A stretch of DNA of 64,000 nt. It comes from an uncultured Omnitrophica bacterium (GTDB taxonomy: Bacteria; Omnitrophota; Gorgyraeia; JACQQV01). A program made the position numbers and the translations under genes. The notes under the pieces were generated by a model. It worked only from the letters and a program-made list of their open reading frames with translations. It did no database searches and was not told the origin of the DNA. The stretch covers positions 3,827 through 67,826 of the forward strand of contig CAMTXH010000019.1 in the NCBI GenBank assembly GCA_947085655.1, read 5' to 3'. Numbering within the stretch: the stretch's first letter is position 1; every line of letters starts with the position of its first letter. This document shows positions 1-64,000 of this stretch, piece by piece.

Positions 1-703
1 AAAACCGCCGCGCAAAAAGGGCCAGCACCCCTTTCAAATCGGAAAACCGGACATCCCGGTCCACCCAAAGCCCCTCCACCTGATGAAACATGAAGGAATG
101 GCTTGCATCCACCGCATCCGGCCGGAAGACCCGCCCCGGTGCCACAATCCGAAGAGGGGGCTTTTCCTTTTCCATCACCCGGATCTGAACCGTGGAGGTC
201 TGACTCCGGAGAAGCCATTTGTCATCCAGATAAAAAGTGTCGAAGGTATCCCGGGAGGGATGGGCAAGAGGAATGTTCAGGGCATCGAAATTATAATATT
301 CTGTTTCAATCTCCGGCCCTTCTGCAATGCGAAAACCAAGCGTCAAAAAAATCTCGGAGATGTCGTCAATCGCCTGGGAAAGAGGATGGCGTTTTGTCAC
401 TTCGACGGGAAGTCCCGGCAGCGTCGCATCGATCCCCAGGGAGGTCTTCCCCTCGGTCTTTCCCAAGCGTCTTAATTTTTCCTCGATCCTGGACCTGATT
501 TTTTCTTTGAGGGCGTTCGTCCTCTGACCGACAACGGGCCGCTCGGCCGGAGGCAGGGCCGAGATTTCCTTCAGGATGAATGCCAGAGGACTTTGCCGGC
601 CCAAGAACTTAATCCGCAACGCCTCAAGCAGTTCCCGGCTGCCGGCTTCTTCAATCTCGGAAAGAGCGGATGCCTCCAAGGCATCCAGTGTTTCCTTGAC
701 CAA
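1..703 (-). CDS. pheS: phenylalanine--tRNA ligase alpha subunit, N-terminal part (gene continues past window start)
   Basis: Minus-strand translation from TTG at 703 (3 nt after rplT stop) reads LVKETLDALEASALSEIEEAGSRELLEALRIKFLGRQ ... FRPDAVDASHSFMFHQVEG, a class II aaRS motif-2-like PheS signature. Absent from the ORF track because there is no in-window stop. Fits the infC-rpmI-rplT-pheS order. Confidence 0.8.
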   Translation of the reverse strand, partial: MVKETLDALEASALSEIEEAGSRELLEALRIKFLGRQSPLAFILKEISALPPAERPVVGQRTNALKEKIRSRIEEKLRRLGKTEGKTSLGIDATLPGLPVEVTKRHPLSQAIDDISEIFLTLGFRIAEGPEIETEYYNFDALNIPLAHPSRDTFDTFYLDDKWLLRSQTSTVQIRVMEKEKPPLRIVAPGRVFRPDAVDASHSFMFHQVEGLWVDRDVRFSDLKGVLALFARRF

Positions 704-705
704 AA

Positions 706-1062
706 TTAACCTCTGGCTCCCTTGGCCAATTGAACCAACTGTTGAAAAGTCCCGGAATCATTCAACGCGATGTCCGCAAGAATCTTCCGGTCGAGGGCGA
801 TCTTTGCTTCTTTCAGCCCCTTGATCAATCGGGAATAGGAAAGCCCCTCGTTCCGGCAGGCAGCATTGATGCGGGCCACCCAAAGCCGGCGGAAATCCCG
901 TTTCCTGGTCTTCCGGTCCCGCGTGGCATACACGAGACTCCGGGTGACCGTATCGTCGGCGACCGTGTACAGGCGATGCCGGCCACCCCAGTATCCCTTC
1001 GCCTGTTTGAAAACGCGCTTTTTCCTTCTGCGCTTCGCAACTCCATGACGGACTCTTGGCAT
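706..1062 (-). CDS. rplT: 50S ribosomal protein L20
   Basis: 118 aa, [27 protein letters not shown]..., a typical L20; immediately downstream of rpmI. Confidence 0.95.
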
Positions 1063-1266
1063 CTATTTCCTCCCGTAGGGTAACAGTTTCTTGATCAGTC
1101 GTTTTTCCACTTTCGAAATCAAAACACTCCTCCGGAGCCGGCGCGTCCTCTTTGAGGATTTGTGGCCCAAAAGATGGCGCCTGCCGACCTGGAAGCGCCT
1201 GAATTTTCCGCGCTTGGTCATTTGGATCCGCTTTAAAACGGCTTTTTTCGTCTTCAATTTTGGCAT
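1063..1266 (-). CDS. rpmI: 50S ribosomal protein L35
   Basis: 67 aa, MPKLKTKKAVLKRIQMTKRGKFRRF..., a typical L35. Confidence 0.95.
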   Translation of the reverse strand: MPKLKTKKAVLKRIQMTKRGKFRRFQVGRRHLLGHKSSKRTRRLRRSVLISKVEKRLIKKLLPYGRK

Positions 1267-1277
1267 CGTTTCATCCC

Positions 1278-1829
1278 TTATGATTTCGCTGAAACCAACA
1301 GAATCAAATTGCGTCCTTCGGAGATCGGCCCCTTATCCACTTCCCCGATTTCCGAAAGATCACTGGCAAAGCGGCTTAAGACGGAACGCCCCAGTTCCTG
1401 ATGGGCCATTTCGCGCCCCCGAAAGACAAGGGACACCTTGATCCGGTCCCCCCGCTTCAGGAACCGCTGTGCATGGTTGAGCTTGACCTGATAATCATGC
1501 TCTCCAATCTTTGGCTTGAGTCGGATTTCCTTGATATGGATGACGCGCTGTTTCCGGCGCGCCGCTTTTTCCTTCTTTTCCTGTTCGTACTTGTATTTGC
1601 TGTAATCCATCACGCGGCAGACCGGCGGCGACGTTTGGGGGGAAACTTCCACCAGGTCAAGACCATACCCGACCGCCTGTTTCAGCGCCTCCCGCGTATC
1701 CAAGACACCCAGTTGTTCGCCCTCGGGCCCGATCAATCGGACCTTATCGGCACGAATCCTGTCATTGACTCGTATGCGCCTAAGAATGGGATGTCCTCCT
1801 TTCTTTGATCTCCTTCTGCAGTTTCTCAA
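1278..1829 (-). CDS. infC: translation initiation factor IF-3 (true start probably internal/non-ATG, near 1790)
   Basis: IF-3 motifs RIRADKVRLIGPEGEQLGVLDTREAL and the C-terminal domain. The ORF overlaps the thrS stop by about 50 nt, suggesting the usual atypical infC start further downstream. Confidence 0.9.
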   Translation of the reverse strand: MRNCRRRSKKGGHPILRRIRVNDRIRADKVRLIGPEGEQLGVLDTREALKQAVGYGLDLVEVSPQTSPPVCRVMDYSKYKYEQEKKEKAARRKQRVIHIKEIRLKPKIGEHDYQVKLNHAQRFLKRGDRIKVSLVFRGREMAHQELGRSVLSRFASDLSEIGEVDKGPISEGRNLILLVSAKS

Positions 1830-3513
1830 TCAACGCCCGGGGAGTCATCTTCCCGAGATCCCCTGCGCGCCGTTCACGCACCGAAAGGACTTTCTCCTTC
1901 TCCTCTTTCTCCCCGACAACCACCATATAAGGAATCTGTTCGTTCTGGGCATCCCGGATTTTATATTGCATCTTTTCCTTGCGCTCATCCGAAAGGACTC
2001 GAAGACCGGCCGCCCGAAGTTCGGCCTCCTTCTGTTTGGCATAACCGAGGTTCGCTTCTGTGATCGGGATAAGGACCGCCTGAACCGGCGCAAGCCAGAG
2101 CGGAAAAGCCCCTGCGTAATGTTCGATAAGGATTCCGAAAAAGCGTTCCAGACTTCCCAGAATCGCCCGGTGAATCATAATCGGGCGATGCTCCTTCCCG
2201 TCCGCGCCCGCGTAAGAAAGGTCGAAGCGGGCCGGCAGGGCAAAGTCACACTGAATCGTGGCGCACTGCCAAAGCCTTCCTAAGACATCTTTCAATTTAA
2301 TATCGATCTTGGGACCGTAGAAGGCCCCTCCCCCCTTGGCAATCTTCACCTCGCCGAATTTCCGCTTCCCCGCCTCCATCAGTGCCGCTTCGGCTTTGTC
2401 CCAATCGCTCTTTTCCCCCACAAATTTTTCGGGACGTGTACTGAGTTCAATATCAAATTCGCTGAACCCAAAATCTTTCATCGTCTGAAAGGTGAAATCG
2501 ATCACCCCAGCGATTTCATCCACCAGTTGCTCCTCGGAACAGAAAAGATGCGCATCATCCTGCGTGAATCCGCGGACCCGAAGGAGCCCGTGCAGCACTC
2601 CCGCCCGCTCATTCCGATAAACGGTCCCGAGCTCGAAAAACCGAAGCGGAAGCTCCCGGTAACTCCGAAGACACGATTTGTAAATCAAAACATGGCCGGG
2701 GCAGTTCATCGGTTTAACGCCGAAGTGTTGCCCCTCCGCCTCGAATAAAAACATGTTTTCCTTGTAATAATCCAGGTGGCCCGATTGCTTCCAGATGTTC
2801 GTCCGCAAAAGATGCGGCGTCCCGACGAACTGATATCCCCGCCCAAGATGGGTTTCCCGAACATAATCCTCAATCAGTTTCCGGACCATGGCTCCTTTGG
2901 GGTGATAAAACACAAGCCCCGCCCCCGCTTCTTCCTCGATCGTGAAAAGGCCGAGGGCCGGCCCGAGTTTCCGGTGGTCCCGCTTTTTCGCCTCTTCCCG
3001 CATCTTGAGGAACTGGTCGAGGTCCTTCTGGGTGGGGAAAGCGGTCCCATGAATCCGCTGGAGCATTTTGTTCGATTCCTTCCCGTACCAATAGGCCCCG
3101 GCAATACTCAACAGTTTAAAAGCGCCTATCTCGCCCGTTCTGGAAACATGCGGCCCCTGGCAAAGATCCACAAAATCCCCGTCGCTGTAAAGGGAAACCT
3201 GTTCCTCCTGAATCCGGTTCAGAATTCGGTCCACCTTGTACGGCTCGTTTTTCTTTTTGAAAAATTCGGCCGCCTCCTTCCGTTTCATGAAGGACTGCTT
3301 GAAGGGATGGTTTTCCTTGACGATTTTTCTCATCTCCGCCTCAATCTTCGGAAAGTGATCTTCGGTGATCGTTTCCGGGCAGTCGATGTCGTAGAAAAAA
3401 CCGTCCACCGTCGGCGGGCCGTCATCAAATTTCGCCTCCGGCCAGAGCCGCTTGATCGCCTGGGCCATCACATGGCTTGTGGAATGTCTCAACCGCTCCA
3501 GATCCTGAGTCAT
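1780..3513 (-). CDS. thrS: threonine--tRNA ligase (lacks N-terminal TGS domain)
   Basis: 577 aa. Begins in the editing domain (RHSTSHVMAQAIKRLWPEAKF) and carries class II catalytic motifs (MNCPGHV, FRNE, GFTQDD) and an anticodon-binding domain. Confidence 0.95.
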   Translation of the reverse strand: MTQDLERLRHSTSHVMAQAIKRLWPEAKFDDGPPTVDGFFYDIDCPETITEDHFPKIEAEMRKIVKENHPFKQSFMKRKEAAEFFKKKNEPYKVDRILNRIQEEQVSLYSDGDFVDLCQGPHVSRTGEIGAFKLLSIAGAYWYGKESNKMLQRIHGTAFPTQKDLDQFLKMREEAKKRDHRKLGPALGLFTIEEEAGAGLVFYHPKGAMVRKLIEDYVRETHLGRGYQFVGTPHLLRTNIWKQSGHLDYYKENMFLFEAEGQHFGVKPMNCPGHVLIYKSCLRSYRELPLRFFELGTVYRNERAGVLHGLLRVRGFTQDDAHLFCSEEQLVDEIAGVIDFTFQTMKDFGFSEFDIELSTRPEKFVGEKSDWDKAEAALMEAGKRKFGEVKIAKGGGAFYGPKIDIKLKDVLGRLWQCATIQCDFALPARFDLSYAGADGKEHRPIMIHRAILGSLERFFGILIEHYAGAFPLWLAPVQAVLIPITEANLGYAKQKEAELRAAGLRVLSDERKEKMQYKIRDAQNEQIPYMVVVGEKEEKEKVLSVRERRAGDLGKMTPRALIEKLQKEIKERRTSHS

Positions 3514-5589
3514 TTACAGGTACCCCAGTGATTTTAACATCCGCATTTTCTCCGCAGAAACGGTTGGGGAAGTATCGGGTTTCTGCAGGAGATGCGTTTT
3601 CAAATAGAGCGCTGCCCGGTTTCGAAGGGGATGGTTTGCCATTTCATCGCTGTAAAGATTTTGTTTCTCTTTTTTGTCCTTTTGCAAGTCGTACATCTCT
3701 GGAGGACGAAGGGAAGACAAAATGATTTTATACTTCCCTTCCTGGAACGAAAAAGCGGTTTCTTTATAAAGAGCCAAATCAATATCAGGGTGTTTTTGGT
3801 GAAACCGCTCCATCGACCAGTAGGTGCCGGATTGCGCCGCGATAACCCAGGAGGAAGATTTCTCTCCGCCATTCCACAAGGGGACAAGGCTTTCTCCGTC
3901 GATCCCTTCCAAAGGGTGAAGCCCCGCAAGGTCCAAAAGTGTCGGCGCAATATCGGAAAGTTGCGCGGGCGAATGAATTTCCCCCGGAGGGATCACGCCG
4001 GGGTAGCGGATCAAAAGAGGAACATGCAAGGCCTCCTCATAGAGCCCGGTGAGGTGGCTTATCAGACCATGCTCCCCGAAATATTCTCCGTGATCGGAAG
4101 TCACGACAAGAATGCTACGGTTCAAAAGACCGTGTTGGCGGAGGACATCGAGAAACTCTCCCAAGAAAAAGTCAAGATAGGCAATCTCCCCATCGTAAAG
4201 GTCGGAAAGCATCCTGAGTTCCGCTTCATGATCGCTTGGCCCCTCTAGAAAGTACGTCACTCCCTTTTGACTCAACGACAAAAGCGTTTTTTTGGGCCAG
4301 CGCTGGCTCAAAAAAGCCTCGCTCACTCCCGGATGAAATCGATACTCCCGGTGGGCCTCCATATAATTGACGAACAGAAAAAAGGGTTTGCGGGAGAGGC
4401 GGTTTTCATAGACAAGCCACTGTTTTAAACTTGCATTCAGCGAAGGGGCGCTCAGAGAAGAAACGCCCCGAAGCCGCGCTGCGACGCGACTGGCCAAAGA
4501 GCGCTTCTCAAACGCTCCGACCACCACCAGCTGGTCGAATCCGCGATGAAGTCCTGTCCATTCCGCAATGACACCGTTCGCGGTAAAGCCCACCGTCCGG
4601 TACCCCTGACTGCGAAGAGTCTCTGCTAAGGTGGTGTGATGTTCGGACAGATAATATGTCTTTGTATCCGCCCCATGTCGCAACGGGAGAAGTCCCGTAA
4701 AAAGAGAGGCGTGCGACGGCAGTGTCCAATGCGAGGTTGCCTTCGCCTCACGGAAGAGAGCCCCCTCTTCAGACAATCGGTCAAACGTGGGAGAGGTTTT
4801 CTTGAAGTAACCGTAACGGGAGAGCCGGTCGGATCGGACGGTATCCAACACGATAACAATGAGATTCGGCTGCTCAGAAGAAGCCGGAGGGGCGAGACGA
4901 AACGCATACCCCGCGCCACTGAGGCAAAGACAAAACAAAAAAAGGAACCATTGTCTGCTTGGTATTTTTAAAAAGGGCGAAATCCATTTTCGGAGGAAAA
5001 AGATTCCAACGAAACTGAGACATGCAAGAATCCCCAACCCACCGTACAGCACAGGGAAGATGAGTTCTTTCTTCAACCGAGGGTCAGGAAAGGGAGTGCG
5101 AAGGTAGATACTGAGAAACTGGCCCACAAGAAGGAACAGAGAAAAGATCAAAAAGGCGGCGAGGCCATTCTTTCGTATCTCCTCCAAGGGCTTTCTTCGA
5201 AGAAAGGACAAGAAGAGAAACCCCGAAACGGCCAGAAAGAACCCCCAAAGGAGGTTGGGCACTTTCGGCGCTCCCCATAATAGCCGAAGCGCCCCATCTC
5301 CAAAACTGGCCCACTCAAAAAGGGCGATCCCCCCGCTCAAAAGGGCGGCGTAAACAAAAGCGGGCGGGCCTCCTGCCGCTGCGAAAAGAGCACCGGCGGT
5401 CACAGAGACCAAAAGGTAAAGCGGGAGCGCGCGGACGCTCTCCCCCAAAAGAAAATGGGGAAACGGCTCCCCTCGCAACAGATCTCCCCCTCCTCCGATC
5501 AGACAGAAGGCGACTTCCGCCATCCAAAAAAGGAGGGCGAGTGCCGTCCCGGCATAAATCCCTTCAAATAAGATTTCTCTTCTCTTCAT
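3514..5589 (-). CDS. membrane-anchored sulfatase / alkaline-phosphatase-superfamily hydrolase-transferase (LtaS/MdoB-like)
   Basis: Multi-TM N-terminus followed by sulfatase-family motifs (LIVIVLDTVRSDRLSRYGY...SHWTLPSHASLFTG and VVTSDHGEYFGEHGL). The track ORF start at 5655 overlaps tRNA-Val; the ATG at 5587-5589 (MKRREILFEG) is the likely true start. Confidence 0.7.
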   Translation of the reverse strand: MKRREILFEGIYAGTALALLFWMAEVAFCLIGGGGDLLRGEPFPHFLLGESVRALPLYLLVSVTAGALFAAAGGPPAFVYAALLSGGIALFEWASFGDGALRLLWGAPKVPNLLWGFFLAVSGFLFLSFLRRKPLEEIRKNGLAAFLIFSLFLLVGQFLSIYLRTPFPDPRLKKELIFPVLYGGLGILACLSFVGIFFLRKWISPFLKIPSRQWFLFLFCLCLSGAGYAFRLAPPASSEQPNLIVIVLDTVRSDRLSRYGYFKKTSPTFDRLSEEGALFREAKATSHWTLPSHASLFTGLLPLRHGADTKTYYLSEHHTTLAETLRSQGYRTVGFTANGVIAEWTGLHRGFDQLVVVGAFEKRSLASRVAARLRGVSSLSAPSLNASLKQWLVYENRLSRKPFFLFVNYMEAHREYRFHPGVSEAFLSQRWPKKTLLSLSQKGVTYFLEGPSDHEAELRMLSDLYDGEIAYLDFFLGEFLDVLRQHGLLNRSILVVTSDHGEYFGEHGLISHLTGLYEEALHVPLLIRYPGVIPPGEIHSPAQLSDIAPTLLDLAGLHPLEGIDGESLVPLWNGGEKSSSWVIAAQSGTYWSMERFHQKHPDIDLALYKETAFSFQEGKYKIILSSLRPPEMYDLQKDKKEKQNLYSDEMANHPLRNRAALYLKTHLLQKPDTSPTVSAEKMRMLKSLGYL

Positions 5590-5606
5590 GACACCCCGCA
5601 CTGAAA

Positions 5607-5683
5607 TGGTGGGCGGTACAGGACTCGAACCTGTGACCTCTTGGATGTCGACCAAGCGCTCTAACCAACTGAGCTAACCGCCC
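5607..5683 (-). tRNA. tRNA-Val (anticodon GAC), CCA encoded
   Basis: Reverse complement is GGGCGGTTAGCTCAGTTGGTTAGAGCGCTTGGTCGACATCCAAGAGGTCACAGGTTCGAGTCCTGTACCGCCCACCA; it folds as a cloverleaf with anticodon loop TCGACAT. Confidence 0.9.
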
Positions 5684-5779
5684 CTAAAAACGGTGTGTGG
5701 TGTTTGGTGTCAGGTGTTAGGTAAAAGAGGGATTTCTACGATCCTTACACCTTTCACCTGACACCTTTCACTGTTTTAA

Positions 5780-5863
5780 TGGTGGGCGAGGAGGGACTCG
5801 AACCCTCAAGCCTTGCGGCAATGGATTTTAAGTCCATAGCGTATACCATTCCGCCACTCGCCC
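5780..5863 (-). tRNA. tRNA-Leu (anticodon TAA), long variable arm, CCA encoded
   Basis: Reverse complement is GGGCGAGTGGCGGAATGGTATACGC..ATGGACTTAAAATCCAT..long variable arm..GGGTTCGAGTCCCTCCTCGCCCACCA. Confidence 0.85.
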
Positions 5864-5878
5864 CTGAAAAACGGTGAT

Positions 5879-5953
5879 TGGAGGCGACGGTCGGAATCGA
5901 ACCGACGTATAGGGGTTTTGCAGACCCCCGCCTTACCATTTGGCTACGTCGCC
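5879..5953 (-). tRNA. tRNA-Cys (anticodon GCA), CCA encoded
   Basis: Reverse complement is GGCGACGTAGCCAAATGGTAAGGCGGGGGTCTGCAAAACCCCTATACGTCGGTTCGATTCCGACCGTCGCCTCCA. Its 5' end overlaps the coaB ORF 3' end by about 10 nt. Confidence 0.85.
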
Positions 5954-6618
5954 CGGAAATGTTTCGATGCCATCAACTCTTCAATCGCATCCAAAAGGAC
6001 GGTGGCAATTTTTTGTTTCCCGATCCGTCTCAGAGTCTTATGCCGGCCGTCCTTCCATAAAACATGAACACTGACCCGGCCGCCGCCGAATGGATCGTTC
6101 CCACGCGTTACCTGATTGGCCACGATTAAATCGAGTTTCTTTGCCCGGAGCTTCTTGAGTGCATTTTGAAGCAAAGAAGAAGTTTCGAGGGCAAACCCCA
6201 CAAAAATCCGGTTCCCCTTCCGGCGGCTCAGCGTCCCGACAATGTCCGGATTCTCTTCCAAGACAAGCGTCGTGGTTTTCCCCTTCCGTTTCAGTTTGTT
6301 CCGAAAGACCCGTCGGGCACGATAATCGGAAACAGCCGCGCTCATCACCAGCACGTCGATTTTCGAAAATGCCGAACGAACCGCCCGGTACATCTGGCGC
6401 CCACTCATGACGTCTATCCAACGGACCCCTGAAAGGGGACGGAGTCGCGTCGGTCCTGCCACGCAGGTGACCCGGTAGCCCCGTTTTTTACCCTCCCGGG
6501 CGATTGTGTATCCCAATGTTCCGGTGGCCCGGTTGGTCAGGAAGCGGACCGGATCGATGAATTCCCATGTGGGGCCGAGTGTGACCAGAATATGGGATTT
6601 CTGGGAGGAAGGCGTCAT
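5944..6618 (-). CDS. coaB: phosphopantothenate--cysteine ligase (CoaB half of Dfp)
   Basis: 224 aa with a DFP-family C-terminal domain (ILVTLGPTWEFIDPVRFLTNRATG). Encoded separately, 1 nt after the coaC stop. Confidence 0.85.
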   Translation of the reverse strand: MTPSSQKSHILVTLGPTWEFIDPVRFLTNRATGTLGYTIAREGKKRGYRVTCVAGPTRLRPLSGVRWIDVMSGRQMYRAVRSAFSKIDVLVMSAAVSDYRARRVFRNKLKRKGKTTTLVLEENPDIVGTLSRRKGNRIFVGFALETSSLLQNALKKLRAKKLDLIVANQVTRGNDPFGGGRVSVHVLWKDGRHKTLRRIGKQKIATVLLDAIEELMASKHFRAT

Positions 6619-6619
6619 G

Positions 6620-7159
6620 TTACCGTAAGAGACGTTTCACGGCGGAAAGGATTTCTTCCGTTGTAGCAATATGGCCGAGCCCCTCGATGTTGCAGGTTAG
6701 ATGACCCTTCACCGGGCCGACAAAGTGAGTGCCCAATTTTTTGAGAGAGGCGATATTGTTTTTCACCACCGGCTGTTCAAACATGACGTCGCTCATGGCA
6801 GGGCAGAGAAGGAGGCGCGCCTTTGTCGCAGCGATAATGCATGTCAACAAATCATCATAAATGCCGTGGGCCAGTTTCCCGATGAGATTCGCCGAACAGG
6901 GAGACACGAGAATAAGATCCGCCCACCGGGCCAGCGTCGTATGCACCGGCCCCTCCACCTGGCCGGCTTCAAACAAATCGGTGTAAACTTTGTGCCGTGA
7001 AAGGACCTCGAGACTGAGCGGCCGGATGAACTCCCCCGCTTCTTTCGTCATCACGCACCGGACCTGATAAGATCTCTCCGTCAGGCGGTTCACCAGGTCA
7101 CAGGTCATATAACAGGCAATGCTTCCGGTAAGCCCCAGAAGGATCTTTTTGCTTGCCAA
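6620..7159 (-). CDS. coaC: phosphopantothenoylcysteine decarboxylase (CoaC flavoprotein half of Dfp)
   Basis: 179 aa flavoprotein-family protein (KILLGLTGSIACYMTCDLVNRL...). Confidence 0.85.
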   Translation of the reverse strand: MASKKILLGLTGSIACYMTCDLVNRLTERSYQVRCVMTKEAGEFIRPLSLEVLSRHKVYTDLFEAGQVEGPVHTTLARWADLILVSPCSANLIGKLAHGIYDDLLTCIIAATKARLLLCPAMSDVMFEQPVVKNNIASLKKLGTHFVGPVKGHLTCNIEGLGHIATTEEILSAVKRLLR

Positions 7160-7357
7160 CTACTTTTCCTTCGGTTTGAAGGAGACTTTCCCCTGACGGA
7201 TTTCTTCCAGTGCGATGGTGGTCGTCTTCAGATTCTTGACGGGGATCAGCGGGAGAAGCCCCCCCGTCAGTTCCGCCGAACGGCGGGCGGCTGCATTCAC
7301 CAGTTGATAGACGCTTCCGGTCTTGGCTATCAGTTCTTCAATAGGAATATTAATCAT
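7160..7357 (-). CDS. rpoZ: DNA-directed RNA polymerase subunit omega
   Basis: 65 aa, [31 protein letters not shown]; gmk-rpoZ synteny. Confidence 0.85.
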   Translation of the reverse strand: MINIPIEELIAKTGSVYQLVNAAARRSAELTGGLLPLIPVKNLKTTTIALEEIRQGKVSFKPKEK

Positions 7358-7923
7358 CCCTCTCTCCTTAAATGTTTCTTTTGAATAATCTGTTTCAATC
7401 TTCGAAGCGCCCGATTTAAATCGTCGTTTACCACCGCATAATCGTACCAGCGGCTCTGACGCATTTCCCTCCCGGCAATTCGCAGGCGCCGACGGATCTC
7501 CGAGGGTTTTTCGCTTTTCCGTCCCGAAAGCCGTCGCTCTAAAGTTTCAAAACTCGGCGGGAGGAGGAAAATCGTTGTCGCCCCTTTGAAACGCTTCTTG
7601 ACCGCCCGCGCCCCCCGGCCATCCAAAAGAAGGAGCACATCCTTCCCATTAGCCAAATTTTCATTCAACGGCCGAAGAGGCGTCCCATAATAGGCGCCTG
7701 AAAAGGAAGTCCATTCCAAAAGCCCCCCCGTTCGCCGGAGCCGGTAAAACTCCTTTTTCGAAATAAAAAGATAATCCTTCCCTTCCGTCTCGCCCCGTCG
7801 TGGACGGCGCGTCGTCACGGAAATCGAACGGACGAGTCTCCGAGTCGTCGAAAGCAGCCGGTTGCAAAGGGTGGTCTTCCCCGTGCCCGAAGGGGCGGAG
7901 AGAACAAAAGGTTTTCCGGTCAA
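7354..7923 (-). CDS. gmk: guanylate kinase
   Basis: 189 aa with P-loop [11 protein letters not shown] and the guanylate kinase fold. Confidence 0.9.
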
Positions 7924-8162
7924 ATTTTCTCTGTAATCCGCTGAGCAATCGTCTCGGGCTGGGCACTGGAGAGGATGACATGATCACTGTCGGTGATCAC
8001 GATGGCGCGTGTCCGTCGTCCGTGCGTTGCGTCGATCAGCTTCCGGTTTCGTCGCGCCTCCTCCCGCATCCGCCTCATCGGTGCCGCCTCCGGTGCAACC
8101 ACTGCCACAATCCGATCCCGCATCACGACATTATTGAATCCCAAATTAACGAGAAGCCCCAT
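7920..8162 (-). CDS. remA: RemA/YlzA-family (DUF370) regulator
   Basis: 80 aa, [73 protein letters not shown], close to B. subtilis RemA. Firmicute-like yicC-remA-gmk-rpoZ-coaBC synteny. Confidence 0.8.
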
Positions 8163-8165
8163 GCA

Positions 8166-9044
8166 TCACGCCACATTCTGAATCTGTTCCCGGATCCGTT
8201 CAATTTCCCCCTTGACCTGAACAACGCTCTGGGAAATTTCAAGATCCCGGGACTTCTGCCCGATGGTGTTGATCTCCCGTTGAAGCTCCTGGGCAATAAA
8301 ATCAAGTTTCCGGCCGACCCCTTCTTTCAGGGAAAGGGCTTTCTGAAAAGCCTCCAAATGTACTTTAAGCCGCGTCAATTCCTCGGTGATATCGGAATTC
8401 TCCGCGAAAAAGACGACTTCCTGCTCAAGCCGTTCCCGGTCCATTTTCTCTGAACCGATGAGTTCCTTGATTCGGCCCAGAAGCCGCGACCGGTACTGCT
8501 TCAACACCGCGGGACTCCGCCGGTTGATCTTGGCCAGTTCCTTCTCAACCAATGACACCCTCCGCAAAAGATCCTGGGTGAGCGCTCTCCCTTCGCTTTC
8601 CCGCATCTCGACGAGTTGATCCGTTGCCTTGTCGAGCGCCTCCCGAATCTGCGACCAGATTTCCTGGATTTCCTCCTTTGTCGCATCCATTCTGACAATA
8701 TCCGGAAGGGCCAAAAGGTCCCGCATCTCGATTGGACCCGACAAATTCAATTCTTTTTTGAGGGATAGGAGAGTTTCGTAATAATGTTTGATATGTTTTT
8801 CGTCGATGCGGGCAAGACTGGTGAATTCGCCGTCCCGTTCAAAGGAAACGGTGAGGGTAATCCGGCCCCGTTTGAGTTTCTTAGAAACGGCGTCCCGAAC
8901 CCGGTCCTCCAGGATGGAAAAATGTGCCGGAAGGCGGCTCATGACTTCCAGGAACCGGTGGTTCAGACTCCGGGCCTCCACCACAACGGTCCCCCACTTT
9001 CCTTTTGATTCCCCGCGACCGAATCCGGTCATACTTGTTGCCAT
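8166..9044 (-). CDS. yicC: YicC-family protein (UPF0701; YicC/YloC endoribonuclease family)
   Basis: 292 aa starting MATSMTGFGRGE, the YicC N-terminal signature, with a C-terminal DUF1732-like region. Confidence 0.85.
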   Translation of the reverse strand: MATSMTGFGRGESKGKWGTVVVEARSLNHRFLEVMSRLPAHFSILEDRVRDAVSKKLKRGRITLTVSFERDGEFTSLARIDEKHIKHYYETLLSLKKELNLSGPIEMRDLLALPDIVRMDATKEEIQEIWSQIREALDKATDQLVEMRESEGRALTQDLLRRVSLVEKELAKINRRSPAVLKQYRSRLLGRIKELIGSEKMDRERLEQEVVFFAENSDITEELTRLKVHLEAFQKALSLKEGVGRKLDFIAQELQREINTIGQKSRDLEISQSVVQVKGEIERIREQIQNVA

Positions 9045-9056
9045 GTCAACGCCCTT

Positions 9057-10838
9057 TTATGACGCCCCGAGCCGTTTGGCCAAGGCGGCTTTTTCGTCCC
9101 AAAGTTCCTTCGGGACGCGATCGCCGATTTCTCTGAAATGCTCCTCAATCCCCTTCAGTTCTTCCCGCCACTCCTCGCGGTTGATCGAAAGAAGGGCCGT
9201 CAGTTCCTCGTCGGAAAGAGAAAGCCCTCTTCGGTCAATGGCCGAAGGAGCCGGCAGATATCCGATCGCTTCCTCCCTCGCTCCCCCCCGGCCTTCGCAT
9301 CGTTCAACGATCCACCGGAGCACCCGCAGGTTTTCCCCAAATCCGGGCCAGGTGAATTTCCCGTCGGGGCCGATCCGGAACCAGTTCACATGGAAAATCT
9401 TCGGAGGATTCGAAATGCGCTTTCCCATCTCAAGCCAGTGGCGCCAATAATCCCCCATATGATAGCCGCAGAAAGGAAGCATCGCCATCGGATCGCGCCG
9501 GACTACGCCCACTTTGCCGGTGGCGGCTGCGGTCGTTTCGGAAGCCATCGTCGCGCCGACAAAGACCCCGTGCCGCCAGTTTCGGGACTGATACACCAAA
9601 GGCGGCACGCTGGCCCGCCGCCCACCAAAAATAATCGCGCTGATCGGGACTCCTTGCGGGTCTTCCCAATGGGGCGAAATCGACGGACACTGGGAAGCGG
9701 GTGCGGTAAAGCGGGCATTCGGGTGCGCCCCTTTTTCTCCGGAAGTTGGGGTCCAGGGATTCCCTTCCCAGTCGATTCCCTGTTTGGGCGGCTCACCATC
9801 CATCCCCTCCCACCAGACGGTTCCATCCGGTTTCTTGAGGACGTTGGTGTAGAAACTGTTCCGGCTGATCGTTGCCATCGCATTGGGATTCGTTTTGGAA
9901 CTGGTCCCGGGAGCAACGCCGAAAAATCCGTATTCCGGGTTGGTGGCCCAGAGCCGTCCGTCCTTTCCGACCCGCAGCCACGCAATGTCATCCCCAACCG
10001 TCCAGACCTTGTACCCTTTCATCGAGGCGGGCGGGACCAGCATCGCGAGATTCGTCTTCCCGCACTGACTCGGAAAAGCGGCGGCAAGATAGATTGTTTT
10101 CCCGGAAGGGTCCTCCACGCCGATGATCAACATATGCTCGGCCATCCACCCTTCCTTTTTCCCGAGAAAACTCGCAATCCGGAGGGCAAGACATTTCTTG
10201 CCGAGAAGCGCATTCCCCCCATATCCGGAACCGACGCTCCAGATGGTGTTGTCTTCGGGAAAGTGGCAAATGTACTTCCGCTCCGGATTCAAATCCGCTT
10301 TGCTGTGAAGACCGCGTGTAAAATCGTTGGAGTTCCCGAGCTGTTTCCAGGCCACATCCCCCATCCGGGTCATGATCCCCATGTTCAAGGCCACATAGAT
10401 ACTGTCGGTCAACTCAATCCCAACCTTGCTGAAGGGGGAACCGGGCTGACCCATGATAAAAGGGACCACAACCATCGTCCGGCCGCGCATCGCACCGTCA
10501 AAAACCGCTCCCACCTTCCGATACGCTTCCTCGGGATCCATCCAGTAATTGGTCGGGCCGGCGTCTTCTTTATTCCGCGTACAGATAAAGGTCAGTTGTT
10601 CCGTCCGAGCCACATCATTCTGGGCGGAGCGATGCAGATAACAACCAGGGAGTTTTTCCTGGTTCAACTCTTCAAAGTCTCCGACCCGGATCGCCTCCGC
10701 CATCAGTTCCTTCTTTTCCTCCTCGGAGCCGTTGCACCAATAAATCCGGTCCGGCTTGCAGAGGCGGGCCATCTCTTCGACCCATGATAAAACGTGTTTG
10801 TTGTTCGTTCCTGCCTTTGTCATTTCATTTACTTTCAT
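9057..10838 (-). CDS. pckG: phosphoenolpyruvate carboxykinase (GTP)
   Basis: 593 aa with GTP-type PEPCK motifs throughout (kinase-1a-like GSGYGGNALLGKK). The 549-aa plus-strand ORF on the opposite strand is antisense noise. Confidence 0.9.
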   Translation of the reverse strand: MKVNEMTKAGTNNKHVLSWVEEMARLCKPDRIYWCNGSEEEKKELMAEAIRVGDFEELNQEKLPGCYLHRSAQNDVARTEQLTFICTRNKEDAGPTNYWMDPEEAYRKVGAVFDGAMRGRTMVVVPFIMGQPGSPFSKVGIELTDSIYVALNMGIMTRMGDVAWKQLGNSNDFTRGLHSKADLNPERKYICHFPEDNTIWSVGSGYGGNALLGKKCLALRIASFLGKKEGWMAEHMLIIGVEDPSGKTIYLAAAFPSQCGKTNLAMLVPPASMKGYKVWTVGDDIAWLRVGKDGRLWATNPEYGFFGVAPGTSSKTNPNAMATISRNSFYTNVLKKPDGTVWWEGMDGEPPKQGIDWEGNPWTPTSGEKGAHPNARFTAPASQCPSISPHWEDPQGVPISAIIFGGRRASVPPLVYQSRNWRHGVFVGATMASETTAAATGKVGVVRRDPMAMLPFCGYHMGDYWRHWLEMGKRISNPPKIFHVNWFRIGPDGKFTWPGFGENLRVLRWIVERCEGRGGAREEAIGYLPAPSAIDRRGLSLSDEELTALLSINREEWREELKGIEEHFREIGDRVPKELWDEKAALAKRLGAS

Positions 10839-11343
10839 GATTAGACCACGCCTTTTTCTTGAGGTTTTGAACCGTCACTTCCTGAACGGGATACGGCTCG
10901 CAAACCAGTTCATCCGGTTCGAACCAGAGCTTGATTTCCCGTTCCGCCTCCTCCTCGTTGGTGGAGGCATGAATCACATTTTCGTAGATCCCCCGCGTGG
11001 TAATCCGCCCATACGCCCCCCGGATGGAAACCGGATCCGCTTCCTCCGGATTGGTTGCGCCGCAGATCTGCCTCACCTTCTCGATGGCATTTTCTCCCTG
11101 ATACACGAGCGCCAACACCCGCGGGGTATGGAATTCCCCCATCAGATACCGGATCAGGGCTTCGAAAAAGGGTTTGTCTTGCATATGCTGATAGTGCTGA
11201 ATGGCCAATTCCCGGCTCGGTTTCACAACTTTCGCCCCCACAATGATGAGTTTTGTCTCGGAAAGCCGGGTCAGAATATTACCGGTCAGTGATTTTTTCA
11301 GTCCATCTGGTTTGATGAGAACGAGCGTTTGTTTCTGAGCCAA
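10825..11343 (-). CDS. ndk: nucleoside diphosphate kinase (with about 25-aa C-terminal extension)
   Basis: 172 aa with an NDK core (LVLIKPDG...NVIHASTNEE; catalytic His in NVIHAS). Confidence 0.9.
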   Translation of the reverse strand: MAQKQTLVLIKPDGLKKSLTGNILTRLSETKLIIVGAKVVKPSRELAIQHYQHMQDKPFFEALIRYLMGEFHTPRVLALVYQGENAIEKVRQICGATNPEEADPVSIRGAYGRITTRGIYENVIHASTNEEEAEREIKLWFEPDELVCEPYPVQEVTVQNLKKKAWSNHESK

Positions 11344-11349
11344 AGAATT

Positions 11350-12186
11350 TTATCCTCTTGTTGTCCGAAAGAGTCGAATCAGACGTTCCCGCTCGGCGGG
11401 TGAGTAGTATTCGACGACGATTTTTCCCTTGCCCTTCCGGTCCGCAATCCGGACCTTGGTCCCCAAAATGCGCTGCAGTTCTTCTTCCACCCGCCGGACC
11501 GCTTCGTCTCTCGGCGGGGTTGTCTTCTTTTTGGATGTCCGGCTGATCCCTTCGGTCTCCCGGACGGTGAGGTTTGAACGGCGAATCTCTTCGAAAAGAG
11601 CGAGCCGCTCGGTGTCGGTCCCTTTAGACAGAATCGCCCGCGCATGGCCCATCGTGAGTTCCCGCCGGATCAGGGCATCTTGAATCGGCTTCGGAAGCCC
11701 CAAAAGACGGATGGTATTCGTCACAGAAGAACGGTCCTTCCCGACCACCTCTGCGACCTCCTCCTGTTTCATCCGGAATTCCTCGACGAGCCGCTGGTAC
11801 GCCCGCGCCTGCTCGATCGGATTTAAATCATCCCGCTGGACATTTTCAACGATGGAACAACGGAGGGCCTCCTCGTCGTTCATCTCCCGGACCACCGCCG
11901 GAATTTCAAGAAGACCGGCCGCCTGGGCCGCCCGGAACCGCCGTTCCCCGCAGACGATTTCATAACCGTCGCTCTTGGGCCGGACCAGAACCGGCTGCAC
12001 AATCCCGCTCCGCCGGATGGAGGCCTTCAACTCTTCAAGGGCCGCCGGGTCAAAATGAACCCGCGGTTGACTCGGATTGGAGCGGATTCTTGCAATCGGC
12101 AAAAAATGGGGTGACCCTCCTTCCGGTTGTTCCGCCTCCGGGATCAGCGCCCGGAGCCCCCTTCCCAAAACTTTCCGTTCCGCCAT
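11350..12186 (-). CDS. parB: chromosome partitioning protein ParB/Spo0J
   Basis: 278 aa with the ParB N-terminal box (GIVQPVLVRP...YEIVCGERRFRAA) and an HTH region. Confidence 0.9.
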   Translation of the reverse strand: MAERKVLGRGLRALIPEAEQPEGGSPHFLPIARIRSNPSQPRVHFDPAALEELKASIRRSGIVQPVLVRPKSDGYEIVCGERRFRAAQAAGLLEIPAVVREMNDEEALRCSIVENVQRDDLNPIEQARAYQRLVEEFRMKQEEVAEVVGKDRSSVTNTIRLLGLPKPIQDALIRRELTMGHARAILSKGTDTERLALFEEIRRSNLTVRETEGISRTSKKKTTPPRDEAVRRVEEELQRILGTKVRIADRKGKGKIVVEYYSPAERERLIRLFRTTRG

Positions 12187-12959
12187 TATGCCGCCTCGAC
12201 TGTTGTGGTCAGGATTTCCTGGCCGAGTTCGCGATACTTTTGCGCCCCAAGGCAGTGATCGTCATACAATGCGATCGGCTTTCCGAAACCGGGCGCCTCA
12301 CTCAGGCGGACGCTCCTCGGAATCACCGTCTGATAGACCTTTTCCTTGAAAAAATTGCGCGCCTCCTGAATGACCTCTTCGGTGAGATTGGTCCGATAAT
12401 CGGCCATCGTCAGAAGGACCCCTCGGAGAACCAGCGTCGGATTAAGCCGCTCCCGTACCAGAGTCATGGTCCGGGTAAGCTGCGAAAGTCCCTCCAGGGC
12501 GTAATACTCACACTGCATCGGGATAATCACCGAATGGGCCGCCACCAGCGCATTCATCGTCAAAAGTCCGAGGGAGGGGGGTGAATCAATAAAAATAAAA
12601 TCGTACTGCCCCACTAAAGGCGAGAGCGCCCGCTTGAGTTTTCCCTCCCGGCCGATTTCTGAAACAAGCGTCACCTCCGCTCCCATTAAATCTTCATTGG
12701 ATGGGATTAAAAAAAGCCCTTGAATTTCTGTTGGACGAACAAGCTGCTCAAAAGGAGACTCATTCATCAAAAGTTGAAAAGTCCCCTCCTTCACGCTTTG
12801 CCTGTCAATTCCAAGACCGCTGGTCGCATTGGCCTGCGGGTCAAGATCCACAAGAAGAATCTTTTTCCCGGAGAGGGCAAGATACGTGGAAAGGTTGATC
12901 GCGGTTGTGGTCTTTCCAACCCCCCCTTTTTGATTGCAAACCGCGATGGTTTCTTTCAT
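12186..12959 (-). CDS. parA: chromosome partitioning ATPase ParA/Soj
   Basis: 257 aa with deviant Walker A NQKGGVGKTTTAINL. Confidence 0.9.
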   Translation of the reverse strand: MKETIAVCNQKGGVGKTTTAINLSTYLALSGKKILLVDLDPQANATSGLGIDRQSVKEGTFQLLMNESPFEQLVRPTEIQGLFLIPSNEDLMGAEVTLVSEIGREGKLKRALSPLVGQYDFIFIDSPPSLGLLTMNALVAAHSVIIPMQCEYYALEGLSQLTRTMTLVRERLNPTLVLRGVLLTMADYRTNLTEEVIQEARNFFKEKVYQTVIPRSVRLSEAPGFGKPIALYDDHCLGAQKYRELGQEILTTTVEAA

Positions 12960-13054
12960 AACACTTTTATTTACAAATAGTTACGGAAATAACAGCGAAT
13001 CGCCGAACCCATTTGCATGGTCTCTTATTAGTTTAACAAATTGAGCGCCGTGAG

Positions 13055-14887
13055 TCAATGATCTCTTTGGGATTCCAGAGCGACCAACAAAACAGACAGA
13101 TCGCTCGGTGCAACGCCCTGAATACGGCCTGCCTGGCCGAGAGATTCCGGTTTTATCTTGATTAATTTCTCAAGCGCTTCTTTTTTGAGCCCTTTCACCT
13201 GCAGAAAATCGAAATCTCTTGGAATGACTTTTCGTTCAAGCCGCGAAAGACGCCTGGCCGATTGAAGTTCTTTCTGAATATATCCTTCGTATTTGACTTC
13301 AAGTTCCACCTGCGTCCGGATCTCCTCGGGGATTTCGTTCAACATTTCCGACGGAAGCGGAAGATTTTCGAACCCAACTTCCGGCCGACGAAGAATTTCA
13401 TCAAACCGTTTGCTTCCGGCGCGGAAAGTTTTGAGCCGTTCGACGACCTGGCGAATTCTCCGTTTCTTCTCGAGGCAGGTATCGTATTGGGCGTCTGAAA
13501 TCAACCCGATCTGGTGGCCATGCTTCATGAGCCGGAGGTCCGCGTTATCCTGGCGAAGAAGGAGTCGATATTCCGCGCGCGAGGTAAAAATCCGATACGG
13601 CTCCTCAACCCCCTTGGTAACAAGATCATCGATCACCACCCCGATATATGCCTCTGAACGTTTTAAGATGAACGATTTTTCCCCCCGGATTTTTTGCGCC
13701 GCATTGATGCCGGCCATGATCCCCTGACAGGCCGCCTCTTCATATCCGGTGGTGCCGTTAATCTGACCGGCCAAAAAGAGATTCTCGACTCTTTTTGTCT
13801 CAAGACTTCTTTCAAGTTGCGTCGGAGGGACATAGTCATATTCGACCGCATACCCGAACCGCATGATTTCCGCTTTTTCAAGCCCCTTGATGGTCCGAAC
13901 ATAGGCGATCTGAACATCGATCGGCAGGCTCGTCGAGACGCCGTTCAGATACCATTCTTCTGTATTCCTCCCTTCCGGCTCAAAAAAGATCTGGTGGCGC
14001 GTCTTTCCCGGGAACCGGACCACCTTGTCCTCAATGGAGGGACAATAGCGGGGCCCGACTCCCTTGATCCTTCCGGCGTAAAGGGGTGAGCGGTGGAGGT
14101 TTTCCCGGATGATGGCGTGGGTCCTCTCGTTGGTGTAGCCGATGTAGCACGGGATCTGCTGCTGCCTGATCTTAATCGTTGAAAATGAAAATGGAACCGG
14201 GTGCGGATCCCCCGGCTGCATCTCAAGCTTGGAAAAATCGATTGAGCGGCGGTTGACTCTTGGAGGGGTCCCTGTTTTAAGACGCCCCACCTCAAATCCG
14301 AGTTTTCGGAGGGCATCCGAGAGAGTTCCGCCCGGCGGCTCTCCCATTCTTCCTCCATCCTTCTGATTCTCTCCCATATGAAGGAGCCCCTTCAAAAAGG
14401 TCCCTGTGGTGATGATGGCTGTCCTGCAACGATATTGGACCCCTTCCTGAGTCCCGATACCGACGACTCTTCCCCCCTCAACCAAAATTTCTGAGGCGGT
14501 TCCCTGCTTGATATCAAGGTGCTCCTGTTTTTCCAGAACATGCTTCATGGTGAACTGGTAGAGCTTCTTATCTGCCTGGGCCCGAGGGGCCCAGACAGCC
14601 GGTCCCTTTTTGGTATTCAGCATCCGGAACTGAATCCCTGTCCGGTCGATGACCTTTCCCATCTCGCCGCCAAGGGCATCGATCTCCCGCACCAGATGCC
14701 CCTTCCCAAGCCCCCCGATCGCAGGATTGCAGGACATCTGGGCAATCGTATCCAGATTCATGGTGAGGAGAAGGGTGTTAAACCCAAGCCGGGCGGTTGC
14801 CAAAGCCGCCTCGCACCCGGCATGACCGGCTCCGACCACAATGATGTCGTACGCCTTATCATAGGCAAAATGTTCCACGTGAAACAT
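13055..14887 (-). CDS. mnmG: tRNA uridine 5-carboxymethylaminomethyl modification enzyme MnmG (GidA)
   Basis: 610 aa with FAD-binding N-terminus DIIVVGAGHAGCEAALATARLG and the GidA family C-terminus. Confidence 0.95.
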   Translation of the reverse strand: MFHVEHFAYDKAYDIIVVGAGHAGCEAALATARLGFNTLLLTMNLDTIAQMSCNPAIGGLGKGHLVREIDALGGEMGKVIDRTGIQFRMLNTKKGPAVWAPRAQADKKLYQFTMKHVLEKQEHLDIKQGTASEILVEGGRVVGIGTQEGVQYRCRTAIITTGTFLKGLLHMGENQKDGGRMGEPPGGTLSDALRKLGFEVGRLKTGTPPRVNRRSIDFSKLEMQPGDPHPVPFSFSTIKIRQQQIPCYIGYTNERTHAIIRENLHRSPLYAGRIKGVGPRYCPSIEDKVVRFPGKTRHQIFFEPEGRNTEEWYLNGVSTSLPIDVQIAYVRTIKGLEKAEIMRFGYAVEYDYVPPTQLERSLETKRVENLFLAGQINGTTGYEEAACQGIMAGINAAQKIRGEKSFILKRSEAYIGVVIDDLVTKGVEEPYRIFTSRAEYRLLLRQDNADLRLMKHGHQIGLISDAQYDTCLEKKRRIRQVVERLKTFRAGSKRFDEILRRPEVGFENLPLPSEMLNEIPEEIRTQVELEVKYEGYIQKELQSARRLSRLERKVIPRDFDFLQVKGLKKEALEKLIKIKPESLGQAGRIQGVAPSDLSVLLVALESQRDH

Positions 14888-14901
14888 TCCTCCCTGAGCC
14901 C

Positions 14902-16518
14902 TTAACTGACCACCCCTCTTGACAGAAAAAATTTCTGGGTAATAATCATAACTATATTATTTGTAAGCCAATAGAGAACGAGCCCGGACGGAAGGCCGTA
15001 GAAGATCACACCAAAGATAAAGGGCATCATTGTTGTCATCATTCGTTGCGTCTCCCCCTCGGGGCCGGTCGGGGCAGGGCCTGGCGACATCAATTTTTGC
15101 TGGAGGTACATCGCCAACATCATCAGAATGGGAAGGATATTGATGGCGCTCCCCAAAGGCCCTAATTGAAATGGGAGTGGGATCGCCCGGTCCGGGAGGG
15201 AAAGGTCCTTGATAAAAAGAAATGGTGCCCCTTTCAGTTCGATGGAATGAATCAAGGCCTGATAAAATGCGATGAAAATCGGCATCTGAATCAACATTGG
15301 GAGGCATCCCCCAAGAGGATTGACTTTATGCTTCTTATAAAGCGCCATGATTTCTTTGTTCATTTTTTGGGGATTGTCTTTATAAAGCTCCCGGAGTTTA
15401 TTCATCTCTGGTTGTATTAACTTCATTCTTTGCATGGACTTATAACTCACCCCGCTCAGCGGAAGAAGAAGGATCGAGACGATCACGGTGAGGAGGATGA
15501 TAGAAAGACCGTAGTTTTTTACCCCCTTTTGAATGTGGGTTAAGGCCCACAACATCATTTTGGTGATCCCACCAAACATTCCGTAATCAACGACCGTCTC
15601 CGCCCATGGGGAAAGTTTTTTGAGTTCCGAAAGCCGGTTCGGGCCAAGGTATATTTGAAAAGATTCTTTCAGCTCCCCTTTAGGAGGAAGGGTCTGGGGG
15701 ACTGAGCCGACCCGAAAGACCAGGCTCTCTCCATCCTCGGTGGTAGAGACGGCATAGCCGGAAAGGGCTGCCGCTGGGCTTAGAATGATACTGAAATACT
15801 TCTCCTTGAGGGCAACCCACTGCGGATCTTCATCCGAGACGATCCCCTTTTTGGGAACCTTCCCGGCATGAAAAGCGCGCCGCTTTCCTCCTGTAAAAAC
15901 AACCGCCTCAAAAAAACGCTTCTCATCCGGATAAAGTCTTGATAATGCAACCAATTGGTAATAAAGAGGTAATGTATTTTCAGAAAGGTTTTTAAAGGAG
16001 TAGGAGAGCTTTAGAATATACGGGGAATCGGTCAATTCCACCCTCTTTTCAACCTGGATCAGGCCCTCTGCAGAAACACCCTGAAAAACAAATCTTTGGG
16101 CATTTTGCTCCACCTCCCTGTATAAAATCCATTCTATATTGGGTGTTTTGAACCACAGATTCCCTATAGAATTGCTTACGCCCCCCACTTTTACTAATTC
16201 CAGCGGTTCCCCGTTCTTGTCCAGATAGTCTTTCATTGAAACAGATTGAATAGACCCCTCGTTTGGGTGGATCGCGACGATCATTTTCTCTGTTTCAAGA
16301 AAAAGAGGAGGGGCAGTCGGCTCCTTCTCGCTTGGCACTACCGGCGTTGACTCGAGAGGGAGCGATTCCAGCGCCTCCGGAAGGGGCCTGGTTGTTTTAG
16401 AGGGAGGAAGGGGCTCCTTTTGGGAAGGGAGAGGACCGTAGACCTTACTAATCAGGTAAGGATACCCAAGTAGAACAAGAAGAGAAAGGATAAAGGCCAG
16501 GAGAAAGCGCCTTTCCAT
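14902..16518 (-). CDS. yidC: membrane protein insertase YidC
   Basis: 538 aa with a periplasmic domain plus the C-terminal 5-TM 60-kDa IMP region (GCLPMLIQMPIFIAFY). Confidence 0.9.
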   Translation of the reverse strand: MERRFLLAFILSLLVLLGYPYLISKVYGPLPSQKEPLPPSKTTRPLPEALESLPLESTPVVPSEKEPTAPPLFLETEKMIVAIHPNEGSIQSVSMKDYLDKNGEPLELVKVGGVSNSIGNLWFKTPNIEWILYREVEQNAQRFVFQGVSAEGLIQVEKRVELTDSPYILKLSYSFKNLSENTLPLYYQLVALSRLYPDEKRFFEAVVFTGGKRRAFHAGKVPKKGIVSDEDPQWVALKEKYFSIILSPAAALSGYAVSTTEDGESLVFRVGSVPQTLPPKGELKESFQIYLGPNRLSELKKLSPWAETVVDYGMFGGITKMMLWALTHIQKGVKNYGLSIILLTVIVSILLLPLSGVSYKSMQRMKLIQPEMNKLRELYKDNPQKMNKEIMALYKKHKVNPLGGCLPMLIQMPIFIAFYQALIHSIELKGAPFLFIKDLSLPDRAIPLPFQLGPLGSAINILPILMMLAMYLQQKLMSPGPAPTGPEGETQRMMTTMMPFIFGVIFYGLPSGLVLYWLTNNIVMIITQKFFLSRGVVS

Positions 16519-16526
16519 CGTTTTCC

Positions 16527-16811
16527 TTAACGCGAAGGAGGCGGGGGTTCATCCACGCCTCCCTCCGAAAACGGACGGCAACGGAAAAGGCGCCTTGTGG
16601 CATAATAGAGCCCCTGAAAAGCCCCGTGGGAATGAATCGCTTCGAGGGCATAGTGGGAACAGGAAGGGTAAAACCGGCACTTTCCGACGAGAAAAGGGGA
16701 GAGTCCTAATTGGTAAAGCCGGATCAAACAAAGAAGAGATCCCTTCAGGAGCGATTCTCCAACTGCCTGAAGTGATTTTCGATTTCTTGTCGGATGGCTT
16801 GAAATGTCCAT
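16527..16811 (-). CDS. yidD: membrane protein insertion efficiency factor YidD (true start probably near 16750)
   Basis: Motif LIRLYQLGLSPFLVGKCRFYPSCSHYALEAI. The ORF's N-terminal 20 codons overlap the rnpA 3' end. Confidence 0.8.
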   Translation of the reverse strand: MDISSHPTRNRKSLQAVGESLLKGSLLCLIRLYQLGLSPFLVGKCRFYPSCSHYALEAIHSHGAFQGLYYATRRLFRCRPFSEGGVDEPPPPSR

Positions 16812-17059
16812 TTTTCCTTTCGTTTCACCCGGATCAGAAACCCTTTGGCTCCGCCGGCCGGTTTGCCTTCTTCCTTTTGAAAAAGCCGGACCGCCTCACG
16901 GATCTGCCGGCGGACCCGGTTTCGGGAAGTGCTGTTCGGATAAAGAGCGCGCGGAATTGAAATTCCGAAATTTCCTTCTTCGCTACCTAATTTATTATAA
17001 ATAAAAAGGTTAGACCATTTTCCTTTTGAGGTAAAAAGGGGGGGAGGTCTTTTCCTCAC
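16745..17059 (-). CDS. rnpA: ribonuclease P protein component
   Basis: C-terminal 104 aa of the 234-aa track ORF match RnpA ([13 protein letters not shown] motif). A GTG start at 17057-17059 overlaps the rpmH TGA stop (GTGA). The upstream part of the track ORF is out-of-frame read-through across rpmH. Confidence 0.75.
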
Positions 17060-17193
17060 GGAGCAAGGCGTTTCCGGCCCTTCCGCCGCCTCCGGGCAAA
17101 GACCTTTCGGCCGCCCTTTGAGTGCATCCGGCGGCGAAAACCGTGGACCCGCTTGCGTCGAAGGTTGGACTTTCGCGTCAGCCGTTTCTTCAT
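17056..17193 (-). CDS. rpmH: 50S ribosomal protein L34
   Basis: 45 aa, [45 protein letters not shown]. Too short for the 60-aa track cutoff; found by manual translation. Confidence 0.9.
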
Positions 17194-17511
17194 GGGTAGA
17201 TGGAAAATTATAAAAATATCCCTTTCTCCCGTCAAGGAAAATCTCTCGAAAAAATTTCTTGAATCCCACTTTTTTGCCTGCTATAATGAGGCCGATTTTT
17301 GGAATTCTCGTCGAAATGACCCCGATAAAAATCGGAAAAGAGGATAGAATACCCCCCTGTGAATAACATGTGTGTAACGGGTAGCTCCGGGCAGGGAAGG
17401 GGGGTTTCAAAAACGGACCCTCCAAGCGTAGATATCGTCTAACTTCCAAAAACGACCCTTGTTAAGGAAAAGGGTTCCCTGTGGATGAACCTTTGAACAT
17501 GTGGATAACCT
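17194..17511. promoter_or_regulatory. candidate oriC / dnaA promoter region (rpmH-dnaA intergenic)
   Basis: Gene-strand polarity switches here. AT-rich stretch at about 17200-17345. DnaA-box-like 9-mers TGTGAATAA (17358), TGTGGATGA (17480), TGTGGATAA (17500), TGTGGATTT (17511) in direct orientation; the consensus is TTATCCACA or its complement. Confidence 0.6.
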
Positions 17512-18882
17512 GTGGATTTTCCAATGGATGACCCTAAAAAAAGAGCTCGTGAAATCTGGCAGGAAACTCTCTCGGTTCTAAAGGAAAGGCTCGGTTCCCG
17601 GAACCACGAAACATGGTTTCACGGGACGCGCGGAATCAATATTCAAAACGGCGCCATCACGGTTTCGGTCCCGAACAAATTCTGCAAGGAGTGGATTGAG
17701 GACAAATACCGTTCTCTCATCAGAGAGGCGGTCGATGCGGCCGGATCCAAGGAGTTGGATGTGGAGTTTGTGGTGCAGGAAGGGGAGTTGATTACGGAAG
17801 AGGCGCCGGAGGCCCCGCCGGTTGAGATCAAGCAGGAAAAGCCGGGTTTCCTTTCTTACGGCGAAAGTCCGTTTAACCCCCGCTACACATTCGATTCCTT
17901 TGTCGTCGGTCCGAGTAACCGTTTTGCCCAGGCCGCCTCCTTGGCGGTTGCAGAAAGTCCTGCCCGGGCCTACAACCCCCTTTTCATCTATGGAGGGGTC
18001 GGTCTCGGGAAGACCCATCTGATGCAGGCGATCGGCCAGGCCCTTCTCCAAAAAAACCCGAACGCCAAGATCCTTTATATTTCGAGTGAGCGGTTCACCA
18101 ACCAGCTCATCACAGCCATTCAGAACCGGACGACGCTTTCTTTCCGTGAGAAATACCGGAATCTGGACGCCCTTTTAATCGACGACATCCATTTCATCGC
18201 CGGCAAGGAGGCGACCCAGGAGGAATTTTTCCATACCTTTAATACCCTGTACGATGCCCATAGGCAGATTATTCTTTCGAGCGATCGGCCCCCAAAGGAG
18301 ATCCAGGCCCTGGAAGAGCGGCTGGTCTCCCGTTTTGAGTGGGGACTGGTGACCGATATTCAAAAACCGGACCTGGAAACCCGGATCGCCATCCTCCGGA
18401 AAAAAATCGAGATGAACCGCGTCTCCGTGCCGGAGGAGGCGCTCCTTTTCATCGCCGAGAAGGTGACTTCAAACATCCGTGAGCTTGAGGGGGCTCTGAT
18501 GCGAGTGGTGGCCTATTCCTCGATTTTTGAAAAGGAAATTACTTCAGGACTGGCTAAGGAAGTCTTGAAGGAAATGCTCCTTGAAGAGGAAAAGCGGGTC
18601 ACGGTGGATCTGATCCAAAAGAAGGTGGCGGAGCATTTTGACATCCGGATCCAGGATATGAAGGTAAAAAGGCGAAGCAAGGCGGTTGCTTATCCGAGGC
18701 AGATTGCCATGTACCTTGTCCGGGAAATGACGGATCACTCCCTCCCGGAAATCGGGGAGTTTTTTGGGGGGAGAGACCATACGACGGTCCTCTACGCGCA
18801 TCAGCGGATTCAAAAAGAACTCAAGGGAAATCAACAGGCCCAACACCTTATCCACAAACTTATCTCGGATATAACATCCTGA
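17512..18882 (+). CDS. dnaA: chromosomal replication initiator DnaA
   Basis: 456 aa with AAA+ Walker A GGVGLGKTHLMQAIG and C-terminal DNA-binding domain. GTG start. Confidence 0.95.
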   Translation: MDFPMDDPKKRAREIWQETLSVLKERLGSRNHETWFHGTRGINIQNGAITVSVPNKFCKEWIEDKYRSLIREAVDAAGSKELDVEFVVQEGELITEEAPEAPPVEIKQEKPGFLSYGESPFNPRYTFDSFVVGPSNRFAQAASLAVAESPARAYNPLFIYGGVGLGKTHLMQAIGQALLQKNPNAKILYISSERFTNQLITAIQNRTTLSFREKYRNLDALLIDDIHFIAGKEATQEEFFHTFNTLYDAHRQIILSSDRPPKEIQALEERLVSRFEWGLVTDIQKPDLETRIAILRKKIEMNRVSVPEEALLFIAEKVTSNIRELEGALMRVVAYSSIFEKEITSGLAKEVLKEMLLEEEKRVTVDLIQKKVAEHFDIRIQDMKVKRRSKAVAYPRQIAMYLVREMTDHSLPEIGEFFGGRDHTTVLYAHQRIQKELKGNQQAQHLIHKLISDITS

Positions 18883-18981
18883 TGCTAGGGGGGTATGAGG
18901 GTTCTAGACACATTCACAGTCTCTAATAAGTACTACTACTTTTTAATTAAGTAACTAAGTAACAAAAAGAAGGAGGAGACC

Positions 18982-20079
18982 ATGAAGGTTCGTTGTGATA
19001 AGGAGACCCTCTCAAAAGGAATTCAAACCGTCCAAAACGTTGTTTCAAGCCGAGTATCGCTTCCCATCCTTTCCAACATTCTTCTTGAGACCCAGAAAAA
19101 ACAACTCTATCTTGCGGCAACAGACCTGGATGTGGGAATCGCAACACTGATCAACGTTGATGTGGATGAAGAGGGAGCGATTACAATCCCCGGGAAAAAA
19201 TTTGGGGACATCATCAAAGAGCTTCCGGAAGGGGAATGTACTCTTTCCACAAAGAAAAACAACATGGTGACAATCGAGTGTGAAAAATGTTTTTTCCGGC
19301 TTCCGGGCCTTCCGAAAGACGACTTTCCGAAATTTCCCTCTTTCGGAAGCGAGACAAAACTTACTCTTTCCCAGTCGTTTTTGAAAACAATGCTCCGGAG
19401 GACCTCTTTTGCGATGTCCTATGATGAAACCCGGTATGTTTTAAACGGCGTCCTTTTCAAAGTGCAGGAAAAGACCCTGACGCTGGTTGCAACGGATGGA
19501 CGCCGGCTTGCGTACATCGAAAAAGGGCTTGAGAAAGAGTGGAAATCTCCCTATGAAATGATTGTCCCGACAAAAACCATTCAAGAACTGAACCGGATCC
19601 TTCAGGATCATGGCGAACTCGGCATAATCAGGAAGGAAAACCAGGTCCTTTTTGATCTGGGGGAAAGCTTCGTCATCTCACGGCTCATCGATGGAGAATT
19701 TCCAAACTATGAACAGGTCATTCCCAAGGAGGCCCCGGACAAAATCAAGATTAACCGTGAACAATTCCTCCAGGCCGCCCGGCGGGCGGGACTTTTGGCC
19801 TCCCAGGATTCCCAATCCATTAAACTTGACCTTTTGAAAAACAAAATGATTGTTTCCAAGACAAGCGCCGAGACCGGCGAGGCACGCGAAGAATTGGAGG
19901 CGGAGTACCGGGGCAAGGAATTAACCGTCGGCTTCAATCCCAACTACATCATCGATGGCTTGAAGAACATCGCGGAAGAAAGCGTGGCTTTTGAATTGGA
20001 GGGCCCCGAAAAACCGGGGGTCATTCGGACAAAGGACCGCTTTATCTATATTGTGTTGCCGATGCAACTGTCTTCGTAA
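18982..20079 (+). CDS. dnaN: DNA polymerase III beta sliding clamp
   Basis: 365 aa, MKVRCDKETLSKGIQTVQNVVSSR..., three-domain beta clamp. SD AAGGAGG upstream. Confidence 0.95.
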   Translation: MKVRCDKETLSKGIQTVQNVVSSRVSLPILSNILLETQKKQLYLAATDLDVGIATLINVDVDEEGAITIPGKKFGDIIKELPEGECTLSTKKNNMVTIECEKCFFRLPGLPKDDFPKFPSFGSETKLTLSQSFLKTMLRRTSFAMSYDETRYVLNGVLFKVQEKTLTLVATDGRRLAYIEKGLEKEWKSPYEMIVPTKTIQELNRILQDHGELGIIRKENQVLFDLGESFVISRLIDGEFPNYEQVIPKEAPDKIKINREQFLQAARRAGLLASQDSQSIKLDLLKNKMIVSKTSAETGEAREELEAEYRGKELTVGFNPNYIIDGLKNIAEESVAFELEGPEKPGVIRTKDRFIYIVLPMQLSS

Positions 20080-20084
20080 CGGTC

Positions 20085-26527
<6,443 letters not shown>

Positions 26528-26529
<2 letters not shown>

Positions 26530-26602
26530 CCCCGTCGTCTAGCCTGGTCTAGGACAAGAGCCTTTCGAGCTCTCGACACGGGTTCAAATCCCGTCGGGGT
26601 CG
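26528..26602 (+). tRNA. tRNA-Glu (anticodon TTC), no encoded CCA
   Basis: GACCCCGTCGTCTAGCCTGGTCTAGGACAAGAGCCTTTCGAGCTCTCGACACGGGTTCAAATCCCGTCGGGGTCG, a typical tRNA-Glu D-arm. Starts inside the gyrA stop codon. Confidence 0.85.
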
Positions 26603-26826
26603 TTTGTTTTTCATGATATGTGGCACGGGATTTGAAGGGAGCCCTGCGCCGCCTGTGGCGGAAAAGCCGCGACCGAGTAGGGAGCGACGTCAGCGGGGCG
26701 GGGGGCCGACCGAGTGTGGGTTTAGGGGCGAATGGTCGCACGAATAAGTGCGACCGAGCCTATGAGCGCCCGCGAGATAGTGAGCGGGCCGGACCCCACA
26801 CGAGGCGCCAAATCCCGTCGGGGTCG
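26585..26826 (+). repeat. 18-nt direct repeat of the tRNA-Glu 3' end (26585-26602 and 26809-26826) flanking a 206-bp repeat-rich insert
   Basis: CAAATCCCGTCGGGGTCG occurs twice. The intervening segment contains an inverted copy of the T-arm (CACGGGATTTGAA) and three GCGACCGAG-like units. Confidence 0.7.
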
Positions 26827-26833
26827 CTTATTT

Positions 26834-27523
26834 ATGTTATATGTTGTCGCAACCCCCATCGGCAATTTGAAAGACATCAGCCTCCGGGCGCTTGAGGTTC
26901 TGAAATCGGCCGATCTCATTGCCTGCGAAGATACCCGCCATGCACGGAAACTCCTTTCCCATTATGACATCCATGTTCCTCTTTTAAGTTATTACGACCA
27001 TAACGAAGAAATCCGGCTTGGGTCGCTTCTTGAGAAACTGCGCGAGGGAAAAGATGTTGCCCTTATTTCAGACGCCGGGATGCCGGTCTTTCAGGACCCT
27101 GGCTATTTTTTGACACGGGCGCTCATCAAGGAAAATATCCCCTTTACCGTGATTCCGGGACCGACAGCCGCGGCAACGGCACTCGTCCTTTCCGGCCTTC
27201 CCCCCGATTCCTTTATTTTCGAGGGGTATCTTCCGCCGAAGTCAGGCCAAAGGCAGCGAAAACTCCGGCGGCTTTCCTCGGAGCGGCGGACAGTTCTCTT
27301 TTATGAATCACCCCACCGGCTCCTCTCAAGTCTTAAGGATATTCGGGAAGTTTTGGGGGATATCGAGATTGTGGTCATCCGGGAGATGACGAAAAAGTTT
27401 GAAGAGGTCGTCCGGAAGAAGGTGAGCGAGCAGATTGCCCATTTTGAGAAAAAGCCGCCCAAGGGAGAATTTGTTATCCTCTTTAGTTTGAAAGCATTAG
27501 ACAAAAAAGAAGAAGAAATTTAG
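26834..27523 (+). CDS. rsmI: 16S rRNA 2'-O-methyltransferase RsmI (tetrapyrrole-methylase fold)
   Basis: MLYVVATPIGNLKDISLRALEVLKSADLIACEDTRH. The track ORF start at 26732 adds a spurious N-terminal extension across the repeat insert. Confidence 0.85.
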   Translation: MLYVVATPIGNLKDISLRALEVLKSADLIACEDTRHARKLLSHYDIHVPLLSYYDHNEEIRLGSLLEKLREGKDVALISDAGMPVFQDPGYFLTRALIKENIPFTVIPGPTAAATALVLSGLPPDSFIFEGYLPPKSGQRQRKLRRLSSERRTVLFYESPHRLLSSLKDIREVLGDIEIVVIREMTKKFEEVVRKKVSEQIAHFEKKPPKGEFVILFSLKALDKKEEEI

Positions 27524-27532
27524 AAAAAGTAC

Positions 27533-27561
27533 TTGACAAAAGGGCGTTTTACAGGCATACT
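27533..27561 (+). promoter_or_regulatory. sigma70-like promoter of pyr operon (TTGACA-17-CATACT)
   Basis: TTGACA at 27533-27538, 17-nt spacer, CATACT at 27556-27561. Confidence 0.55.
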
Positions 27562-27585
27562 TGAAAAAATTATGCACCTTTTAAA

Positions 27586-27603
27586 CTAACCCTGTGAGGT
27601 TAG
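27586..27603 (+). promoter_or_regulatory. PyrR-binding loop-like hairpin in pyr leader
   Basis: CUAACCCUGUGAGGUUAG hairpin; its loop AACCCUGUGAGGUU resembles the PyrR binding loop consensus (ARUCCNGNGAGGYU-like). Confidence 0.6.
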
Positions 27604-27642
27604 AAAAGGAGAGAGAAAATGAGTCTAGGTTCAAGAACCAAT

Positions 27643-27672
27643 GCCTACCCATGGGGGGTGGGCTATTTTTTT
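27643..27672 (+). terminator. intrinsic terminator (pyr attenuator)
   Basis: GCCTACCC-ATGGG-GGGTGGGC 8-bp stem followed by TATTTTTTT. Confidence 0.7.
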
Positions 27673-27678
27673 GCCCAA

Positions 27679-27816
27679 CAGGGGACGTTTCCAGAAAGTG
27701 TTCCTAGCGTGGCAACAATTCATGGGACACTTTTGGAAATGTCCCAAAGAAGAAGAGGAAATAAAGATAGGGGACAGATTGGGGCCAGATTAGAGCCAAG
27801 ACTAGAAACGTCCCTG
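27679..27816. repeat. palindromic intergenic repeat element, copy 1 (138 nt)
   Basis: Termini CAGGGGACGTTTCCAG ... CTAGAAACGTCCCTG form a long inverted repeat. The 3' 48 nt are about 94% identical to copy 2 at 42681-42783. Contains an internal hairpin GGGACACTTTTGGAAATGTCCC. Confidence 0.7.
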
Positions 27817-27821
27817 CAGGA

Positions 27822-28379
27822 TTGAACATGCCATTCCGCGAAAAATCAAAGGTCCTGAATCCGGAAGGAATCGAGAAAACGATCAGACGGATCGCCCATG
27901 AAATCATTGAAAAAAACAAGGATTCTCTCGATTCGCTTGCGATTATCGGCATTATGACGCGGGGAGCGACCCTGGCGGAACGGATTCGGAAAGAGATCGA
28001 GAAAATTGAAGGAAAACGTCTTCTGTTGGGGACCATGGACATCACCCTTTACCGGGATGACCTGACTCAGATTGCCCCGAACCCGGTGGTGCACGAGACC
28101 CGCGTTGATTTCGACATCACCGATAAAAAAGTCATTTTGGTGGACGACGTTCTTTTTACCGGCCGGACCGTCCGGTGTGCGTTGGATGAGCTGATCGATT
28201 TCGGGAGACCCCGCGCGGTGCAACTGGCGGTTCTGGTGGACCGGGGCCATCGGGATTTTCCGATCCGGGCCGATTTCGTCGGGAAAAACCTTCCGACCTC
28301 TCTGCAGGAGATCGTCCAGGTCCGATTTCAGGAAACGGACGGGGCGGAGGAAGTGGTGATCGAGGAGGAAAGTCGGTGA
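27822..28379 (+). CDS. pyrR: pyrimidine operon regulator / uracil phosphoribosyltransferase PyrR
   Basis: 185 aa with PRTase motif [18 protein letters not shown]. The ATG at 27828 may be the real start. Confidence 0.9.
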
Positions 28380-29335
28380 AGAAATGGAACCGGAAGGATC
28401 TTTTGGGACTTGAGGATCTTTCCGGCGAGGAAATCCGCCTGATTCTGGACACCGCCTATTCTTTCAAGGAGGTGTTGAAGCGGCCGATTAAAAAGGTTCC
28501 GTCGCTCCGGGGGAAAACGGTGGCAAACCTTTTCTTCGAACCCTCCACCCGCACGCGGGCCAGTTTTGAACTGGCCGCCAAGCGGTTGAGTGCGGACACC
28601 ATGAATATCACCGCCCAGGAGTCGAGTCTTTCCAAAGGGGAAATCTTGAAGGACATGGCGCGGAATATCGAAGCGATGAAAGTGGATGTTCTGGTCATGC
28701 GTCATCCCGCCTCTGGAAGCTGCTCCCTTTTGGCGAAGGCCCTGCAAAGCGCCGTGGTCAATGCGGGAGACGGCTCCCATGAACATCCGACCCAGGCCCT
28801 TCTGGATCTTTTGACGATTGAAGAGCGAAAAAAGCGGATTGAGGGGCTCCGGGTCAGTATTATTGGCGACATTCTCCATTCCCGCGTGGCCCGTTCCGGG
28901 ATCTGGGGGCTGACAAAACTCGGGGCGGAGGTCACCGTCTGCGGACCCAAGACCCTTTTGCCGATCGAAGTGGAGAAGATGGGGGTCCGCGTCACCTCCC
29001 GGCTGGAAGAGGCAATTGAAGGAGCGGATGTTTTGAATCTGCTTCGCATCCAGCTCGAAAGGCAGAACTCCTCCTTTTTCCCGACGGTTCGGGAGTACGC
29101 GCAGTTTTTCTGCGTCACTCCGGAACGGCTCCAAAAAGCGAAAAAGGAACTTTTAATTCTTCATCCGGGACCGATCAACCGGGGGATCGAGATTGCCCCG
29201 GAGGTGGCGGACGGCCCCTATTCGGTCATATTGGATCAGGTCAGTAACGGGATCGCCGTCCGGATGGCGATTCTCTTTTTGGTTTCACAGATTTCACAGA
29301 CGGGTGTCAAGGATGTCCTCAAAACTTCTCATTAA
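28376..29335 (+). CDS. pyrB: aspartate carbamoyltransferase catalytic subunit
   Basis: 319 aa with motifs STRTR, HPTQ and HPGP. Confidence 0.95.
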
Positions 29336-30611
29336 AGGAGGCCGGATTCTTGATCCGGCCAATAGGCGCGACGATTCGGGGGATCTCCTGATCGAAAAAG
29401 GAAAAATCGCTCAGGTGGGTGGGCGCCTTTCCGCAAATGGCGCAGAGGTGGTTCAGGCAGAGGGCCTTTGGGTTGTGCCGGGTCTCATTGATATGCATGT
29501 CCATTTCCGTCAGCCGGGGAGGGAGGATAAGGAAACGATTCTGACCGGAAGCCGCGCGGCTGTAAAGGGCGGATTCACCTCCGTTCTTCCGATGGCGAAT
29601 ACCCATCCGGTTGCGGATAACCGGGGCGCGATTGAATTTATCCTTGCGGAGGCAAAACGGGCTGGGCTTGTGAACATTTTCCCGGTCGGGGCGGTAACGC
29701 AGGGGCTTCAGGGAGAATGTCTTTCGGAAATCGGAGAACTCGCCTTGGCCGGATGTATCGCTCTTTCCGATGACGGCAAACCGATCCGGAACACCAAACT
29801 CATGCGGCATGCCCTTGAATACGCCTCGATGTTTAGTCTTCCGATTATCGCCCATGAGGAAGATCCCTATCTTTTTGAAGAAGGAGTGATGCATGAAGGC
29901 CACGCCTCGACGGTGCTTGGGCTTAAGGGAATCCCCGCGATCTGCGAAAGCATCATGGTGGCGCGCGATTTGGAACTTTTGAAGTTGACCGGCGGGCGGC
30001 TCCATTTCGCCCATATCAGCACCGCCCGTTCCCTTGAGTTAATCCGGGAGGCAAAAAAGAAAGGACTCGCTGTGAGCTGCGAAACAGCCCCTCACTACCT
30101 TGTGTTGACGGATGAAGCCCTTTCGGCCTTCGACGCCAATTTTAAAATGAATCCTCCCCTCCGGGGTGAAGCGGACCAAAAGGCGTTGACCGAGGCCCTG
30201 AAGGACGGCGTGGTCGATTGTATCGCCTCAGACCATGCCCCCCATACCTCGCAGGAGAAGGAGACCGAACTTGACACGGCCGCCTTCGGGATCATCGGTC
30301 TTGAAAGTTCTCTGGGAATCTGTTTGACCTATCTGGTCCACAAAAACATCTTGAAGCCGTCGGAACTCGTAGCCCGGATGTCGTGGATGCCGGCAAAAGT
30401 TCTGGGACTCCGGAAAGGGACTCTTTCCGTCGGAGCGGATGCGGATGTCACCTTGATCAATCCCGAAAAGAAATGGACTCTCCGGAGCGAGGAACTCGAA
30501 TCCAGAAGCCGGAATTCCCCCTTTATCGGCTGGGAGTTTAAAGGACGGGCCGAGATGACCCTTGTGGGGGGGCATGTGATGATGAAGGACGGCAAGGTCG
30601 GTCGTGACTAA
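29313..30611 (+). CDS. pyrC: dihydroorotase
   Basis: Start [15 protein letters not shown] at ATG 29313; the track ORF begins upstream in pyr[11 protein letters not shown] and the amidohydrolase fold. Confidence 0.9.
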
Positions 30612-31350
30612 ACGAGGGTTGCTTCTCATCGGATTCGGACTTCTTTGCGTCTCCCGCGCCTTTGGGGAGGACTTCGGAGACCGCATCCTTGCGCGCGTTG
30701 AGCAAAGGTCCCTCTTTGTCCGGAGTTACAAAGCAAACTTCGATCTCTGGCTTAAAGCGGGGGAAGATGAATTTTTCATGACCGGACTTGCGCTCTACAA
30801 ATGGCCCGAAATGCTTCGGGTTGAAATGTCCCTTCGGGATCAGAGGGAGTTGAACCAGATTCTTTATCGAAAGGACGGAGCGGTCTGGCAATACATCCCT
30901 TCCGCCAATATCGCTTTCCGGCGGGATGAAAAAAAACTCCGGGAGCAGTTTCCGGATACCTTTGCCTCGCAGGAACTGGTCAACCTCCGGAACCCGTTTG
31001 ATCTTCTCGAGAAGGAAACGCTAAGGTTTCTGGATGAGGAGCATCTCGGCGACAAAGCGATGTATCTGTTTGAAGGCGTTCCCAAAAAGGCGATCCGGCA
31101 TCAAGGGCTTCTCTCCCCGGCGCTCTGCCGACTCCGGATCGCAGAAGAAGACGGCCTTCTGCGGGATCTGGTCATGTACGACGATGCAGGGGTGGAAATC
31201 GTGAAACAGCACTTTTGGGATGTTCAGCCGAATCTGGAAATTCTGGACGAAGAATTTCTTTTCCGGCCGCAGGATGTGAAGTTGGTGGAAGTCACCGAAC
31301 AGACGGTCCACAAGATGGAACTCCTTCTGGAAGAGGAAAAACTCCCATGA
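30604..31350 (+). CDS. secreted LolA-like / outer-membrane lipoprotein-sorting-like hypothetical protein
   Basis: 248 aa with an N-terminal signal peptide (LLLIGFGLLCVSRAFG). Weak resemblance to the LolA/LppX fold family. Embedded inside the pyr operon. Confidence 0.45.
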   Translation: MTKRGLLLIGFGLLCVSRAFGEDFGDRILARVEQRSLFVRSYKANFDLWLKAGEDEFFMTGLALYKWPEMLRVEMSLRDQRELNQILYRKDGAVWQYIPSANIAFRRDEKKLREQFPDTFASQELVNLRNPFDLLEKETLRFLDEEHLGDKAMYLFEGVPKKAIRHQGLLSPALCRLRIAEEDGLLRDLVMYDDAGVEIVKQHFWDVQPNLEILDEEFLFRPQDVKLVEVTEQTVHKMELLLEEEKLP

Positions 31351-32432
31351 CCAAAGCCCTTTTGTGTCTCGAAGACGGGTTTCTCCTCGAAGGGGAATCG
31401 ATCGGTGCCGCCGGTGAGGCAATCGGCGAAGTTGTTTTTAACACCAGCATGATGGGCTATCAGGAAATCCTCACCGATCCTTCCTACAAGGGGCAGATTG
31501 TGACAATGACCTATCCTCACATCGGAAACTACGGCGTGAACGACGAGGATGCGGAATCCCGGAAACCTTTTGTGGAGGGGTTTATTGTCAAAGAATTAAG
31601 CCGGGTCTCAAGCAATTTCCGCTCGCAGGGGGACCTTCAGACGTATTTGGAAAAACACAAGATCGTCGGGATCCAGGGGGTAGACACTCGGGCATTGACC
31701 AAACATCTCCGGCTGGAAGGGGCCAAACAGGGAATTATTTCAACGGAAACGTTTGAACCGAAACGCCTCCTTCAAAAACTTGAAAAATCGCCGGGGCTGA
31801 TTGGCGTCGACCTGGTCAAAGAGGTGACCTGTCAGAAACCTTACGTTTTTGAAGGGAAGGAGAGATGCTCCCATTTCCATGTGGTGGCGATGGACTACGG
31901 CATCAAGCGGAATATCCTGAATCACCTACTTGAGACGGGATGTCGGGTCACGGTTCTTCCGGCTCATGCGAGCCGGAACGAAATTCTTTCTTACAAGCCG
32001 GATGGGCTTTTTCTTTCAAACGGCCCTGGCGACCCGGAGGCGGTGACCTATGCGATTGAGACGGTCCGGAATCTGGTGGGGGAACTGCCGATTTTCGGCA
32101 TCTGCCTCGGGCATCAAATGCTGGGACTCGCGCTCGGCGGGAAAACCTTCAAACTGAAATTCGGGCATCACGGTGGGAACCACCCCGTGATACGGCTTGA
32201 GAACCGGCAGGTGGAGATTACCTGCCAGAATCATGGCTTCTGTGTGGATTTGGATTCCATCCCGGGGAAGCAAGTGGAACTCACGCATCTCAATCTGAAC
32301 GACCGGACGGTAGAAGGATTCAGACATAAGACGGAACCTCTCTTTTCGGTGCAGTACCATCCGGAGGCCTCTCCGGGGCCGCATGATTCGCGGTATCTAT
32401 TTCAACAGTTTATCGAGATGATGTCACGGTGA
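31347..32432 (+). CDS. carA: carbamoyl-phosphate synthase small (glutaminase) subunit
   Basis: Start MTKALLCLEDGF at ATG 31347 (ATGA overlap with the upstream gene). GATase class I triad region GICLGHQ. Confidence 0.95.
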   Translation: MTKALLCLEDGFLLEGESIGAAGEAIGEVVFNTSMMGYQEILTDPSYKGQIVTMTYPHIGNYGVNDEDAESRKPFVEGFIVKELSRVSSNFRSQGDLQTYLEKHKIVGIQGVDTRALTKHLRLEGAKQGIISTETFEPKRLLQKLEKSPGLIGVDLVKEVTCQKPYVFEGKERCSHFHVVAMDYGIKRNILNHLLETGCRVTVLPAHASRNEILSYKPDGLFLSNGPGDPEAVTYAIETVRNLVGELPIFGICLGHQMLGLALGGKTFKLKFGHHGGNHPVIRLENRQVEITCQNHGFCVDLDSIPGKQVELTHLNLNDRTVEGFRHKTEPLFSVQYHPEASPGPHDSRYLFQQFIEMMSR

Positions 32433-32884
32433 AATTTCTCCTGACGCCGGAACTCGGGAGACTCGCGACATGGCTTCGCGCAGTCGGTTACGACGCTTCC
32501 ATTTTTCAGGGGAGCATCCCGGATCTTTTGGCGAAGGCGACTTTTGAAAAACGGATTGTGGTGACGCGTCAGGGGGCTCTCCGGGGCCACCGGGGCACTC
32601 CGGTCGTCCGGATTGCGCATGACCGGGTGGAGAAACAACTCCTGGAGTTGAAAAAGTCCTGCCGGATCCGTCTCTCGCCGTCGACGCTTTTTCACCAGTG
32701 TCTCCGCTGCAACGTGCCGGTTAAGCCGATTGCGAAGAATCAAGTCAAGAAAAAAGTCCCTCCGTATGTCTTTAAGACCCAGAAGTCCTTTTCCCATTGT
32801 CCAATCTGCCGCCGGATTTACTGGACTGCGACACACTGGGATCGTGCGGAGCACTTCCTGAAAAACCTAAGGAGGCCGTCATGA
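32429..32884 (+). CDS. Mut7-C / DUF82 (PIN-like RNase) domain protein with C-terminal zinc ribbon
   Basis: 151 aa; LGRLATWLRAVGYDA ... HQCLRCN ... CPICRR matches the Mut7-C family pattern. Confidence 0.6.
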   Translation: MKFLLTPELGRLATWLRAVGYDASIFQGSIPDLLAKATFEKRIVVTRQGALRGHRGTPVVRIAHDRVEKQLLELKKSCRIRLSPSTLFHQCLRCNVPVKPIAKNQVKKKVPPYVFKTQKSFSHCPICRRIYWTATHWDRAEHFLKNLRRPS

Positions 32885-34116
32885 AATTCATTGCCGACTT
32901 CCACATCCATTCCAAATACAGTCGGGCCACCTCGAGCCATCTGGACTTGGATCAACTGGCGCAGTGGTCCAAGATCAAGGGGGTGGGGCTGATCGGGACG
33001 GGGGATTTCACCCATCCGATATGGTTCGAGGAGTTGAGGACAAAACTCCAGCCGACCGGGAAGGGCCTTTTCGAATATCAGGACGTGCACTTTATCCTGA
33101 CGACGGAGGTCAACACCCTTTTTTACCGTTCGGGGAGGGCAAAGAATGTTCATCATCTGATTTTCGTCCCGAGTCTTGAGACGGTCGAGCGGATCAACCG
33201 GGAACTCGCATTCTTCGGCAGTCTCGAAAGCGACGGGCGGCCGCTTTTGACGATGGAGGCAAGGCAACTCGTGAAGATCGTCCGGGGAATTGACCCGCGG
33301 GTGTATATCGTCCCGGCGCACGCCTGGACGCCTCATTTTGCCATTTTCGGCTCGCAATCCGGTTTTGACCGGGTGGAGGACTGCTACGAAGAGGAGGCCG
33401 GGAACATTTTTGCCCTTGAGACAGGGCTTTCGAGCGATCCGCCGATGAACTGGCGGTTGAGCGCTTTGGACAGGTATGCACTCATTTCAAATTCCGACTG
33501 TCACAGCGCCAAAAGGATCGCACGCGAGGCGAACTGTTTCGACTGCGAACTTGATTTTGATGCGATCCGGCAGGCGATCCGGAGTAAGGATCCGCAGAAG
33601 TTTCTCTTTACCGTGGAGTTTTTCCCGGAGGAGGGGAAGTACCATTTTGACGGACACCGAAAGTGTCGGGTGGTCTGGTCACCGGAGGAGACGAAGCATC
33701 ACAAGGGCCGGTGCACGGTTTGCGGACGGCCGGTCACCGTCGGAGTGATGAACCGGGTCGATTCCCTTGCCGACCGGCCGGAGGGGTACAAACCGGCCGG
33801 AGGCATTCCCTACCGGAACATGATCCCCCTTGACGAGATTATTTCGGAGGGGATCGGGACAGGGGTGGCCTCTCAGGCGGTCGAGCGGGAGTATCTTCGG
33901 ATGATTCAAGAACTTCAAAACGAATTCCATATCCTGTTTGACGCTTCCGAAGAGATGCTCCGGAAGCATGCCAATCCCAAAGTGGCGGAAGGGATTCTTC
34001 GGGTGCGGCAGGGCCAGATCAAGGTCCGGCCCGGTTATGACGGTGAATACGGTAAAGTCCAGATCTTCGGCGGAGAAGAAACCGTCTCTCAAGAAAAGCA
34101 GATGGAATTATTTTAA
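32881..34116 (+). CDS. PHP-domain phosphoesterase-like protein (TIGR00375-like) with Zn-ribbon
   Basis: Start MKFIADFHIHSKYSRATS (PHP His-motif) at ATG 32881 with GGAGG SD. CTVCGRP zinc ribbon near residue 300. Confidence 0.6.
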   Translation: MKFIADFHIHSKYSRATSSHLDLDQLAQWSKIKGVGLIGTGDFTHPIWFEELRTKLQPTGKGLFEYQDVHFILTTEVNTLFYRSGRAKNVHHLIFVPSLETVERINRELAFFGSLESDGRPLLTMEARQLVKIVRGIDPRVYIVPAHAWTPHFAIFGSQSGFDRVEDCYEEEAGNIFALETGLSSDPPMNWRLSALDRYALISNSDCHSAKRIAREANCFDCELDFDAIRQAIRSKDPQKFLFTVEFFPEEGKYHFDGHRKCRVVWSPEETKHHKGRCTVCGRPVTVGVMNRVDSLADRPEGYKPAGGIPYRNMIPLDEIISEGIGTGVASQAVEREYLRMIQELQNEFHILFDASEEMLRKHANPKVAEGILRVRQGQIKVRPGYDGEYGKVQIFGGEETVSQEKQMELF

Positions 34117-34267
34117 CCAGTTCAGTAGACGCTTTATGTAACTATCTGTGATTTAATAAATTATGAATAAATTGTAGGAGTGGGAAACGTTATGGAAAGT
34201 GGGAAACATAAGGATTTATTTTTAACTCATAATTTAACAATGAGTTTCGTAAAGCGTCTACTACTAC
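34117..34267. repeat. AT-rich palindromic element abutting carB start
   Basis: Perfect 12-nt inverted repeat GTAGACGCTTTA (34125-34136) / TAAAGCGTCTAC (34250-34261), 113 nt apart. Internal direct repeat GTGGGAAAC x2. The right arm ends 6 nt before the carB ATG. Confidence 0.6.
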
Positions 34268-37200
34268 ATGCCTAAGAGAAAAGACATTAAAAAGATTCTG
34301 ATTATCGGCTCCGGCCCGATCATCATCGGGCAGGCGTGCGAATTTGACTATTCCGGAACCCAGGCCTGTAAGGCACTCAGGGAGGAGGGGTACGAAGTCG
34401 TTCTCCTCAATTCAAACCCTGCCACCATCATGACAGACCCTGAATTTGCAGACCGGACCTACATCGAGCCGATTACCGCCTCCATGGTGGAGAAAATCAT
34501 TGCGCGGGAGCGGCCGGATGCCTTTTTGCCGACGTTGGGAGGGCAGACCGGATTGAACATCGCGGTCGAGGTGGCCGAAAAGGGGATTTTGAAGAAATAC
34601 GGTGTGGAGGTGATCGGCGCCAAAATCGAAGCGATCCGGATGGCGGAAGAGCGGGAACTTTTTAAAAATGCCATGCGCGAAATCGGGCTGGACCTCCCTA
34701 GAAGCGGCATTGCCCGGAGTGTTAAGGAAGCCGAGCGCCTTGCCTCGGAGATCGGGTTTCCGGTCGTTGTCCGTCCGAGTTTCACCCTCGGCGGAACCGG
34801 AGGGGGGGTGGCGGCTGAGTCGGAACAACTGGAAGAGATTGTCACCCGCGGACTCGATTTGAGTCTCCGGCATGAAGTGTTGGTCGAGGAGTCGGTCATC
34901 GGCTGGAAGGAATACGAGCTTGAGGTGATGCGGGATATCAAAGATAACGTGGTGATCATCTGTTCCATCGAAAACTTTGACCCGATGGGAATCCATACCG
35001 GCGACTCCGTCACCGTAGCCCCCGCCCAGACCCTGACCGACAAAGAGTACCAGCGGATGCGGAATCAAGCCATTGCGGTGATCCGGAAAATCGGTGTGGA
35101 GACCGGCGGAAGCAATATCCAGTTTGCGGTTCATCCGGAAACAGGGCGGATGGTCATCATTGAAATGAATCCGCGTGTTTCAAGAAGCTCCGCCCTCGCC
35201 TCGAAGGCAACCGGTTTTCCGATTGCAAAGATTGCGGCCAAACTCGCCGTCGGTTACACGCTGGATGAGATCCCGAATGACATTACGCAGAAGACCCCTG
35301 CCTGTTTTGAGCCGACGATTGACTACTGCGTGGTAAAAATTCCCCGCTGGGCCTTTGAGAAATTCCCCACGGCGGACCCGGTTCTCACCGTTCAGATGAA
35401 ATCGATCGGGGAGACGATGGCGATCGGCCGGACTTTTAAAGAGGCCCTTCAAAAGGGAATCCGGGGGCTTGAAATCGGCCGGTTCGGCTTAAGTCGAAGC
35501 GAGTGGCCTTCCCCGGAGATGACCGACGATGACATCCGACGCCATCTTGCCATACCAGGGCATGAGCGGCTCTTCTATCTCTCCGCTGCGTTTCATCACC
35601 ACTTTCCCATCGATGAGATTTATCAACTCACCCGGATTGACCGCTGGTTTTTAAACCAGCTCCATGAAATTTTTCTTCTGGAGCAGGAACTTCTTGCCAA
35701 GCCGGATCCGTCTCTTTTAAGAAAAGCCAAAACTTACGGCTTCAGTGATATTCAGCTTGCAAAGATGTGGGGGAAGACGGAGGAAGAAATCCGGCAAAAG
35801 CGGAAGAAAGAAAAAATCGAGTTCACCTTTAAACTGGTCGACACCTGTGCGGCGGAATTTGAGGCGTTCACGCCGTATTATTACTCCACCTATGAGGCGG
35901 AGGACGAAGTTAGGCCTTCTTCCAAAAAGAAAATCATGATTCTAGGGGGAGGCCCAAACCGAATCGGGCAAGGAATCGAGTTTGATTACTGCTGTGTTCA
36001 CGCCTCCTTTGCACTCAAAGAGGCCGGATACGAGACCATCATGGTCAATTCGAACCCCGAAACAGTCTCCACCGATTACGACACCTCCGACCGGCTTTAT
36101 TTTGAGCCGTTGACCCGGGAGGATGTCCTCAATATCGTGGATCGTGAAAAACCGGACGGGGTCATCGTTCAATTCGGCGGACAGACACCGCTGAACCTTG
36201 CCAGGCCCCTTGAGGCGGCCGGCGTTCCGATTATCGGGACAAGCCCGGATGCGATTGACCGCGCAGAAAACAGGGAACGCTTCAAGCAGCTTTTGGAAAA
36301 ACTCGGCCTTCTTCAGCCGGAAAACGGGACTGCCACAACACTCTCGCAGGCCAAGACGGAGGCGCGGAAGATCGGGTTTCCGGTCCTCCTTCGCCCCTCC
36401 TATGTTCTCGGCGGGCGGGCGATGGAGATTGTTTATGATGAGGCGACTCTTGAGCGGTATATGAAGGAGGCGATTTTCGTTTCTGGAGAAAGTCCTGTTC
36501 TGATTGACAAATTTCTTGAAGATGCCATTGAGGTGGATGTGGATGCGATTTCAGACGGGGAGATCGTTGTCATCGGCGGCATTTTGGAACATATCGAAGA
36601 GGCAGGGGTTCATTCGGGGGATGCGGCAATGGCGCTTCCTCCTTTCAGTCTCAAGGAAGCGATTCTCCAAAAGATACGACAGGATACGGTTTCGCTTGCT
36701 AGGGAACTTCGCGTTGTGGGGCTCATGAATGTTCAATTTGCGGTGAAAAGCGACACAGTCTATGTTCTTGAGGTGAATCCCCGCGCCTCCCGGACTGTTC
36801 CGTTTGTCAGTAAAGCGATCGGCGTTCCCCTTGCGAAACTGGCGGCGAGGGTGATGGTGGGGGAAAAACTGAAAACGCTCTGTTTTACCCAGGAAAGGAT
36901 TCCTCCTTATACCTCGGTCAAAGAATCGGTTTTCCCCTTTTCCCGTTTCTACGGTGTGGACATCATCCTCGGACCGGAGATGAAATCGACGGGAGAGGTG
37001 ATGGGGATTGACGACGAATTCGGCCGCTCCTATATCAAATCGCAGATTGCGGCAGGGCAGATTTTGCCGCGCTCCGGAACCGTCTTTGTCACTGTGAAGG
37101 ATAAGGACAAAAAAGCAATCCTCCCGATTGCAAAGCGGCTTGTGGAACTCGGCTATTCCCTCGTGGCGACGGAAGGGACCCATCGCGCGCTTGCCTCGGA

Positions 37201-37498
37201 GGGAATTCCGGCCCGGAAGATCCTGAAGATTAAGGACGGAAGCCCGAATGCGCTTGATCTCATGAAAAAAGGCGAAATTCAGTTGATTATCAACACCCCT
37301 ACCGGTAAGGAACCAAAGTCGGACGAGGTTATTATCCGGAGTCTTTCGGTTCAGCGGGGAGTTCCCTCCATCACAACCATCCCAGGGGCAGCTGCCTCTG
37401 TCCGGGGGATCGAAGCGTATCTCAAAGGAGAGCTGGATGTGATGAGTCTTCAAGAGCGGCATCTTTTACTGAAAGAGACGGCAAAAGAGAGCGTATGA
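34268..37498 (+). CDS. carB: carbamoyl-phosphate synthase large subunit
   Basis: 1076 aa with duplicated ATP-grasp halves plus an MGS-like C-terminal domain. Confidence 0.95.
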
Positions 37499-38316
37499 TT
37501 CATCCGATCCATCAGTTGAAGGCGAAAGTCACCGGTCAGATCAAAGTGGCGGAGGAGAGTTTTCTCCTTAGTCTCGAAGCCCCACCAATCGCTAAAATGA
37601 TCCGGCCGGGGCAGTTCATTCAGATCGGCTGCAGCGAAAAGTACGATCCGCTTCTCCCCAGACCTTTCAGCATTTACCGGGTAAGGCAGAAGCGGTATTT
37701 GGATATTTTGTATGAAGTGGTCGGGTGCGGGACCGAGGAGATGGCCAAGGCAAAAAAAGGGAATCGGCTCAATATCTTCGGCCCCCTCGGGAATACGTTC
37801 TCCTATCCAAAAAAAAGGGCGATGTCGTTTCTAGTGGGAGGCGGAGTGGGGCTTGCCCCTTTTTATGACCTGGCCGAGGCGCTCGTTGACCCGAAACGGG
37901 GAAAACAGCGCAAAGAGGATGTCAAAGTGCTCCTCGGGGCGCGGAACCGGAAACGTATTTTTTGTGAAAACGATTTTAAACGGCTTGGCACTCCCCTTGA
38001 AATCGCCACCGACGACGGCTCCTACGGTTATAAAGGATTTGTTACCCAACTTCTTGAAACGCTTTTACGCGATCACCCCCCACCCCCCACCCCCCACCCC
38101 CCACTGCATTTATATGCCTGCGGCCCCAAACCGATGCTCCGGGCGGTGGCGGAACTTGCAAAGAAACACCGCATTCCATGTGAACTGTCCATTGATGCGC
38201 ATATGCCCTGCGGTTACGGAATCTGTTTTGGGTGTGCGGTCCGGGTAAACGGCGACTATAAACTCGCCTGCACCGACGGACCGGTTTTCAAGGCGGAGGA
38301 GTTGGTATGGGAGTAG
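37495..38316 (+). CDS. pyrK: dihydroorotate dehydrogenase electron-transfer subunit
   Basis: 273 aa with an FAD/NAD-binding barrel and C-terminal 2Fe-2S cysteines ([11 protein letters not shown]). Contains a Pro-rich insertion [11 protein letters not shown] encoded by a 7-mer tandem repeat. Confidence 0.9.
38075..38102 (+). repeat. (ACCCCCC)x4 heptanucleotide tandem repeat inside pyrK
   Basis: Four perfect 7-nt units. Any +/-1 or +/-2 unit change would frameshift pyrK. Confidence 0.8.
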
Positions 38317-39236
38317 ATCTTTCGGTTCGGCTCGGCCCTTTGAAGCTGAAAAATCCGGTGATGCTTGCCTCCGGAACCGCCTCTTACGGAGAGGAGATCT
38401 CCCGTGTCTATCCCCTTTCCCGCTTGGGGGCGATTGTGACAAAGAGTCTGACCCTCAAACCGCGAAAAGGGAACCCTCCCTACCGGGTGATTGAAACCCC
38501 CTCCGGCATGCTGAATTCGATCGGGCTTCAGAATGTGGGGGTGGAGGCCTTCTGCCGGGAGAAACTCCCTTATTTAAGGAAGGAACGCGCAACCGTCATT
38601 GTGAATATTGCAGCAAAACGGATCGAAGATTATGCTGGACTTGCAGCCCGGCTGGACCGGGAAAAAGGGATTGCAGGGATCGAGCTGAATGTGTCGTGCC
38701 CCAACGTCAAAGAAGGGGGGCTTGAGTTTGGGACAAGCACCCGGTGCATTACGGAGGTGGTCCGGGGCGTCCGGAAAGAGACACGGCTTCCTTTGATTAC
38801 GAAACTTTCGCCGAACGTCACCGATATTGTCTCCATGGCCAAGGCGGCGATGGATGGGGGGAGTGATGCGGTCTCGCTGGTGAACACTTTTTTGGCAATG
38901 GTGGTGGACATCCGGAAGAAAAAACCGGTCCTTTCAACCGGGACGGGGGGATTGAGCGGACCGGCGATCCGGCCGGTCGCCCTCCGGATGATTTGGCAGG
39001 TCTACTCGGCGCTCAAGTGTCCGATTATCGGAATCGGCGGGATTATGAATACAGAGGATGCCCTTTCTTTTATGATGGCGGGGGCATCGGCCATTCAGGT
39101 GGGAACCGCCAATTATGTCAATCCGAAAGCGCCCCTTGAAATTCTTCAGGGGCTTGAGTCCTATGCAAAAAAGGAGAAGATCCGGCGGATCGAGACATCC
39201 GTCGGGTCCCTCCGCGCGGAGCCGTCCTATGGGTAA
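38307..39236 (+). CDS. pyrD: dihydroorotate dehydrogenase catalytic subunit (class 1B)
   Basis: 309 aa TIM-barrel (LNVSCPN, GGI). Confidence 0.95.
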   Translation: MGVDLSVRLGPLKLKNPVMLASGTASYGEEISRVYPLSRLGAIVTKSLTLKPRKGNPPYRVIETPSGMLNSIGLQNVGVEAFCREKLPYLRKERATVIVNIAAKRIEDYAGLAARLDREKGIAGIELNVSCPNVKEGGLEFGTSTRCITEVVRGVRKETRLPLITKLSPNVTDIVSMAKAAMDGGSDAVSLVNTFLAMVVDIRKKKPVLSTGTGGLSGPAIRPVALRMIWQVYSALKCPIIGIGGIMNTEDALSFMMAGASAIQVGTANYVNPKAPLEILQGLESYAKKEKIRRIETSVGSLRAEPSYG

Positions 39237-39954
39237 CGTACCGTCTGATGCAAGACTGATTGTGGCGCTGGATGTCCCGAGTCTCGAAGAAGCAGAGGCC
39301 TGGGTGGATCGTCTGAAAGACCGGATCCGGTATTTCAAAGTGGGGAGCGTTCTTTTTACGGCCGCAGGGCCGAAGGTCATTGAGATGATCCGGGGGAAAG
39401 GAGGAGAGATCTTTCTCGATTTAAAGTACCACGATATTCCGAACACGGTGGCCTCCGCCTGCCGGGTGGCGGTAAATCTAGGGGTTTGGATGCTCAATGT
39501 CCATGTGGTGAGCGGAAGAAGCGTCCTCCGAAAGACGGTGGAGGCGGTAGGTGACGAGGCCTCCCGGAAGGGAATCCGGAAACCGATTCTTCTGGGTGTC
39601 ACGTTCCTCACCCATCTGGATAAAGATTCGATCAGCCATTTCGGATGGGACCTCGAAGGAGGGATGAGAGAAGAAATCATTCACCTCGCAACCCTTGCGC
39701 AAGAGGACGGGCTTGACGGCGTTGTCTGCTCGCCCCAGGAGATCCGTGCGGTCCGGGAGGCGTGCGGGAAGGATTTTGTGATTGTCAGCCCCGGTATCCG
39801 CCCTTCCGGCACCGCCCACCACGACCAGAAACGGGTCAGCCGCCCCAAGGAGGCGGTTCAGGCGGGGGCCGATTATCTTGTGATCGGCCGTCCGATTCTT
39901 GAAAGCAAGGAGCCGGTGAAAGCCGCAGAGGCGATTCTGAAGGAGATGGGATGA
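39229..39954 (+). CDS. pyrF: orotidine 5'-phosphate decarboxylase
   Basis: Start at ATG 39229 (MGNVPSDARLIVALDVPS); DLKYHDIPNT motif. The track ORF start is further upstream inside pyrD. Confidence 0.9.
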   Translation: MGNVPSDARLIVALDVPSLEEAEAWVDRLKDRIRYFKVGSVLFTAAGPKVIEMIRGKGGEIFLDLKYHDIPNTVASACRVAVNLGVWMLNVHVVSGRSVLRKTVEAVGDEASRKGIRKPILLGVTFLTHLDKDSISHFGWDLEGGMREEIIHLATLAQEDGLDGVVCSPQEIRAVREACGKDFVIVSPGIRPSGTAHHDQKRVSRPKEAVQAGADYLVIGRPILESKEPVKAAEAILKEMG

Positions 39955-40523
39955 ACGAATCGCTCCTTCCTTTATTTGAAAAGGCGGGCGCCATTCTTTC
40001 GGGCCACTTTGAACTTTCAAGCGGTCGCCACAGCCGTCAATATCTTCAATGCGCCCTTTTGCTGCAGGATCCGAAGCAAGCCGAACGGGTCTGCAAGATG
40101 CTGGCGGACCGGTTCCGCTCGGAAAAAATCGACCTTGTCATCGGTCCCGCCCTCGGAGGGATTCTTGTTTCGTATGAGGTTGCAAGAGCGCTCGGGGTTC
40201 GGTCTGTTTTTGCCGAACGGGAAGAAGGAATGTTGCGTCTGCGCCGGAATTTTGACATTCAAAAAGGGGAACGGGTCTTGGTTGTGGAAGATGTGGTGAC
40301 GACGGGAAGATCCACAAACGAGGTGATTTCGCTTGTCCGCTCGAAAGGAGGTCATGTGATCGGCGTGGGGGCTTTGGTGGACCGGAGCGGAGGGGTCGAT
40401 TTCAAAGCGCCGTTTATGTCGCTTCTTTCTCTTCGGATAGAAAGTTTCCCAAAAGAGGCGTGTCCTCTTTGCAAAAAGGGCGTTCCCGTAGCGAAACCGG
40501 GAAGCCGCCGTCTTAAACGATGA
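39951..40523 (+). CDS. pyrE: orotate phosphoribosyltransferase
   Basis: 190 aa with PRPP-binding VLVVEDVVTTGRST. Confidence 0.9.
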   Translation: MNESLLPLFEKAGAILSGHFELSSGRHSRQYLQCALLLQDPKQAERVCKMLADRFRSEKIDLVIGPALGGILVSYEVARALGVRSVFAEREEGMLRLRRNFDIQKGERVLVVEDVVTTGRSTNEVISLVRSKGGHVIGVGALVDRSGGVDFKAPFMSLLSLRIESFPKEACPLCKKGVPVAKPGSRRLKR

Positions 40524-40795
40524 GAATTCTTCTCGGCGTTTTATTCGGGGCAGGGGTCTCCTGGCTCAATTTTTTCATCCTGAAAAAATGGATGCTTCGC
40601 TTCGGCGGTTTTCAGAAGTCGAGCCCCTTTTTTTATCTTGTCTTTTTCTCCCGGTATCTTATTCTCTTTTTCGGAATCTTTATCATTGTCCAAAACCGCT
40701 GGGTCGACCGCTGGGCAGGACTCACCGGACTTTTCGCGACGTACGTTGGACTTCTGGCCCACGAGTTTGTTAAACTGAAGAGGTCGGGCGATTAG
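40520..40795 (+). CDS. small hydrophobic membrane protein (hypothetical)
   Basis: 91 aa with 2-3 predicted TM segments. ATGA overlap with the pyrE stop. 3' end overlaps tRNA-Val by 10 nt. Confidence 0.35.
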   Translation: MRILLGVLFGAGVSWLNFFILKKWMLRFGGFQKSSPFFYLVFFSRYLILFFGIFIIVQNRWVDRWAGLTGLFATYVGLLAHEFVKLKRSGD

Positions 40796-40859
40796 CTCAG
40801 CTGGTCAGAGCGTCTGATTTACATTCAGAAGGCCCGAGGTTCGAGCCCTCGATCGCCCA
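40786..40859 (+). tRNA. tRNA-Val (anticodon TAC), no encoded CCA
   Basis: GGGCGATTAGCTCAGCTGGTCAGAGCGTCTGATTTACATTCAGAAGGCCCGAGGTTCGAGCCCTCGATCGCCCA. Confidence 0.85.
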
Positions 40860-40902
40860 TGTTCTTTTATCGTTTCATGCTATAATGAAGGCGGTCAATC
40901 CC

Positions 40903-40981
40903 GGTCCCGTGGTGTAGCCCGGTCTAACACGTCAGATTGTCAATCTGAAGATCGCGAGTTCAAATCTCGTCGGGACCGCCA
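40903..40981 (+). tRNA. tRNA-Asp (anticodon GTC), CCA encoded
   Basis: GGTCCCGTGGTGTAGCCCGGTCTAACACGTCAGATTGTCAATCTGAAGATCGCGAGTTCAAATCTCGTCGGGACCGCCA. TATAAT-like box at about 40882 upstream. Confidence 0.85.
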
Positions 40982-41067
40982 CCCTTCGACCCTTCGACAA
41001 GCTCAGGGTGGCGATCCTGAGCAAGGCCGAAGGCCGCGTCGAAGGACGCCATTTTGAAGGAGCAGGA

Positions 41068-42045
41068 ATGTTTTCCTTAAAATTCAGAATGACTATTTTG
41101 CTTGCAGTTCTTTTCGCGATTGTTTATGCGATCGTCACGATTGTGGGAACTGCCCTGGGGGTCGTCAATTTTTACTTTTATCTGGCGATCTCTTTGGGGA
41201 TGCTTTTCCTCCAATACCTGATCGGGCCGAAGATGGTGGAGTGGTCGATGCGGGTCCGTTATGTGACCGAAGGGGAGTCGCCGGGGCTTCACCGGATGGT
41301 GGAGGAGCTTGCACGAAGGGCCGGAATCCCGAAGCCGAAGGTTGGGATTTCGACTCTACCGATTCCGAACGCCTTTGCATTCGGGCGGGGGCGCGCCGAT
41401 GGAAGGATCTGTGTGACGGAAGGGATCCTTCGACTTCTGGATGAAAATGAGATGAAGGCGGTCCTTGGCCATGAAGTGAGCCACCTTAAAAACCGCGATG
41501 TCCTGACCATTACCCTTTTATCGGTGATTCCGATGGTCTTGTACCGGATTTACTGGCACACCCTTTTCTTCGGCGGCCGCGACCGGGGGAAAAACAGCGG
41601 GGCAGTCGCCCTGATTGGGCTTGGGGCCTTTGTCTTCTACTTCATTACAAATCTCCTCGTCCTTTATGCCTCCCGGCTTCGTGAGCTTTTTGCAGACAAA
41701 GGTTCCATCGCATTGGGGAATCGCCCTGAATGGCTTGCCTCGGGGCTTTATAAATTGGTCTATGGGTCCGCAAAGGCCGATAAGGAACGTTTGAGAGAAG
41801 CAGAGGGACTCAAGGCCTTTTTCCTGAACGACCCTTCCCGGGCCCTCCGTGAAATTCAAGAACTGAACCAATTGGACTTGAACCAAAGCGGCACCATTGA
41901 TGCGGATGAACTCCTTGCCATCCGGGCAAAAAGTGTGCGGCTTGGCTTTGCGGACAAACTCCTTGAAGTCTTGAGCACCCATCCCAATATGCTCAAGCGG
42001 GTCAAGGAACTCTCCCAATATTCCCAACATGGCCTCTACGGCTGA
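41068..42045 (+). CDS. htpX: HtpX-like M48 zinc metalloprotease
   Basis: Start MFSLKF at ATG 41068 with GAAGGAG SD. HEVSH zinc motif, multi-TM. Confidence 0.85.
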   Translation: MFSLKFRMTILLAVLFAIVYAIVTIVGTALGVVNFYFYLAISLGMLFLQYLIGPKMVEWSMRVRYVTEGESPGLHRMVEELARRAGIPKPKVGISTLPIPNAFAFGRGRADGRICVTEGILRLLDENEMKAVLGHEVSHLKNRDVLTITLLSVIPMVLYRIYWHTLFFGGRDRGKNSGAVALIGLGAFVFYFITNLLVLYASRLRELFADKGSIALGNRPEWLASGLYKLVYGSAKADKERLREAEGLKAFFLNDPSRALREIQELNQLDLNQSGTIDADELLAIRAKSVRLGFADKLLEVLSTHPNMLKRVKELSQYSQHGLYG

Positions 42046-42676
42046 ATCCTGCTGGTCCTGCCAGAAAAATCCCGGGCAAGGCCACTTCTGCCAACATTGT
42101 CATAAGATTCAACACGTTGAAAAAGAGGACCATTTTGCCTTTATGGGATTTCCCCACCGGATGAATTTGGATGTCGAGGCGCTCAAGAAAACTTTCTACG
42201 ATTTAAGCCGGAAACTCCACCCCGATTTTTTCCATGGGAAGAGTTTCAAAGAAAAGGTGCTGAGCGTTGAGCAAACCACCCTTTTAAACAAGGCCTACAA
42301 CACCCTGAAAGACCCGATTGCCCGGGCAGAGTATCTTTTGGACCTTGAGGTTCCTATTTCAGAGAAAGAGAGAACGAAGGTGGACCCCGTACTTGTCTCT
42401 GAAATTTTTGAAATCCAGGAAATGGTGGAAGAAGAAAAGGGATCCGGGAATCCCGCATTAAAAACCAAACTTCAGCAGTCCAAAAAGGAAGTGGAAGAAA
42501 AAATCAAGGCCCGGCGGAAGGTCCTTGAAGGGCATTTCAAAGAGTGGGATGTGCTTGAAAAAGATCCTGCCCACAAAAAAGACCTTGCCAGAACCATCCG
42601 GAAGGCCATCGACGAAATCGCCTACCTTAAAAACCTGATTCAATCCATCGAAACCGGCGGCCAAATCCGCCACTAA
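42029..42676 (+). CDS. hscB: J-domain co-chaperone, HscB-like, with N-terminal Cys4 zinc finger
   Basis: 215 aa with CWSC...CQHC tetracysteine, HPD motif (KLHPDFF) and a C-terminal helical domain. Confidence 0.7.
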   Translation: MASTAESCWSCQKNPGQGHFCQHCHKIQHVEKEDHFAFMGFPHRMNLDVEALKKTFYDLSRKLHPDFFHGKSFKEKVLSVEQTTLLNKAYNTLKDPIARAEYLLDLEVPISEKERTKVDPVLVSEIFEIQEMVEEEKGSGNPALKTKLQQSKKEVEEKIKARRKVLEGHFKEWDVLEKDPAHKKDLARTIRKAIDEIAYLKNLIQSIETGGQIRH

Positions 42677-42680
42677 CCAT

Positions 42681-42783
42681 CAGGGACGTTTCTACACTTG
42701 GCCCCGACCTGTCCCTTTTGTTTAAAAACGAAGACAGGGGACACATTGGGGCCAGATTAGGGCCAGAACTAGAAACGTCCCTG
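42681..42783. repeat. palindromic intergenic repeat element, copy 2 (103 nt)
   Basis: CAGGGACGTTTCTAC ... CTAGAAACGTCCCTG terminal inverted repeat. Related to copy 1 at 27679-27816. Starts 5 nt after the hscB stop. Confidence 0.7.
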
Positions 42784-42816
42784 GTGTTAGGGGACGCAAT
42801 AGGTAGATTTTAACTC

Positions 42817-42845
42817 TTGACAGGGATAAGGGGGGATGGTATACT
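42817..42845 (+). promoter_or_regulatory. near-consensus sigma70 promoter TTGACA-17-TATACT upstream of the giant-protein cluster
   Basis: TTGACA at 42817-42822, 17-nt spacer, TATACT at 42840-42845. The track ORF start at 42836 lies inside this promoter, so the real start is downstream. Confidence 0.6.
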
Positions 42846-42925
42846 TTGTTCCATCTCGGAACATGAACATCCCTTTTTTTGTGCAACATAACTTAAGACT
42901 TTTAAAAGAGATAAGGAGGATTAAA

Positions 42926-45900
42926 ATGTCCCGCAAGTTTTTCCTGTTCTTGGCTCTTCCGCTAATTGTCTCGTTAAGTTTCCCCGCTGTTGTTTATTCC
43001 AAGCCAACCACTCATTTAAAGACCCCCTCTGCCAGAGATGGCGGGGTGCACCAGGAACTCGCCTGGATTTTGGGGGCGGACGTTTCTCCTGCCCAGGCCT
43101 CTCAGTTGGCGGCCGGAGCGAAGGAACTGGTCAGTACTGCTTTTGACGAAAACCGTGCCTTTGTCACAGTTGGGGCAAGCGATAAGGAAATCGCAAAGCA
43201 GGTGGATGCCTATGCCAGGGCGTATCATGCGCGGACCGGTCGGCGGTTCAGCGTGGCTGGGACAGAGGTCTTTACCAATTTCGGCAATAATGTGAAAGAG
43301 ATAAGCGGAGAAATCGGAAAACTTGCCAGGAGCTGGCGGGAGCGGGCCGGAAAAGGGTTTGGCCGGGACAAACGCAACGAGGATGGGACACCCGATTACC
43401 ATGAAGTCAATATTAAAGATGCCCTTGCAGAAAGACTTGCAAGGGCTTCTTCTTTTATTCAGGAAACATTGGCAAGCGGGGAAGGAACCGTCTATGCCAA
43501 TACAGCAAAGCGTCTTTCAGAAGAGACGCGCATTGTTTTAGTCTTGGATGAAGAGGGAATCCCAACGCTTCTTTCCGTCTATGCCAATACAGCAAAGCGT
43601 CTTTCAGAAGAGACGCGCATTGTTTTAGTCTTGGATGAAGAGGGAATCCCAACGCTTCTTTCCAATGGTGTTGAAGGAACACCCGAACATCAGGCGCTCG
43701 TCTCCTATGCAGGACGTCACCGCTATGCCGGATGGAAGGGCGGAGATACCACGACGCCGAACCGTGCTCGTTCGATTTACTTGAGTCTGGTTCAGGTTGA
43801 GGAACTGATGAAGCGGGCCGATAAGGAAACACTGGGGTCTCTCCTTTACCATCACGACAGGGACCTTCAGAACGGAAAGCATGAAGATCCGTCACCGGCT
43901 GCGGCTGAGCGGGTGAACAGCGTCCTTCAGGAGATTTTCACCGCCTATCGTGAAAAATATCTGGCGAAAGTCGAAGCAGAACACAAGACAAAACTCCAAA
44001 GGGTGACCACAACGGTGGTCAGTCTGGATGTTGCGACCTGGCTTGGGGGCGCCACCCGGATTCCGGATGAGGTGGTTGCGTTTGCGGAGAACGAGCTTAA
44101 GAACGAAATGGCTGCTGGGACCATCACCGCCTTTGTCGTGAAAGCAAGGGGAAAGGACCTGGATATTCAGGCAAACCACCAAAAAGGTTCGGAAAGTCCA
44201 ATCATTCAAAAAATCCTCACTGACCTCATGGTTCGGACCCTTGTTCAAGCGGTTTCTCCATCCTCAGAGACAAGGGAGGAAGTGCACCAAACCGCTAGAT
44301 CGTACGTTAGTTACCGACCTGCCGAGATGACCTATACGGAACGGGGGGCAGAACCGATTTTGATTGCGAAGGCGATTGACGCAGGACCCGGCTTCTTCAA
44401 CAAAGCCCTTTGGAATATTTTCTCGCATCCTGATCTCCAGTCAACGACCACGATTGACGCTTTTGCCGCTCCAGGATTCCGCTATGTCCTTTCAAGCGTT
44501 GAAGACCTGAAGGCAGGAAAGAAAAATCCGAGAACCCTTGTCTTCACCACACCCAAAGACCGGGATCTATTGCAGTCCTTTGCTTCAAACCCAGACGCTT
44601 GGGTCATTACCGAGGTCTATACCACTGTCGATACTTTGACCGGCGGGAAGATTCCGACGGACGAACCGATCGCAACCGTGTCGTATCAGGTGGTTGAAAA
44701 TGCCAAGGGAGAAAAGTCGCTCCTTAATCCCAACGCGATTATCCGGATGCAGTCCGGTTCGCCTGCGGTGGGAGAAGCGACCAACGCCATCTTCAGACCG
44801 CAGATTTCAATCGGCGGGCCGAACGGAGAATATAACGTTGCCGTTTTTCCGGTGAGTGACGAAGAGGCGCGCACTGCAGCGTATCAGCCGGGGATGGCGA
44901 GAGTTGCGGCTTACGGCTATCAATCCTCCGAGGAAAAACCAGGGTCTCCGATCTTCGGCAGAATTCCTGAGGACCCGGTTACGAATAAGCAGATTGTCTA
45001 TGACCAGGTTCCAAGAAGTTCTGCGGCAAGACTGGTGCGTGAAAAATCGGCGCTTCTTGCCAAACTCATGAATGACCACGGGGAGTTCGACCCTTACGTG
45101 GTGGCAAGCGTTGCCGAAGCGCGTGCCGAGAAGGCCAAGGAAGCGAACTTAAGCCGCTTTGAAAAATTGCCTGGATTGGCCAAGGAGGATGATGTCATGG
45201 CCGCCTCCCGGAATCCACTCGAAGGACACTTTACCGTCTCACTCATCAAAATCGATACGGGTGGGGATATTGGTCACCAGGGGGTGCCGACGGAATACCG
45301 TGTCGTGACCGAGGCCTCTCTTGCCGCAGCCCGTGAAGCATCAAAAGGCCAACTCTTTTCCGACGCCCACTTTGGCTGGGCCGGAGACGACAATCAGATT
45401 AACATGGTTCACCGGCATGGCGTTGATAACGACACAATTCACAGCTTTGATATTCAGGTCTTCTGGCGGCAGGTTTGGGCAGCCACAGCGGCCGGCCACA
45501 AATGGTACGGCCGCGGCCAGGATTTGGTGGGCGAAGCCATTAAAAAAGGAGATGTCGAAATCCGCGCAGGACTCAATGATGAATTCATCGAAGCGCTCGG
45601 GAAACAACTCTCCGGGGAAAAATCGAAATATTTCGCAAAGGTCAAAGCCGCCTACGAGACCTGGAAGCAGAAAACAGGAGGACAGGAGGTCGGGAAGCCG
45701 TATTCGGGGAATGTCCAGGCGATGGGTCCCGGTCTTTCTGAACTCGTTGTCAAAGCGGGGCAGCAGGTCGGGAAACTCGCGATGGACAAAACCGGCCCCG
45801 GCGCTTTCAACATTCCTTTTTGGTGGGCAGCGAACCAGGCGCTCGAAAGGGGCGTCTACGACGATCTCATCTTTGAGATTTGGGACACCGAAAAACACGA

Positions 45901-47236
45901 AAGAATTTTTGTCAGTCTCAAAGAAGAAAGACCTTTGGCCAGACAACTCCTCGGTGCTGTAAACCGCTTTAACATTAAGCGGATCTGGACTAGAAAGCCC
46001 GGCCATAAATGGGTCCGTTCCAAGCCGAAAGAGTCGATCAGTGATCTGCCGATCGCTTCTCTTTCCACCGAGCGGCTTTCCATCATCTCCGGCGGGGAAT
46101 ATCTTGGGAAGGACGATCCGGTTGCGCTCGCCCATATTGAGTTCATGGACATTGTCTTTGAATTCATGCGGGATCACTTCTACATGAACCAGGGAGATGA
46201 ACGGGGATCGCACTACATGATGCCGCTTGCCGAAGCGCATGAGGATGCGGTGGCGACGCTCCGGAGCCGTGCGGTCCAAACCGCCGAGCGGTATGTCATT
46301 ACGAGTGACGGGAAATATGCCGGCAGAGAGGATGTTTACAAAGAACCGGCCTATGAGACAGCGCGGAGACGTCAGGTGGAATACAACGAACTCATCTGGG
46401 CGGTTCAGGGTTCTGAATGGCCGCCGGTCGGCGTCGGACCTGCACAGATTGAGGCCTCCTATCCTGCTGCACGGCTCATGGAGGAACTTGAAGCGGAGGA
46501 TTCGGAGTACCGGATCGAGCGGACGCTCACCTTGGCGGAAAGTCATGCCGCTTCCAAGTGGGCCGATCTTTTCCCTGCGATCGGCCGTTCCGTGAGCCCG
46601 AAAGTGGCACGGATGGCGGCAGATGGAGGAAATAAAGTCATTTTGATTAACGCTGAGACCTTCATCGAAGGACCGGATGGGCTTTTGGCGATCCAGAAGT
46701 ATTTCAGGGATCTTGGATTCGAGACTCCGGAAGAGGCCTTGAAGAGCCCGGTGAAGATTTACATCAATGTTCCGAAAGACGTCAAACCGAGCGAAGGAAA
46801 CGAGATCGTTGACCGGCTTCTCCGGACGGCCAAGGAGAAAACAGACGGTGCCGTGACACTCACCCGGGATTGGTTTGCGGGTGTTGTCTCGGGTACATCT
46901 GCAGATGATGTGCAAGGGAAAATTTTGAATGTGGAGGCTGGCATCGATGTTGTAATCGGGCCTACCGAATGGGCACATGGCCTCCAAAGAATTACAGGGC
47001 CGACTCTCGTGACGGTTGCTTTGGACCCTTCGCCTGATCAGGAAGCCCGTTCCGGCGCAGCGGCGTTTCTGATGGCGATTGAGGCGCTTGCCAATAATAA
47101 GGTCATCGATGAAGCTCTTGCACAGAAACTCTCTGTTCAGATTGATCAGGGCGCCTTGAGCATCATCGCAAGCCCGGTAAGCCCAAAGATTGAAACGGAT
47201 CTCACGGCCTACCGCGAAGCGATGCGCAAGGTGTAA
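42926..47236 (+). CDS. giant secreted protein A (1436 aa) with embedded fructose-1,6-bisphosphate aldolase/phosphatase-like domain
   Basis: ATG 42926 preceded by AAGGAGGA SD. Signal-peptide-like MSRKFFLFLALPLIVSLSFPAVVYS. Residues encoded at about 45227-46500 carry FBPA/P-family motifs in order (IDTGGDIGHQG, WAGDDNQINMVHRHG, GRGQDL, SGNVQAMGPG, DKTGPGAFNIP, GEYLGKDDP, ERGSHYMMP). Confidence 0.8.
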   Translation: MSRKFFLFLALPLIVSLSFPAVVYSKPTTHLKTPSARDGGVHQELAWILGADVSPAQASQLAAGAKELVSTAFDENRAFVTVGASDKEIAKQVDAYARAYHARTGRRFSVAGTEVFTNFGNNVKEISGEIGKLARSWRERAGKGFGRDKRNEDGTPDYHEVNIKDALAERLARASSFIQETLASGEGTVYANTAKRLSEETRIVLVLDEEGIPTLLSVYANTAKRLSEETRIVLVLDEEGIPTLLSNGVEGTPEHQALVSYAGRHRYAGWKGGDTTTPNRARSIYLSLVQVEELMKRADKETLGSLLYHHDRDLQNGKHEDPSPAAAERVNSVLQEIFTAYREKYLAKVEAEHKTKLQRVTTTVVSLDVATWLGGATRIPDEVVAFAENELKNEMAAGTITAFVVKARGKDLDIQANHQKGSESPIIQKILTDLMVRTLVQAVSPSSETREEVHQTARSYVSYRPAEMTYTERGAEPILIAKAIDAGPGFFNKALWNIFSHPDLQSTTTIDAFAAPGFRYVLSSVEDLKAGKKNPRTLVFTTPKDRDLLQSFASNPDAWVITEVYTTVDTLTGGKIPTDEPIATVSYQVVENAKGEKSLLNPNAIIRMQSGSPAVGEATNAIFRPQISIGGPNGEYNVAVFPVSDEEARTAAYQPGMARVAAYGYQSSEEKPGSPIFGRIPEDPVTNKQIVYDQVPRSSAARLVREKSALLAKLMNDHGEFDPYVVASVAEARAEKAKEANLSRFEKLPGLAKEDDVMAASRNPLEGHFTVSLIKIDTGGDIGHQGVPTEYRVVTEASLAAAREASKGQLFSDAHFGWAGDDNQINMVHRHGVDNDTIHSFDIQVFWRQVWAATAAGHKWYGRGQDLVGEAIKKGDVEIRAGLNDEFIEALGKQLSGEKSKYFAKVKAAYETWKQKTGGQEVGKPYSGNVQAMGPGLSELVVKAGQQVGKLAMDKTGPGAFNIPFWWAANQALERGVYDDLIFEIWDTEKHERIFVSLKEERPLARQLLGAVNRFNIKRIWTRKPGHKWVRSKPKESISDLPIASLSTERLSIISGGEYLGKDDPVALAHIEFMDIVFEFMRDHFYMNQGDERGSHYMMPLAEAHEDAVATLRSRAVQTAERYVITSDGKYAGREDVYKEPAYETARRRQVEYNELIWAVQGSEWPPVGVGPAQIEASYPAARLMEELEAEDSEYRIERTLTLAESHAASKWADLFPAIGRSVSPKVARMAADGGNKVILINAETFIEGPDGLLAIQKYFRDLGFETPEEALKSPVKIYINVPKDVKPSEGNEIVDRLLRTAKEKTDGAVTLTRDWFAGVVSGTSADDVQGKILNVEAGIDVVIGPTEWAHGLQRITGPTLVTVALDPSPDQEARSGAAAFLMAIEALANNKVIDEALAQKLSVQIDQGALSIIASPVSPKIETDLTAYREAMRKV
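43490..43663 (+). repeat. perfect 87-bp tandem duplication inside giant gene A
   Basis: Two identical 87-nt units (43490-43576 and 43577-43663) encoding VYANTAKRLSEETRIVLVLDEEGIPTLLS twice. Confidence 0.85.
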
Positions 47237-48210
47237 TGATTACGCAATACAGCACGCAGTACACCTCCATGGTGATCAAGATGAGGGGACGGTTTCCCTG
47301 GCCTGCCGACCAGGGCAGGCTAAACCGTCCCCTCGTTTCTTTAGTGGTTTCCCTTCCTTTAATAGGGACTCTTGTCTTCCCCCCTTCTATCTATGCCGAT
47401 ATCCCCGCTCAATTACGGGCGCCGATGACCTCCAGAGATGAAGGCGTAGCCCAAGCCATTGCAAGAGACCTCTCACTCCTTTCAGGAAATCGGGCGGTAC
47501 AGGATGGCGGCAACCGGACGGAGCAGGAGGGTGACTTAGCGTCGGAGGCACTGGATGCCGAAACCCTTGGGAAGATGGTGATACGTGCCATTCCGGAGGT
47601 TGTCCCGCCGTTATCATCCGACATTCTTCAAACAACATTCCAGGGAACGATTGCCGTCTACGAAGAATCGCTCGACAACCTCACCATTGCCACCATGGTG
47701 GAGCGGTTTGCGCGTCAATTAAACAGTGCACGCTCTAAAATCGGATTCGTTCTGGTTTCCACATCAGGGAAATCCGAATCTGAGATTGCCGCGAAAGTCT
47801 ATCGGGATTCGAAGGGTTTGGTCAATCTGAGCGGTACTTTCCGGGCAACACTTGTGGAGGGCGAAGTCAACGCATTGAATCCTTTGTCGGTTGTGGCGGC
47901 ATTGGAAGAAAAAAGACTCCCGCCTCTTGTGGAACTCGTCGCACCTTTGGAAATCGTGGTCGCTTACCGAAGACCTGGCATCGAACTGTATGGATGGCTC
48001 GTATCCCGTAACCCGCAGGAAGGGGAGGCGGGCATTGCGAACGGCGCACCGGCCCTTCGGGAACTGGTCGAGCTTTTGGGGTTGGGGGAGAAGGAACGGG
48101 CGAGTCTCCTTCGGGATGGAGGCCGATCGTTCATGGTTAACATTCAGCGCTATGAAGAAGATTTCGAAGCGTTCGATTTCTCCTATCGTGAAGGCCGCAA
48201 AAGCGATTAG
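47236..48210 (+). CDS. signal-peptide protein B (324 aa) consisting of the module shared with the C-terminus of giant C
   Basis: TAATG overlap with the A stop. Hydrophobic segment LVSLVVSLPLIGTLVF. Residues from about 95 to the end align with the last 230 aa of ORF C (for example FDFSYREGRKSD versus LDRSYRENRGL). Confidence 0.75.
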   Translation: MITQYSTQYTSMVIKMRGRFPWPADQGRLNRPLVSLVVSLPLIGTLVFPPSIYADIPAQLRAPMTSRDEGVAQAIARDLSLLSGNRAVQDGGNRTEQEGDLASEALDAETLGKMVIRAIPEVVPPLSSDILQTTFQGTIAVYEESLDNLTIATMVERFARQLNSARSKIGFVLVSTSGKSESEIAAKVYRDSKGLVNLSGTFRATLVEGEVNALNPLSVVAALEEKRLPPLVELVAPLEIVVAYRRPGIELYGWLVSRNPQEGEAGIANGAPALRELVELLGLGEKERASLLRDGGRSFMVNIQRYEEDFEAFDFSYREGRKSD

Positions 48211-48688
48211 CAGACGAATAAGTTGAAGCAAAAGTTAGATTTTGTCCCTTGACAATCAAGGGATTAAATGATATCCTTAATGTAAAGAAATTGAAATTTT
48301 TGTGTATACATCTTGTTTATTTGTAAAAGGTTGTAACTTAACTGGAAATAGCATCTTTCAAAATTTGGTCTTTCTTTACTCAAGGTTTGTTCACTAGATA
48401 AACGCAAACCATTCGTGAGGATGGGACTGCAAAGCCTTGGACCCTGCACTAATTTTCGGGGAAAATTAGTGCTGGCAGCCGGGTTGCCTAAAGGAACAGC
48501 GGCCCGGTTTTTTTATTCCCTCGGCCTGAATGGCCTCGGGATCAATTTAGTCAGCAGACTTACGTTCGCTTTGCTCCGTAAGTCTGGACTTCATTGTTCG
48601 GCGTGGGGGCTCCGGCTTCCTTCTTCCCAAGGCAAGAGGCGGAGCAATTACAGGAGCCCTCACGAACCGATCCGGAGGTGAAGAAAAG
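48211..48688 (+). promoter_or_regulatory. long structured 5' leader/intergenic region upstream of giant gene C
   Basis: AT-rich at 48280-48400. Hairpin TCCCTTG-ACAAT-CAAGGGA (48245-48263) overlapping a TTGACA-17-TATCCT promoter-like pair. Perfect 10-bp stem CAGACTTACG/CGTAAGTCTG (48554-48585). Stem plus T7 run at about 48475-48512 (terminator-like). Confidence 0.45.
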
Positions 48689-51600
48689 ATGAAGAAATCC
48701 GGTTTTTGGTTCAAACTTACTGCCTGTCTTATTCTTCAGATTTTTCTGTTCTTCACAGTCAGTCCCATCCCTGCCTCTGCCTTACCCACGCCAACCCAAT
48801 CCCATTTAAGGTCCATTTCAACCAGAAGCTCCGATGGAGGGGTTCGACTTCTTCAACAGGAACTTTTGCGGCCGGCGGGTGTTCCAGCGCCAGACGCTCT
48901 GCAGCCCATTGACGTTTACATCGCTGCAACTTTCGATCACGCCACAGGGCCAACCTCTTTCGAGGGGCGTGTCCGTCGTTTGGTTTCGGCGGTGGCTCAA
49001 GGTGAGTACGAAGGAGTTGATCCGCAAACGCTCGTTCCTCTTTTTCTGAAGGAGTTAACACCGGATCAAGCGGATCTTCATGAATCGATCGGGGGAGAAT
49101 GGGAGCGTCTAAACGGCACTTGTCAGACGTGCGGTGTGAATTCCTTTTATGAGTTACCTTCGACGGGCAGGGTGTCTTCCCAAGACCTCCGCAGAGTTCC
49201 GAGGGAAGTTTTGGGAAGTCTTGTTGCGGCTGTTCATATCGCCCAATCCGGGCGTCTTTCCTTCCACCCCCGAACAAACGAAATCCTCTATTCCGCTTTT
49301 GATCTTGGTTTGGTCTACGGGATGTCTGTTCACCAACTTCCAAAAGCAGAAAAAGCGTTACGAAGTTTGGTTCCAAATGCAGAGCGGGGACTGATTGTCC
49401 ATCTTGCCGCTCTTGATCCGGAGGGTCGGGGGGGTCATTTCGCGGCGGTTAAAACAATCGGGGAAAACGAAGTCATTGTCTTGGATAAAGGGAGAGAAAT
49501 CACCCTCCCGCTTCCGGAATTTCTCAGGCAATGGTCCGGGTATTTCCTCACTTATTCTCAAACCTCCTCAGCGAAGGTTGTCCCGCAGGAAGAGGCAAAG
49601 GAAGTCATGGGATGCTGCGGGACCTACGGCGAGATTATCTCTAAGGGGGCATACCATCAGCAGCCGGATGTGGATATTGCGCAGTTAAGCAGCATTGCGG
49701 CGCTTATCGAGCAGCACGGCCTTCAGGCACTTGTGAAAAACAATCAGGAAAGACTCTTTTTTGCGGGAGAGGAGGATGTCCAAATTGACGCTGTGGGGCG
49801 GTCGGGAAGTATTTCCTTCATTGAATATACCGGAAGGGATGAAGAACCTGTCCAACGTCATCCCCACACCCTGAATGCCGACGAAATCAAAAAGGTTAAA
49901 GGTTATGTCCACCTTCGTGAGAAAGCAGCCGCTCAACTCGAGGAAGTGCATCGGCTGAACGAACAAGTCGAGAAAGCGAAGTCAAAATATGGAAAGGGCA
50001 AAGACAGCAATCAGTCCTGGGAGGAGTGGCGGAAAAACCGCCATCACGGTTGGAAGGAGTGGCAGAGAGGGGCCGGGGAAGCAAAAGAGGCCAAAAAGAA
50101 ATACCAGCAATATCGGAATGATTATTTGGAGGAGAGGGAAAAGGTATTGGGTCAATTTATCGCGAACATTTACCCTGGGCAGCGGACCCGGTTTCAAAAT
50201 TATCTTCTGGAGTCGTATTTAGGCGGCCGAGAACAAATACAGAAATTTTTCAGCCAATTTTACCATTTGAAGCGTATTGTAAATCTTGAATTCATCTTCA
50301 ACAATCCGTCCGTTCGCGCGGAAATCCGCTCTTTGGCGGACCGGCTCCGTGTCTTGATCGCGGAAGAAGAGAGGTTATACAAGAAGTTTGTCGAGGACGG
50401 GTTATTACACCAACAGGATCTGGAGGCTTACAAAGGACGGATGGCACTCCTCAAAGATATGGAATGGTTCCTCACTGAAGATGTCCTCCGGCACATCGAT
50501 GAGATCATGAGTTTGGGGGGCATCGAAGAACGTGATTTACCGGTCTCTTCGCACGCGTTTCAGGCCCTTCGTGCAGTGAATACGGCCCTTGTGGCGATTG
50601 ACAAGCGACTTGAAACACGGGGGCGGGATTCGCTGGGCGTTGCCATTTCTCTTAGCGTGCCTGATGTGAAAACTTACCATCGGCTGAGAGACGCCCTTCA
50701 TAATAACGGATTTCGGTCAGAGTATGAGAGACGGCGGGAACGGGGAACAATGAATTTGGACAATCTCGCAATCCGCATGCAACACAGCCATAAGCCCAAT
50801 GGGGACATCGATGCAGACAGACCAGTCACCATCACTTTTGTTTACAAGGTAGCCGAAGCGGTGGGGAAACTGGGGGACAATGCAAGGGCAATCCGGAAGT
50901 CTATTACCGAGGATGAAGTGTTTAAGCGGGTGATCCGGGCAGATCTTGAAAACATTGTGGTCACGGCCCAATCCCGTTGGGCCTCTGCCGGAGGAATCAA
51001 CATTCCGAATGCCCATCCTGTGGACAACCGGGGGATTTATCTCATCGATGGCAGACAAAGAGAACAGATATGGGAACTTTCGGCAGATCAAATCCCAAAG
51101 TATGGTAGAAATGGAACCCTTTTTGTGGTTCTAAACGGCGATATTGATAATTATAACAGCGAGCGGGAAGGAAAACCGAATCTCACAAAGGTCTATGAGG
51201 AAGACCAGCTCAATACCGTACCCCGTCATATTCATCCGGAGGCCAGTTCAGACACCAAAAGGATTCCGCTTCGGATCGAACATTATTTGGCGCGCGGCCA
51301 TGACCTGAAAGAAGCATTCCGCCTTGCGGTGAACGATTTCGGCGGCTCTTTTGCGATCCAGATGCAGAGTGACCTGGAGCCGGGAAAAATTTTTCTTGCG
51401 CAGCACGGAGAAGGGCAAGCGCTTTATGTCGGAATTTCGGAAGATGGGTTTCATTCCTCTTCCGAACAATACGGGTTTGTTGAGTCGACTCAGCGTTACG
51501 TCGAGATGCAGGCAGGGCAAATCATCATTTTGGACCAGGCAAGGAAACCGGGTGTTGAGCAAATCGAGGCGTATGACTTTGATGGAACGCCGATTAAATT

Positions 51601-54076
51601 TACCGATGCCAATCTTCAAACCACCTCTGTGACAAGCCGCGATATCAATATCCGCGGTTACAACCATTTCCTTGAGAAAGAAATCCACGAGGCCCCCCAG
51701 ATGTGGGAGGATACCATCAGCGGGAAGACGGGCATCGATGTGGATCAAAGCGGAGTTAAAACGCCGTGGGTATCCCTCTCCCCCTTTGACGAATTACCGG
51801 TGAGAATTCTTCAAAGACTCGCGGACCAAGAAAATCCTACCCGAAAAATCTATGTCACCGGTATGGGAACGGCGGATGCGGCAGGTTCGGTGGTAGCAGG
51901 GCAGATCCGGGATTATTTGAGACTCGTCGGTCACGATGAAATCGAGGTGGAAGATATTATTGCGACCGAGTTAAGCGGATTCAAGTTACGGGAAAACATG
52001 AGCGACGTATTGATCGTGGCAGTCAGTCAATCCGGAAAGACGACGGATACCAATACGGCGATCAGTCATGCCAAAAAGAGAGGGGCCGGGGTTCTTGCGA
52101 TTGTGAATACACGCGATTCGAAATTGACGACTTTTGCGGATGGGGTCCTTTATACCGGGACAGGCCGTGACATCGAAATCGCAGTGGCTTCCACCAAGGC
52201 CTATTATGCACAGGTCGGCGCAGGGGCCCTTTACGCGATGGCACTTGCCGAGGGTCTTCTCCAAATGGACAGAGAACGGATTCGGGAGATGCCGGGTAGC
52301 CGCGAACGGACGGCCCAGTGGAACGAACTGGCCAAACGAGAGAAGGAGTTACAGAGGGTGATGTTGGAGGACATCAAAGAAATGCATTTGATGCCGGCAA
52401 AGATAACAACTTTTCTAAACGCCGTTCAAACTCTGGAAGAGGCATACCAAAAGGCGAAAAGAAAAGGTGCAACAGGAGTCCGACGCCATCCTCTTGTGGC
52501 AGCTGCCCATAACTGGCCGCTTCGGAAACTGGAGTGGAAAGTTTTGGGAAGCGGGCCGAATTATCATTCTGCAAAAGAGGGACGGATCAAACTCTCCGAG
52601 TTAACGTACAGCAGCCTGCCGTTTGACCACGTCGAGAATTACAAGCATATTGATTTTTCCGCAGAACCATGGGTGATCGCAAACATTGCGAATGTCTCGG
52701 GGTGGGAGAATACCTTCCATTCCGACATCGAATCCGAAGTCACCAAGATGCTTTCGCACAATGCGGCCTTAACGCTTATTGTTGCGGAGGACGATGCCCG
52801 TTTTAACTCTCTTGAGCAGGAATTCCTGACGGTGGAAGGAAAAAGGGAAAAAGGCCCCATTGATATCATCCGTATTCCCAAAACCAGCGAACGCTTTGCA
52901 CCTGTCCTTTCGACATTGGCGATGCATCTTTTGGCTTATCATGTAGCGCTTGCCCTGAACGAAAGAGCGAATGCGGTAATGAAAGTTCATGACGAGATTT
53001 TATATCAGACAGCGAGACTGAGAAACCATTACGGAAAGAAACAGGCCTCGAGTGATAACATCAGCGGTCTTATTTTGAAAAACAAGACTTTCCGGAAAGT
53101 GGCCAGAGAAAGAATCGGCGAACTCTTCCCGCAATTTAGAGAGGGTATCTTCAACAAAGGATTCGGCTCGGATCGGACCTTTTCGACGATGATTTTGTTG
53201 ATGGCCGCCGCTGGACATATTTCACTGGAACAGACAAACCAATTTTTGGGGAAGGATTATACGCCCGACACGTTTCTGGAAGCGCTTCCGGACTTTTTGA
53301 TGCACCAGCGGATGCGTCTTACCCGGACGGTGGATTCGGTTCTTCACCAGGCGAAGTTCGTGACTGTTGGAACCAAGCGCCAGACGGGATCGGAGTCAGC
53401 GGCGGCTGGGAGAGACGGCGGCGTGAGGCAGACCGCAGCAGTACTGGAAAGCGCAATCCAAGGTCTTTCGCCAGAAGTTTCTCTGTCCCAGTCGGTCCTT
53501 CAGTCCACCGTTCAAGGGACCGTTATAGTTTATGACGATGCGCTGGATAATTTGTCTATTGCCAAAAAGGTTGAACAACTTGCAAGCCAATTGAGGAATG
53601 CCGGCTCATCCATAGGATTCAGTCTGATTTCCCGTTCGGGGAAGGGGGCTGCGGGGATTGCCGAAGAGGTCTATCGGCATTCCAACGGCCTGGTTGACCT
53701 CTGGGGTCTGTTTCAAACATCTCTCGCCGAGGGTGAGGTCAATGTGCTTGACCCCAGGGCAGTGGATACGGCGCTGCGGCAGAGAGGGCTGGTGCCTCTT
53801 GAGCTCGTTGCCCCGCGGGAGATCGTTGATCTTTACAAAGAAAACAAAATCCAACTCTATGCCTGGCTGGTCTCCGGGAATCCAAAAGAGGGTGAGCCGG
53901 GCGTAGTTTACGGTGCAGAAGCCCTTCACCAAATGGTTGAGATCTTTGGATGGAACCCTGCCGACACCGAAATCCTTCTGGTTGAAGGCGGTCTGGAATT
54001 TACAGCGACGTTAGAGCGCTTTGAAGGGGACATCGAAGCCCTGGACCGCTCCTATCGTGAAAATCGCGGGTTATAA
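48689..54076 (+). CDS. giant secreted protein C (1795 aa) with embedded GlmS-like amidotransferase+2xSIS unit and C-terminal B-like module
   Basis: GGAGGTG SD. Signal-peptide-like MKKSGFWFKLTACLILQIFLFFTVSPIPASA. The region encoded at about 50560-53000 parallels glucosamine-6-P synthase end to end (RGRDSLGVAI, QSRWASAGG..NAHP, VVLNGDIDNY, YVTGMGTADAAG, VSQSGKTTDT, AVASTKAYYAQ, LLAYHVALAL), but the position of the N-terminal catalytic Cys is internal and occupied by non-Cys residues. Confidence 0.8.
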   Translation: MKKSGFWFKLTACLILQIFLFFTVSPIPASALPTPTQSHLRSISTRSSDGGVRLLQQELLRPAGVPAPDALQPIDVYIAATFDHATGPTSFEGRVRRLVSAVAQGEYEGVDPQTLVPLFLKELTPDQADLHESIGGEWERLNGTCQTCGVNSFYELPSTGRVSSQDLRRVPREVLGSLVAAVHIAQSGRLSFHPRTNEILYSAFDLGLVYGMSVHQLPKAEKALRSLVPNAERGLIVHLAALDPEGRGGHFAAVKTIGENEVIVLDKGREITLPLPEFLRQWSGYFLTYSQTSSAKVVPQEEAKEVMGCCGTYGEIISKGAYHQQPDVDIAQLSSIAALIEQHGLQALVKNNQERLFFAGEEDVQIDAVGRSGSISFIEYTGRDEEPVQRHPHTLNADEIKKVKGYVHLREKAAAQLEEVHRLNEQVEKAKSKYGKGKDSNQSWEEWRKNRHHGWKEWQRGAGEAKEAKKKYQQYRNDYLEEREKVLGQFIANIYPGQRTRFQNYLLESYLGGREQIQKFFSQFYHLKRIVNLEFIFNNPSVRAEIRSLADRLRVLIAEEERLYKKFVEDGLLHQQDLEAYKGRMALLKDMEWFLTEDVLRHIDEIMSLGGIEERDLPVSSHAFQALRAVNTALVAIDKRLETRGRDSLGVAISLSVPDVKTYHRLRDALHNNGFRSEYERRRERGTMNLDNLAIRMQHSHKPNGDIDADRPVTITFVYKVAEAVGKLGDNARAIRKSITEDEVFKRVIRADLENIVVTAQSRWASAGGINIPNAHPVDNRGIYLIDGRQREQIWELSADQIPKYGRNGTLFVVLNGDIDNYNSEREGKPNLTKVYEEDQLNTVPRHIHPEASSDTKRIPLRIEHYLARGHDLKEAFRLAVNDFGGSFAIQMQSDLEPGKIFLAQHGEGQALYVGISEDGFHSSSEQYGFVESTQRYVEMQAGQIIILDQARKPGVEQIEAYDFDGTPIKFTDANLQTTSVTSRDINIRGYNHFLEKEIHEAPQMWEDTISGKTGIDVDQSGVKTPWVSLSPFDELPVRILQRLADQENPTRKIYVTGMGTADAAGSVVAGQIRDYLRLVGHDEIEVEDIIATELSGFKLRENMSDVLIVAVSQSGKTTDTNTAISHAKKRGAGVLAIVNTRDSKLTTFADGVLYTGTGRDIEIAVASTKAYYAQVGAGALYAMALAEGLLQMDRERIREMPGSRERTAQWNELAKREKELQRVMLEDIKEMHLMPAKITTFLNAVQTLEEAYQKAKRKGATGVRRHPLVAAAHNWPLRKLEWKVLGSGPNYHSAKEGRIKLSELTYSSLPFDHVENYKHIDFSAEPWVIANIANVSGWENTFHSDIESEVTKMLSHNAALTLIVAEDDARFNSLEQEFLTVEGKREKGPIDIIRIPKTSERFAPVLSTLAMHLLAYHVALALNERANAVMKVHDEILYQTARLRNHYGKKQASSDNISGLILKNKTFRKVARERIGELFPQFREGIFNKGFGSDRTFSTMILLMAAAGHISLEQTNQFLGKDYTPDTFLEALPDFLMHQRMRLTRTVDSVLHQAKFVTVGTKRQTGSESAAAGRDGGVRQTAAVLESAIQGLSPEVSLSQSVLQSTVQGTVIVYDDALDNLSIAKKVEQLASQLRNAGSSIGFSLISRSGKGAAGIAEEVYRHSNGLVDLWGLFQTSLAEGEVNVLDPRAVDTALRQRGLVPLELVAPREIVDLYKENKIQLYAWLVSGNPKEGEPGVVYGAEALHQMVEIFGWNPADTEILLVEGGLEFTATLERFEGDIEALDRSYRENRGL

Positions 54077-57000
54077 TGTTGATGAAAAAGAAAAGATGGC
54101 TTAGTTTTTCTGCCTGGGTGACTTTCGAGCTCTTCTTTTTTACCCAGATTGTTTCGGCAGGGAACATTGTTGTGCCCTCTCCGCGCCATTCCCACCTCCG
54201 CGCCCCGAGTTTGAAAGGGACTGCCCAGGACGGGAGCCGTCGTGATGTCGGCGTTAGTCAATTTCTTACGGAGCTCCGGGGTGTCAAAGACGGCGGCACA
54301 CAAAATCTTGAGAGTTTTCCGTCTCTTTTACGAGATTATCTGAAGAGCGTAGCGGGCGTGATCGAGGGTCCCGACTGGTTAAGACAGACGCATGCCCTCT
54401 TTACCTCTGTCTATCCCCGGACTTTTCTTGCGGACTTGGAAAAGATGAGACAGGTGCCGGAACCCACCGGCGGCACCGTGTATTCGCGGCTTGATACACC
54501 CCTTTATTACGACGCAGAGCGCGGATTTGTCGTCCTGGTGGCATCCTGGGAGCCGGGTCAATCCACCCATATCCATAATCACCTCACCGAAAATGAAGAG
54601 CCGGAGGAAGGGATCATCGGTGTGCTTGAGGGCGAGGCAGAGGTGGTCCATTTTAGACGGGAGGGGAACCGGATTATTGAAGCGGGCCGGTTCATTTTGA
54701 AGGAAGGGCAGGCCGCGATTGTGCGTCAGGAAGCGGGGCAAATCCATCGGGTCAGGAATGCAGGAAACACCCGCCTTGTCATGCTCGATACCTACCGTCC
54801 CCGGCTTACCCGGACCGATGTCTTCCTGCCGCTTGAGGATCATTCGGAAACCTCCCTTTTGGGAGGGAAAAAGCGTGAAGCGTATGTCGTCGAGCCGGTC
54901 CGAATTCCTGCAGGGAAACAGAATCTTTTACTTCCGAAACTTTTGGTTGAGGCGGGCTTCGCTGTTCCGCAGATTGATGAGTTTCTGCGCAGCCCGATCA
55001 CCGTCAAAGCAACCTTGCAGGCCTTAAATGAAGCGAAGGCGCTGATTGCGGGGAGGGATGGAGGGGATAAACGGCAGCCGGCCAAGGAATCCACCGTCGA
55101 AATCGCAGGGGCGACATTTTTGCATCTTTCGGCCGAAAGACCGGTTGAGACGGTGCTGATTCCGGAGCCGATTGATCCGGCGGTCATCCGCCTGATTCAG
55201 GAAAGGGACGATGTCTCTGCCTTTATCCTGACTCCCGGGTCTGAAGAGGTTCGGACCCCCGAGGGATGGAAGGTTTTCTCGCAAGACCAGCTCTTAGAGA
55301 CCGTGCGCCAAACCAATCCTACCGCAATCATCGGCTATACCAATCTTCTCTATAATGCCCAATTGATGGATCTGGCCCCCCGCTTGGAAGGGATTTATCT
55401 TTTCTCGACGGGCCGTGAAAATGTGAGCCATCTGGAAGCGCGCCGGCGCGGAATCTTCGCCACGTTTGTCCCGGGGCCTTTAACGGAGATGGTGACCGAG
55501 CGGAATCACACATTTGGCCTGAATTTTGTCTTTGATTATTTAGGGAGCGTTCTCTATCAATCCCGTCCCGGTTGGATGACGGCCGAGGAGGTTTTGTCTT
55601 CTACGGTCAAAGAGAATCCGGAATCGGTTGCGCAGTGGATATGGGGGGAGCTTCTGCGAAGAAGTCAGCGGCTTGATCGGCAGGTTGACCATGTGAAACA
55701 AGGAAAATTCAGGCGCACAACCGGGGTCAGTGAAAACGCAACGGTTTATTCCGAACAATTGGCTCACAATCCGGAAATCGGAATAGAGACCACCCTCGGT
55801 CTTATCGGCCTTGGGGAAGTCGGCAAACGTCTTGCCGAGATTGCAAAGGTCTTCGAACTCAAAGAAGTCCGTTACCATGTGCCTCCTAAAGAACGGGATA
55901 AAAAATTAGAAAAAGAGCTTGGGTTGGTTTATGTAACATCTGTCAAGGACATTTTAACATCAAACTATGTGATCCGTGTCCCGGGCGCACCCATCCATTT
56001 AACCTCGGTAACCGATTTTAGGCAGGAGATTGTGGATCCTGAAAGAATATGGACCGATCCGGACAAGGCGCAGAATCTCCTGAAGCAGTCTCTTTTTGGA
56101 AGGAGAGCCCACATTGCAGGTCTGGGGCAGATCGGAAGAGAAACGGCCAGACGAGCCATTGCTCTCGGGATGGATGTGGATGCCATCGAGATTCGACCGG
56201 ATCTTGAGGCGATTGAAGCGCTGAATCAATTCCAGAGTAAGTTTGCCGAGCGCCACGGACGACCTAAAAGGCCAATCCGGTTGGTGAAGGATAAAGAAGC
56301 CTTCTTTAAAGAAGCAAACCCGGGAGACCTCTTCTTTTATCAGTTTAATTATACTCCTGAAGTCCATCATTGGGTCGATGCAGAGGCCCTGGCACTCCTC
56401 GGCGACACGCCGGTCATTCATATGAACACTGCCCGGGGGAAATTGGTGGATACAAAGGTAATGGAGGAATATCTCGATACCCATCCCCATTCAAAGTATG
56501 GAACAGACGTTTTGGAAAATGAGACCGGAGAAACAGAAAAAGGTCTCGCAGAGCGGCCTAATGTCGTGGTCACTCCTCATTCGGCAAGTGCCGATCCCCG
56601 GGTTCGCGCCTATGTTCAGAAAGTGGCGGTCGTTGATAACTTCTTCGCTTTCTTGGATGGGAAGATACCGGCCAACCCGATGCCCGAGGTCCCGGTTCAT
56701 GAAGTGGTGGCCCGGCGGATGTTTCGGGAGGCGGTCAAAAGCGCCGACGCGTATGAGGCGGTCAGGCGGCATGTTGCTTACGATCCTTCTTCCCAGACCC
56801 TCACCGTTCAGGGGCGCCCCTATGATCTCGCCGGTATTCAAAATATCTATGTTGTGGGATACGGCAAGGCCTCGGGGGAGATGGCCGAGGCGCTTACGGA
56901 AATTTTGGGCGAGCGGATTACATCCGGCGTTATCACTGTGGCCGGGCATGAGCAGAAGAAGCGGTTTAACGGGAAGATTAAACCGATTACTGTTTATGCC

Positions 57001-60000
57001 GGCGATCATCCGATCCCCGGGCTCGAAGGACCGAAGGGGACAGAGGAGATGATCGCCCTTGTGCATCAAGCGGAACCACAGGATATGGTCATCTCGCTCA
57101 TTTCCGGCGGCGGGAGCGCCATCGGTGCCCACCCCGTCTTTAAAATGTCCCTTAAGGACTTGCAGACACTCTATCAGCTTCTTGAAAGCACACCCATCCC
57201 GATTCATGAAAAGAACGTTATCCGTAAACATCTTGATGCACGCGCTGACCTCTTGCGGGTCTCAAGAAATGCAAAACATTTTGTCAGTCTCATCATTTCC
57301 GATGTCCCCGGGGATGATCCCCGCGACATCGCTTCCGGTTATACCGTCGGAGACACCAGCACATTTCGCGATGTGAAGGAACTTCTTCAGAAATACCACC
57401 TCTGGGGGAGAATTCCGGCATCCATCCGGAATTTCATCGAGCAAAATGTCATTAGTGATCCTGTGTTTGAACAGGTTCACCCCGAAGATCCCCTTTTCAA
57501 GGGCGGCCGAGTTCATACCGCACTTTTGGTCGGGAACCGTCCGGCCCTTGAACGGGCGGCGGAAGTGGCGCGCGCACTGGGATATGAGACAAAAATTATT
57601 GAAGAGCCACTTTCCCGCACGGTGGAGGCAGAGGGCGTACAGATCGTGGAGGAGATCATCGAGGCCTCCGATTCCCCGAGGGAAAAACCCCTTGCGATCC
57701 TCTGGGGCGGCGAGACGGTGGTTGATCTTCCCGAAAGCCCGGGGCGCGGCGGGAGGAATAGTCACCTGGCCATGACCATCGCAAAAGACCTTTTTGACCT
57801 GAATCTCCCGGAAGTGACCTTCCTTGCGGCAAGCACAGATGGCAAGGACGGCTCTTGGGACGGGACCGGGGCGGTGGTGACAGGCGAGACCGTGGCACGC
57901 GCGCAACAGGCGCGCATGGAGCTCTCCGACTTCTTAAGGCGCTTTGATTCCGGGACCTTTGCCGAAAAGACGGGGATTGATGTGACAACCGGACCCACCG
58001 GAACGAATGTGATGGATGTTGCCATCGCGTTAATTCCTGCCGGGATGCCAGAAGAGGCGCGCGAGGGCGGGAACCGAGAGGCGATTCGCAGCGCAGGAAG
58101 AGCGCTTGCGGGATTATTGCGTTCAAAACTCATCAATCTGCGGGATGCCGAGAAGATGCCGGCTGAACTCCGGCGTGCACTCAGTCAAGATGTCCACGAA
58201 AGACTCCGGCAACAATTGCATCCCACGCTTCTCAGGGAAGTCGGAGATGTCGAAAAGCCCGTCCTGGAAAGGACCCTTCGGGATGCCGCAGTTTTGGCTT
58301 CCTTGTCTCCCGAAGATCCCAAGGGCATCAAGCAGTCGGCTTTTCTGGCAGGGCGTATTTTAGAAGATATTAATCAATATGCCTCTTCCTCTGCGTCGTT
58401 ACGGGCCTCTTGGCATGCGCCGCGGGATCCATCCGGAAAGGTGATGGTGGATCCCCGATATGAGGAATACCGGAAGGCGATCTGGAAAAGCCCTTCCCAC
58501 TGGAATTTTAAGGGGATTCGGGGTCTCCTTGAGGCGCTTGAAGAGGAAACGCTGAGGGAAACGCTGCGACAATTCGCCGCAAGCGGTGAGACATTTGTTG
58601 TGGCAGAGATTGGGACGGGGAACGGCCCTTTGACGCAAGAACTCCTTGAGATGTTCAAGCGGTTCAGCGTCAAAAATTACAAAATTCTTGCGACCGATGT
58701 GAATGCGAGTTGGCTCGCTTCCGCTTATGAACGGTATGGAGACAAAAAAAGTCCCCATTATGATCCTTCCGTGGAATTTTATCTGGTCCGTTCCGAGGAT
58801 GAACAGGGGCGGTCCTTCAGGGATTTTGAGAAACTCTCCACAACGCTCGGCGGGCAGAAAGTCCATTTGGTGATCGGATCGCATGCGATCCATCTCATCG
58901 GGCAGTTTGACCAATTCGCAGCGGGAGTCCGCGAAACACTTCTCCCGGGCGGCTTTGCCGCTTTCCAGAGTTTGAACGTGGAATATCCTGGCCGGGTTTC
59001 GGCGGATGGAACGGGTCCTTTCCTCATCGATGATACCGCAAACCGTGTCCATGACCTTGCCGTTGAACTGATTCGAAACGACGCAAGATACGCCGGTTAC
59101 CGGGAACGGGTTTCAGAGGAAAACATCGCAAAAGCACTCCAGACTCGTCGGGCGGTTTTCCCACCGGTCCGGGACCAAAGCGAATATCTGACGCATCTTA
59201 AAGATCATGGCTTTGGTATTTTGGTCCCTTATGCCTCTCCTTCTTATCCGGCAGAGTATATCCATGTTCTCTATGAGGACTGGGGAGAATTTTTGAAACT
59301 TGAACTTTTGCAGAACGGTATCCTTCCCGAATTGCACAAAACCCCTGTTCAATCCGAGGTCATCGCCGAGGCGGCGGAACGGCTCTTTGAGTGGATGCGC
59401 CGGGAAAACGAAGAAAAGAGAAATCCTTTCACGAGCAAGGAGAAGAAGGGTTCCTTCATCGTCGGCTCCACCATCATCATTGCAAAATTGGGGAGGGAAG
59501 AAAGGTCGCCAGTCGAGCCGGAACGCTTTGCCCGGGATGGGGGGAGGAGAGGGCTCGAAATAGAGCGGCGCGAGGCGCTGGTTGCCTATCTTGATGGGAT
59601 TCTCGATGCAACTCCCACACAGGGCCCCGGCGTGATCTCATTGGATGTGAAGGTCGAACAATTAGCATCGCAGTTTGCGCTTCCCCCCGAAACCGTGAAG
59701 CGATTCCTTGGGGATTCGGATGTCTTCCAGATCTTACCAGATGGACAGATTACTTTTGATCGAAGCATCGGGGAGGATTCCGAAGCCCTTCGCTTTTTCG
59801 CAATGACGGCCAAAAAATGGATCGCCTCCGCCCGAGACGGCGGGTTCAAGGTTGGCGATGTCAAGACAGTAGAAGTGGAAGAAACGATTTCGGCATTACC
59901 GGAGGAGATTGCAAACGAGACGGATCAGCGTTATCAAGATGGGCGGCTGGTCGGAAGAGAAGGATTTGGCAATATTATTGATGCGATTGAGGACCGTGTA

Positions 60001-60255
60001 TGGACCATCGAAGAACTGCTTGAAAGACTCGACCGGAAGGCGGAGGAAAAACTCCGCCCAGAACTTTCTCCGCTTGCCAAAGCGCTATTGAGGCAGCTTT
60101 TGATTCAAGAGGGGACGGCTCGGGATAGCAGCGTCCTTCTTGAGTTGGCTAAAGCCATCCGAACGCTCGATCTTCCCTCTCTCACTGCGGGCCCCCTCCA
60201 CAAGGACCTCGAATCCGCAAAGCAGATTGTGAAAGAGGTCTTGGTCGGACTGTAA
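54076..60255 (+). CDS. giant secreted protein D (2059 aa): cupin + D-2-hydroxyacid dehydrogenase + MOFRL glycerate kinase + class I SAM-methyltransferase-like domains
   Basis: TAATG overlap with the C stop. Signal-like MLMKKKRWLSFSAWVTFELFFFTQIVSA. Cupin motifs (PGQSTHIHNH...GQIHRVRNAGN), Rossmann motifs GLIGLGEVGKRLA and IAGLGQIGRETARR plus VVTPHSAS, MOFRL motifs (VVGYGKASGEMA, ISLISGGGSA, LWGGETVVDLPESPGRGGRNSHLAM, AASTDGKDG), and MTase motif I VVAEIGTGNGPLT. Confidence 0.8.
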   Translation: MLMKKKRWLSFSAWVTFELFFFTQIVSAGNIVVPSPRHSHLRAPSLKGTAQDGSRRDVGVSQFLTELRGVKDGGTQNLESFPSLLRDYLKSVAGVIEGPDWLRQTHALFTSVYPRTFLADLEKMRQVPEPTGGTVYSRLDTPLYYDAERGFVVLVASWEPGQSTHIHNHLTENEEPEEGIIGVLEGEAEVVHFRREGNRIIEAGRFILKEGQAAIVRQEAGQIHRVRNAGNTRLVMLDTYRPRLTRTDVFLPLEDHSETSLLGGKKREAYVVEPVRIPAGKQNLLLPKLLVEAGFAVPQIDEFLRSPITVKATLQALNEAKALIAGRDGGDKRQPAKESTVEIAGATFLHLSAERPVETVLIPEPIDPAVIRLIQERDDVSAFILTPGSEEVRTPEGWKVFSQDQLLETVRQTNPTAIIGYTNLLYNAQLMDLAPRLEGIYLFSTGRENVSHLEARRRGIFATFVPGPLTEMVTERNHTFGLNFVFDYLGSVLYQSRPGWMTAEEVLSSTVKENPESVAQWIWGELLRRSQRLDRQVDHVKQGKFRRTTGVSENATVYSEQLAHNPEIGIETTLGLIGLGEVGKRLAEIAKVFELKEVRYHVPPKERDKKLEKELGLVYVTSVKDILTSNYVIRVPGAPIHLTSVTDFRQEIVDPERIWTDPDKAQNLLKQSLFGRRAHIAGLGQIGRETARRAIALGMDVDAIEIRPDLEAIEALNQFQSKFAERHGRPKRPIRLVKDKEAFFKEANPGDLFFYQFNYTPEVHHWVDAEALALLGDTPVIHMNTARGKLVDTKVMEEYLDTHPHSKYGTDVLENETGETEKGLAERPNVVVTPHSASADPRVRAYVQKVAVVDNFFAFLDGKIPANPMPEVPVHEVVARRMFREAVKSADAYEAVRRHVAYDPSSQTLTVQGRPYDLAGIQNIYVVGYGKASGEMAEALTEILGERITSGVITVAGHEQKKRFNGKIKPITVYAGDHPIPGLEGPKGTEEMIALVHQAEPQDMVISLISGGGSAIGAHPVFKMSLKDLQTLYQLLESTPIPIHEKNVIRKHLDARADLLRVSRNAKHFVSLIISDVPGDDPRDIASGYTVGDTSTFRDVKELLQKYHLWGRIPASIRNFIEQNVISDPVFEQVHPEDPLFKGGRVHTALLVGNRPALERAAEVARALGYETKIIEEPLSRTVEAEGVQIVEEIIEASDSPREKPLAILWGGETVVDLPESPGRGGRNSHLAMTIAKDLFDLNLPEVTFLAASTDGKDGSWDGTGAVVTGETVARAQQARMELSDFLRRFDSGTFAEKTGIDVTTGPTGTNVMDVAIALIPAGMPEEAREGGNREAIRSAGRALAGLLRSKLINLRDAEKMPAELRRALSQDVHERLRQQLHPTLLREVGDVEKPVLERTLRDAAVLASLSPEDPKGIKQSAFLAGRILEDINQYASSSASLRASWHAPRDPSGKVMVDPRYEEYRKAIWKSPSHWNFKGIRGLLEALEEETLRETLRQFAASGETFVVAEIGTGNGPLTQELLEMFKRFSVKNYKILATDVNASWLASAYERYGDKKSPHYDPSVEFYLVRSEDEQGRSFRDFEKLSTTLGGQKVHLVIGSHAIHLIGQFDQFAAGVRETLLPGGFAAFQSLNVEYPGRVSADGTGPFLIDDTANRVHDLAVELIRNDARYAGYRERVSEENIAKALQTRRAVFPPVRDQSEYLTHLKDHGFGILVPYASPSYPAEYIHVLYEDWGEFLKLELLQNGILPELHKTPVQSEVIAEAAERLFEWMRRENEEKRNPFTSKEKKGSFIVGSTIIIAKLGREERSPVEPERFARDGGRRGLEIERREALVAYLDGILDATPTQGPGVISLDVKVEQLASQFALPPETVKRFLGDSDVFQILPDGQITFDRSIGEDSEALRFFAMTAKKWIASARDGGFKVGDVKTVEVEETISALPEEIANETDQRYQDGRLVGREGFGNIIDAIEDRVWTIEELLERLDRKAEEKLRPELSPLAKALLRQLLIQEGTARDSSVLLELAKAIRTLDLPSLTAGPLHKDLESAKQIVKEVLVGL

Positions 60256-60284
60256 TCAGAACCAACATTCTGAATCCAATTTAA

Positions 60285-60312
60285 AAGCGCGCTTGAACGG
60301 TGCGCTTTTTTG
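60285..60312 (+). terminator. intrinsic terminator after the giant-protein cluster
   Basis: AAGCGC-GCTTGAACGGT-GCGCTT stem followed by TTTTTT. Confidence 0.65.
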
Positions 60313-60334
60313 TGTTAAAATAATTAATTAATTT

Positions 60335-61423
60335 ATGGAGGTTATTGTGGCACACAAAGTTACGTTAATCCCCGGGGACGGGATCGGGCCTGAAATCGCG
60401 GAAGTTACCCGTCGCTGCATTGAAGCAACCGGGGCGGCGATCGAATGGGATGTTCAGGAAGCGGGGGAAGAGGTGATGCAGAAAACCGGAACCCCCCTTC
60501 CGGATCAGGTCATTGAGGCGATCAAAAAAAGCAAAGCAGCGATCAAAGCGCCCATTACGACCCCTGTCGGGACCGGGTTCCGGAGTGTCAATGTCGCTCT
60601 CCGGAAAGCGCTTGACCTTTACGCCTGTGTCCGCCCCTGCAAATCCTACGAAGGGATTCGAAGTCCGTACAAAAATATCGATCTGGTGGTGATCCGCGAG
60701 AACACCGAAGACCTTTATGCGGGGATCGAATTCCAAAAAGGAAAAGCAGAGACAAAAGAGCTGATTCAGTGGCTTTCCAAACATAACGGACAAGTCCGGG
60801 AAGATTCCGGGATCAGTATCAAACCGATTTCGGTGAGCGGGACCGAGCGAATCGTCAAATTCGCCTTTGAGTATGCGAAGCAAAACAAAAGGAAGAAAGT
60901 AACCGCCGTCCATAAGGCGAACATCATGAAGTTTTCGGACGGGCTCTTTCTGGAGGTGGCGCGGGAGGTCGCGAAAAAGTACCCGGAGATCGAATTCGAG
61001 GATCGGATCGTGGACAATATGACAATGCAACTCGTCCAGAAGCCCCAGCTCTATGACGTTTTGGTCCTTCCGAATCTTTACGGCGATATTCTCTCGGACC
61101 TTTGTGCGGGGCTTGTCGGAGGATTGGGGGTTGCCCCGGGGGCGAATATCGGGGAAAAGAACGCCCTGTTCGAAGCCACGCACGGAAGCGCCCCAAAGTA
61201 TAAGGGACTCAATAAAGCGAATCCGACCGCGCTCCTCCTTTCAGGCGTTTTGATGCTTCGATACCTCGGAGAAAAGGAGCGTGCCGACCGTCTTGAGCAG
61301 GCGATTGCAGATGTGATCCGGGAAGGAAAAGATGTCACGTATGACCTTAAGAAAGATCGGGATGACCCGACAGCGGTCGGAACGCGGGAGATGGGGGATG
61401 CCATTATCCGGAGACTGAAATGA
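60335..61423 (+). CDS. icd: isocitrate dehydrogenase (NAD(P)-dependent; isocitrate/isopropylmalate DH family)
   Basis: 362 aa; [20 protein letters not shown]. The GTG at 60347 downstream of a GGAGG SD is the likelier start. Confidence 0.9.
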
Positions 61424-62373
61424 ACCGGCCGAAAGTGGGTGTGATTGGAGCAGGGCAAGTCGGAGCCACGGTCGCCCAGAGAATTGTGGAAATGGATCTG
61501 GCGGATGTGGTCTTGACCGACATCGTGGAGGGGTTGCCGCAGGGGAAGGCCCTTGACCTGATGGAGGCGGCTCCCTTGAAAGGACACGATGCCAAGATCA
61601 CCGGCACCAACGACTATGCCGACATCAAAGATTCGGATCTGGTGGTCGTGACCGCCGGCATCGCCCGGAAGCCCGGCATGGACCGGATGGACCTCTTGAA
61701 GACAAACGCCAAAATCATTCAGGAGGTTTCCGGGAAAATTGCCCAATACGCCCCGAAGGCGATCCTGATCATGGTAACGAATCCGTTGGATGTGATGACA
61801 ACCTTGGCGCATCAAGTGACACAATTTCCGAAAGAGCGGATTCTGGGGATGGCGGGTGTCCTTGACAGCGCCCGTTTACGCTATTTTGTCGCCGAAAAAC
61901 TCAACGTCAGCGTGAAAAAAATAGAGGCGATCGTCCTCGGAGGGCACGGAGACGAAATGATTCCCCTTCAGCGGTATGCCAAGGTGAACGGGAAGCTGCT
62001 CACCGAACTTTTAAAGGGGGAGGAGATCGAAGCGCTCGTTAAACGGACCCGCCACGGCGGCGCAGAAATTGTCGATCTCCTCAAAAAGGGAAGCGCCTAT
62101 TACGCCCCCGGAGCTTCCGTCGTCGAGATGGTCCGGATGATCCTCCGCGATGAAAAGGAAATCCTGCCTTGTTCCGCGCTCCTCGAAGGGGAGTACGGCA
62201 TTCAGGGAATTTTTTGCGGCGTCCCCTGCCGGTTGGGACGCAGCGGCATTCTTGAGATTGTTGAACTGAAGCTTACCGACGAGGAAAAGAAGGCCCTTTT
62301 GCGCTCCGCCGAAAACGTCCGGAAAGGCGTTCAGGAACTCTCTTCGGTTCTCTCTCCAACTATTCCTTCATGA
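61420..62373 (+). CDS. mdh: malate dehydrogenase (LDH-like MDH family)
   Basis: 317 aa; [15 protein letters not shown]; LDSARLRYF; [12 protein letters not shown]. Confidence 0.9.
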
Positions 62374-63533
62374 AACTCCACGAATTTCAGGCGAAATCAA
62401 TCCTTGCCTCTTATGGTGTCCCGACGCCGAAAGGGGCGGTTGCGGCGGCCCCGAAAGAGACAGATCAGCTCTTTGAGCGATTCGGAAGGCAGCCCCTTGT
62501 GTTGAAAGCGCAGGTCTTAGCCGGCGGCCGGGGCAAGGGGGGAGGCGTCAAGGTGATTGATTCAAAGGAGTCGTTGACGTCGGCCGCCCAGGAGTTGATC
62601 GGAAAGCGGCTTGTGACGCCTCAAACCGGCCCGGACGGAGTGTTGGTCCGGCGGATTCTCGTCGAGCAGAAAACCGACATCAAACAGGAATTTTATCTCG
62701 GCATTGTCATCGATCGGACAATTTCGCTTCCCGTCATTTTGGTCAGTGCCGCCGGCGGCATGGACATCGAAGAAATCGCCAAAAAAGACCCTTCCGCCAT
62801 CTTCAAGGAAGCGGCCGAACCGGTCAAAGGTCCGGACCCGCTTCAGTCCGAAAGGATGGCGCGGCATCTCGGCCTTGCCCCCTCGTTGGACAACGCTTTT
62901 CACTCGATCCTTTCCACCTTATATAAGATCTTTTTCCAGAAGGACCTTTCCCTCCTTGAAATTAACCCCTTCGTCCTGACAAAAGACAATCAACTCTGCG
63001 CGCTGGACTGCAAGATGTCGGTGGATGACAATGCCCTCTACCGCCATCCGGAACTTGCCTCCTTGAGGGACCGGGACGAGGAAGACCCGAAAGAACTTCT
63101 GGCCCAGGAGGTCGGAATCAGTTACATCTCACTCGACGGAAATATCGGGTGTCTGGTAAACGGCGCGGGACTCGCCATGGCCACGATGGATGTCATCAAA
63201 CTTTACGGGGGGAACCCGGCCAATTTTCTGGATGTTGGAGGGGGGGCGAATGTGGATCAGGTCCGGGAGGCCTTCAAGATTTTACTTTCGGACAAAAAGA
63301 TCCGGGCGGTCCTCGTCAATATCTTCGGCGGCATCATGAAGTGCGATGTGATTGCTCACGGGATCCTTTCGGCGCTCAAGGAAGTCCGGCTGACCGTTCC
63401 TCTGGTGGTCCGGCTGGAAGGGACTAACGTGGAACTCGGCAAAAAGATTATTGCGGAATCGGGGTTGTCCATCATTTCTGCGGATACGATGGACGATGCA
63501 GCACAGAAGGTGGTCGCCGTTGCTCATTCATGA
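62370..63533 (+). CDS. sucC: succinate--CoA ligase (ADP-forming) subunit beta
   Basis: 387 aa; [22 protein letters not shown]; ATP-grasp plus CoA-ligase domain. Confidence 0.95.
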   Translation: MKLHEFQAKSILASYGVPTPKGAVAAAPKETDQLFERFGRQPLVLKAQVLAGGRGKGGGVKVIDSKESLTSAAQELIGKRLVTPQTGPDGVLVRRILVEQKTDIKQEFYLGIVIDRTISLPVILVSAAGGMDIEEIAKKDPSAIFKEAAEPVKGPDPLQSERMARHLGLAPSLDNAFHSILSTLYKIFFQKDLSLLEINPFVLTKDNQLCALDCKMSVDDNALYRHPELASLRDRDEEDPKELLAQEVGISYISLDGNIGCLVNGAGLAMATMDVIKLYGGNPANFLDVGGGANVDQVREAFKILLSDKKIRAVLVNIFGGIMKCDVIAHGILSALKEVRLTVPLVVRLEGTNVELGKKIIAESGLSIISADTMDDAAQKVVAVAHS

Positions 63534-63543
63534 CACCTTGACT

Positions 63544-64000
63544 ATGGAAAAACTTTCAATGCCCCAGCGCGCCGCATCTTCTTTCTTGAGGCGCTTTCCG
63601 GCGTTATGGCGGTATCCCCTCCTTTGGCTGGGGAAAGATTCTGTCACGCACCCCCCCTCTGTCATCCGCATCGAAAATACGAATTATTGTAACGCCTCAT
63701 GCGACTATTGCCCTCGGCGTTCGATGGGGAGGCCATCGGGATTCATGGACTTTGATTTGTTCCGGAAGATTATCAGGGACTGCGTGGTCTCCCGCGTCCC
63801 TCTTGTGGATATTCATGGCTATGGAGAACCTCTCCTCGATGGACGCCTTGCGGAGAGGATCCGTTACATTAAATCCCATTCTCCGTGCTGGGTTACGGTC
63901 ACCACCAACGGATCCCTGTTGACGGGGCCGAAGGGAGCTGAACTGATTTCCGCAGGACTGGATTACCTTGTTGTGAGTTTGGACCCGGGAAATACTGCGC
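63544..64000 (+). CDS. radical SAM protein, N-terminal part (runs off window end)
   Basis: Manual translation: MEKLSMPQRAASSFLRRFPALWRYPLLWLGKDSVTHPPSVIRIENTNYCNASCDYCP.... The CNASCDYC segment is the canonical CxxxCxxC radical-SAM cluster motif. Not in the track because there is no stop before the window end. Confidence 0.7.
   Translation, partial: MEKLSMPQRAASSFLRRFPALWRYPLLWLGKDSVTHPPSVIRIENTNYCNASCDYCPRRSMGRPSGFMDFDLFRKIIRDCVVSRVPLVDIHGYGEPLLDGRLAERIRYIKSHSPCWVTVTTNGSLLTGPKGAELISAGLDYLVVSLDPGNTA

Follow-up and report, generated by a model that had tools for sequence, protein, structure and literature searches.

The Omnitrophota, a group of uncultured nanobacteria, are noted for multi-enzyme proteins of enormous size. 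To our knowledge, nobody knows whether these giants act whole or are cut. In the excerpts available of one preprint, C39 domains near the N-terminal signal peptides of Omnitrophota giants are proposed to cut them, at cleavage points that are unknown (West-Roberts et al. 2023, bioRxiv 10.1101/2023.11.21.568195). A later one, also consulted in excerpts, describes giant proteins made up of several metabolic enzymes, as well as a C39 architecture cluster (bioRxiv 10.64898/2026.06.07.730766). As far as these parts of the published work go, the lack of known cleavage points blocks analysis of the giants.

Here, we analyze a 64,000-nt stretch of DNA from an uncultured Omnitrophica bacterium (hereafter, the window), in which four genes, A to D, encode proteins of 324–2059 aa. 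Compared to the giants as excerpted, these proteins come from the same phylum, combine many unrelated metabolic Pfam domains in one polypeptide, and have an N-terminal signal peptide or anchor with a C39-like domain close behind, an arrangement for which self-processing has been proposed. They have the many enzyme domains, signal or TM segment, and Omnitrophota genome of class 1 in the excerpted catalog (10.64898/2026.06.07.730766), but stay below its threshold of at least 10,000 aa.

Three other kinds of systems invite comparison. PCAT-type double-glycine systems (bacteriocins; PCAT1, ComA) have the same papain-type Gln/Cys/His/Asp residues and Gly-Gly at the proposed cut, and the first site here likewise lies at the end of an N-terminal leader. 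In contrast to them, the peptidase of C lacks an ABC transporter fusion, with no ABC transporter domain found in C or in the 36 window proteins scanned. The leaders here are Sec-like and hydrophobic, further sites lie inside the proteins between large enzyme domains, the residues upstream are A-[RK]-D rather than LSxxELxxIxGG, and the putative substrates are enzymes of 0.3–3 kaa rather than short peptides. MARTX toxins, coronavirus PLpro (LxGG), and polyubiquitin (RGG) also join several functional domains, their own cysteine protease, and junctions ending in Gly-Gly, but there is no sequence relationship, the cargo here is metabolic instead of toxins or replicases, and T1SS repeats and C80 are absent, which leaves an analogy of logic only. 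Finally, dockerin-cohesin pairs, encapsulin cargo-loading peptides, and BMC encapsulation peptides resemble this locus in placing one conserved C-terminal element, better conserved than the enzymes, on unrelated enzymes and also on cargo-free proteins. The element here is a 205-aa Rossmann-like domain, unlike a short peptide or a Ca-binding dockerin, and no cohesin, shell, or encapsulin receptor gene was found in the window or the related loci. The Omnitrophota literature passages that we searched contain no mention of the A-x-DGG-x-[KR] junction, the HLRxP leader, or the three tail types described below, and literature searches returned no publication dealing with either motif or tail.

Gene B and the C-terminal module of gene C

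A preliminary description had proposed that protein B is a free-standing copy of the C-terminal module of C, with B residues 95–324 aligning to the last 230 aa of C at 40–45% identity by eye. The homology is real and closer than estimated: by BLASTP with composition-based statistics, B 120–321 and C 1595–1793 are identical at 105/202 positions (52%) with 3 gaps (E = 3e-59). For the segments as originally drawn, the Smith-Waterman score is 488 (z = 76), compared to 35.6 +/- 6.0 in 300 shuffles. With a Shannon entropy of 3.9 bits each, neither segment is of low complexity; shuffles and entropy together rule out a chance or low-complexity origin. The quoted strings and the shared end are present in the translations. 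The family HMM aligns over its full length with both copies (E = 5e-94 for B and 4e-91 for C), which keep all 24 family-invariant columns of alignment A2. The domain itself covers ~205–210 aa (B 113–322, C 1590–1795) rather than 230, and the 20–25 residues upstream are a linker after a DGG junction. We define this domain, tail-1, as a ~205-aa unit that forms the very C-terminus of a protein and shows the positions invariant in alignment A2. Feature coordinates are given in Table 1.

Table 1. Features of genes A to D, with positions numbered along the window
Feature	Position (nt)	Strand	Residues (aa)	Remarks
Promoter of A	42817-42845			overlaps upstream ATG
Gene A	42926..47236	+		probable start M31 of long ORF; leader, FBP aldolase/phosphatase-like cargo, tail-2
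DGG junctions of A	43037-43045; 46622-46630	+		
Tail-2 of A	46631-47233	+		ends DLTAYREAMRKV
Gene B	47236..48210	+	324	translation
DGG junction in B	47503..47511	+	90-92	AVQ-DGG-NR; 20 aa upstream of tail-1
Tail-1 copy in B	47572..48207	+	113-324	family HMM match 113-322; alignment A2; AF2 model
Sigma-70-like promoter	48249-48277			precedes riboswitch aptamer
c-di-GMP-I (GEMM-I) riboswitch aptamer	48393..48491	+		leader of C-D operon; Rfam 49.5 bits, gathering 35
GC stem then T-run	~48481-48516			riboswitch region
Gene C	48689..54076	+	1795	signal peptide (cleavage-like ASA/L), HLR motif, DGG (aa 49), C39-like peptidase, GCCG, GlmS-like amidotransferase and SIS domains, DGG, tail-1
C39-like (papain-type) cysteine peptidase domain of C	49106..49558	+	~140-290	Pfam PF03412, alignment A3
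Invariant G-C-C-G in C	49610..49621	+	308-311	alignment A3; directly after C39-like domain
DGG junction in C	53414..53422	+	1576-1578	AAGR-DGG-VR; immediately upstream of tail-1
Tail-1 copy in C	53456..54073	+	1590-1795	ends YRENRGL; C-terminus of C; family HMM, alignment A2
Gene D	54076..60255	+	2059	leader; cupin, 2-hydroxyacid dehydrogenase, glycerate kinase, methyltransferase cargo; third tail type ending VLVGL
DGG junctions of D	54289, 55057, 59536, 59836	+		

On sequence grounds, B is a stand-alone paralog of the C-terminal module of C, the two being old copies at 52% identity. Its translation also reads as that of a complete minimal family member, with leader, junction, and tail-1 but without enzyme cargo. 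We hold this paralogy, and the family architecture set out below, with high confidence.

The relationship does not extend to all four genes. C carries tail-1, whereas A and D have different tails and no match to the family HMM; a tail-1 in the tail of D was accordingly rejected. Tail-2 of A gives a collinear but weak hhalign match to tail-1 (E = 0.013, probability 3%) and would be at best a very remote relative. A suggested weaker resemblance of the module to the N-terminal 150 aa of A (FVTVGASDKEIAKQV) did not hold: hhalign of the 10-sequence tail-1 profile against this region gave a probability of 0.3%, and the sole significant similarity between A and B is the shared leader (B 36–76, A 37–76, 41% identity, E = 1e-5), which had been mistaken for the module.

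An exhaustive HMM search beyond the window, through 1.84e9 proteins, recovered 10 tail-1 carriers as cluster representatives. Their clusters have 1–3 members each among 15e9 proteins, and the clade comprises ~14 sequences in 15 billion. Tail-1 was earlier suggested as a possible N- or C-terminal building block; it lies at the extreme C-terminus in 10/10 carriers and is never N-terminal. The matches end at most 2 residues from the C-terminus, except in P0010 (~25 residues in that search), to whose last residue the 10-sequence HMM extends, and the usual ending is YRxNRG[V/L]. The earlier view of an unassigned family stands, as the 10 members have no Pfam match even at E ≤ 10 and tail-1 has no NCBIfam or PDB sequence match; its supposed restriction to this cluster does not, with carriers in other Omnitrophota MAGs. 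Outside this strain, three loci are genome-resolved, and all three belong to Candidatus Omnitrophota MAGs; the NCBI names of three carriers agree. The family has so far been found only in Candidatus Omnitrophota MAGs and metagenomes and is lineage-restricted. A word-index homology search matched B only to itself and gave no match to the alignments of the C39 region (A3) and of tail-2 (A4).

All 18 members with an available N-terminus (18/18) begin with one hydrophobic segment, Sec-like as read by eye and in a hydropathy window, followed by HLRxP and then the first DGG site. This segment, with an h-region of ~19–20 residues, is the only one per protein. The cargo cassettes that follow, separated by the peptide junctions described below, are mostly enzymes of central metabolism (GlmS, FBPase, TIM, enoyl-CoA hydratase, glutamine synthetase, and others), and judging from the compared proteins, at least three interchangeable C-terminal end-modules, of which tail-1 is one, close them. 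Family proteins span 0.3–3.3 kaa, the longest relative exceeding 3324 aa and reaching the end of its locus. Between C and P0004, both GlmS-type, BLASTP detects the tail alone (47% over 228 aa), and between A and L006_635, which differ in cargo, only leader (42%) and tail-2 (40%) are detectable. In these alignments, leader and tails are thus conserved bookends, better kept than the cargo. We note that export-type leaders on ATP/NAD-dependent enzymes of central metabolism are hard to rationalize.

The start of A at M31 agrees with the 1407-aa gene call in GCA_964374045.1, its tail-2 has an ortholog in L006 (40% over 245 aa), and D, whose start ATG overlaps the stop codon of C, has one in L008 (37% identity over 1017 aa). 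In L005, too, the GlmS-type gene that carries tail-1 has a GEMM-I aptamer upstream (52.5 bits), and L006 has a sub-threshold one (27.5 bits). The locus lies in a conserved chromosomal block adjoining oriC genes, tRNAs, an M48 peptidase gene, and an HscB-like gene; with this setting, and with no relatives found in IMG/VR, a viral or mobile origin is unsupported.

Junctions, the C39-like domain, and possible processing

The junctions follow the consensus A-x-D-G-G-x-[K/R]. DGG occurs at 52 sites in 26,929 family residues compared to 2 in 13,445 non-family residues of the window, and DGG.[KR] 40 times compared to 0; A–D of the window contain 10 DGG where 1.7 are expected (P = 1.4e-5). Ala occupies position -2 at 32/52 sites, and K/R stands at +2 after GG in 40/52. 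Because the codons at the junctions vary, selection acts on the peptide, and a DNA-level repeat or recombination signal was rejected for the same reason. No canonical junction falls inside a Pfam domain, and the segments between junctions have whole-enzyme sizes. Among the proteins compared, cargo is inserted, deleted, and swapped exactly at junctions. When P0009 is aligned with its neighbor L006_635, the leader block ends at AARDGG, an ECH block (60% identity) runs from an A.DGG junction and stops short of the following one, a TIM cassette has a junction on either side, and the two proteins have exchanged tails. The junctions are probably functional recognition motifs.

Gene C encodes a candidate peptidase for them. 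C scores 17.8 bits against PF03412 (cut-off 22, E = 0.003) and three orthologs score 18.8 (E = 0.0016), 22.8 (E = 8.7e-5, above the cut-off), and 17.1 bits (E = 0.0051); the C39 similarity is weak, with 3/4 Pfam matches below the gathering score. Against the PDB, a profile of the region matched six PCAT-type C39 chains (PCAT1) at E values of 0.2–1.1, all on the His/Asp/WTG segment. The motifs Q-C-x-x-C-G, GxHF, (I/L/V)D(R/K)G, and W-x-G are present, and C145, C148, G149, H250, D266, W282, and G284 are invariant in four orthologs with 26–30% overall identity (alignment A3). The catalytic-type Cys/His/Asp and the oxyanion Gln of C39 are thereby conserved in the right order; which cysteine is catalytic we infer from this conservation.

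Aligned with its orthologs, the Cys of the GCCG motif is the N-terminal nucleophile of a GlmS-type glutaminase, placed internally; the L008 ortholog reads CGIISIVGK... after the site, like the start of GlmS. Class-II (Ntn) amidotransferases require a free N-terminal Cys, so a cut at this internal motif would be needed for glutaminase activity.

Given the C39-like peptidase after the leader of C, the junctions may be double-glycine processing sites. Under this proposal, the family proteins would be processed polyproteins. The divergent C39-like peptidase of C would recognize the junctions, most likely as cleavage sites of the double-glycine type, and one and the same ~215-aa tail-1 product would be released from, or displayed by, B and C alike. 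As a separate observation, classical double-glycine leaders have hydrophobic residues at -4, -7, and -12, and the residues before the site here (A-[RK]-D-G-G) are unlike that consensus, which counts against C39 cleavage. Some domain borders also lack a junction, namely those between dehydrogenase and glycerate kinase in D and between PALP, AMP-binding, and lyase domains in L005_3324, which counts against the proposal as well. From the motifs in hand, we consider actual cleavage of the junctions a serious possibility that falls a little short of an even chance. The most specific form of the proposal, in which A-x-D-G-G-x-[K/R] marks C39 cleavage sites of exported long or giant Omnitrophota polyproteins and the tail-1 encoded by B is the released common docking subunit, is tentative.

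Alternatively, the proteins might never be cut and could act as intact, N-terminally anchored multi-enzyme fusions. The junction peptide would then serve as a conserved hinge or linker, or as a place for binding or modification (e.g., at the Lys/Arg two after GG), tail-1 would homo- or hetero-oligomerize and so bundle the fusions, and B would be a cargo-free tuning subunit. The borders without a junction fit this alternative, as do P0005 and P0007, in which tail-1 is fused directly, with no junction before it, so the tail can work while attached. The single hydrophobic segment is long enough for a signal anchor. Tails are more conserved than cargo, and the 2026 preprint, in its excerpts, treats multi-enzyme Omnitrophota giants as single membrane-associated polypeptides (10.64898/2026.06.07.730766). 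A simple hinge, however, would not need seven constrained positions, and the internal GlmS-type nucleophile Cys needs at least one cut for activity. Moreover, the C39-like domain is kept with its catalytic-type residues in every GlmS-type ortholog aligned (n = 4). The use of one site type both after the leader and between cassettes is what would be expected of a processing signal. We regard wholly uncut fusions as doubtful.

The best overall explanation, which we favor by a small measure, is a modular family with tail-1, junction recognition sites, and an end-module.

Fold and possible role of tail-1

Structure prediction of B, a step suggested in the preliminary description, gave a confident fold. 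The AF2 model of its tail-1 from the 10-sequence alignment reached a pLDDT of 88.4 and a pTM of 0.88, compared to a pLDDT of 39 with the B and C sequences only, and tail-1 is confidently predicted to adopt a Rossmann-like alpha/beta fold. Foldseek returned no significant match for it (best PDB E = 0.015, best BFVD E = 0.0056, all TM ≤ 0.43). The weak neighbors are generic Rossmann-like folds, GT-B halves, USP, HAD, NAD synthetase, and cytidylyltransferases. A diverged SIS domain (PF01380; motif L-I-S-T-S-G-K-S-E) was considered and rejected: the 10 members have no Pfam match at E ≤ 10, hhalign of the tail-1 profile against C residues 1001–1564 gave a probability of 0.35%, and no SIS or GlmS structure is among the best 50 Foldseek matches. 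By these profile and structure searches, tail-1 is a previously undescribed globular domain family without known relative.

Its conserved residues are found where strands 1, 2, 4, and 5 end and in the neighboring loops, which carry the motifs Y-E..N-L-T, S-T-S-G, S-x-G-x-x-D, and N-P-x-E-G-E-x-G-I-A-N-G-A. These loops at the C-terminal edge of the beta-sheet form a putative binding surface. We propose that tail-1 may be an end-module through which proteins with different cargo are docked or assembled at a shared place, and/or that it may bind a small ligand, possibly phosphorylated or resembling a nucleotide; B would be a source of copies without cargo. Such a docking or ligand-binding role, as opposed to an enzymatic one, is plausible but not quite probable. 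We note that the conserved polar crevice of tail-1 is as compatible with an enzyme as with a docking domain.

An enzyme or small-molecule sensor is the other reading of the fold, in which tail-1 would be a Rossmann-like binder of nucleotides, sugar nucleotides, or phosphate that gives every fusion the same additional catalytic or regulatory step, with B as its stand-alone form. In doubly wound alpha/beta folds, ligands canonically bind at the C-terminal ends of the beta-strands, and the invariant polar and Gly residues of tail-1 occupy loops at just these ends. NAD synthetase, GT-B halves, USP, and cytidylyltransferases among the weak neighbors are all nucleotide or sugar-nucleotide binders, but none of the structural matches is significant, and Pfam and NCBIfam recognize no known nucleotide-binding motif. 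The retention of tail-1 without a junction in P0005 and P0007 is compatible with an enzyme or sensor; its attachment to enzymes as unrelated as GlmS, TIM+ECH, GS, and 3HCDH+ECH is at odds with a pathway-specific step, and the strict C-terminal position with a terminal YRxNRGV is more typical of a sorting or docking element. An enzymatic or sensory role is, in our judgment, unlikely.

Gene B and the significance of the locus

B departs from the family in several respects. Its C-terminus is EGRKSD (...SYREGRKSD) compared to the family consensus NRG[V/L] (C ends ...SYRENRGL), so that among the 10 aligned copies it alone lacks the C-terminal NRG motif, its first leader site is degenerate (RDEG in place of DGG), and its equivalent of HLRxP reads AQLRAP. 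Given the deviant C-terminus and first site, B could be functionally relaxed. That B is a functionless artifact of assembly or gene calling, or a leftover, now decaying, from a partial 3′-end duplication of C, as these departures might suggest, is very improbable: its 324-codon ORF is intact, with an identical protein in one NCBI MAG and three Logan assemblies and 1 nt difference in 6841 across the B–C region between assemblies; it retains the 24 invariant positions, its own full leader (single hydrophobic segment at aa 33–52) and junction, and a start ATG overlapping the stop codon of A (ATGA); its frame is preserved despite an old duplication; and short tail-1 genes occupy the same place upstream of the C39-GlmS gene elsewhere (P0003 in L008/L009, P0005-type in L010).

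The locus is a small, tractable version of the giant design, with delimited cassettes, a Gly-Gly junction, a C39-like peptidase, and leader and tail bookends, and these make processing directly testable with peptides and recombinant domains. Tail-1 defines a new, confidently foldable domain family, and the locus raises the puzzle of why enzymes such as GlmS, TIM, FBPase, and glutamine synthetase should have leaders of the export type. Should the junction motif be confined to the tiny clade found here, the finding would be a lineage-specific curiosity. If the junctions are C39 cleavage sites, the family would represent a cellular, bacterial polyprotein strategy for enzymes of central metabolism, and A-x-DGG-x-[KR] would allow in-silico dissection of giants of 10–150 kaa.

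Tail-1, a C-terminal domain shared by B and C

BLASTP aligned residues 120-321 of B with residues 1595-1793 of C (E=3e-59, 3 gaps); 52% of the aligned residues are identical. The Smith-Waterman score of the pair was 488, compared to 35.6 +/- 6 for 300 shuffles (z=76), and both matching segments are of normal complexity (3.9 bits each). Together, these values show that the similarity is real, neither insignificant nor a product of low-complexity sequence, and that it exceeds the 40-45% identity estimated in the preliminary description, whose proposal that B is a stand-alone copy of the C-terminal module of C is confirmed. The module-level resemblance to A proposed there did not hold. Only the N-terminal leader matched (B 36-76 vs A 37-76, BLASTP, E=1e-5), and a profile of the shared module, tail-1, gave no useful match to the A N-terminus, the A tail or the D tail.

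We searched an HMM of the two tail-1 copies, those of B and C, against one representative per 50% cluster of ~15 billion proteins (1.84e9 sequences). Just 10 proteins (324-1795 aa) were detected at E<=1e-3, all of them at E<=2.5e-27, and each belongs to a 90% cluster of 1-3 sequences. In 9 of the 10, no more than 2 residues separate the end of the match from the C-terminus; in the exception, P0010, the match initially stopped ~25 residues short, and an HMM of all 10 sequences reached the last residue. Tail-1 is C-terminal in every carrier, which argues against its suggested use as an N-terminal building block. NCBI names these Candidatus Omnitrophota proteins hypothetical, with one 'triose-phosphate isomerase'. 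Genome and metagenome scans placed tail-1 in three loci from two Omnitrophota MAGs and in five metagenome loci, and none was found in the viral contigs scanned. MAG GCA_964374045.1 and three Logan assemblies match the window almost exactly, and the relatives point to Omnitrophota as its taxon. Tail-1 had been described as an unassigned family specific to this cluster; its presence in other Omnitrophota MAGs removes the second part, and the first stands, as none of the 10 members matched Pfam or NCBIfam even at E<=10 and no match was found among PDB sequences.

An AlphaFold2 model built from the 10-sequence alignment is confident (pLDDT 88.4, pTM 0.88) and predicts a doubly wound alpha/beta (Rossmann-like) fold with a long C-terminal helix. 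Foldseek returned no significant neighbour in PDB (best E 0.015, TM<=0.43) or BFVD, the weak matches being generic nucleotide or sugar-nucleotide binders. A diverged SIS domain was ruled out by comparison. Tail-1 is a new domain. Its invariant (24) and near-invariant (29) positions cluster at the ends of strands 1, 2, 4 and 5 and in the loops beyond them, where doubly wound alpha/beta folds usually bind their ligands; in the model, these loops form a putative ligand site. The conserved motifs are Y-E..N-L-T, S-T-S-G, S-x-G..D, E-L-x-A-P and N-P-x-E-G-E-x-G-I-A-N-G-A, followed by the terminus Y-R-x-N-R-G-[V/L]-COOH, from which B alone among the 10 aligned copies departs (EGRKSD).

Leaders, junctions and the exchange of cassettes and tails

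The N-terminus, available for 18 family proteins, follows the same pattern in all of them: a basic n-region, a single hydrophobic stretch (~19-20 residues), a c-region of small residues (ASA, VSA or xYS), HLRxP and a DGG site or a degenerate version of it (DG[ASN], DAG or DEG). These leaders look like export signals. DGG sites recur between the enzyme cassettes within a junction peptide, in which 32/52 sites have Ala at -2 and 40/52 have K/R at the second position past GG; position -1 is R/K/S/Q. The family contains 52 DGG in 26,929 residues, compared to 2 in the 13,445 residues of the 32 other window proteins, and 40 DGG.[KR] compared to 0; A-D alone have 10 DGG vs 1.7 expected (P=1.4e-5). 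The junction codons are variable; selection therefore acts on the peptide. No canonical junction lies inside a Pfam domain, and the canonical junctions flank whole enzymes. The leaders of B, D, L010_704 and five further tail-1 proteins (P0003, P0006, P0008, P0009 and P0010) carry paired junction-type sites 11-28 residues apart, with a short amphipathic segment between them (x-[KR]-x-hydrophobic-hydrophobic-x-x-[ED]-L) that may serve as a recognition helix or be released as a peptide.

The cargo includes FBP aldolase/phosphatase, GlmS, cupin, 2-hydroxyacid dehydrogenase, glycerate kinase, methyltransferase, TIM, enoyl-CoA hydratase, 3-hydroxyacyl-CoA dehydrogenase, glutamine synthetase, FBA-II, PPDK, PLP enzyme, acyl-CoA synthetase, glutamate dehydrogenase and HEAT repeats. 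Every family protein closes with one of three tails. Tail-2 is about as long as tail-1 and matches it weakly and collinearly in hhalign (E 0.013). In 7/10 tail-1 proteins, 5-25 residues separate the tail from a DG[GS] junction upstream; in P0010 the distance is 94 residues, and the orthologue pair P0005/P0007 has no junction there.

Between C and P0004, both GlmS-type, the tails alone are detectably similar (47% over 228 aa, BLASTP), and A, with FBPase cargo, shares only leader and tail-2 with L006_635, a modular protein of related locus L006 with hydratase cargo. P0009 and L006_635 are adjacent paralogues with two blocks of similarity: a leader block (66% identity) that stops exactly at AARDGG, and a hydratase block (60%) that starts exactly at an A.DGG junction and stops just short of the following one. 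P0009 therefore has a whole TIM cassette inserted exactly between two DGG junctions, and the tail was exchanged (tail-1/tail-2). Tails are also swapped between orthologous cargo of different genomes, GlmS-type proteins having tail-1 in the window and locus L005 and tail-3 in loci L008 and L010. The junction motif therefore marks domain borders and evolutionary breakpoints alike; constraint falls on the leader and tails, and cassettes meet at the junctions.

Positions of features in the window, in related loci (L-numbers) and in tail-1 protein P0009; A-D are co-directional
Feature	Sequence	Position	Details
Gene A	window	42836/42926-47236	
Gene B	window	47236-48210	324 aa; tail-1
Gene C	window	48689-54076	1795 aa; tail-1
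Gene D	window	54076-60255	2059 aa
A-B promoter	window	42817-42845	sigma-70-like, TTGACA-17-TATACT
C-D promoter	window	48249	sigma-70-like
c-di-GMP-I (GEMM-I) aptamer	window	48393-48491 (+)	49.5 bits; downstream of C-D promoter
c-di-GMP-I aptamer	L005	6021-6096	52.5 bits
c-di-GMP-I aptamer	L006	6827-6899	27.5 bits, sub-threshold
G-C-C-G	window	49610-49621	C aa 308-311
87-bp duplication	window	43488-43663	in A
Tail-2	window	46631-47233	A; end ...DL(T/A)(A/T)YR..M..V
Tail-2	L006	5730-6350	L006_635; same end
Tail-3	window	~59845-60252	D-type; end ...V(L/V)(K/V)GL
Tail-3 ORFs	L008/L010	1754-8482, 1969-9759	GlmS-type; same end
P0009 gene	L006	1313-4369	
L006_635 gene	L006	4449-6353	
DGG	P0009	61	
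TIM domain	P0009	81-344	
DGG	P0009	357	
Enoyl-CoA hydratase domain	P0009	378-680	
DGA	P0009	691	
DGG	P0009	794	then tail-1
M48 and HscB-like genes	window	41008-42676	
M48/HscB-like genes	L011	430-1473	
M48/HscB-like genes	L012	1577-2302	
M48/HscB-like genes	L005	5005-5784	
gyrB intein	window	20405-24043	coordinates of gyrB; Intein_splicing ~aa 450-820
ORFs without Pfam match	window	30604-31350, 32797-34116	248, 439 aa

A C39-like domain and candidate processing sites

The domain directly behind the leader of C and its L008, L010 and L006 orthologues repeatedly matched Peptidase_C39 (E values of 3e-3, 1.6e-3, 8.7e-5, the one value above threshold, and 5e-3 for C and the three orthologues). A four-sequence profile gave weak matches to PCAT-type C39 structures over the His/Asp/WTG segment, and, at an overall identity of 26-30%, the four sequences share invariant Q-C-x-x-C-G, GxHF, xD(R/K)G and W-x-G. 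C39 peptidases cleave behind Gly-Gly. About 25 residues after this domain, the GlmS-type glutaminase begins in all four proteins with an invariant G-C-C-G, its second Cys aligned with the GlmS N-terminal nucleophile (CGIISIVGK... in L008). Class-II amidotransferases need this Cys as a free N-terminus, so an active glutaminase presupposes at least one cut, which would be made by the peptidase or by Ntn-type autoproteolysis. From these sequence features, we infer that the DGG junctions are candidate processing sites. The glutaminase domain of the GlmS-type protein contains an insertion of ~450 aa. The HtpX-like M48 metallopeptidase encoded next to the modular genes is an alternative candidate processing enzyme.

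According to West-Roberts et al. (bioRxiv 10.1101/2023.11.21.568195), C39 domains lie next to signal peptides of Omnitrophota giant proteins, and self-cleavage is proposed with cleavage points stated as unknown; a 2026 preprint (bioRxiv 10.64898/2026.06.07.730766) describes a C39 architecture cluster and multi-enzyme giants. Compared to these multi-enzyme, C39-bearing proteins, the A-D system is a small-format variant with a leader motif, a junction motif and interchangeable tails that turned up nowhere in the literature searched.

Genomic setting and the proposed role of tail-1

The window covers a region of the chromosomal origin: rnpA, yidC, mnmG, parAB, dnaA, dnaN, gyrB, gyrA and a pyrimidine operon come first, followed by tRNA-Val/Asp, the M48 peptidase (EF-hand-like match), an HscB-like J-domain protein, A-B, C-D and then icd, mdh and sucC. 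The tRNA-M48-HscB-polyprotein order is conserved in relatives, and ordinary leaderless enzymes (PEPCK, Icd, Mdh, SucC) lie alongside the modular genes. The M48 and HscB-like proteins are 62-72% identical in relatives, far above the modular proteins. The gyrB intein lies between the GyrB and Toprim domains, and two ORFs without a Pfam match lie inside the pyrimidine-biosynthesis operon.

The C-D operon is predicted to be controlled by a c-di-GMP-I riboswitch, with a terminator-like stem and T-run downstream of the aptamer and a terminator after D. An aptamer of this class also lies ahead of the tail-1-bearing GlmS-type gene in L005, another Omnitrophota MAG, and a sub-threshold one precedes the GlmS-type gene of L006; none was found in L008. 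The strong A-B promoter overlaps the upstream ATG of the longest A ORF, 90 nt (42836-42925) before the probable start M31, which is also the public gene call. The tandem duplication in A is perfect (2.0 copies, 100% identity) and adds 29 aa, giving VYANTAKRLSEETRIVLVLDEEGIPTLLS twice; the otherwise near-identical GCA_964374045.1 (L001) has a single copy; the extra copy reflects strain polymorphism or else an artefact of assembly.

The B start overlaps the A stop, and C and D are coupled likewise. In B, which has no cargo, a leader with a degenerate first site (RDEG) is followed by an amphipathic spacer of 20 aa, a DGG junction and tail-1. In other genomes, a short tail-1 gene of the P0003 or P0005 type occupies the position of B just upstream of the C39-GlmS gene; in addition to leader and tail-1, P0003 contains three junctions and a helical piece of 120 aa. 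With processing, B and C would both yield a ~215-230-aa tail-1 protein, and without cleavage B would be a cargo-free subunit. Under either model, tail-1 looks like the common end-module of several differently loaded proteins.

Tail-1 is conserved much more strongly than the cargo, implying a conserved partner or ligand, and we tentatively hypothesize that, as a shared end-module, it serves docking or assembly and/or ligand binding. That tail-1 is instead an autonomous enzyme or sensor seems unlikely to us, and that B is a decaying duplicate is scarcely credible, since B keeps every invariant tail-1 position. The interpretation in the preliminary description is partly supported and substantially extended. 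The leaders resemble export signals, but the cargo depends on ATP, NAD(P)H and sugar phosphates, a paradox that the 2026 preprint (bioRxiv 10.64898/2026.06.07.730766) also meets for the giants. The rarity of the family lessens the interest of these findings, and the candidate cleavage code, which is testable, adds to it.

Follow-up and report, generated by a model that had tools for sequence, protein, structure and literature searches.

The window analyzed here, a stretch of 64,000 nucleotides from an uncultured Omnitrophica bacterium (contig CAMTXH010000019.1), carries four genes, A to D, on its + strand; all the other features given below with coordinates lie on the same strand. Genes A and B (42836..48210) encode a protein of 1466 aa with two FBPase_3 domains and a protein of 324 aa; the true start of A is probably Met31, downstream of a promoter (42817-42845). 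Upstream of C and D lies a sigma-70-like promoter (TTGACA-17-TATCCT with a TG extension, 48249..48277, a consensus match alone), followed, in the 478 nt that separate B from C, by a c-di-GMP-I riboswitch aptamer (48393..48491; Rfam RF01051, 49.5 bits for a GA of 35, full-length model match) and a terminator-like expression platform (48477..48516; MFE z-score -3.4). The 5′ arm of this platform (GCCGGGUUGCC) doubles as the 3′ P2 strand of the aptamer; since this strand serves both, aptamer and terminator are mutually exclusive, and the riboswitch would act as an ON switch. The stop codon of C (1795 aa, 48689..54076) overlaps the ATG of D by 1 nt, and a terminator-like hairpin with a T-run (60283..60309) directly 3′ of D ends the C-D operon ahead of icd and recurs downstream of P0002, a relative of D in locus L074. 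C and D are co-transcribed behind the riboswitch, with the terminator insulating D from icd-mdh-sucCD. The window includes these genes as well as dnaA-dnaN-gyrBA.

Gene D is a single ORF (54076..60255, ATG start) devoid of internal stops and encoding 2059 aa, as reported in the first-pass annotation. It also occurs, with no codon difference, in independent assemblies, from Logan as well as on an NCBI MAG contig. Its orthologue L075_D is colinear with it (44% identity across D residues 3-1825) and keeps the order cupin-dehydrogenase-kinase-methyltransferase; P0002, located like D upstream of icd-mdh-sucCD, is 47% identical to it over D 327-1199. The four domains that had been recognized in D, their order and the signal-peptide-like N-terminus all proved real (HMM, PDB comparison and confident structure model), 2-Hacid_dh, DUF4147 and MOFRL scoring above GA in the domain scan and cupin and methyltransferase below.

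By inspection, residues 1-28 (54076..54159) show the n, h and c features of a Sec-type signal peptide (MLMKKKR, a hydrophobic core, a VSA|G site); this hydrophobic segment falls just under the threshold used and no other segment of D is hydrophobic enough to reach it. The pro-region (residues 29-74, 54160..54297) carries the conserved SHLRAPSL motif, a QDGS repeat and a first spacer, KDGG (54289-54297). The next unit (residues 75-327, 54298..55056) is a thiol-dioxygenase (CDO-type) cupin. Cupin_2 matches residues 158-240 under its threshold (20.5 bits, GA 27.2); the cupin and metal motifs noticed initially are borne out by the PDB sequence hits, all 26 of which are cysteine or 3-mercaptopropionate dioxygenases (best E 8e-6), by an aligned 3-His site (His167, His169, His224) and by CDO_I, which exceeds GA in L075_D. 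This unit is 46-49% identical to the N-terminal units of P0006 and P0008.

Residues 331-875 (55066..56700) form a long D-2-hydroxyacid dehydrogenase resembling glyoxylate/hydroxypyruvate reductases. The initial identification was thus correct but its bounds (residues 560-840) were too narrow, since the module includes the substrate-binding half, the first Rossmann beta-alpha-beta occurring twice (about 572 and 673). Both halves of the expected paired arrangement are present in Pfam matches (catalytic domain on 362-527, 26 bits, GA 24.6; 2-Hacid_dh_C, 104 bits) and in the structure model (pLDDT 90.6, pTM 0.90), which superposes on whole glyoxylate/hydroxypyruvate reductases (TM to target 0.68-0.82); the catalytic Arg787, Glu816 and His835 are in place. 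This module is shared by P0042, which carries SecA. It is followed by a glycerate-kinase-like domain of the MOFRL family (residues 876-1329, 56701..58062), with DUF4147 on 879-1122 (193 bits) and MOFRL on 1207-1314 (99 bits). Its best PDB relatives are 1x3l (E 3e-62) and 2b8n, which are glycerate 2-kinases like other MOFRL proteins, so the kinase assignment holds and the additional hydroxypyruvate-reductase label does not. The domain retains 41 of 45 near-invariant glycerate-kinase residues, the universal KGG loop being absent from both D (RAD at 1056-1058) and P0002, and scores far below the NCBIfam equivalog cut-off (139 vs 550 bits). Dehydrogenase and kinase are fused without any spacer, a junction kept in D, P0002, P0003 and L075_D; the suggested pairing of a reductase with a kinase is therefore genuine, but D is more than a one-off fusion that supplies glycerate to glycolysis together with A and C.

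The class I SAM methyltransferase unit (residues 1333-1820, 58072..59535) displays motif I (VAEIGTGNG) and post-I (ILATD). Methyltransf_12 matches residues 1511-1627 at 24-27 bits (27.4 at best, GA 30), and independent support comes from units of P0008 and L075_D that are 52-53% identical over about 480 aa (52% over 483 aa for P0008). The approximately 450 C-terminal residues previously left unassigned resolve into the remainder of the methyltransferase, a small unit (residues 1824-1920, 59545..59835) for which no homologue was found and whose best match is weak and HTH-like (HTH_Crp_2, E 0.029), and a truncated, family-specific type-1 C-terminal module (residues 1924-2059 plus stop, 59845..60255; alignment A2) that ends with EVLVGL and lacks the central core of about 190 aa carried by relatives.

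All these modules are separated, except for the reductase-kinase pair, by short spacers of consensus [A/S/G][R/A/S]-D-G-G-x-[K/R]. After the first one in the pro-region, D carries: (i) AGR-DGG-DK (residues 328-330, 55057..55065), where homologue alignments begin, (ii) the variant EAR-EGG-NR (residues 1330-1332, 58063..58071), equivalent to SKDGGSRE in L075_D and AADGGGK in P0002, (iii) FAR-DGG-RR (residues 1821-1823, 59536..59544), conserved as ARDGGVR in L075_D, and (iv) SAR-DGG-FK (residues 1921-1923, 59836..59844), equivalent to the ADDGGFK that precedes the C-terminal module of P0008. Other copies occur in A and B (43037-43045, 46622-46630 and 47503-47511) and in C (RDGG, 53414-53422). The 5644 aa of A-D contain 10 DGG for 1.7 expected, a number reached by none of 2000 shuffles; the 25 other genes contain two in 11,966 aa. 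Among eight family proteins, 28 of 29 DGG lie outside Pfam domains (12.8 expected inside, P = 6.8e-7), the sole one within a domain being the canonical TIM sequence DGGLIGGASL, devoid of the flanking consensus. More generally, homologue alignments begin and end at spacers, and the confident fold of the dehydrogenase module starts eight residues past the GG of spacer 2. Codons at the motif vary freely; therefore, selection acts on the peptide. The conserved Asp-Gly-Gly spacer has the look of a cleavage site.

Rather than standing alone, D belongs to a small family of putatively exported enzyme strings that comprises A, B, C, P0002, P0006, P0008 and genes of loci L073-L075 (about five loci known). 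A-D and five relatives have in common a Sec-type leader, a pro-region (HLR-x-P...[R/S]DGGV), one or more enzyme units each followed by a DGG spacer and a C-terminal module of one of two types. All ten leaders inspected are of Sec type with small amino acids in positions -3 and -1 (for example VSA|G, ASA|L, AYA|L, SYA|I), and every member, including B, has a DGG copy 20-45 residues past the signal peptide. B consists of a type-2 C-terminal module alone behind this leader and pro-region, its body being 52% identical to the C-terminal module of C. The tie of D to the other genes goes beyond the pathway theme noticed initially for A and C: a common leader, pro-region and recurrent spacer at module boundaries link A, B, C and D. 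Relatives carry PEPCK, PGK, PGAM-like, TIM, PPDK or Glu-DH modules, and even orthologous loci differ in content (PEPCK/PGK/PGAM-like in P0002, PPDK in L075_D). As with the shared body of B and C, the units behave independently: PGK is internal in P0002 and a separate leader-bearing gene in L073, and the methyltransferase unit sits elsewhere, among other modules, in P0008.

Protein C is made up of a leader, an SDGGV pro-region, a C39-like domain, GCCG and a GlmS-like region with insertions (without a clean GlmS N-terminus), SIS domains, the RDGG spacer and a type-2 C-terminal module. The C39-like domain (49106..49567) is a candidate double-glycine peptidase of papain fold, with Cys148 (CQTCG), His250 (GGHF) and Asp266 (VLDKG) conserved in alignment A4. 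Peptidase_C39 is the top Pfam match of C (21.0 bits) and, independently, of its L075 orthologue (21.1 bits; 29% identity between the two), both just below the GA of 22; PDB matches of the PCAT1 family on the His/Asp segment are weak and not significant (E 0.17-1), and the structure model is of low confidence (pLDDT 34.7). C39 and other papain-like proteases typically cleave after Gly-Gly. Furthermore, an internal Cys of the C orthologue aligns to position 1 of GlmS, the N-terminal nucleophile of Ntn amidotransferases; since such a Cys requires a free N-terminus, processing would be needed independently.

We give about an even chance to the following reading: D is a pro-protein that is exported and then cleaved behind Gly-Gly by the C39-like domain of C. 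C and D would be transcribed jointly from a promoter controlled by the riboswitch, bound c-di-GMP probably blocking termination, and both would be exported via Sec. The papain-like Cys148/His250/Asp266 domain would then cleave the spacers, releasing from D a thiol-dioxygenase-like cupin (~28 kDa), a bifunctional hydroxypyruvate/glyoxylate-reductase-glycerate-kinase (~110 kDa) that could convert hydroxypyruvate to glycerate and 2-phosphoglycerate, a methyltransferase (~54 kDa) and, from the C-terminus, two small pieces. Domains that depend on NAD(P)H, ATP or SAM are at odds with ordinary cytoplasmic central metabolism when they follow a Sec leader, and the exported enzymes would have no obvious cofactor supply since these compounds are not expected outside the cytoplasm. 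The sub-threshold C39 match, the KGG loop lost in D and P0002 and the degenerate look of some family modules (the first FBPase_3 copy of A, the GlmS N-terminus of C) likewise weigh against this reading.

Alternatively, D might be exported intact as a tethered multi-enzyme protein, the DGG acting as flexible hinges or as sites at which a chaperone, a secretion factor or a scaffold docks or recognizes the chain, and the C-terminal module anchoring or sorting the chain. We consider this unlikely, though seriously in play: leader and C-terminal module each occur exactly once per polypeptide, long or short, which fits sorting or anchoring of the whole chain, Gly-Gly hinges are common, the C39 match is sub-threshold and some ABC transporters have C39-like domains without protease activity, and multi-enzyme long proteins of Omnitrophota were reported without cleavage evidence. 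However, a hinge requires neither the conserved Asp nor the [A/S][R/A/S] prefix nor the basic +2 residue, and would not explain the copy close to the signal peptide; TIM, PGK, PEPCK and FBP aldolase/phosphatase differ in oligomeric state and would be hard to assemble while chained, and the internal Ntn-type Cys of C orthologues requires a free N-terminus.

It is rather improbable that the hydrophobic segment is an uncleaved anchor, D being a membrane-tethered metabolon of C3-acid metabolism whose enzymes face the cytoplasm, where NAD(P)H, ATP and SAM would be available to them as usual. All four catalytic domains do depend on cytoplasmic cofactors, their catalytic residues are mostly intact, and the h-regions contain unusual conserved Glu/Gln (AELFFFT, LQLFIL), so the signal peptide is not generic; a 2026 preprint also interprets nearly half of its Omnitrophota long proteins as anchored in the membrane, their domains lying in the cytoplasm (10.64898/2026.06.07.730766). 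However, the Lys/Arg cluster N-terminal of the segment places the C-terminal bulk outside under the positive-inside rule, small -3/-1 residues in 10 of 10 leaders are typical of signal peptidase I sites, and segments reaching the hydrophobicity threshold are N-terminal alone, with none elsewhere in A-D.

We hold it for very improbable that the units are largely dead enzymes, recruited as folded parts of an adhesive, matrix or surface protein that is induced when c-di-GMP is high. This riboswitch class, which controls the operon, usually governs surface and matrix genes; besides the lost KGG loop, the first FBPase_3 copy of A is degenerate and copies of the dehydrogenase module that are associated with AceK have lost the catalytic Arg. 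Nevertheless, the enzymes of D look active, judging from the near-invariant residues retained by the kinase, from Arg/Glu/His in the dehydrogenase and from the 3-His iron site of the cupin; in relatives, the TIM, PGK and PEPCK modules reach 220-380 bits and have intact motifs (including the TIM of P0008), and adjacent steps are kept together (reductase and kinase; PEPCK-PGK-PGAM-like), suggesting selection on chemistry. Finally, although D comes from a metagenome assembly, its being a frameshift or assembly artefact joining separate genes is effectively refuted by the identical 6180-nt ORF in independent assemblies, the domain order kept at 44% identity in L075_D, the junction kept in P0002 and P0003, the absence of alternative-frame ORFs with domain hits and the confident module model across predicted boundaries.

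Returning to the proposed cleaved pro-protein, several known systems offer comparisons. The C39 domains of bacteriocin ABC transporters (PCAT1, ComA; PF03412), which process double-glycine leaders, share the papain-like Cys/His/Asp and cut substrates directly after Gly-Gly. However, the domain of C scores under the family threshold, has no ABC transporter attached, stands behind a Sec signal peptide whereas PCAT C39 domains work in the cytoplasm, and would cut several internal sites of large proteins instead of one short leader, the spacer flanks being unlike the canonical LSxxELxxIxGG. By analogy alone, MARTX toxins and viral polyproteins are also long chains of several enzyme units with an embedded or co-encoded cysteine protease and short recurrent sites, of Gly-Gly type in viral cases (coronavirus PLpro cuts LxGG|). 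The D family differs from MARTX by the lack of RTX repeats, C80 CPD domain and type I secretion signal, from viral polyproteins by its context (the window holds dnaA-dnaN-gyrBA), and from both by its cargo, central-carbon enzymes instead of toxins or replicase subunits.

Free-standing GRHPR-type dehydrogenases (2cuk, 5aov, 6bii, 2dbq) and MOFRL glycerate 2-kinases (1x3l PH0495, 2b8n TM1585; TtuD/GckA family) have the same folds and catalytic residues as those of D, and the conversion of hydroxypyruvate to D-glycerate and 2-phosphoglycerate would match serine/glycerate routes. Unlike them, the enzymes of D are fused within a leader-bearing chain of 2059 aa, the dehydrogenase is about 200 residues longer (duplicated half-Rossmann and helices) and the KGG loop is replaced. 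The Thermotoga PGK-TIM likewise combines consecutive glycolytic enzymes in one chain, and the targeting peptide of the stramenopile TPI-GAPDH moves the C3 part of glycolysis into the mitochondrion (PMC3527533), a compartment that, unlike the setting of D, has its own cofactor pools; these fusions comprise only two enzymes and have neither spacers nor a protease or C-terminal modules.

The closest precedents are the long proteins of Omnitrophota named 'Archaeovorins' or 'multi-enzyme metabolic clusters' (bioRxiv 10.1101/2023.11.21.568195; 10.64898/2026.06.07.730766), in which a C39 domain adjoins the signal peptide and cleavage into smaller products was proposed (bioRxiv 10.1101/2023.11.21.568195). 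Like the D family, in which the C39-like domain of C is a candidate, they have an N-terminal signal peptide with a nearby C39 peptidase domain and unrelated metabolic Pfam domains tiled on one chain; they share pyruvate-phosphate dikinase with L075_D and SecA with P0042, and a link to c-di-GMP exists in both cases (pilZ genes there, the riboswitch here). They differ in size (10-147 kaa compared to 0.3-4 kaa for the D family, which has no internal TM helices), and the TCA cycle of Omnitrophota is described as fragmentary whereas the window has icd-mdh-sucCD. Neither preprint mentions cupin, 2-hydroxyacid dehydrogenase or glycerate kinase domains, nor reports the leader/pro-region, the DGG spacer at boundaries or the C-terminal modules, and one of the two states that cleavage points are unknown (10.1101/2023.11.21.568195; 10.64898/2026.06.07.730766). 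Omnitrophota preprints had already described giant multi-enzyme proteins that combine a C39 domain with a signal peptide, and the putative cleavage sites would be what is new here: if this reading is true, the spacers would be the long-sought cleavage points of giant bacterial proteins.

Gene D encodes a real, conserved member of a family of multi-enzyme proteins that carry a signal-peptide-like leader and are punctuated by a short Asp-Gly-Gly (DGG) spacer between modules. As first annotated, it occupies positions 54076-60255 of the forward strand, with an ATG start, 2059 codons and no internal stop; its ATG overlaps the stop codon of gene C (1795 aa) by one base. An NCBI MAG contig (GCA_964374045.1) and Logan assemblies of ERR3478686 carry a gene for the identical protein. 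Since these contigs differ from the window by only 0-3 bases over 17-20 kb, they derive from the same population and only prove that the ORF is reproduced by different assemblers. Residues 1-1200 of D were used as query of an exhaustive HMMER search and the contigs of the matches were then inspected. The orthologue in locus L075 (L075_D) matches D 3-1825 collinearly with 44% identity, its domains running from cupin through dehydrogenase and kinase to methyltransferase. The homologue P0002 (47% identity to D 327-1199) has the same position as D, directly upstream of icd-mdh-sucC-sucD, and is followed by the same terminator hairpin, and P0003 (36% identity to D) also keeps the dehydrogenase-kinase junction. 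A frameshift or assembly artefact, which the first-pass annotation had raised along with a possible absence of the domain HMMs, is rejected, since the ORF is present in other assemblies and the domain order is conserved in L075_D; HMM matches are present and the junctions are conserved in homologues. Overall, the initial observation of four enzyme domains in one chain is confirmed and its metabolic interpretation is supported in part only. L075 was the sole new locus added by a metagenome scan with alignment A3; word-indexed protein searches returned only the self-match and P0006, and scans of viral contigs gave no match.

Four of the six domain matches in the Pfam scan of D are solid (DUF4147, MOFRL and both 2-Hacid_dh), Methyltransf_12 and Cupin_2 being sub-threshold. 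HMMs and fold bear out the identity of the 2-hydroxyacid dehydrogenase but not the extent first proposed, the real span (331-875) being longer. The suggested pairing of its halves is also found, the NAD-binding HMM (PF02826, in two stretches, 104 bits for a gathering score, GA, of 25.1) and the catalytic, substrate-binding one (PF00389, D 362-527, 26 bits for a GA of 24.6) both exceeding their thresholds; PF00389 scores 59-61 bits in P0002 and L075_D. In the module, the substrate-binding half precedes a first Rossmann beta-alpha-beta unit present twice in a row, with the GxGxxG motifs GLGEVG (~577) and GLGQIG (~681), and after these comes the catalytic segment, whose triad Arg787 (NTARG), Glu816 (DVLENE) and His835 (TPH) was aligned to 2cuk and 5aov. 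Across the 11 module copies of alignment A5, His, Glu and Asp do not vary. AlphaFold2 with an 11-row module alignment gave a pLDDT of 90.6 and a pTM of 0.90 across all 549 residues. The top Foldseek matches of this model are all glyoxylate/hydroxypyruvate or phosphite dehydrogenases (E ~1e-18), and it superposes on the complete reductases 2cuk, 5aov, 6bii, 2dbq and 9m0t (TM to target 0.68-0.82), leaving ~200 residues as insertions relative to the solved structures. The NCBIfam glyoxylate reductase equivalog scores 104 bits for a cut-off of 455. The D dehydrogenase is a predicted two-domain enzyme of glyoxylate/hydroxypyruvate-reductase-like type.

The glycerate-kinase-like region of MOFRL type recognized at first reading is matched at full length by both of its HMMs, DUF4147 (PF13660, D 879-1122, 193 bits, GA 23) and MOFRL (PF05161, D 1207-1314, 99 bits, GA 28.3). 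Its nearest PDB relatives are PH0495 (1x3l, E 2.8e-62 over D 878-1321) and TM1585. Of the 45 residues that are conserved at ≥95% among 38 free-standing MOFRL kinases, 41 are kept in D; the universal K-G-G that follows RKHL in these kinases is replaced by R-A-D in D and by R-T-T in P0002. NCBIfam equivalogs were not reached (138.8 bits vs 550 and 120.6 vs 670). By its domains D is thus a predicted member of the MOFRL glycerate 2-kinase (TtuD/GckA) family, not an equivalog. The boundary between dehydrogenase and kinase is devoid of spacer in every family member, which suggests that the pair is a true bifunctional unit and backs the earlier idea of a reductase acting together with a kinase.

The proposed cupin is also borne out, although its Pfam match in D itself is sub-threshold (Cupin_2, PF07883, D 158-240, 20.5-21.5 bits, GA 27.2). 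CDO_I (PF05995) gives 12.8 bits in D, below its GA of 23, and 25.4 bits, above it, in L075_D. All 26 PDB matches are cysteine or 3-mercaptopropionate dioxygenases (best 6xb9, E 8e-6), the 3-His iron site (His167, His169 and His224) is in register with that of CDOs, and PGQSTHIHNH and GQIHRVRN of D align to PGQTTPVHDH and GDIHRVFN of 6xb9. Judged by these matches, the D cupin is probably of the thiol-dioxygenase type rather than a generic cupin. A scan of the genome collection returned only free-standing CDO-like cupins of Proteobacteria. For the fourth domain, the annotated class I SAM methyltransferase, the motifs read by eye (motif I VAEIGTGNG and post-I ILATD) and a conserved unit speak in favor of the assignment, and the HMM score stays below threshold (Methyltransf_12, D 1511-1627, 24-27 bits, GA 30). 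Ten methyltransferase families weakly match the same region (D 1490-1630), which belongs to one discrete block of ~480 aa sharing 52-53% identity with the corresponding units of L075_D and of the homologue P0008. PDB and NCBIfam searches with this unit gave no family assignment.

All members of the family share a common N-terminus made of (i) a basic n-region, (ii) a hydrophobic core that unusually includes a conserved Glu/Gln, and (iii) a small-x-small site. In the pro-region that follows, (S)HLR-x-P is accompanied by one to three [R/K/S]-D-G-[G/S/A] repeats, all within the first ~95 residues. Inspection for Sec (SPase I) signal-peptide features (basic n-region, hydrophobic h-region of 15-20 residues and small residues at -3/-1) found them in 10 of 10 family leaders. 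The leaders therefore look like SPase I signal peptides, canonical in all ten cases, and export is predicted. Beyond the N-terminal leaders, no segment of the proteins A to D encoded in the window reaches the hydrophobicity threshold used.

At the C-terminal end of every chain lies either of two unrelated modules. Type 1, ending in ...EVLVGL, is carried by D, P0002, P0008, the PGK protein of locus L073, L074_g1 and L075_C, the orthologue of C, whereas type 2, ending in ...YRENRG[LV], is carried by B, C, L073_g1 and L075_up; the type 1 module of D lacks the central core of ~190 aa. A single common C-terminal module is rejected, because the two types and the C-terminus of A display no profile-profile similarity, and PDB profile searches with the C-terminal modules were uninformative. 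The content between leader and C-terminal module varies widely. P0002 strings together cupin, dehydrogenase, kinase, PEPCK(ATP), PGK and His_Phos_1, and P0008 cupin, PALP, two Glu/Leu-type dehydrogenases, methyltransferase, His_Phos_1, two small units, PEPCK(GTP) and TIM, both before their C-terminal module. The 782-aa protein of L073 consists of leader, PGK and C-terminal module and nothing more, L074_g1 has an aromatic ammonia-lyase at its end, A carries two FBPase_3 domains, and C a GlmS-like region and SIS domains. The body of B is 52% identical to the C-terminal module of C, which begins right after the internal RDGG of C. After its methyltransferase, L075_D has a complete pyruvate-phosphate dikinase (PPDK_N, PEP-utilizers and PEP-utilizers_C), a domain that is reportedly frequent too in giant proteins of Omnitrophota (bioRxiv 10.1101/2023.11.21.568195). 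As judged from these combinations, the modules of the D family are interchangeable units.

Several observations concern individual members of this set. The reading frame of L075_D (8488-18482 of the plus strand of L075) is not closed where the available locus ends, and the protein has at least 3331 aa. In gene A (42836-47236, plus strand), the N-terminal FBPase_3 copy (389-704, 112 bits) is weaker than the second one (~860-1230). A promoter-like site (42817-42845) overlaps the annotated ATG of A, so that the real start is probably Met31, where a classical signal peptide begins. This gene also contains an exact 87-nt tandem duplication (43488-43663, plus strand, 2.0 copies, 100% identity) encoding VYANTAKRLSEETRIVLVLDEEGIPTLLS twice, which either arose very recently as an in-frame event or was created by the assembly. 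The window further includes a leaderless GTP-type PEPCK gene (9057-10838, minus strand), whose product is 43% identical to the PEPCK module of P0008; at least one module enzyme type hence also exists in this lineage as an ordinary cytoplasmic gene.

The RDGG between D domains was first noticed on reading the translation and then tested. A to D together contain 10 DGG in 5644 aa, compared to 1.7 expected, a number reached in 0 of 2000 shuffles; the 25 other genes of the window have two in 11,966 aa. The family-wide consensus of the spacer is [A/S/G]-[R/A/S]-D-G-G-x-[K/R], as exemplified by LIAGRDGGDKRQP and RFARDGGRRGLE. In eight family proteins, DGG lies outside Pfam envelopes in 28 of 29 cases, with 12.8 expected inside (Poisson-binomial P = 6.8e-7); the lone DGG inside a domain is the canonical TIM motif DGGLIGGASL, devoid of the flanking consensus. 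Homologue alignments start and stop at spacer sites, and the E-G-G at 1330 of D matches a K-D-G-G in L075_D. The codons of the motif vary freely (GAT/GAC for Asp; GGA/GGC/GGG for Gly; AGA/CGG/AGG/CGA for Arg), indicating that conservation acts on the peptide and not on the DNA. A DNA-level recombination or cassette site is therefore rejected, given this free variation of the Asp, Gly and flanking Arg codons among 12 sites.

The dehydrogenase module (~540 aa) recurs in giant proteins of other lineages, each with its own recurrent motif: RSEAR in P0042 (11 observed, 0.01 expected), [QE]SP[AS]G in P0034 (10 observed, 0.11 expected) and D[AK]AM in P0010 (five observed, 0.03 expected), the last flanking the dehydrogenase module immediately on both sides. 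These three proteins suggest that lineage-specific punctuation could be a general feature of such giants, and their motifs may be punctuation or cleavage sites. The idea that all giants sharing this module have the DGG and leader system is rejected, since P0042 starts with SecA, P0034 has PfkB and the motifs differ. Four other proteins of 1700-2400 aa (P0004, P0005, P0007 and P0009) carry a region resembling isocitrate-dehydrogenase kinase/phosphatase (AceK), recognized by eye, and two tandem long-form 2-hydroxyacid-dehydrogenase modules, in which the catalytic Arg is replaced.

A candidate for acting on the spacers is encoded directly upstream of D. At residues ~140-293 of C, the only Pfam match is Peptidase_C39 (21.0 bits, E 3e-4, below the GA of 22), and the same family is the top match in L075_C (29% identical to C; 21.1 bits, also below the GA of 22). 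Cys148 (CQTCG), His250 (GGHF), Asp266 (VLDKG) and FL[RK]QW[ST]G are common to the two proteins. A profile built from both sequences retrieved PCAT1-family C39 chains on the His/Asp segment (E 0.17-1), with the Cys segment outside all alignments, and a single-sequence AF2 model of the domain was unusable (pLDDT 34.7). Cutting after Gly-Gly is characteristic of C39 peptidases, of deubiquitinases and of viral papain-like proteases, which makes it natural to propose the C39-like domain of C for cutting the spacers. A GCCG lies ~25 residues past this domain in C (308-311; window 49610-49621, plus strand) and at 313-316 of L075_C, where the first position of GlmS models is aligned with its second Cys. 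In Ntn amidotransferases, this Cys is the N-terminal nucleophile and must be a free N-terminus; its internal location is therefore an independent hint of processing. In both proteins, insertions several hundred residues long, with a coiled-coil-like stretch among them, split the GlmS-like glutaminase region. A second candidate protease could be an M48-family (HtpX-like) membrane metallopeptidase with an EF-hand-like insertion (41008-42045, plus strand), encoded directly upstream of A, after two tRNA genes.

C and D are preceded by a sigma-70-like promoter between B and C (48249-48277) and by a c-di-GMP-I riboswitch (RF01051; 48393-48491, plus strand; 49.5 bits compared to an Rfam GA of 35), whose aptamer is full-length (model positions 1-87). 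In the terminator-like hairpin that follows, the 5' arm is the 3' P2 strand of the aptamer. Terminator and P2 are thus mutually exclusive, suggesting that c-di-GMP turns C-D on. A strong terminator-like hairpin directly after D (60283-60309) and a promoter-like site upstream of icd indicate that C-D is a two-gene operon separate from the TCA genes. Cotranscription of D with icd-mdh-sucCD in a TCA/glycerate operon is thus rejected, the same hairpin being also found after P0002. The order of C and D is kept in L075. On locus L001, a tandem pair of c-di-GMP-I riboswitches (21405-21605 and 21769-21906), ~1.4-1.9 kb past the end of the window, precedes a cluster of response-regulator and PAS-GAF histidine-kinase genes, giving three such riboswitches within ~18 kb; this organism appears to make heavy use of them. 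The window also contains a replication origin region (~11000-27000), in which minus-strand parB-parA-mnmG-yidC are followed by plus-strand dnaA-dnaN-gyrB-gyrA, and its cumulative GC skew is minimal at ~14-16 kb; the locus is therefore chromosomal and not carried by a phage or plasmid. The GyrB encoded there (20405-24043, plus strand) reaches 1212 aa owing to an intein (Intein_splicing, residues 450-820) just before its Toprim domain.

The most likely mechanism that we can propose is that D would be exported as a pro-protein and cut at its spacers; the best-supported way in which this could occur would be cutting by the C39-like domain of C. The main rival is that D would be exported and stay uncut as a tethered multi-enzyme. 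The chief difficulty for any export model, with or without cleavage, is the supply of cofactors to enzymes that depend on NAD(P)H, ATP or SAM. Models without export have another chief difficulty, namely that ten leaders all resemble canonical signal peptidase I substrates; anchoring of D in the membrane on its cytoplasmic face is less likely. Also less likely is that D is a surface protein made of pseudo-enzymes, for which the replaced K-G-G of the kinase has to be weighed against the residues kept in both kinase and dehydrogenase.

Cleavage at the spacers can be combined with the other observations in a broader reading, which we consider rather unlikely as a whole. C3 glycolysis/gluconeogenesis enzymes (glycerate kinase, hydroxypyruvate reductase, PEPCK, PPDK, PGK, PGAM-like, TIM and FBP aldolase/phosphatase) would be Sec-exported as polyproteins from a c-di-GMP-controlled operon, cut by a papain-like protease of the same operon after the second Gly of the lineage-specific motif [A/S][R/A/S]DGGx[K/R], and active in a place other than the cytoplasm, which might be an enlarged periplasm or organelle or else a prey or host cell attached to the bacterium; the giants of other lineages would likewise use their own motifs. 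If true, this would parallel, in bacteria, the processing of viral polyproteins, and if RSEAR, [QE]SP[AS]G and DAAM work alike, they would provide the missing cleavage map for giant bacterial proteins generally. If the enzymes are truly exported and active, the view that ATP- or NAD-dependent enzymes of central carbon metabolism work only in the bacterial cytoplasm would be challenged. Even read conservatively, D documents that hydroxypyruvate-reductase and glycerate-kinase domains form a conserved unit, predicted to be bifunctional, and that a long-form (~540 aa) 2-hydroxyacid dehydrogenase module is widespread, recurring in the giants of several lineages. As a compact and tractable version of the giant multi-enzyme architecture, the D family offers a Gly-Gly boundary motif that is short, statistically unambiguous and conserved at the protein level, a candidate protease in the same operon and an identifiable c-di-GMP input. 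It therefore makes the cleavage of giant proteins open to direct experiment.

Giant proteins of Omnitrophota were previously reported to carry C39 domains near the N-terminus beside signal peptides, and often pyruvate-phosphate dikinase and SecA domains, with pilZ genes following (West-Roberts et al., bioRxiv 10.1101/2023.11.21.568195). A 2026 preprint (10.64898/2026.06.07.730766) on 916 long Omnitrophota proteins distinguishes a class of "multi-enzyme metabolic clusters"; the largest clusters are formed by C39 and SecA architectures, and 8.6% have only a signal peptide. Both preprints ask whether long proteins get cut, and one explicitly considers the analysis to be held up by the lack of known cleavage points (10.1101/2023.11.21.568195; 10.64898/2026.06.07.730766); neither of them mentions the domains of D, the shared leader or the spacer motif. 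Our search of the general literature on bacterial polyproteins of metabolic enzymes found nothing relevant. Like these giants, D has a signal peptide and a C39-like neighbor, but with 2059 aa it is far from the criterion of ≥10 kaa; moreover, the window has icd-mdh-sucCD, whereas the Omnitrophota described in these preprints have a fragmentary TCA cycle. The likeness to MARTX toxins is a functional analogy only, the Pfam scans of A to D being devoid of RTX or glycine-rich repeats, C80 cysteine protease and type I secretion. Taken as a whole, proteins of this kind are already known; what is new is a punctuated, compact and riboswitch-controlled family with a concrete cleavage hypothesis.
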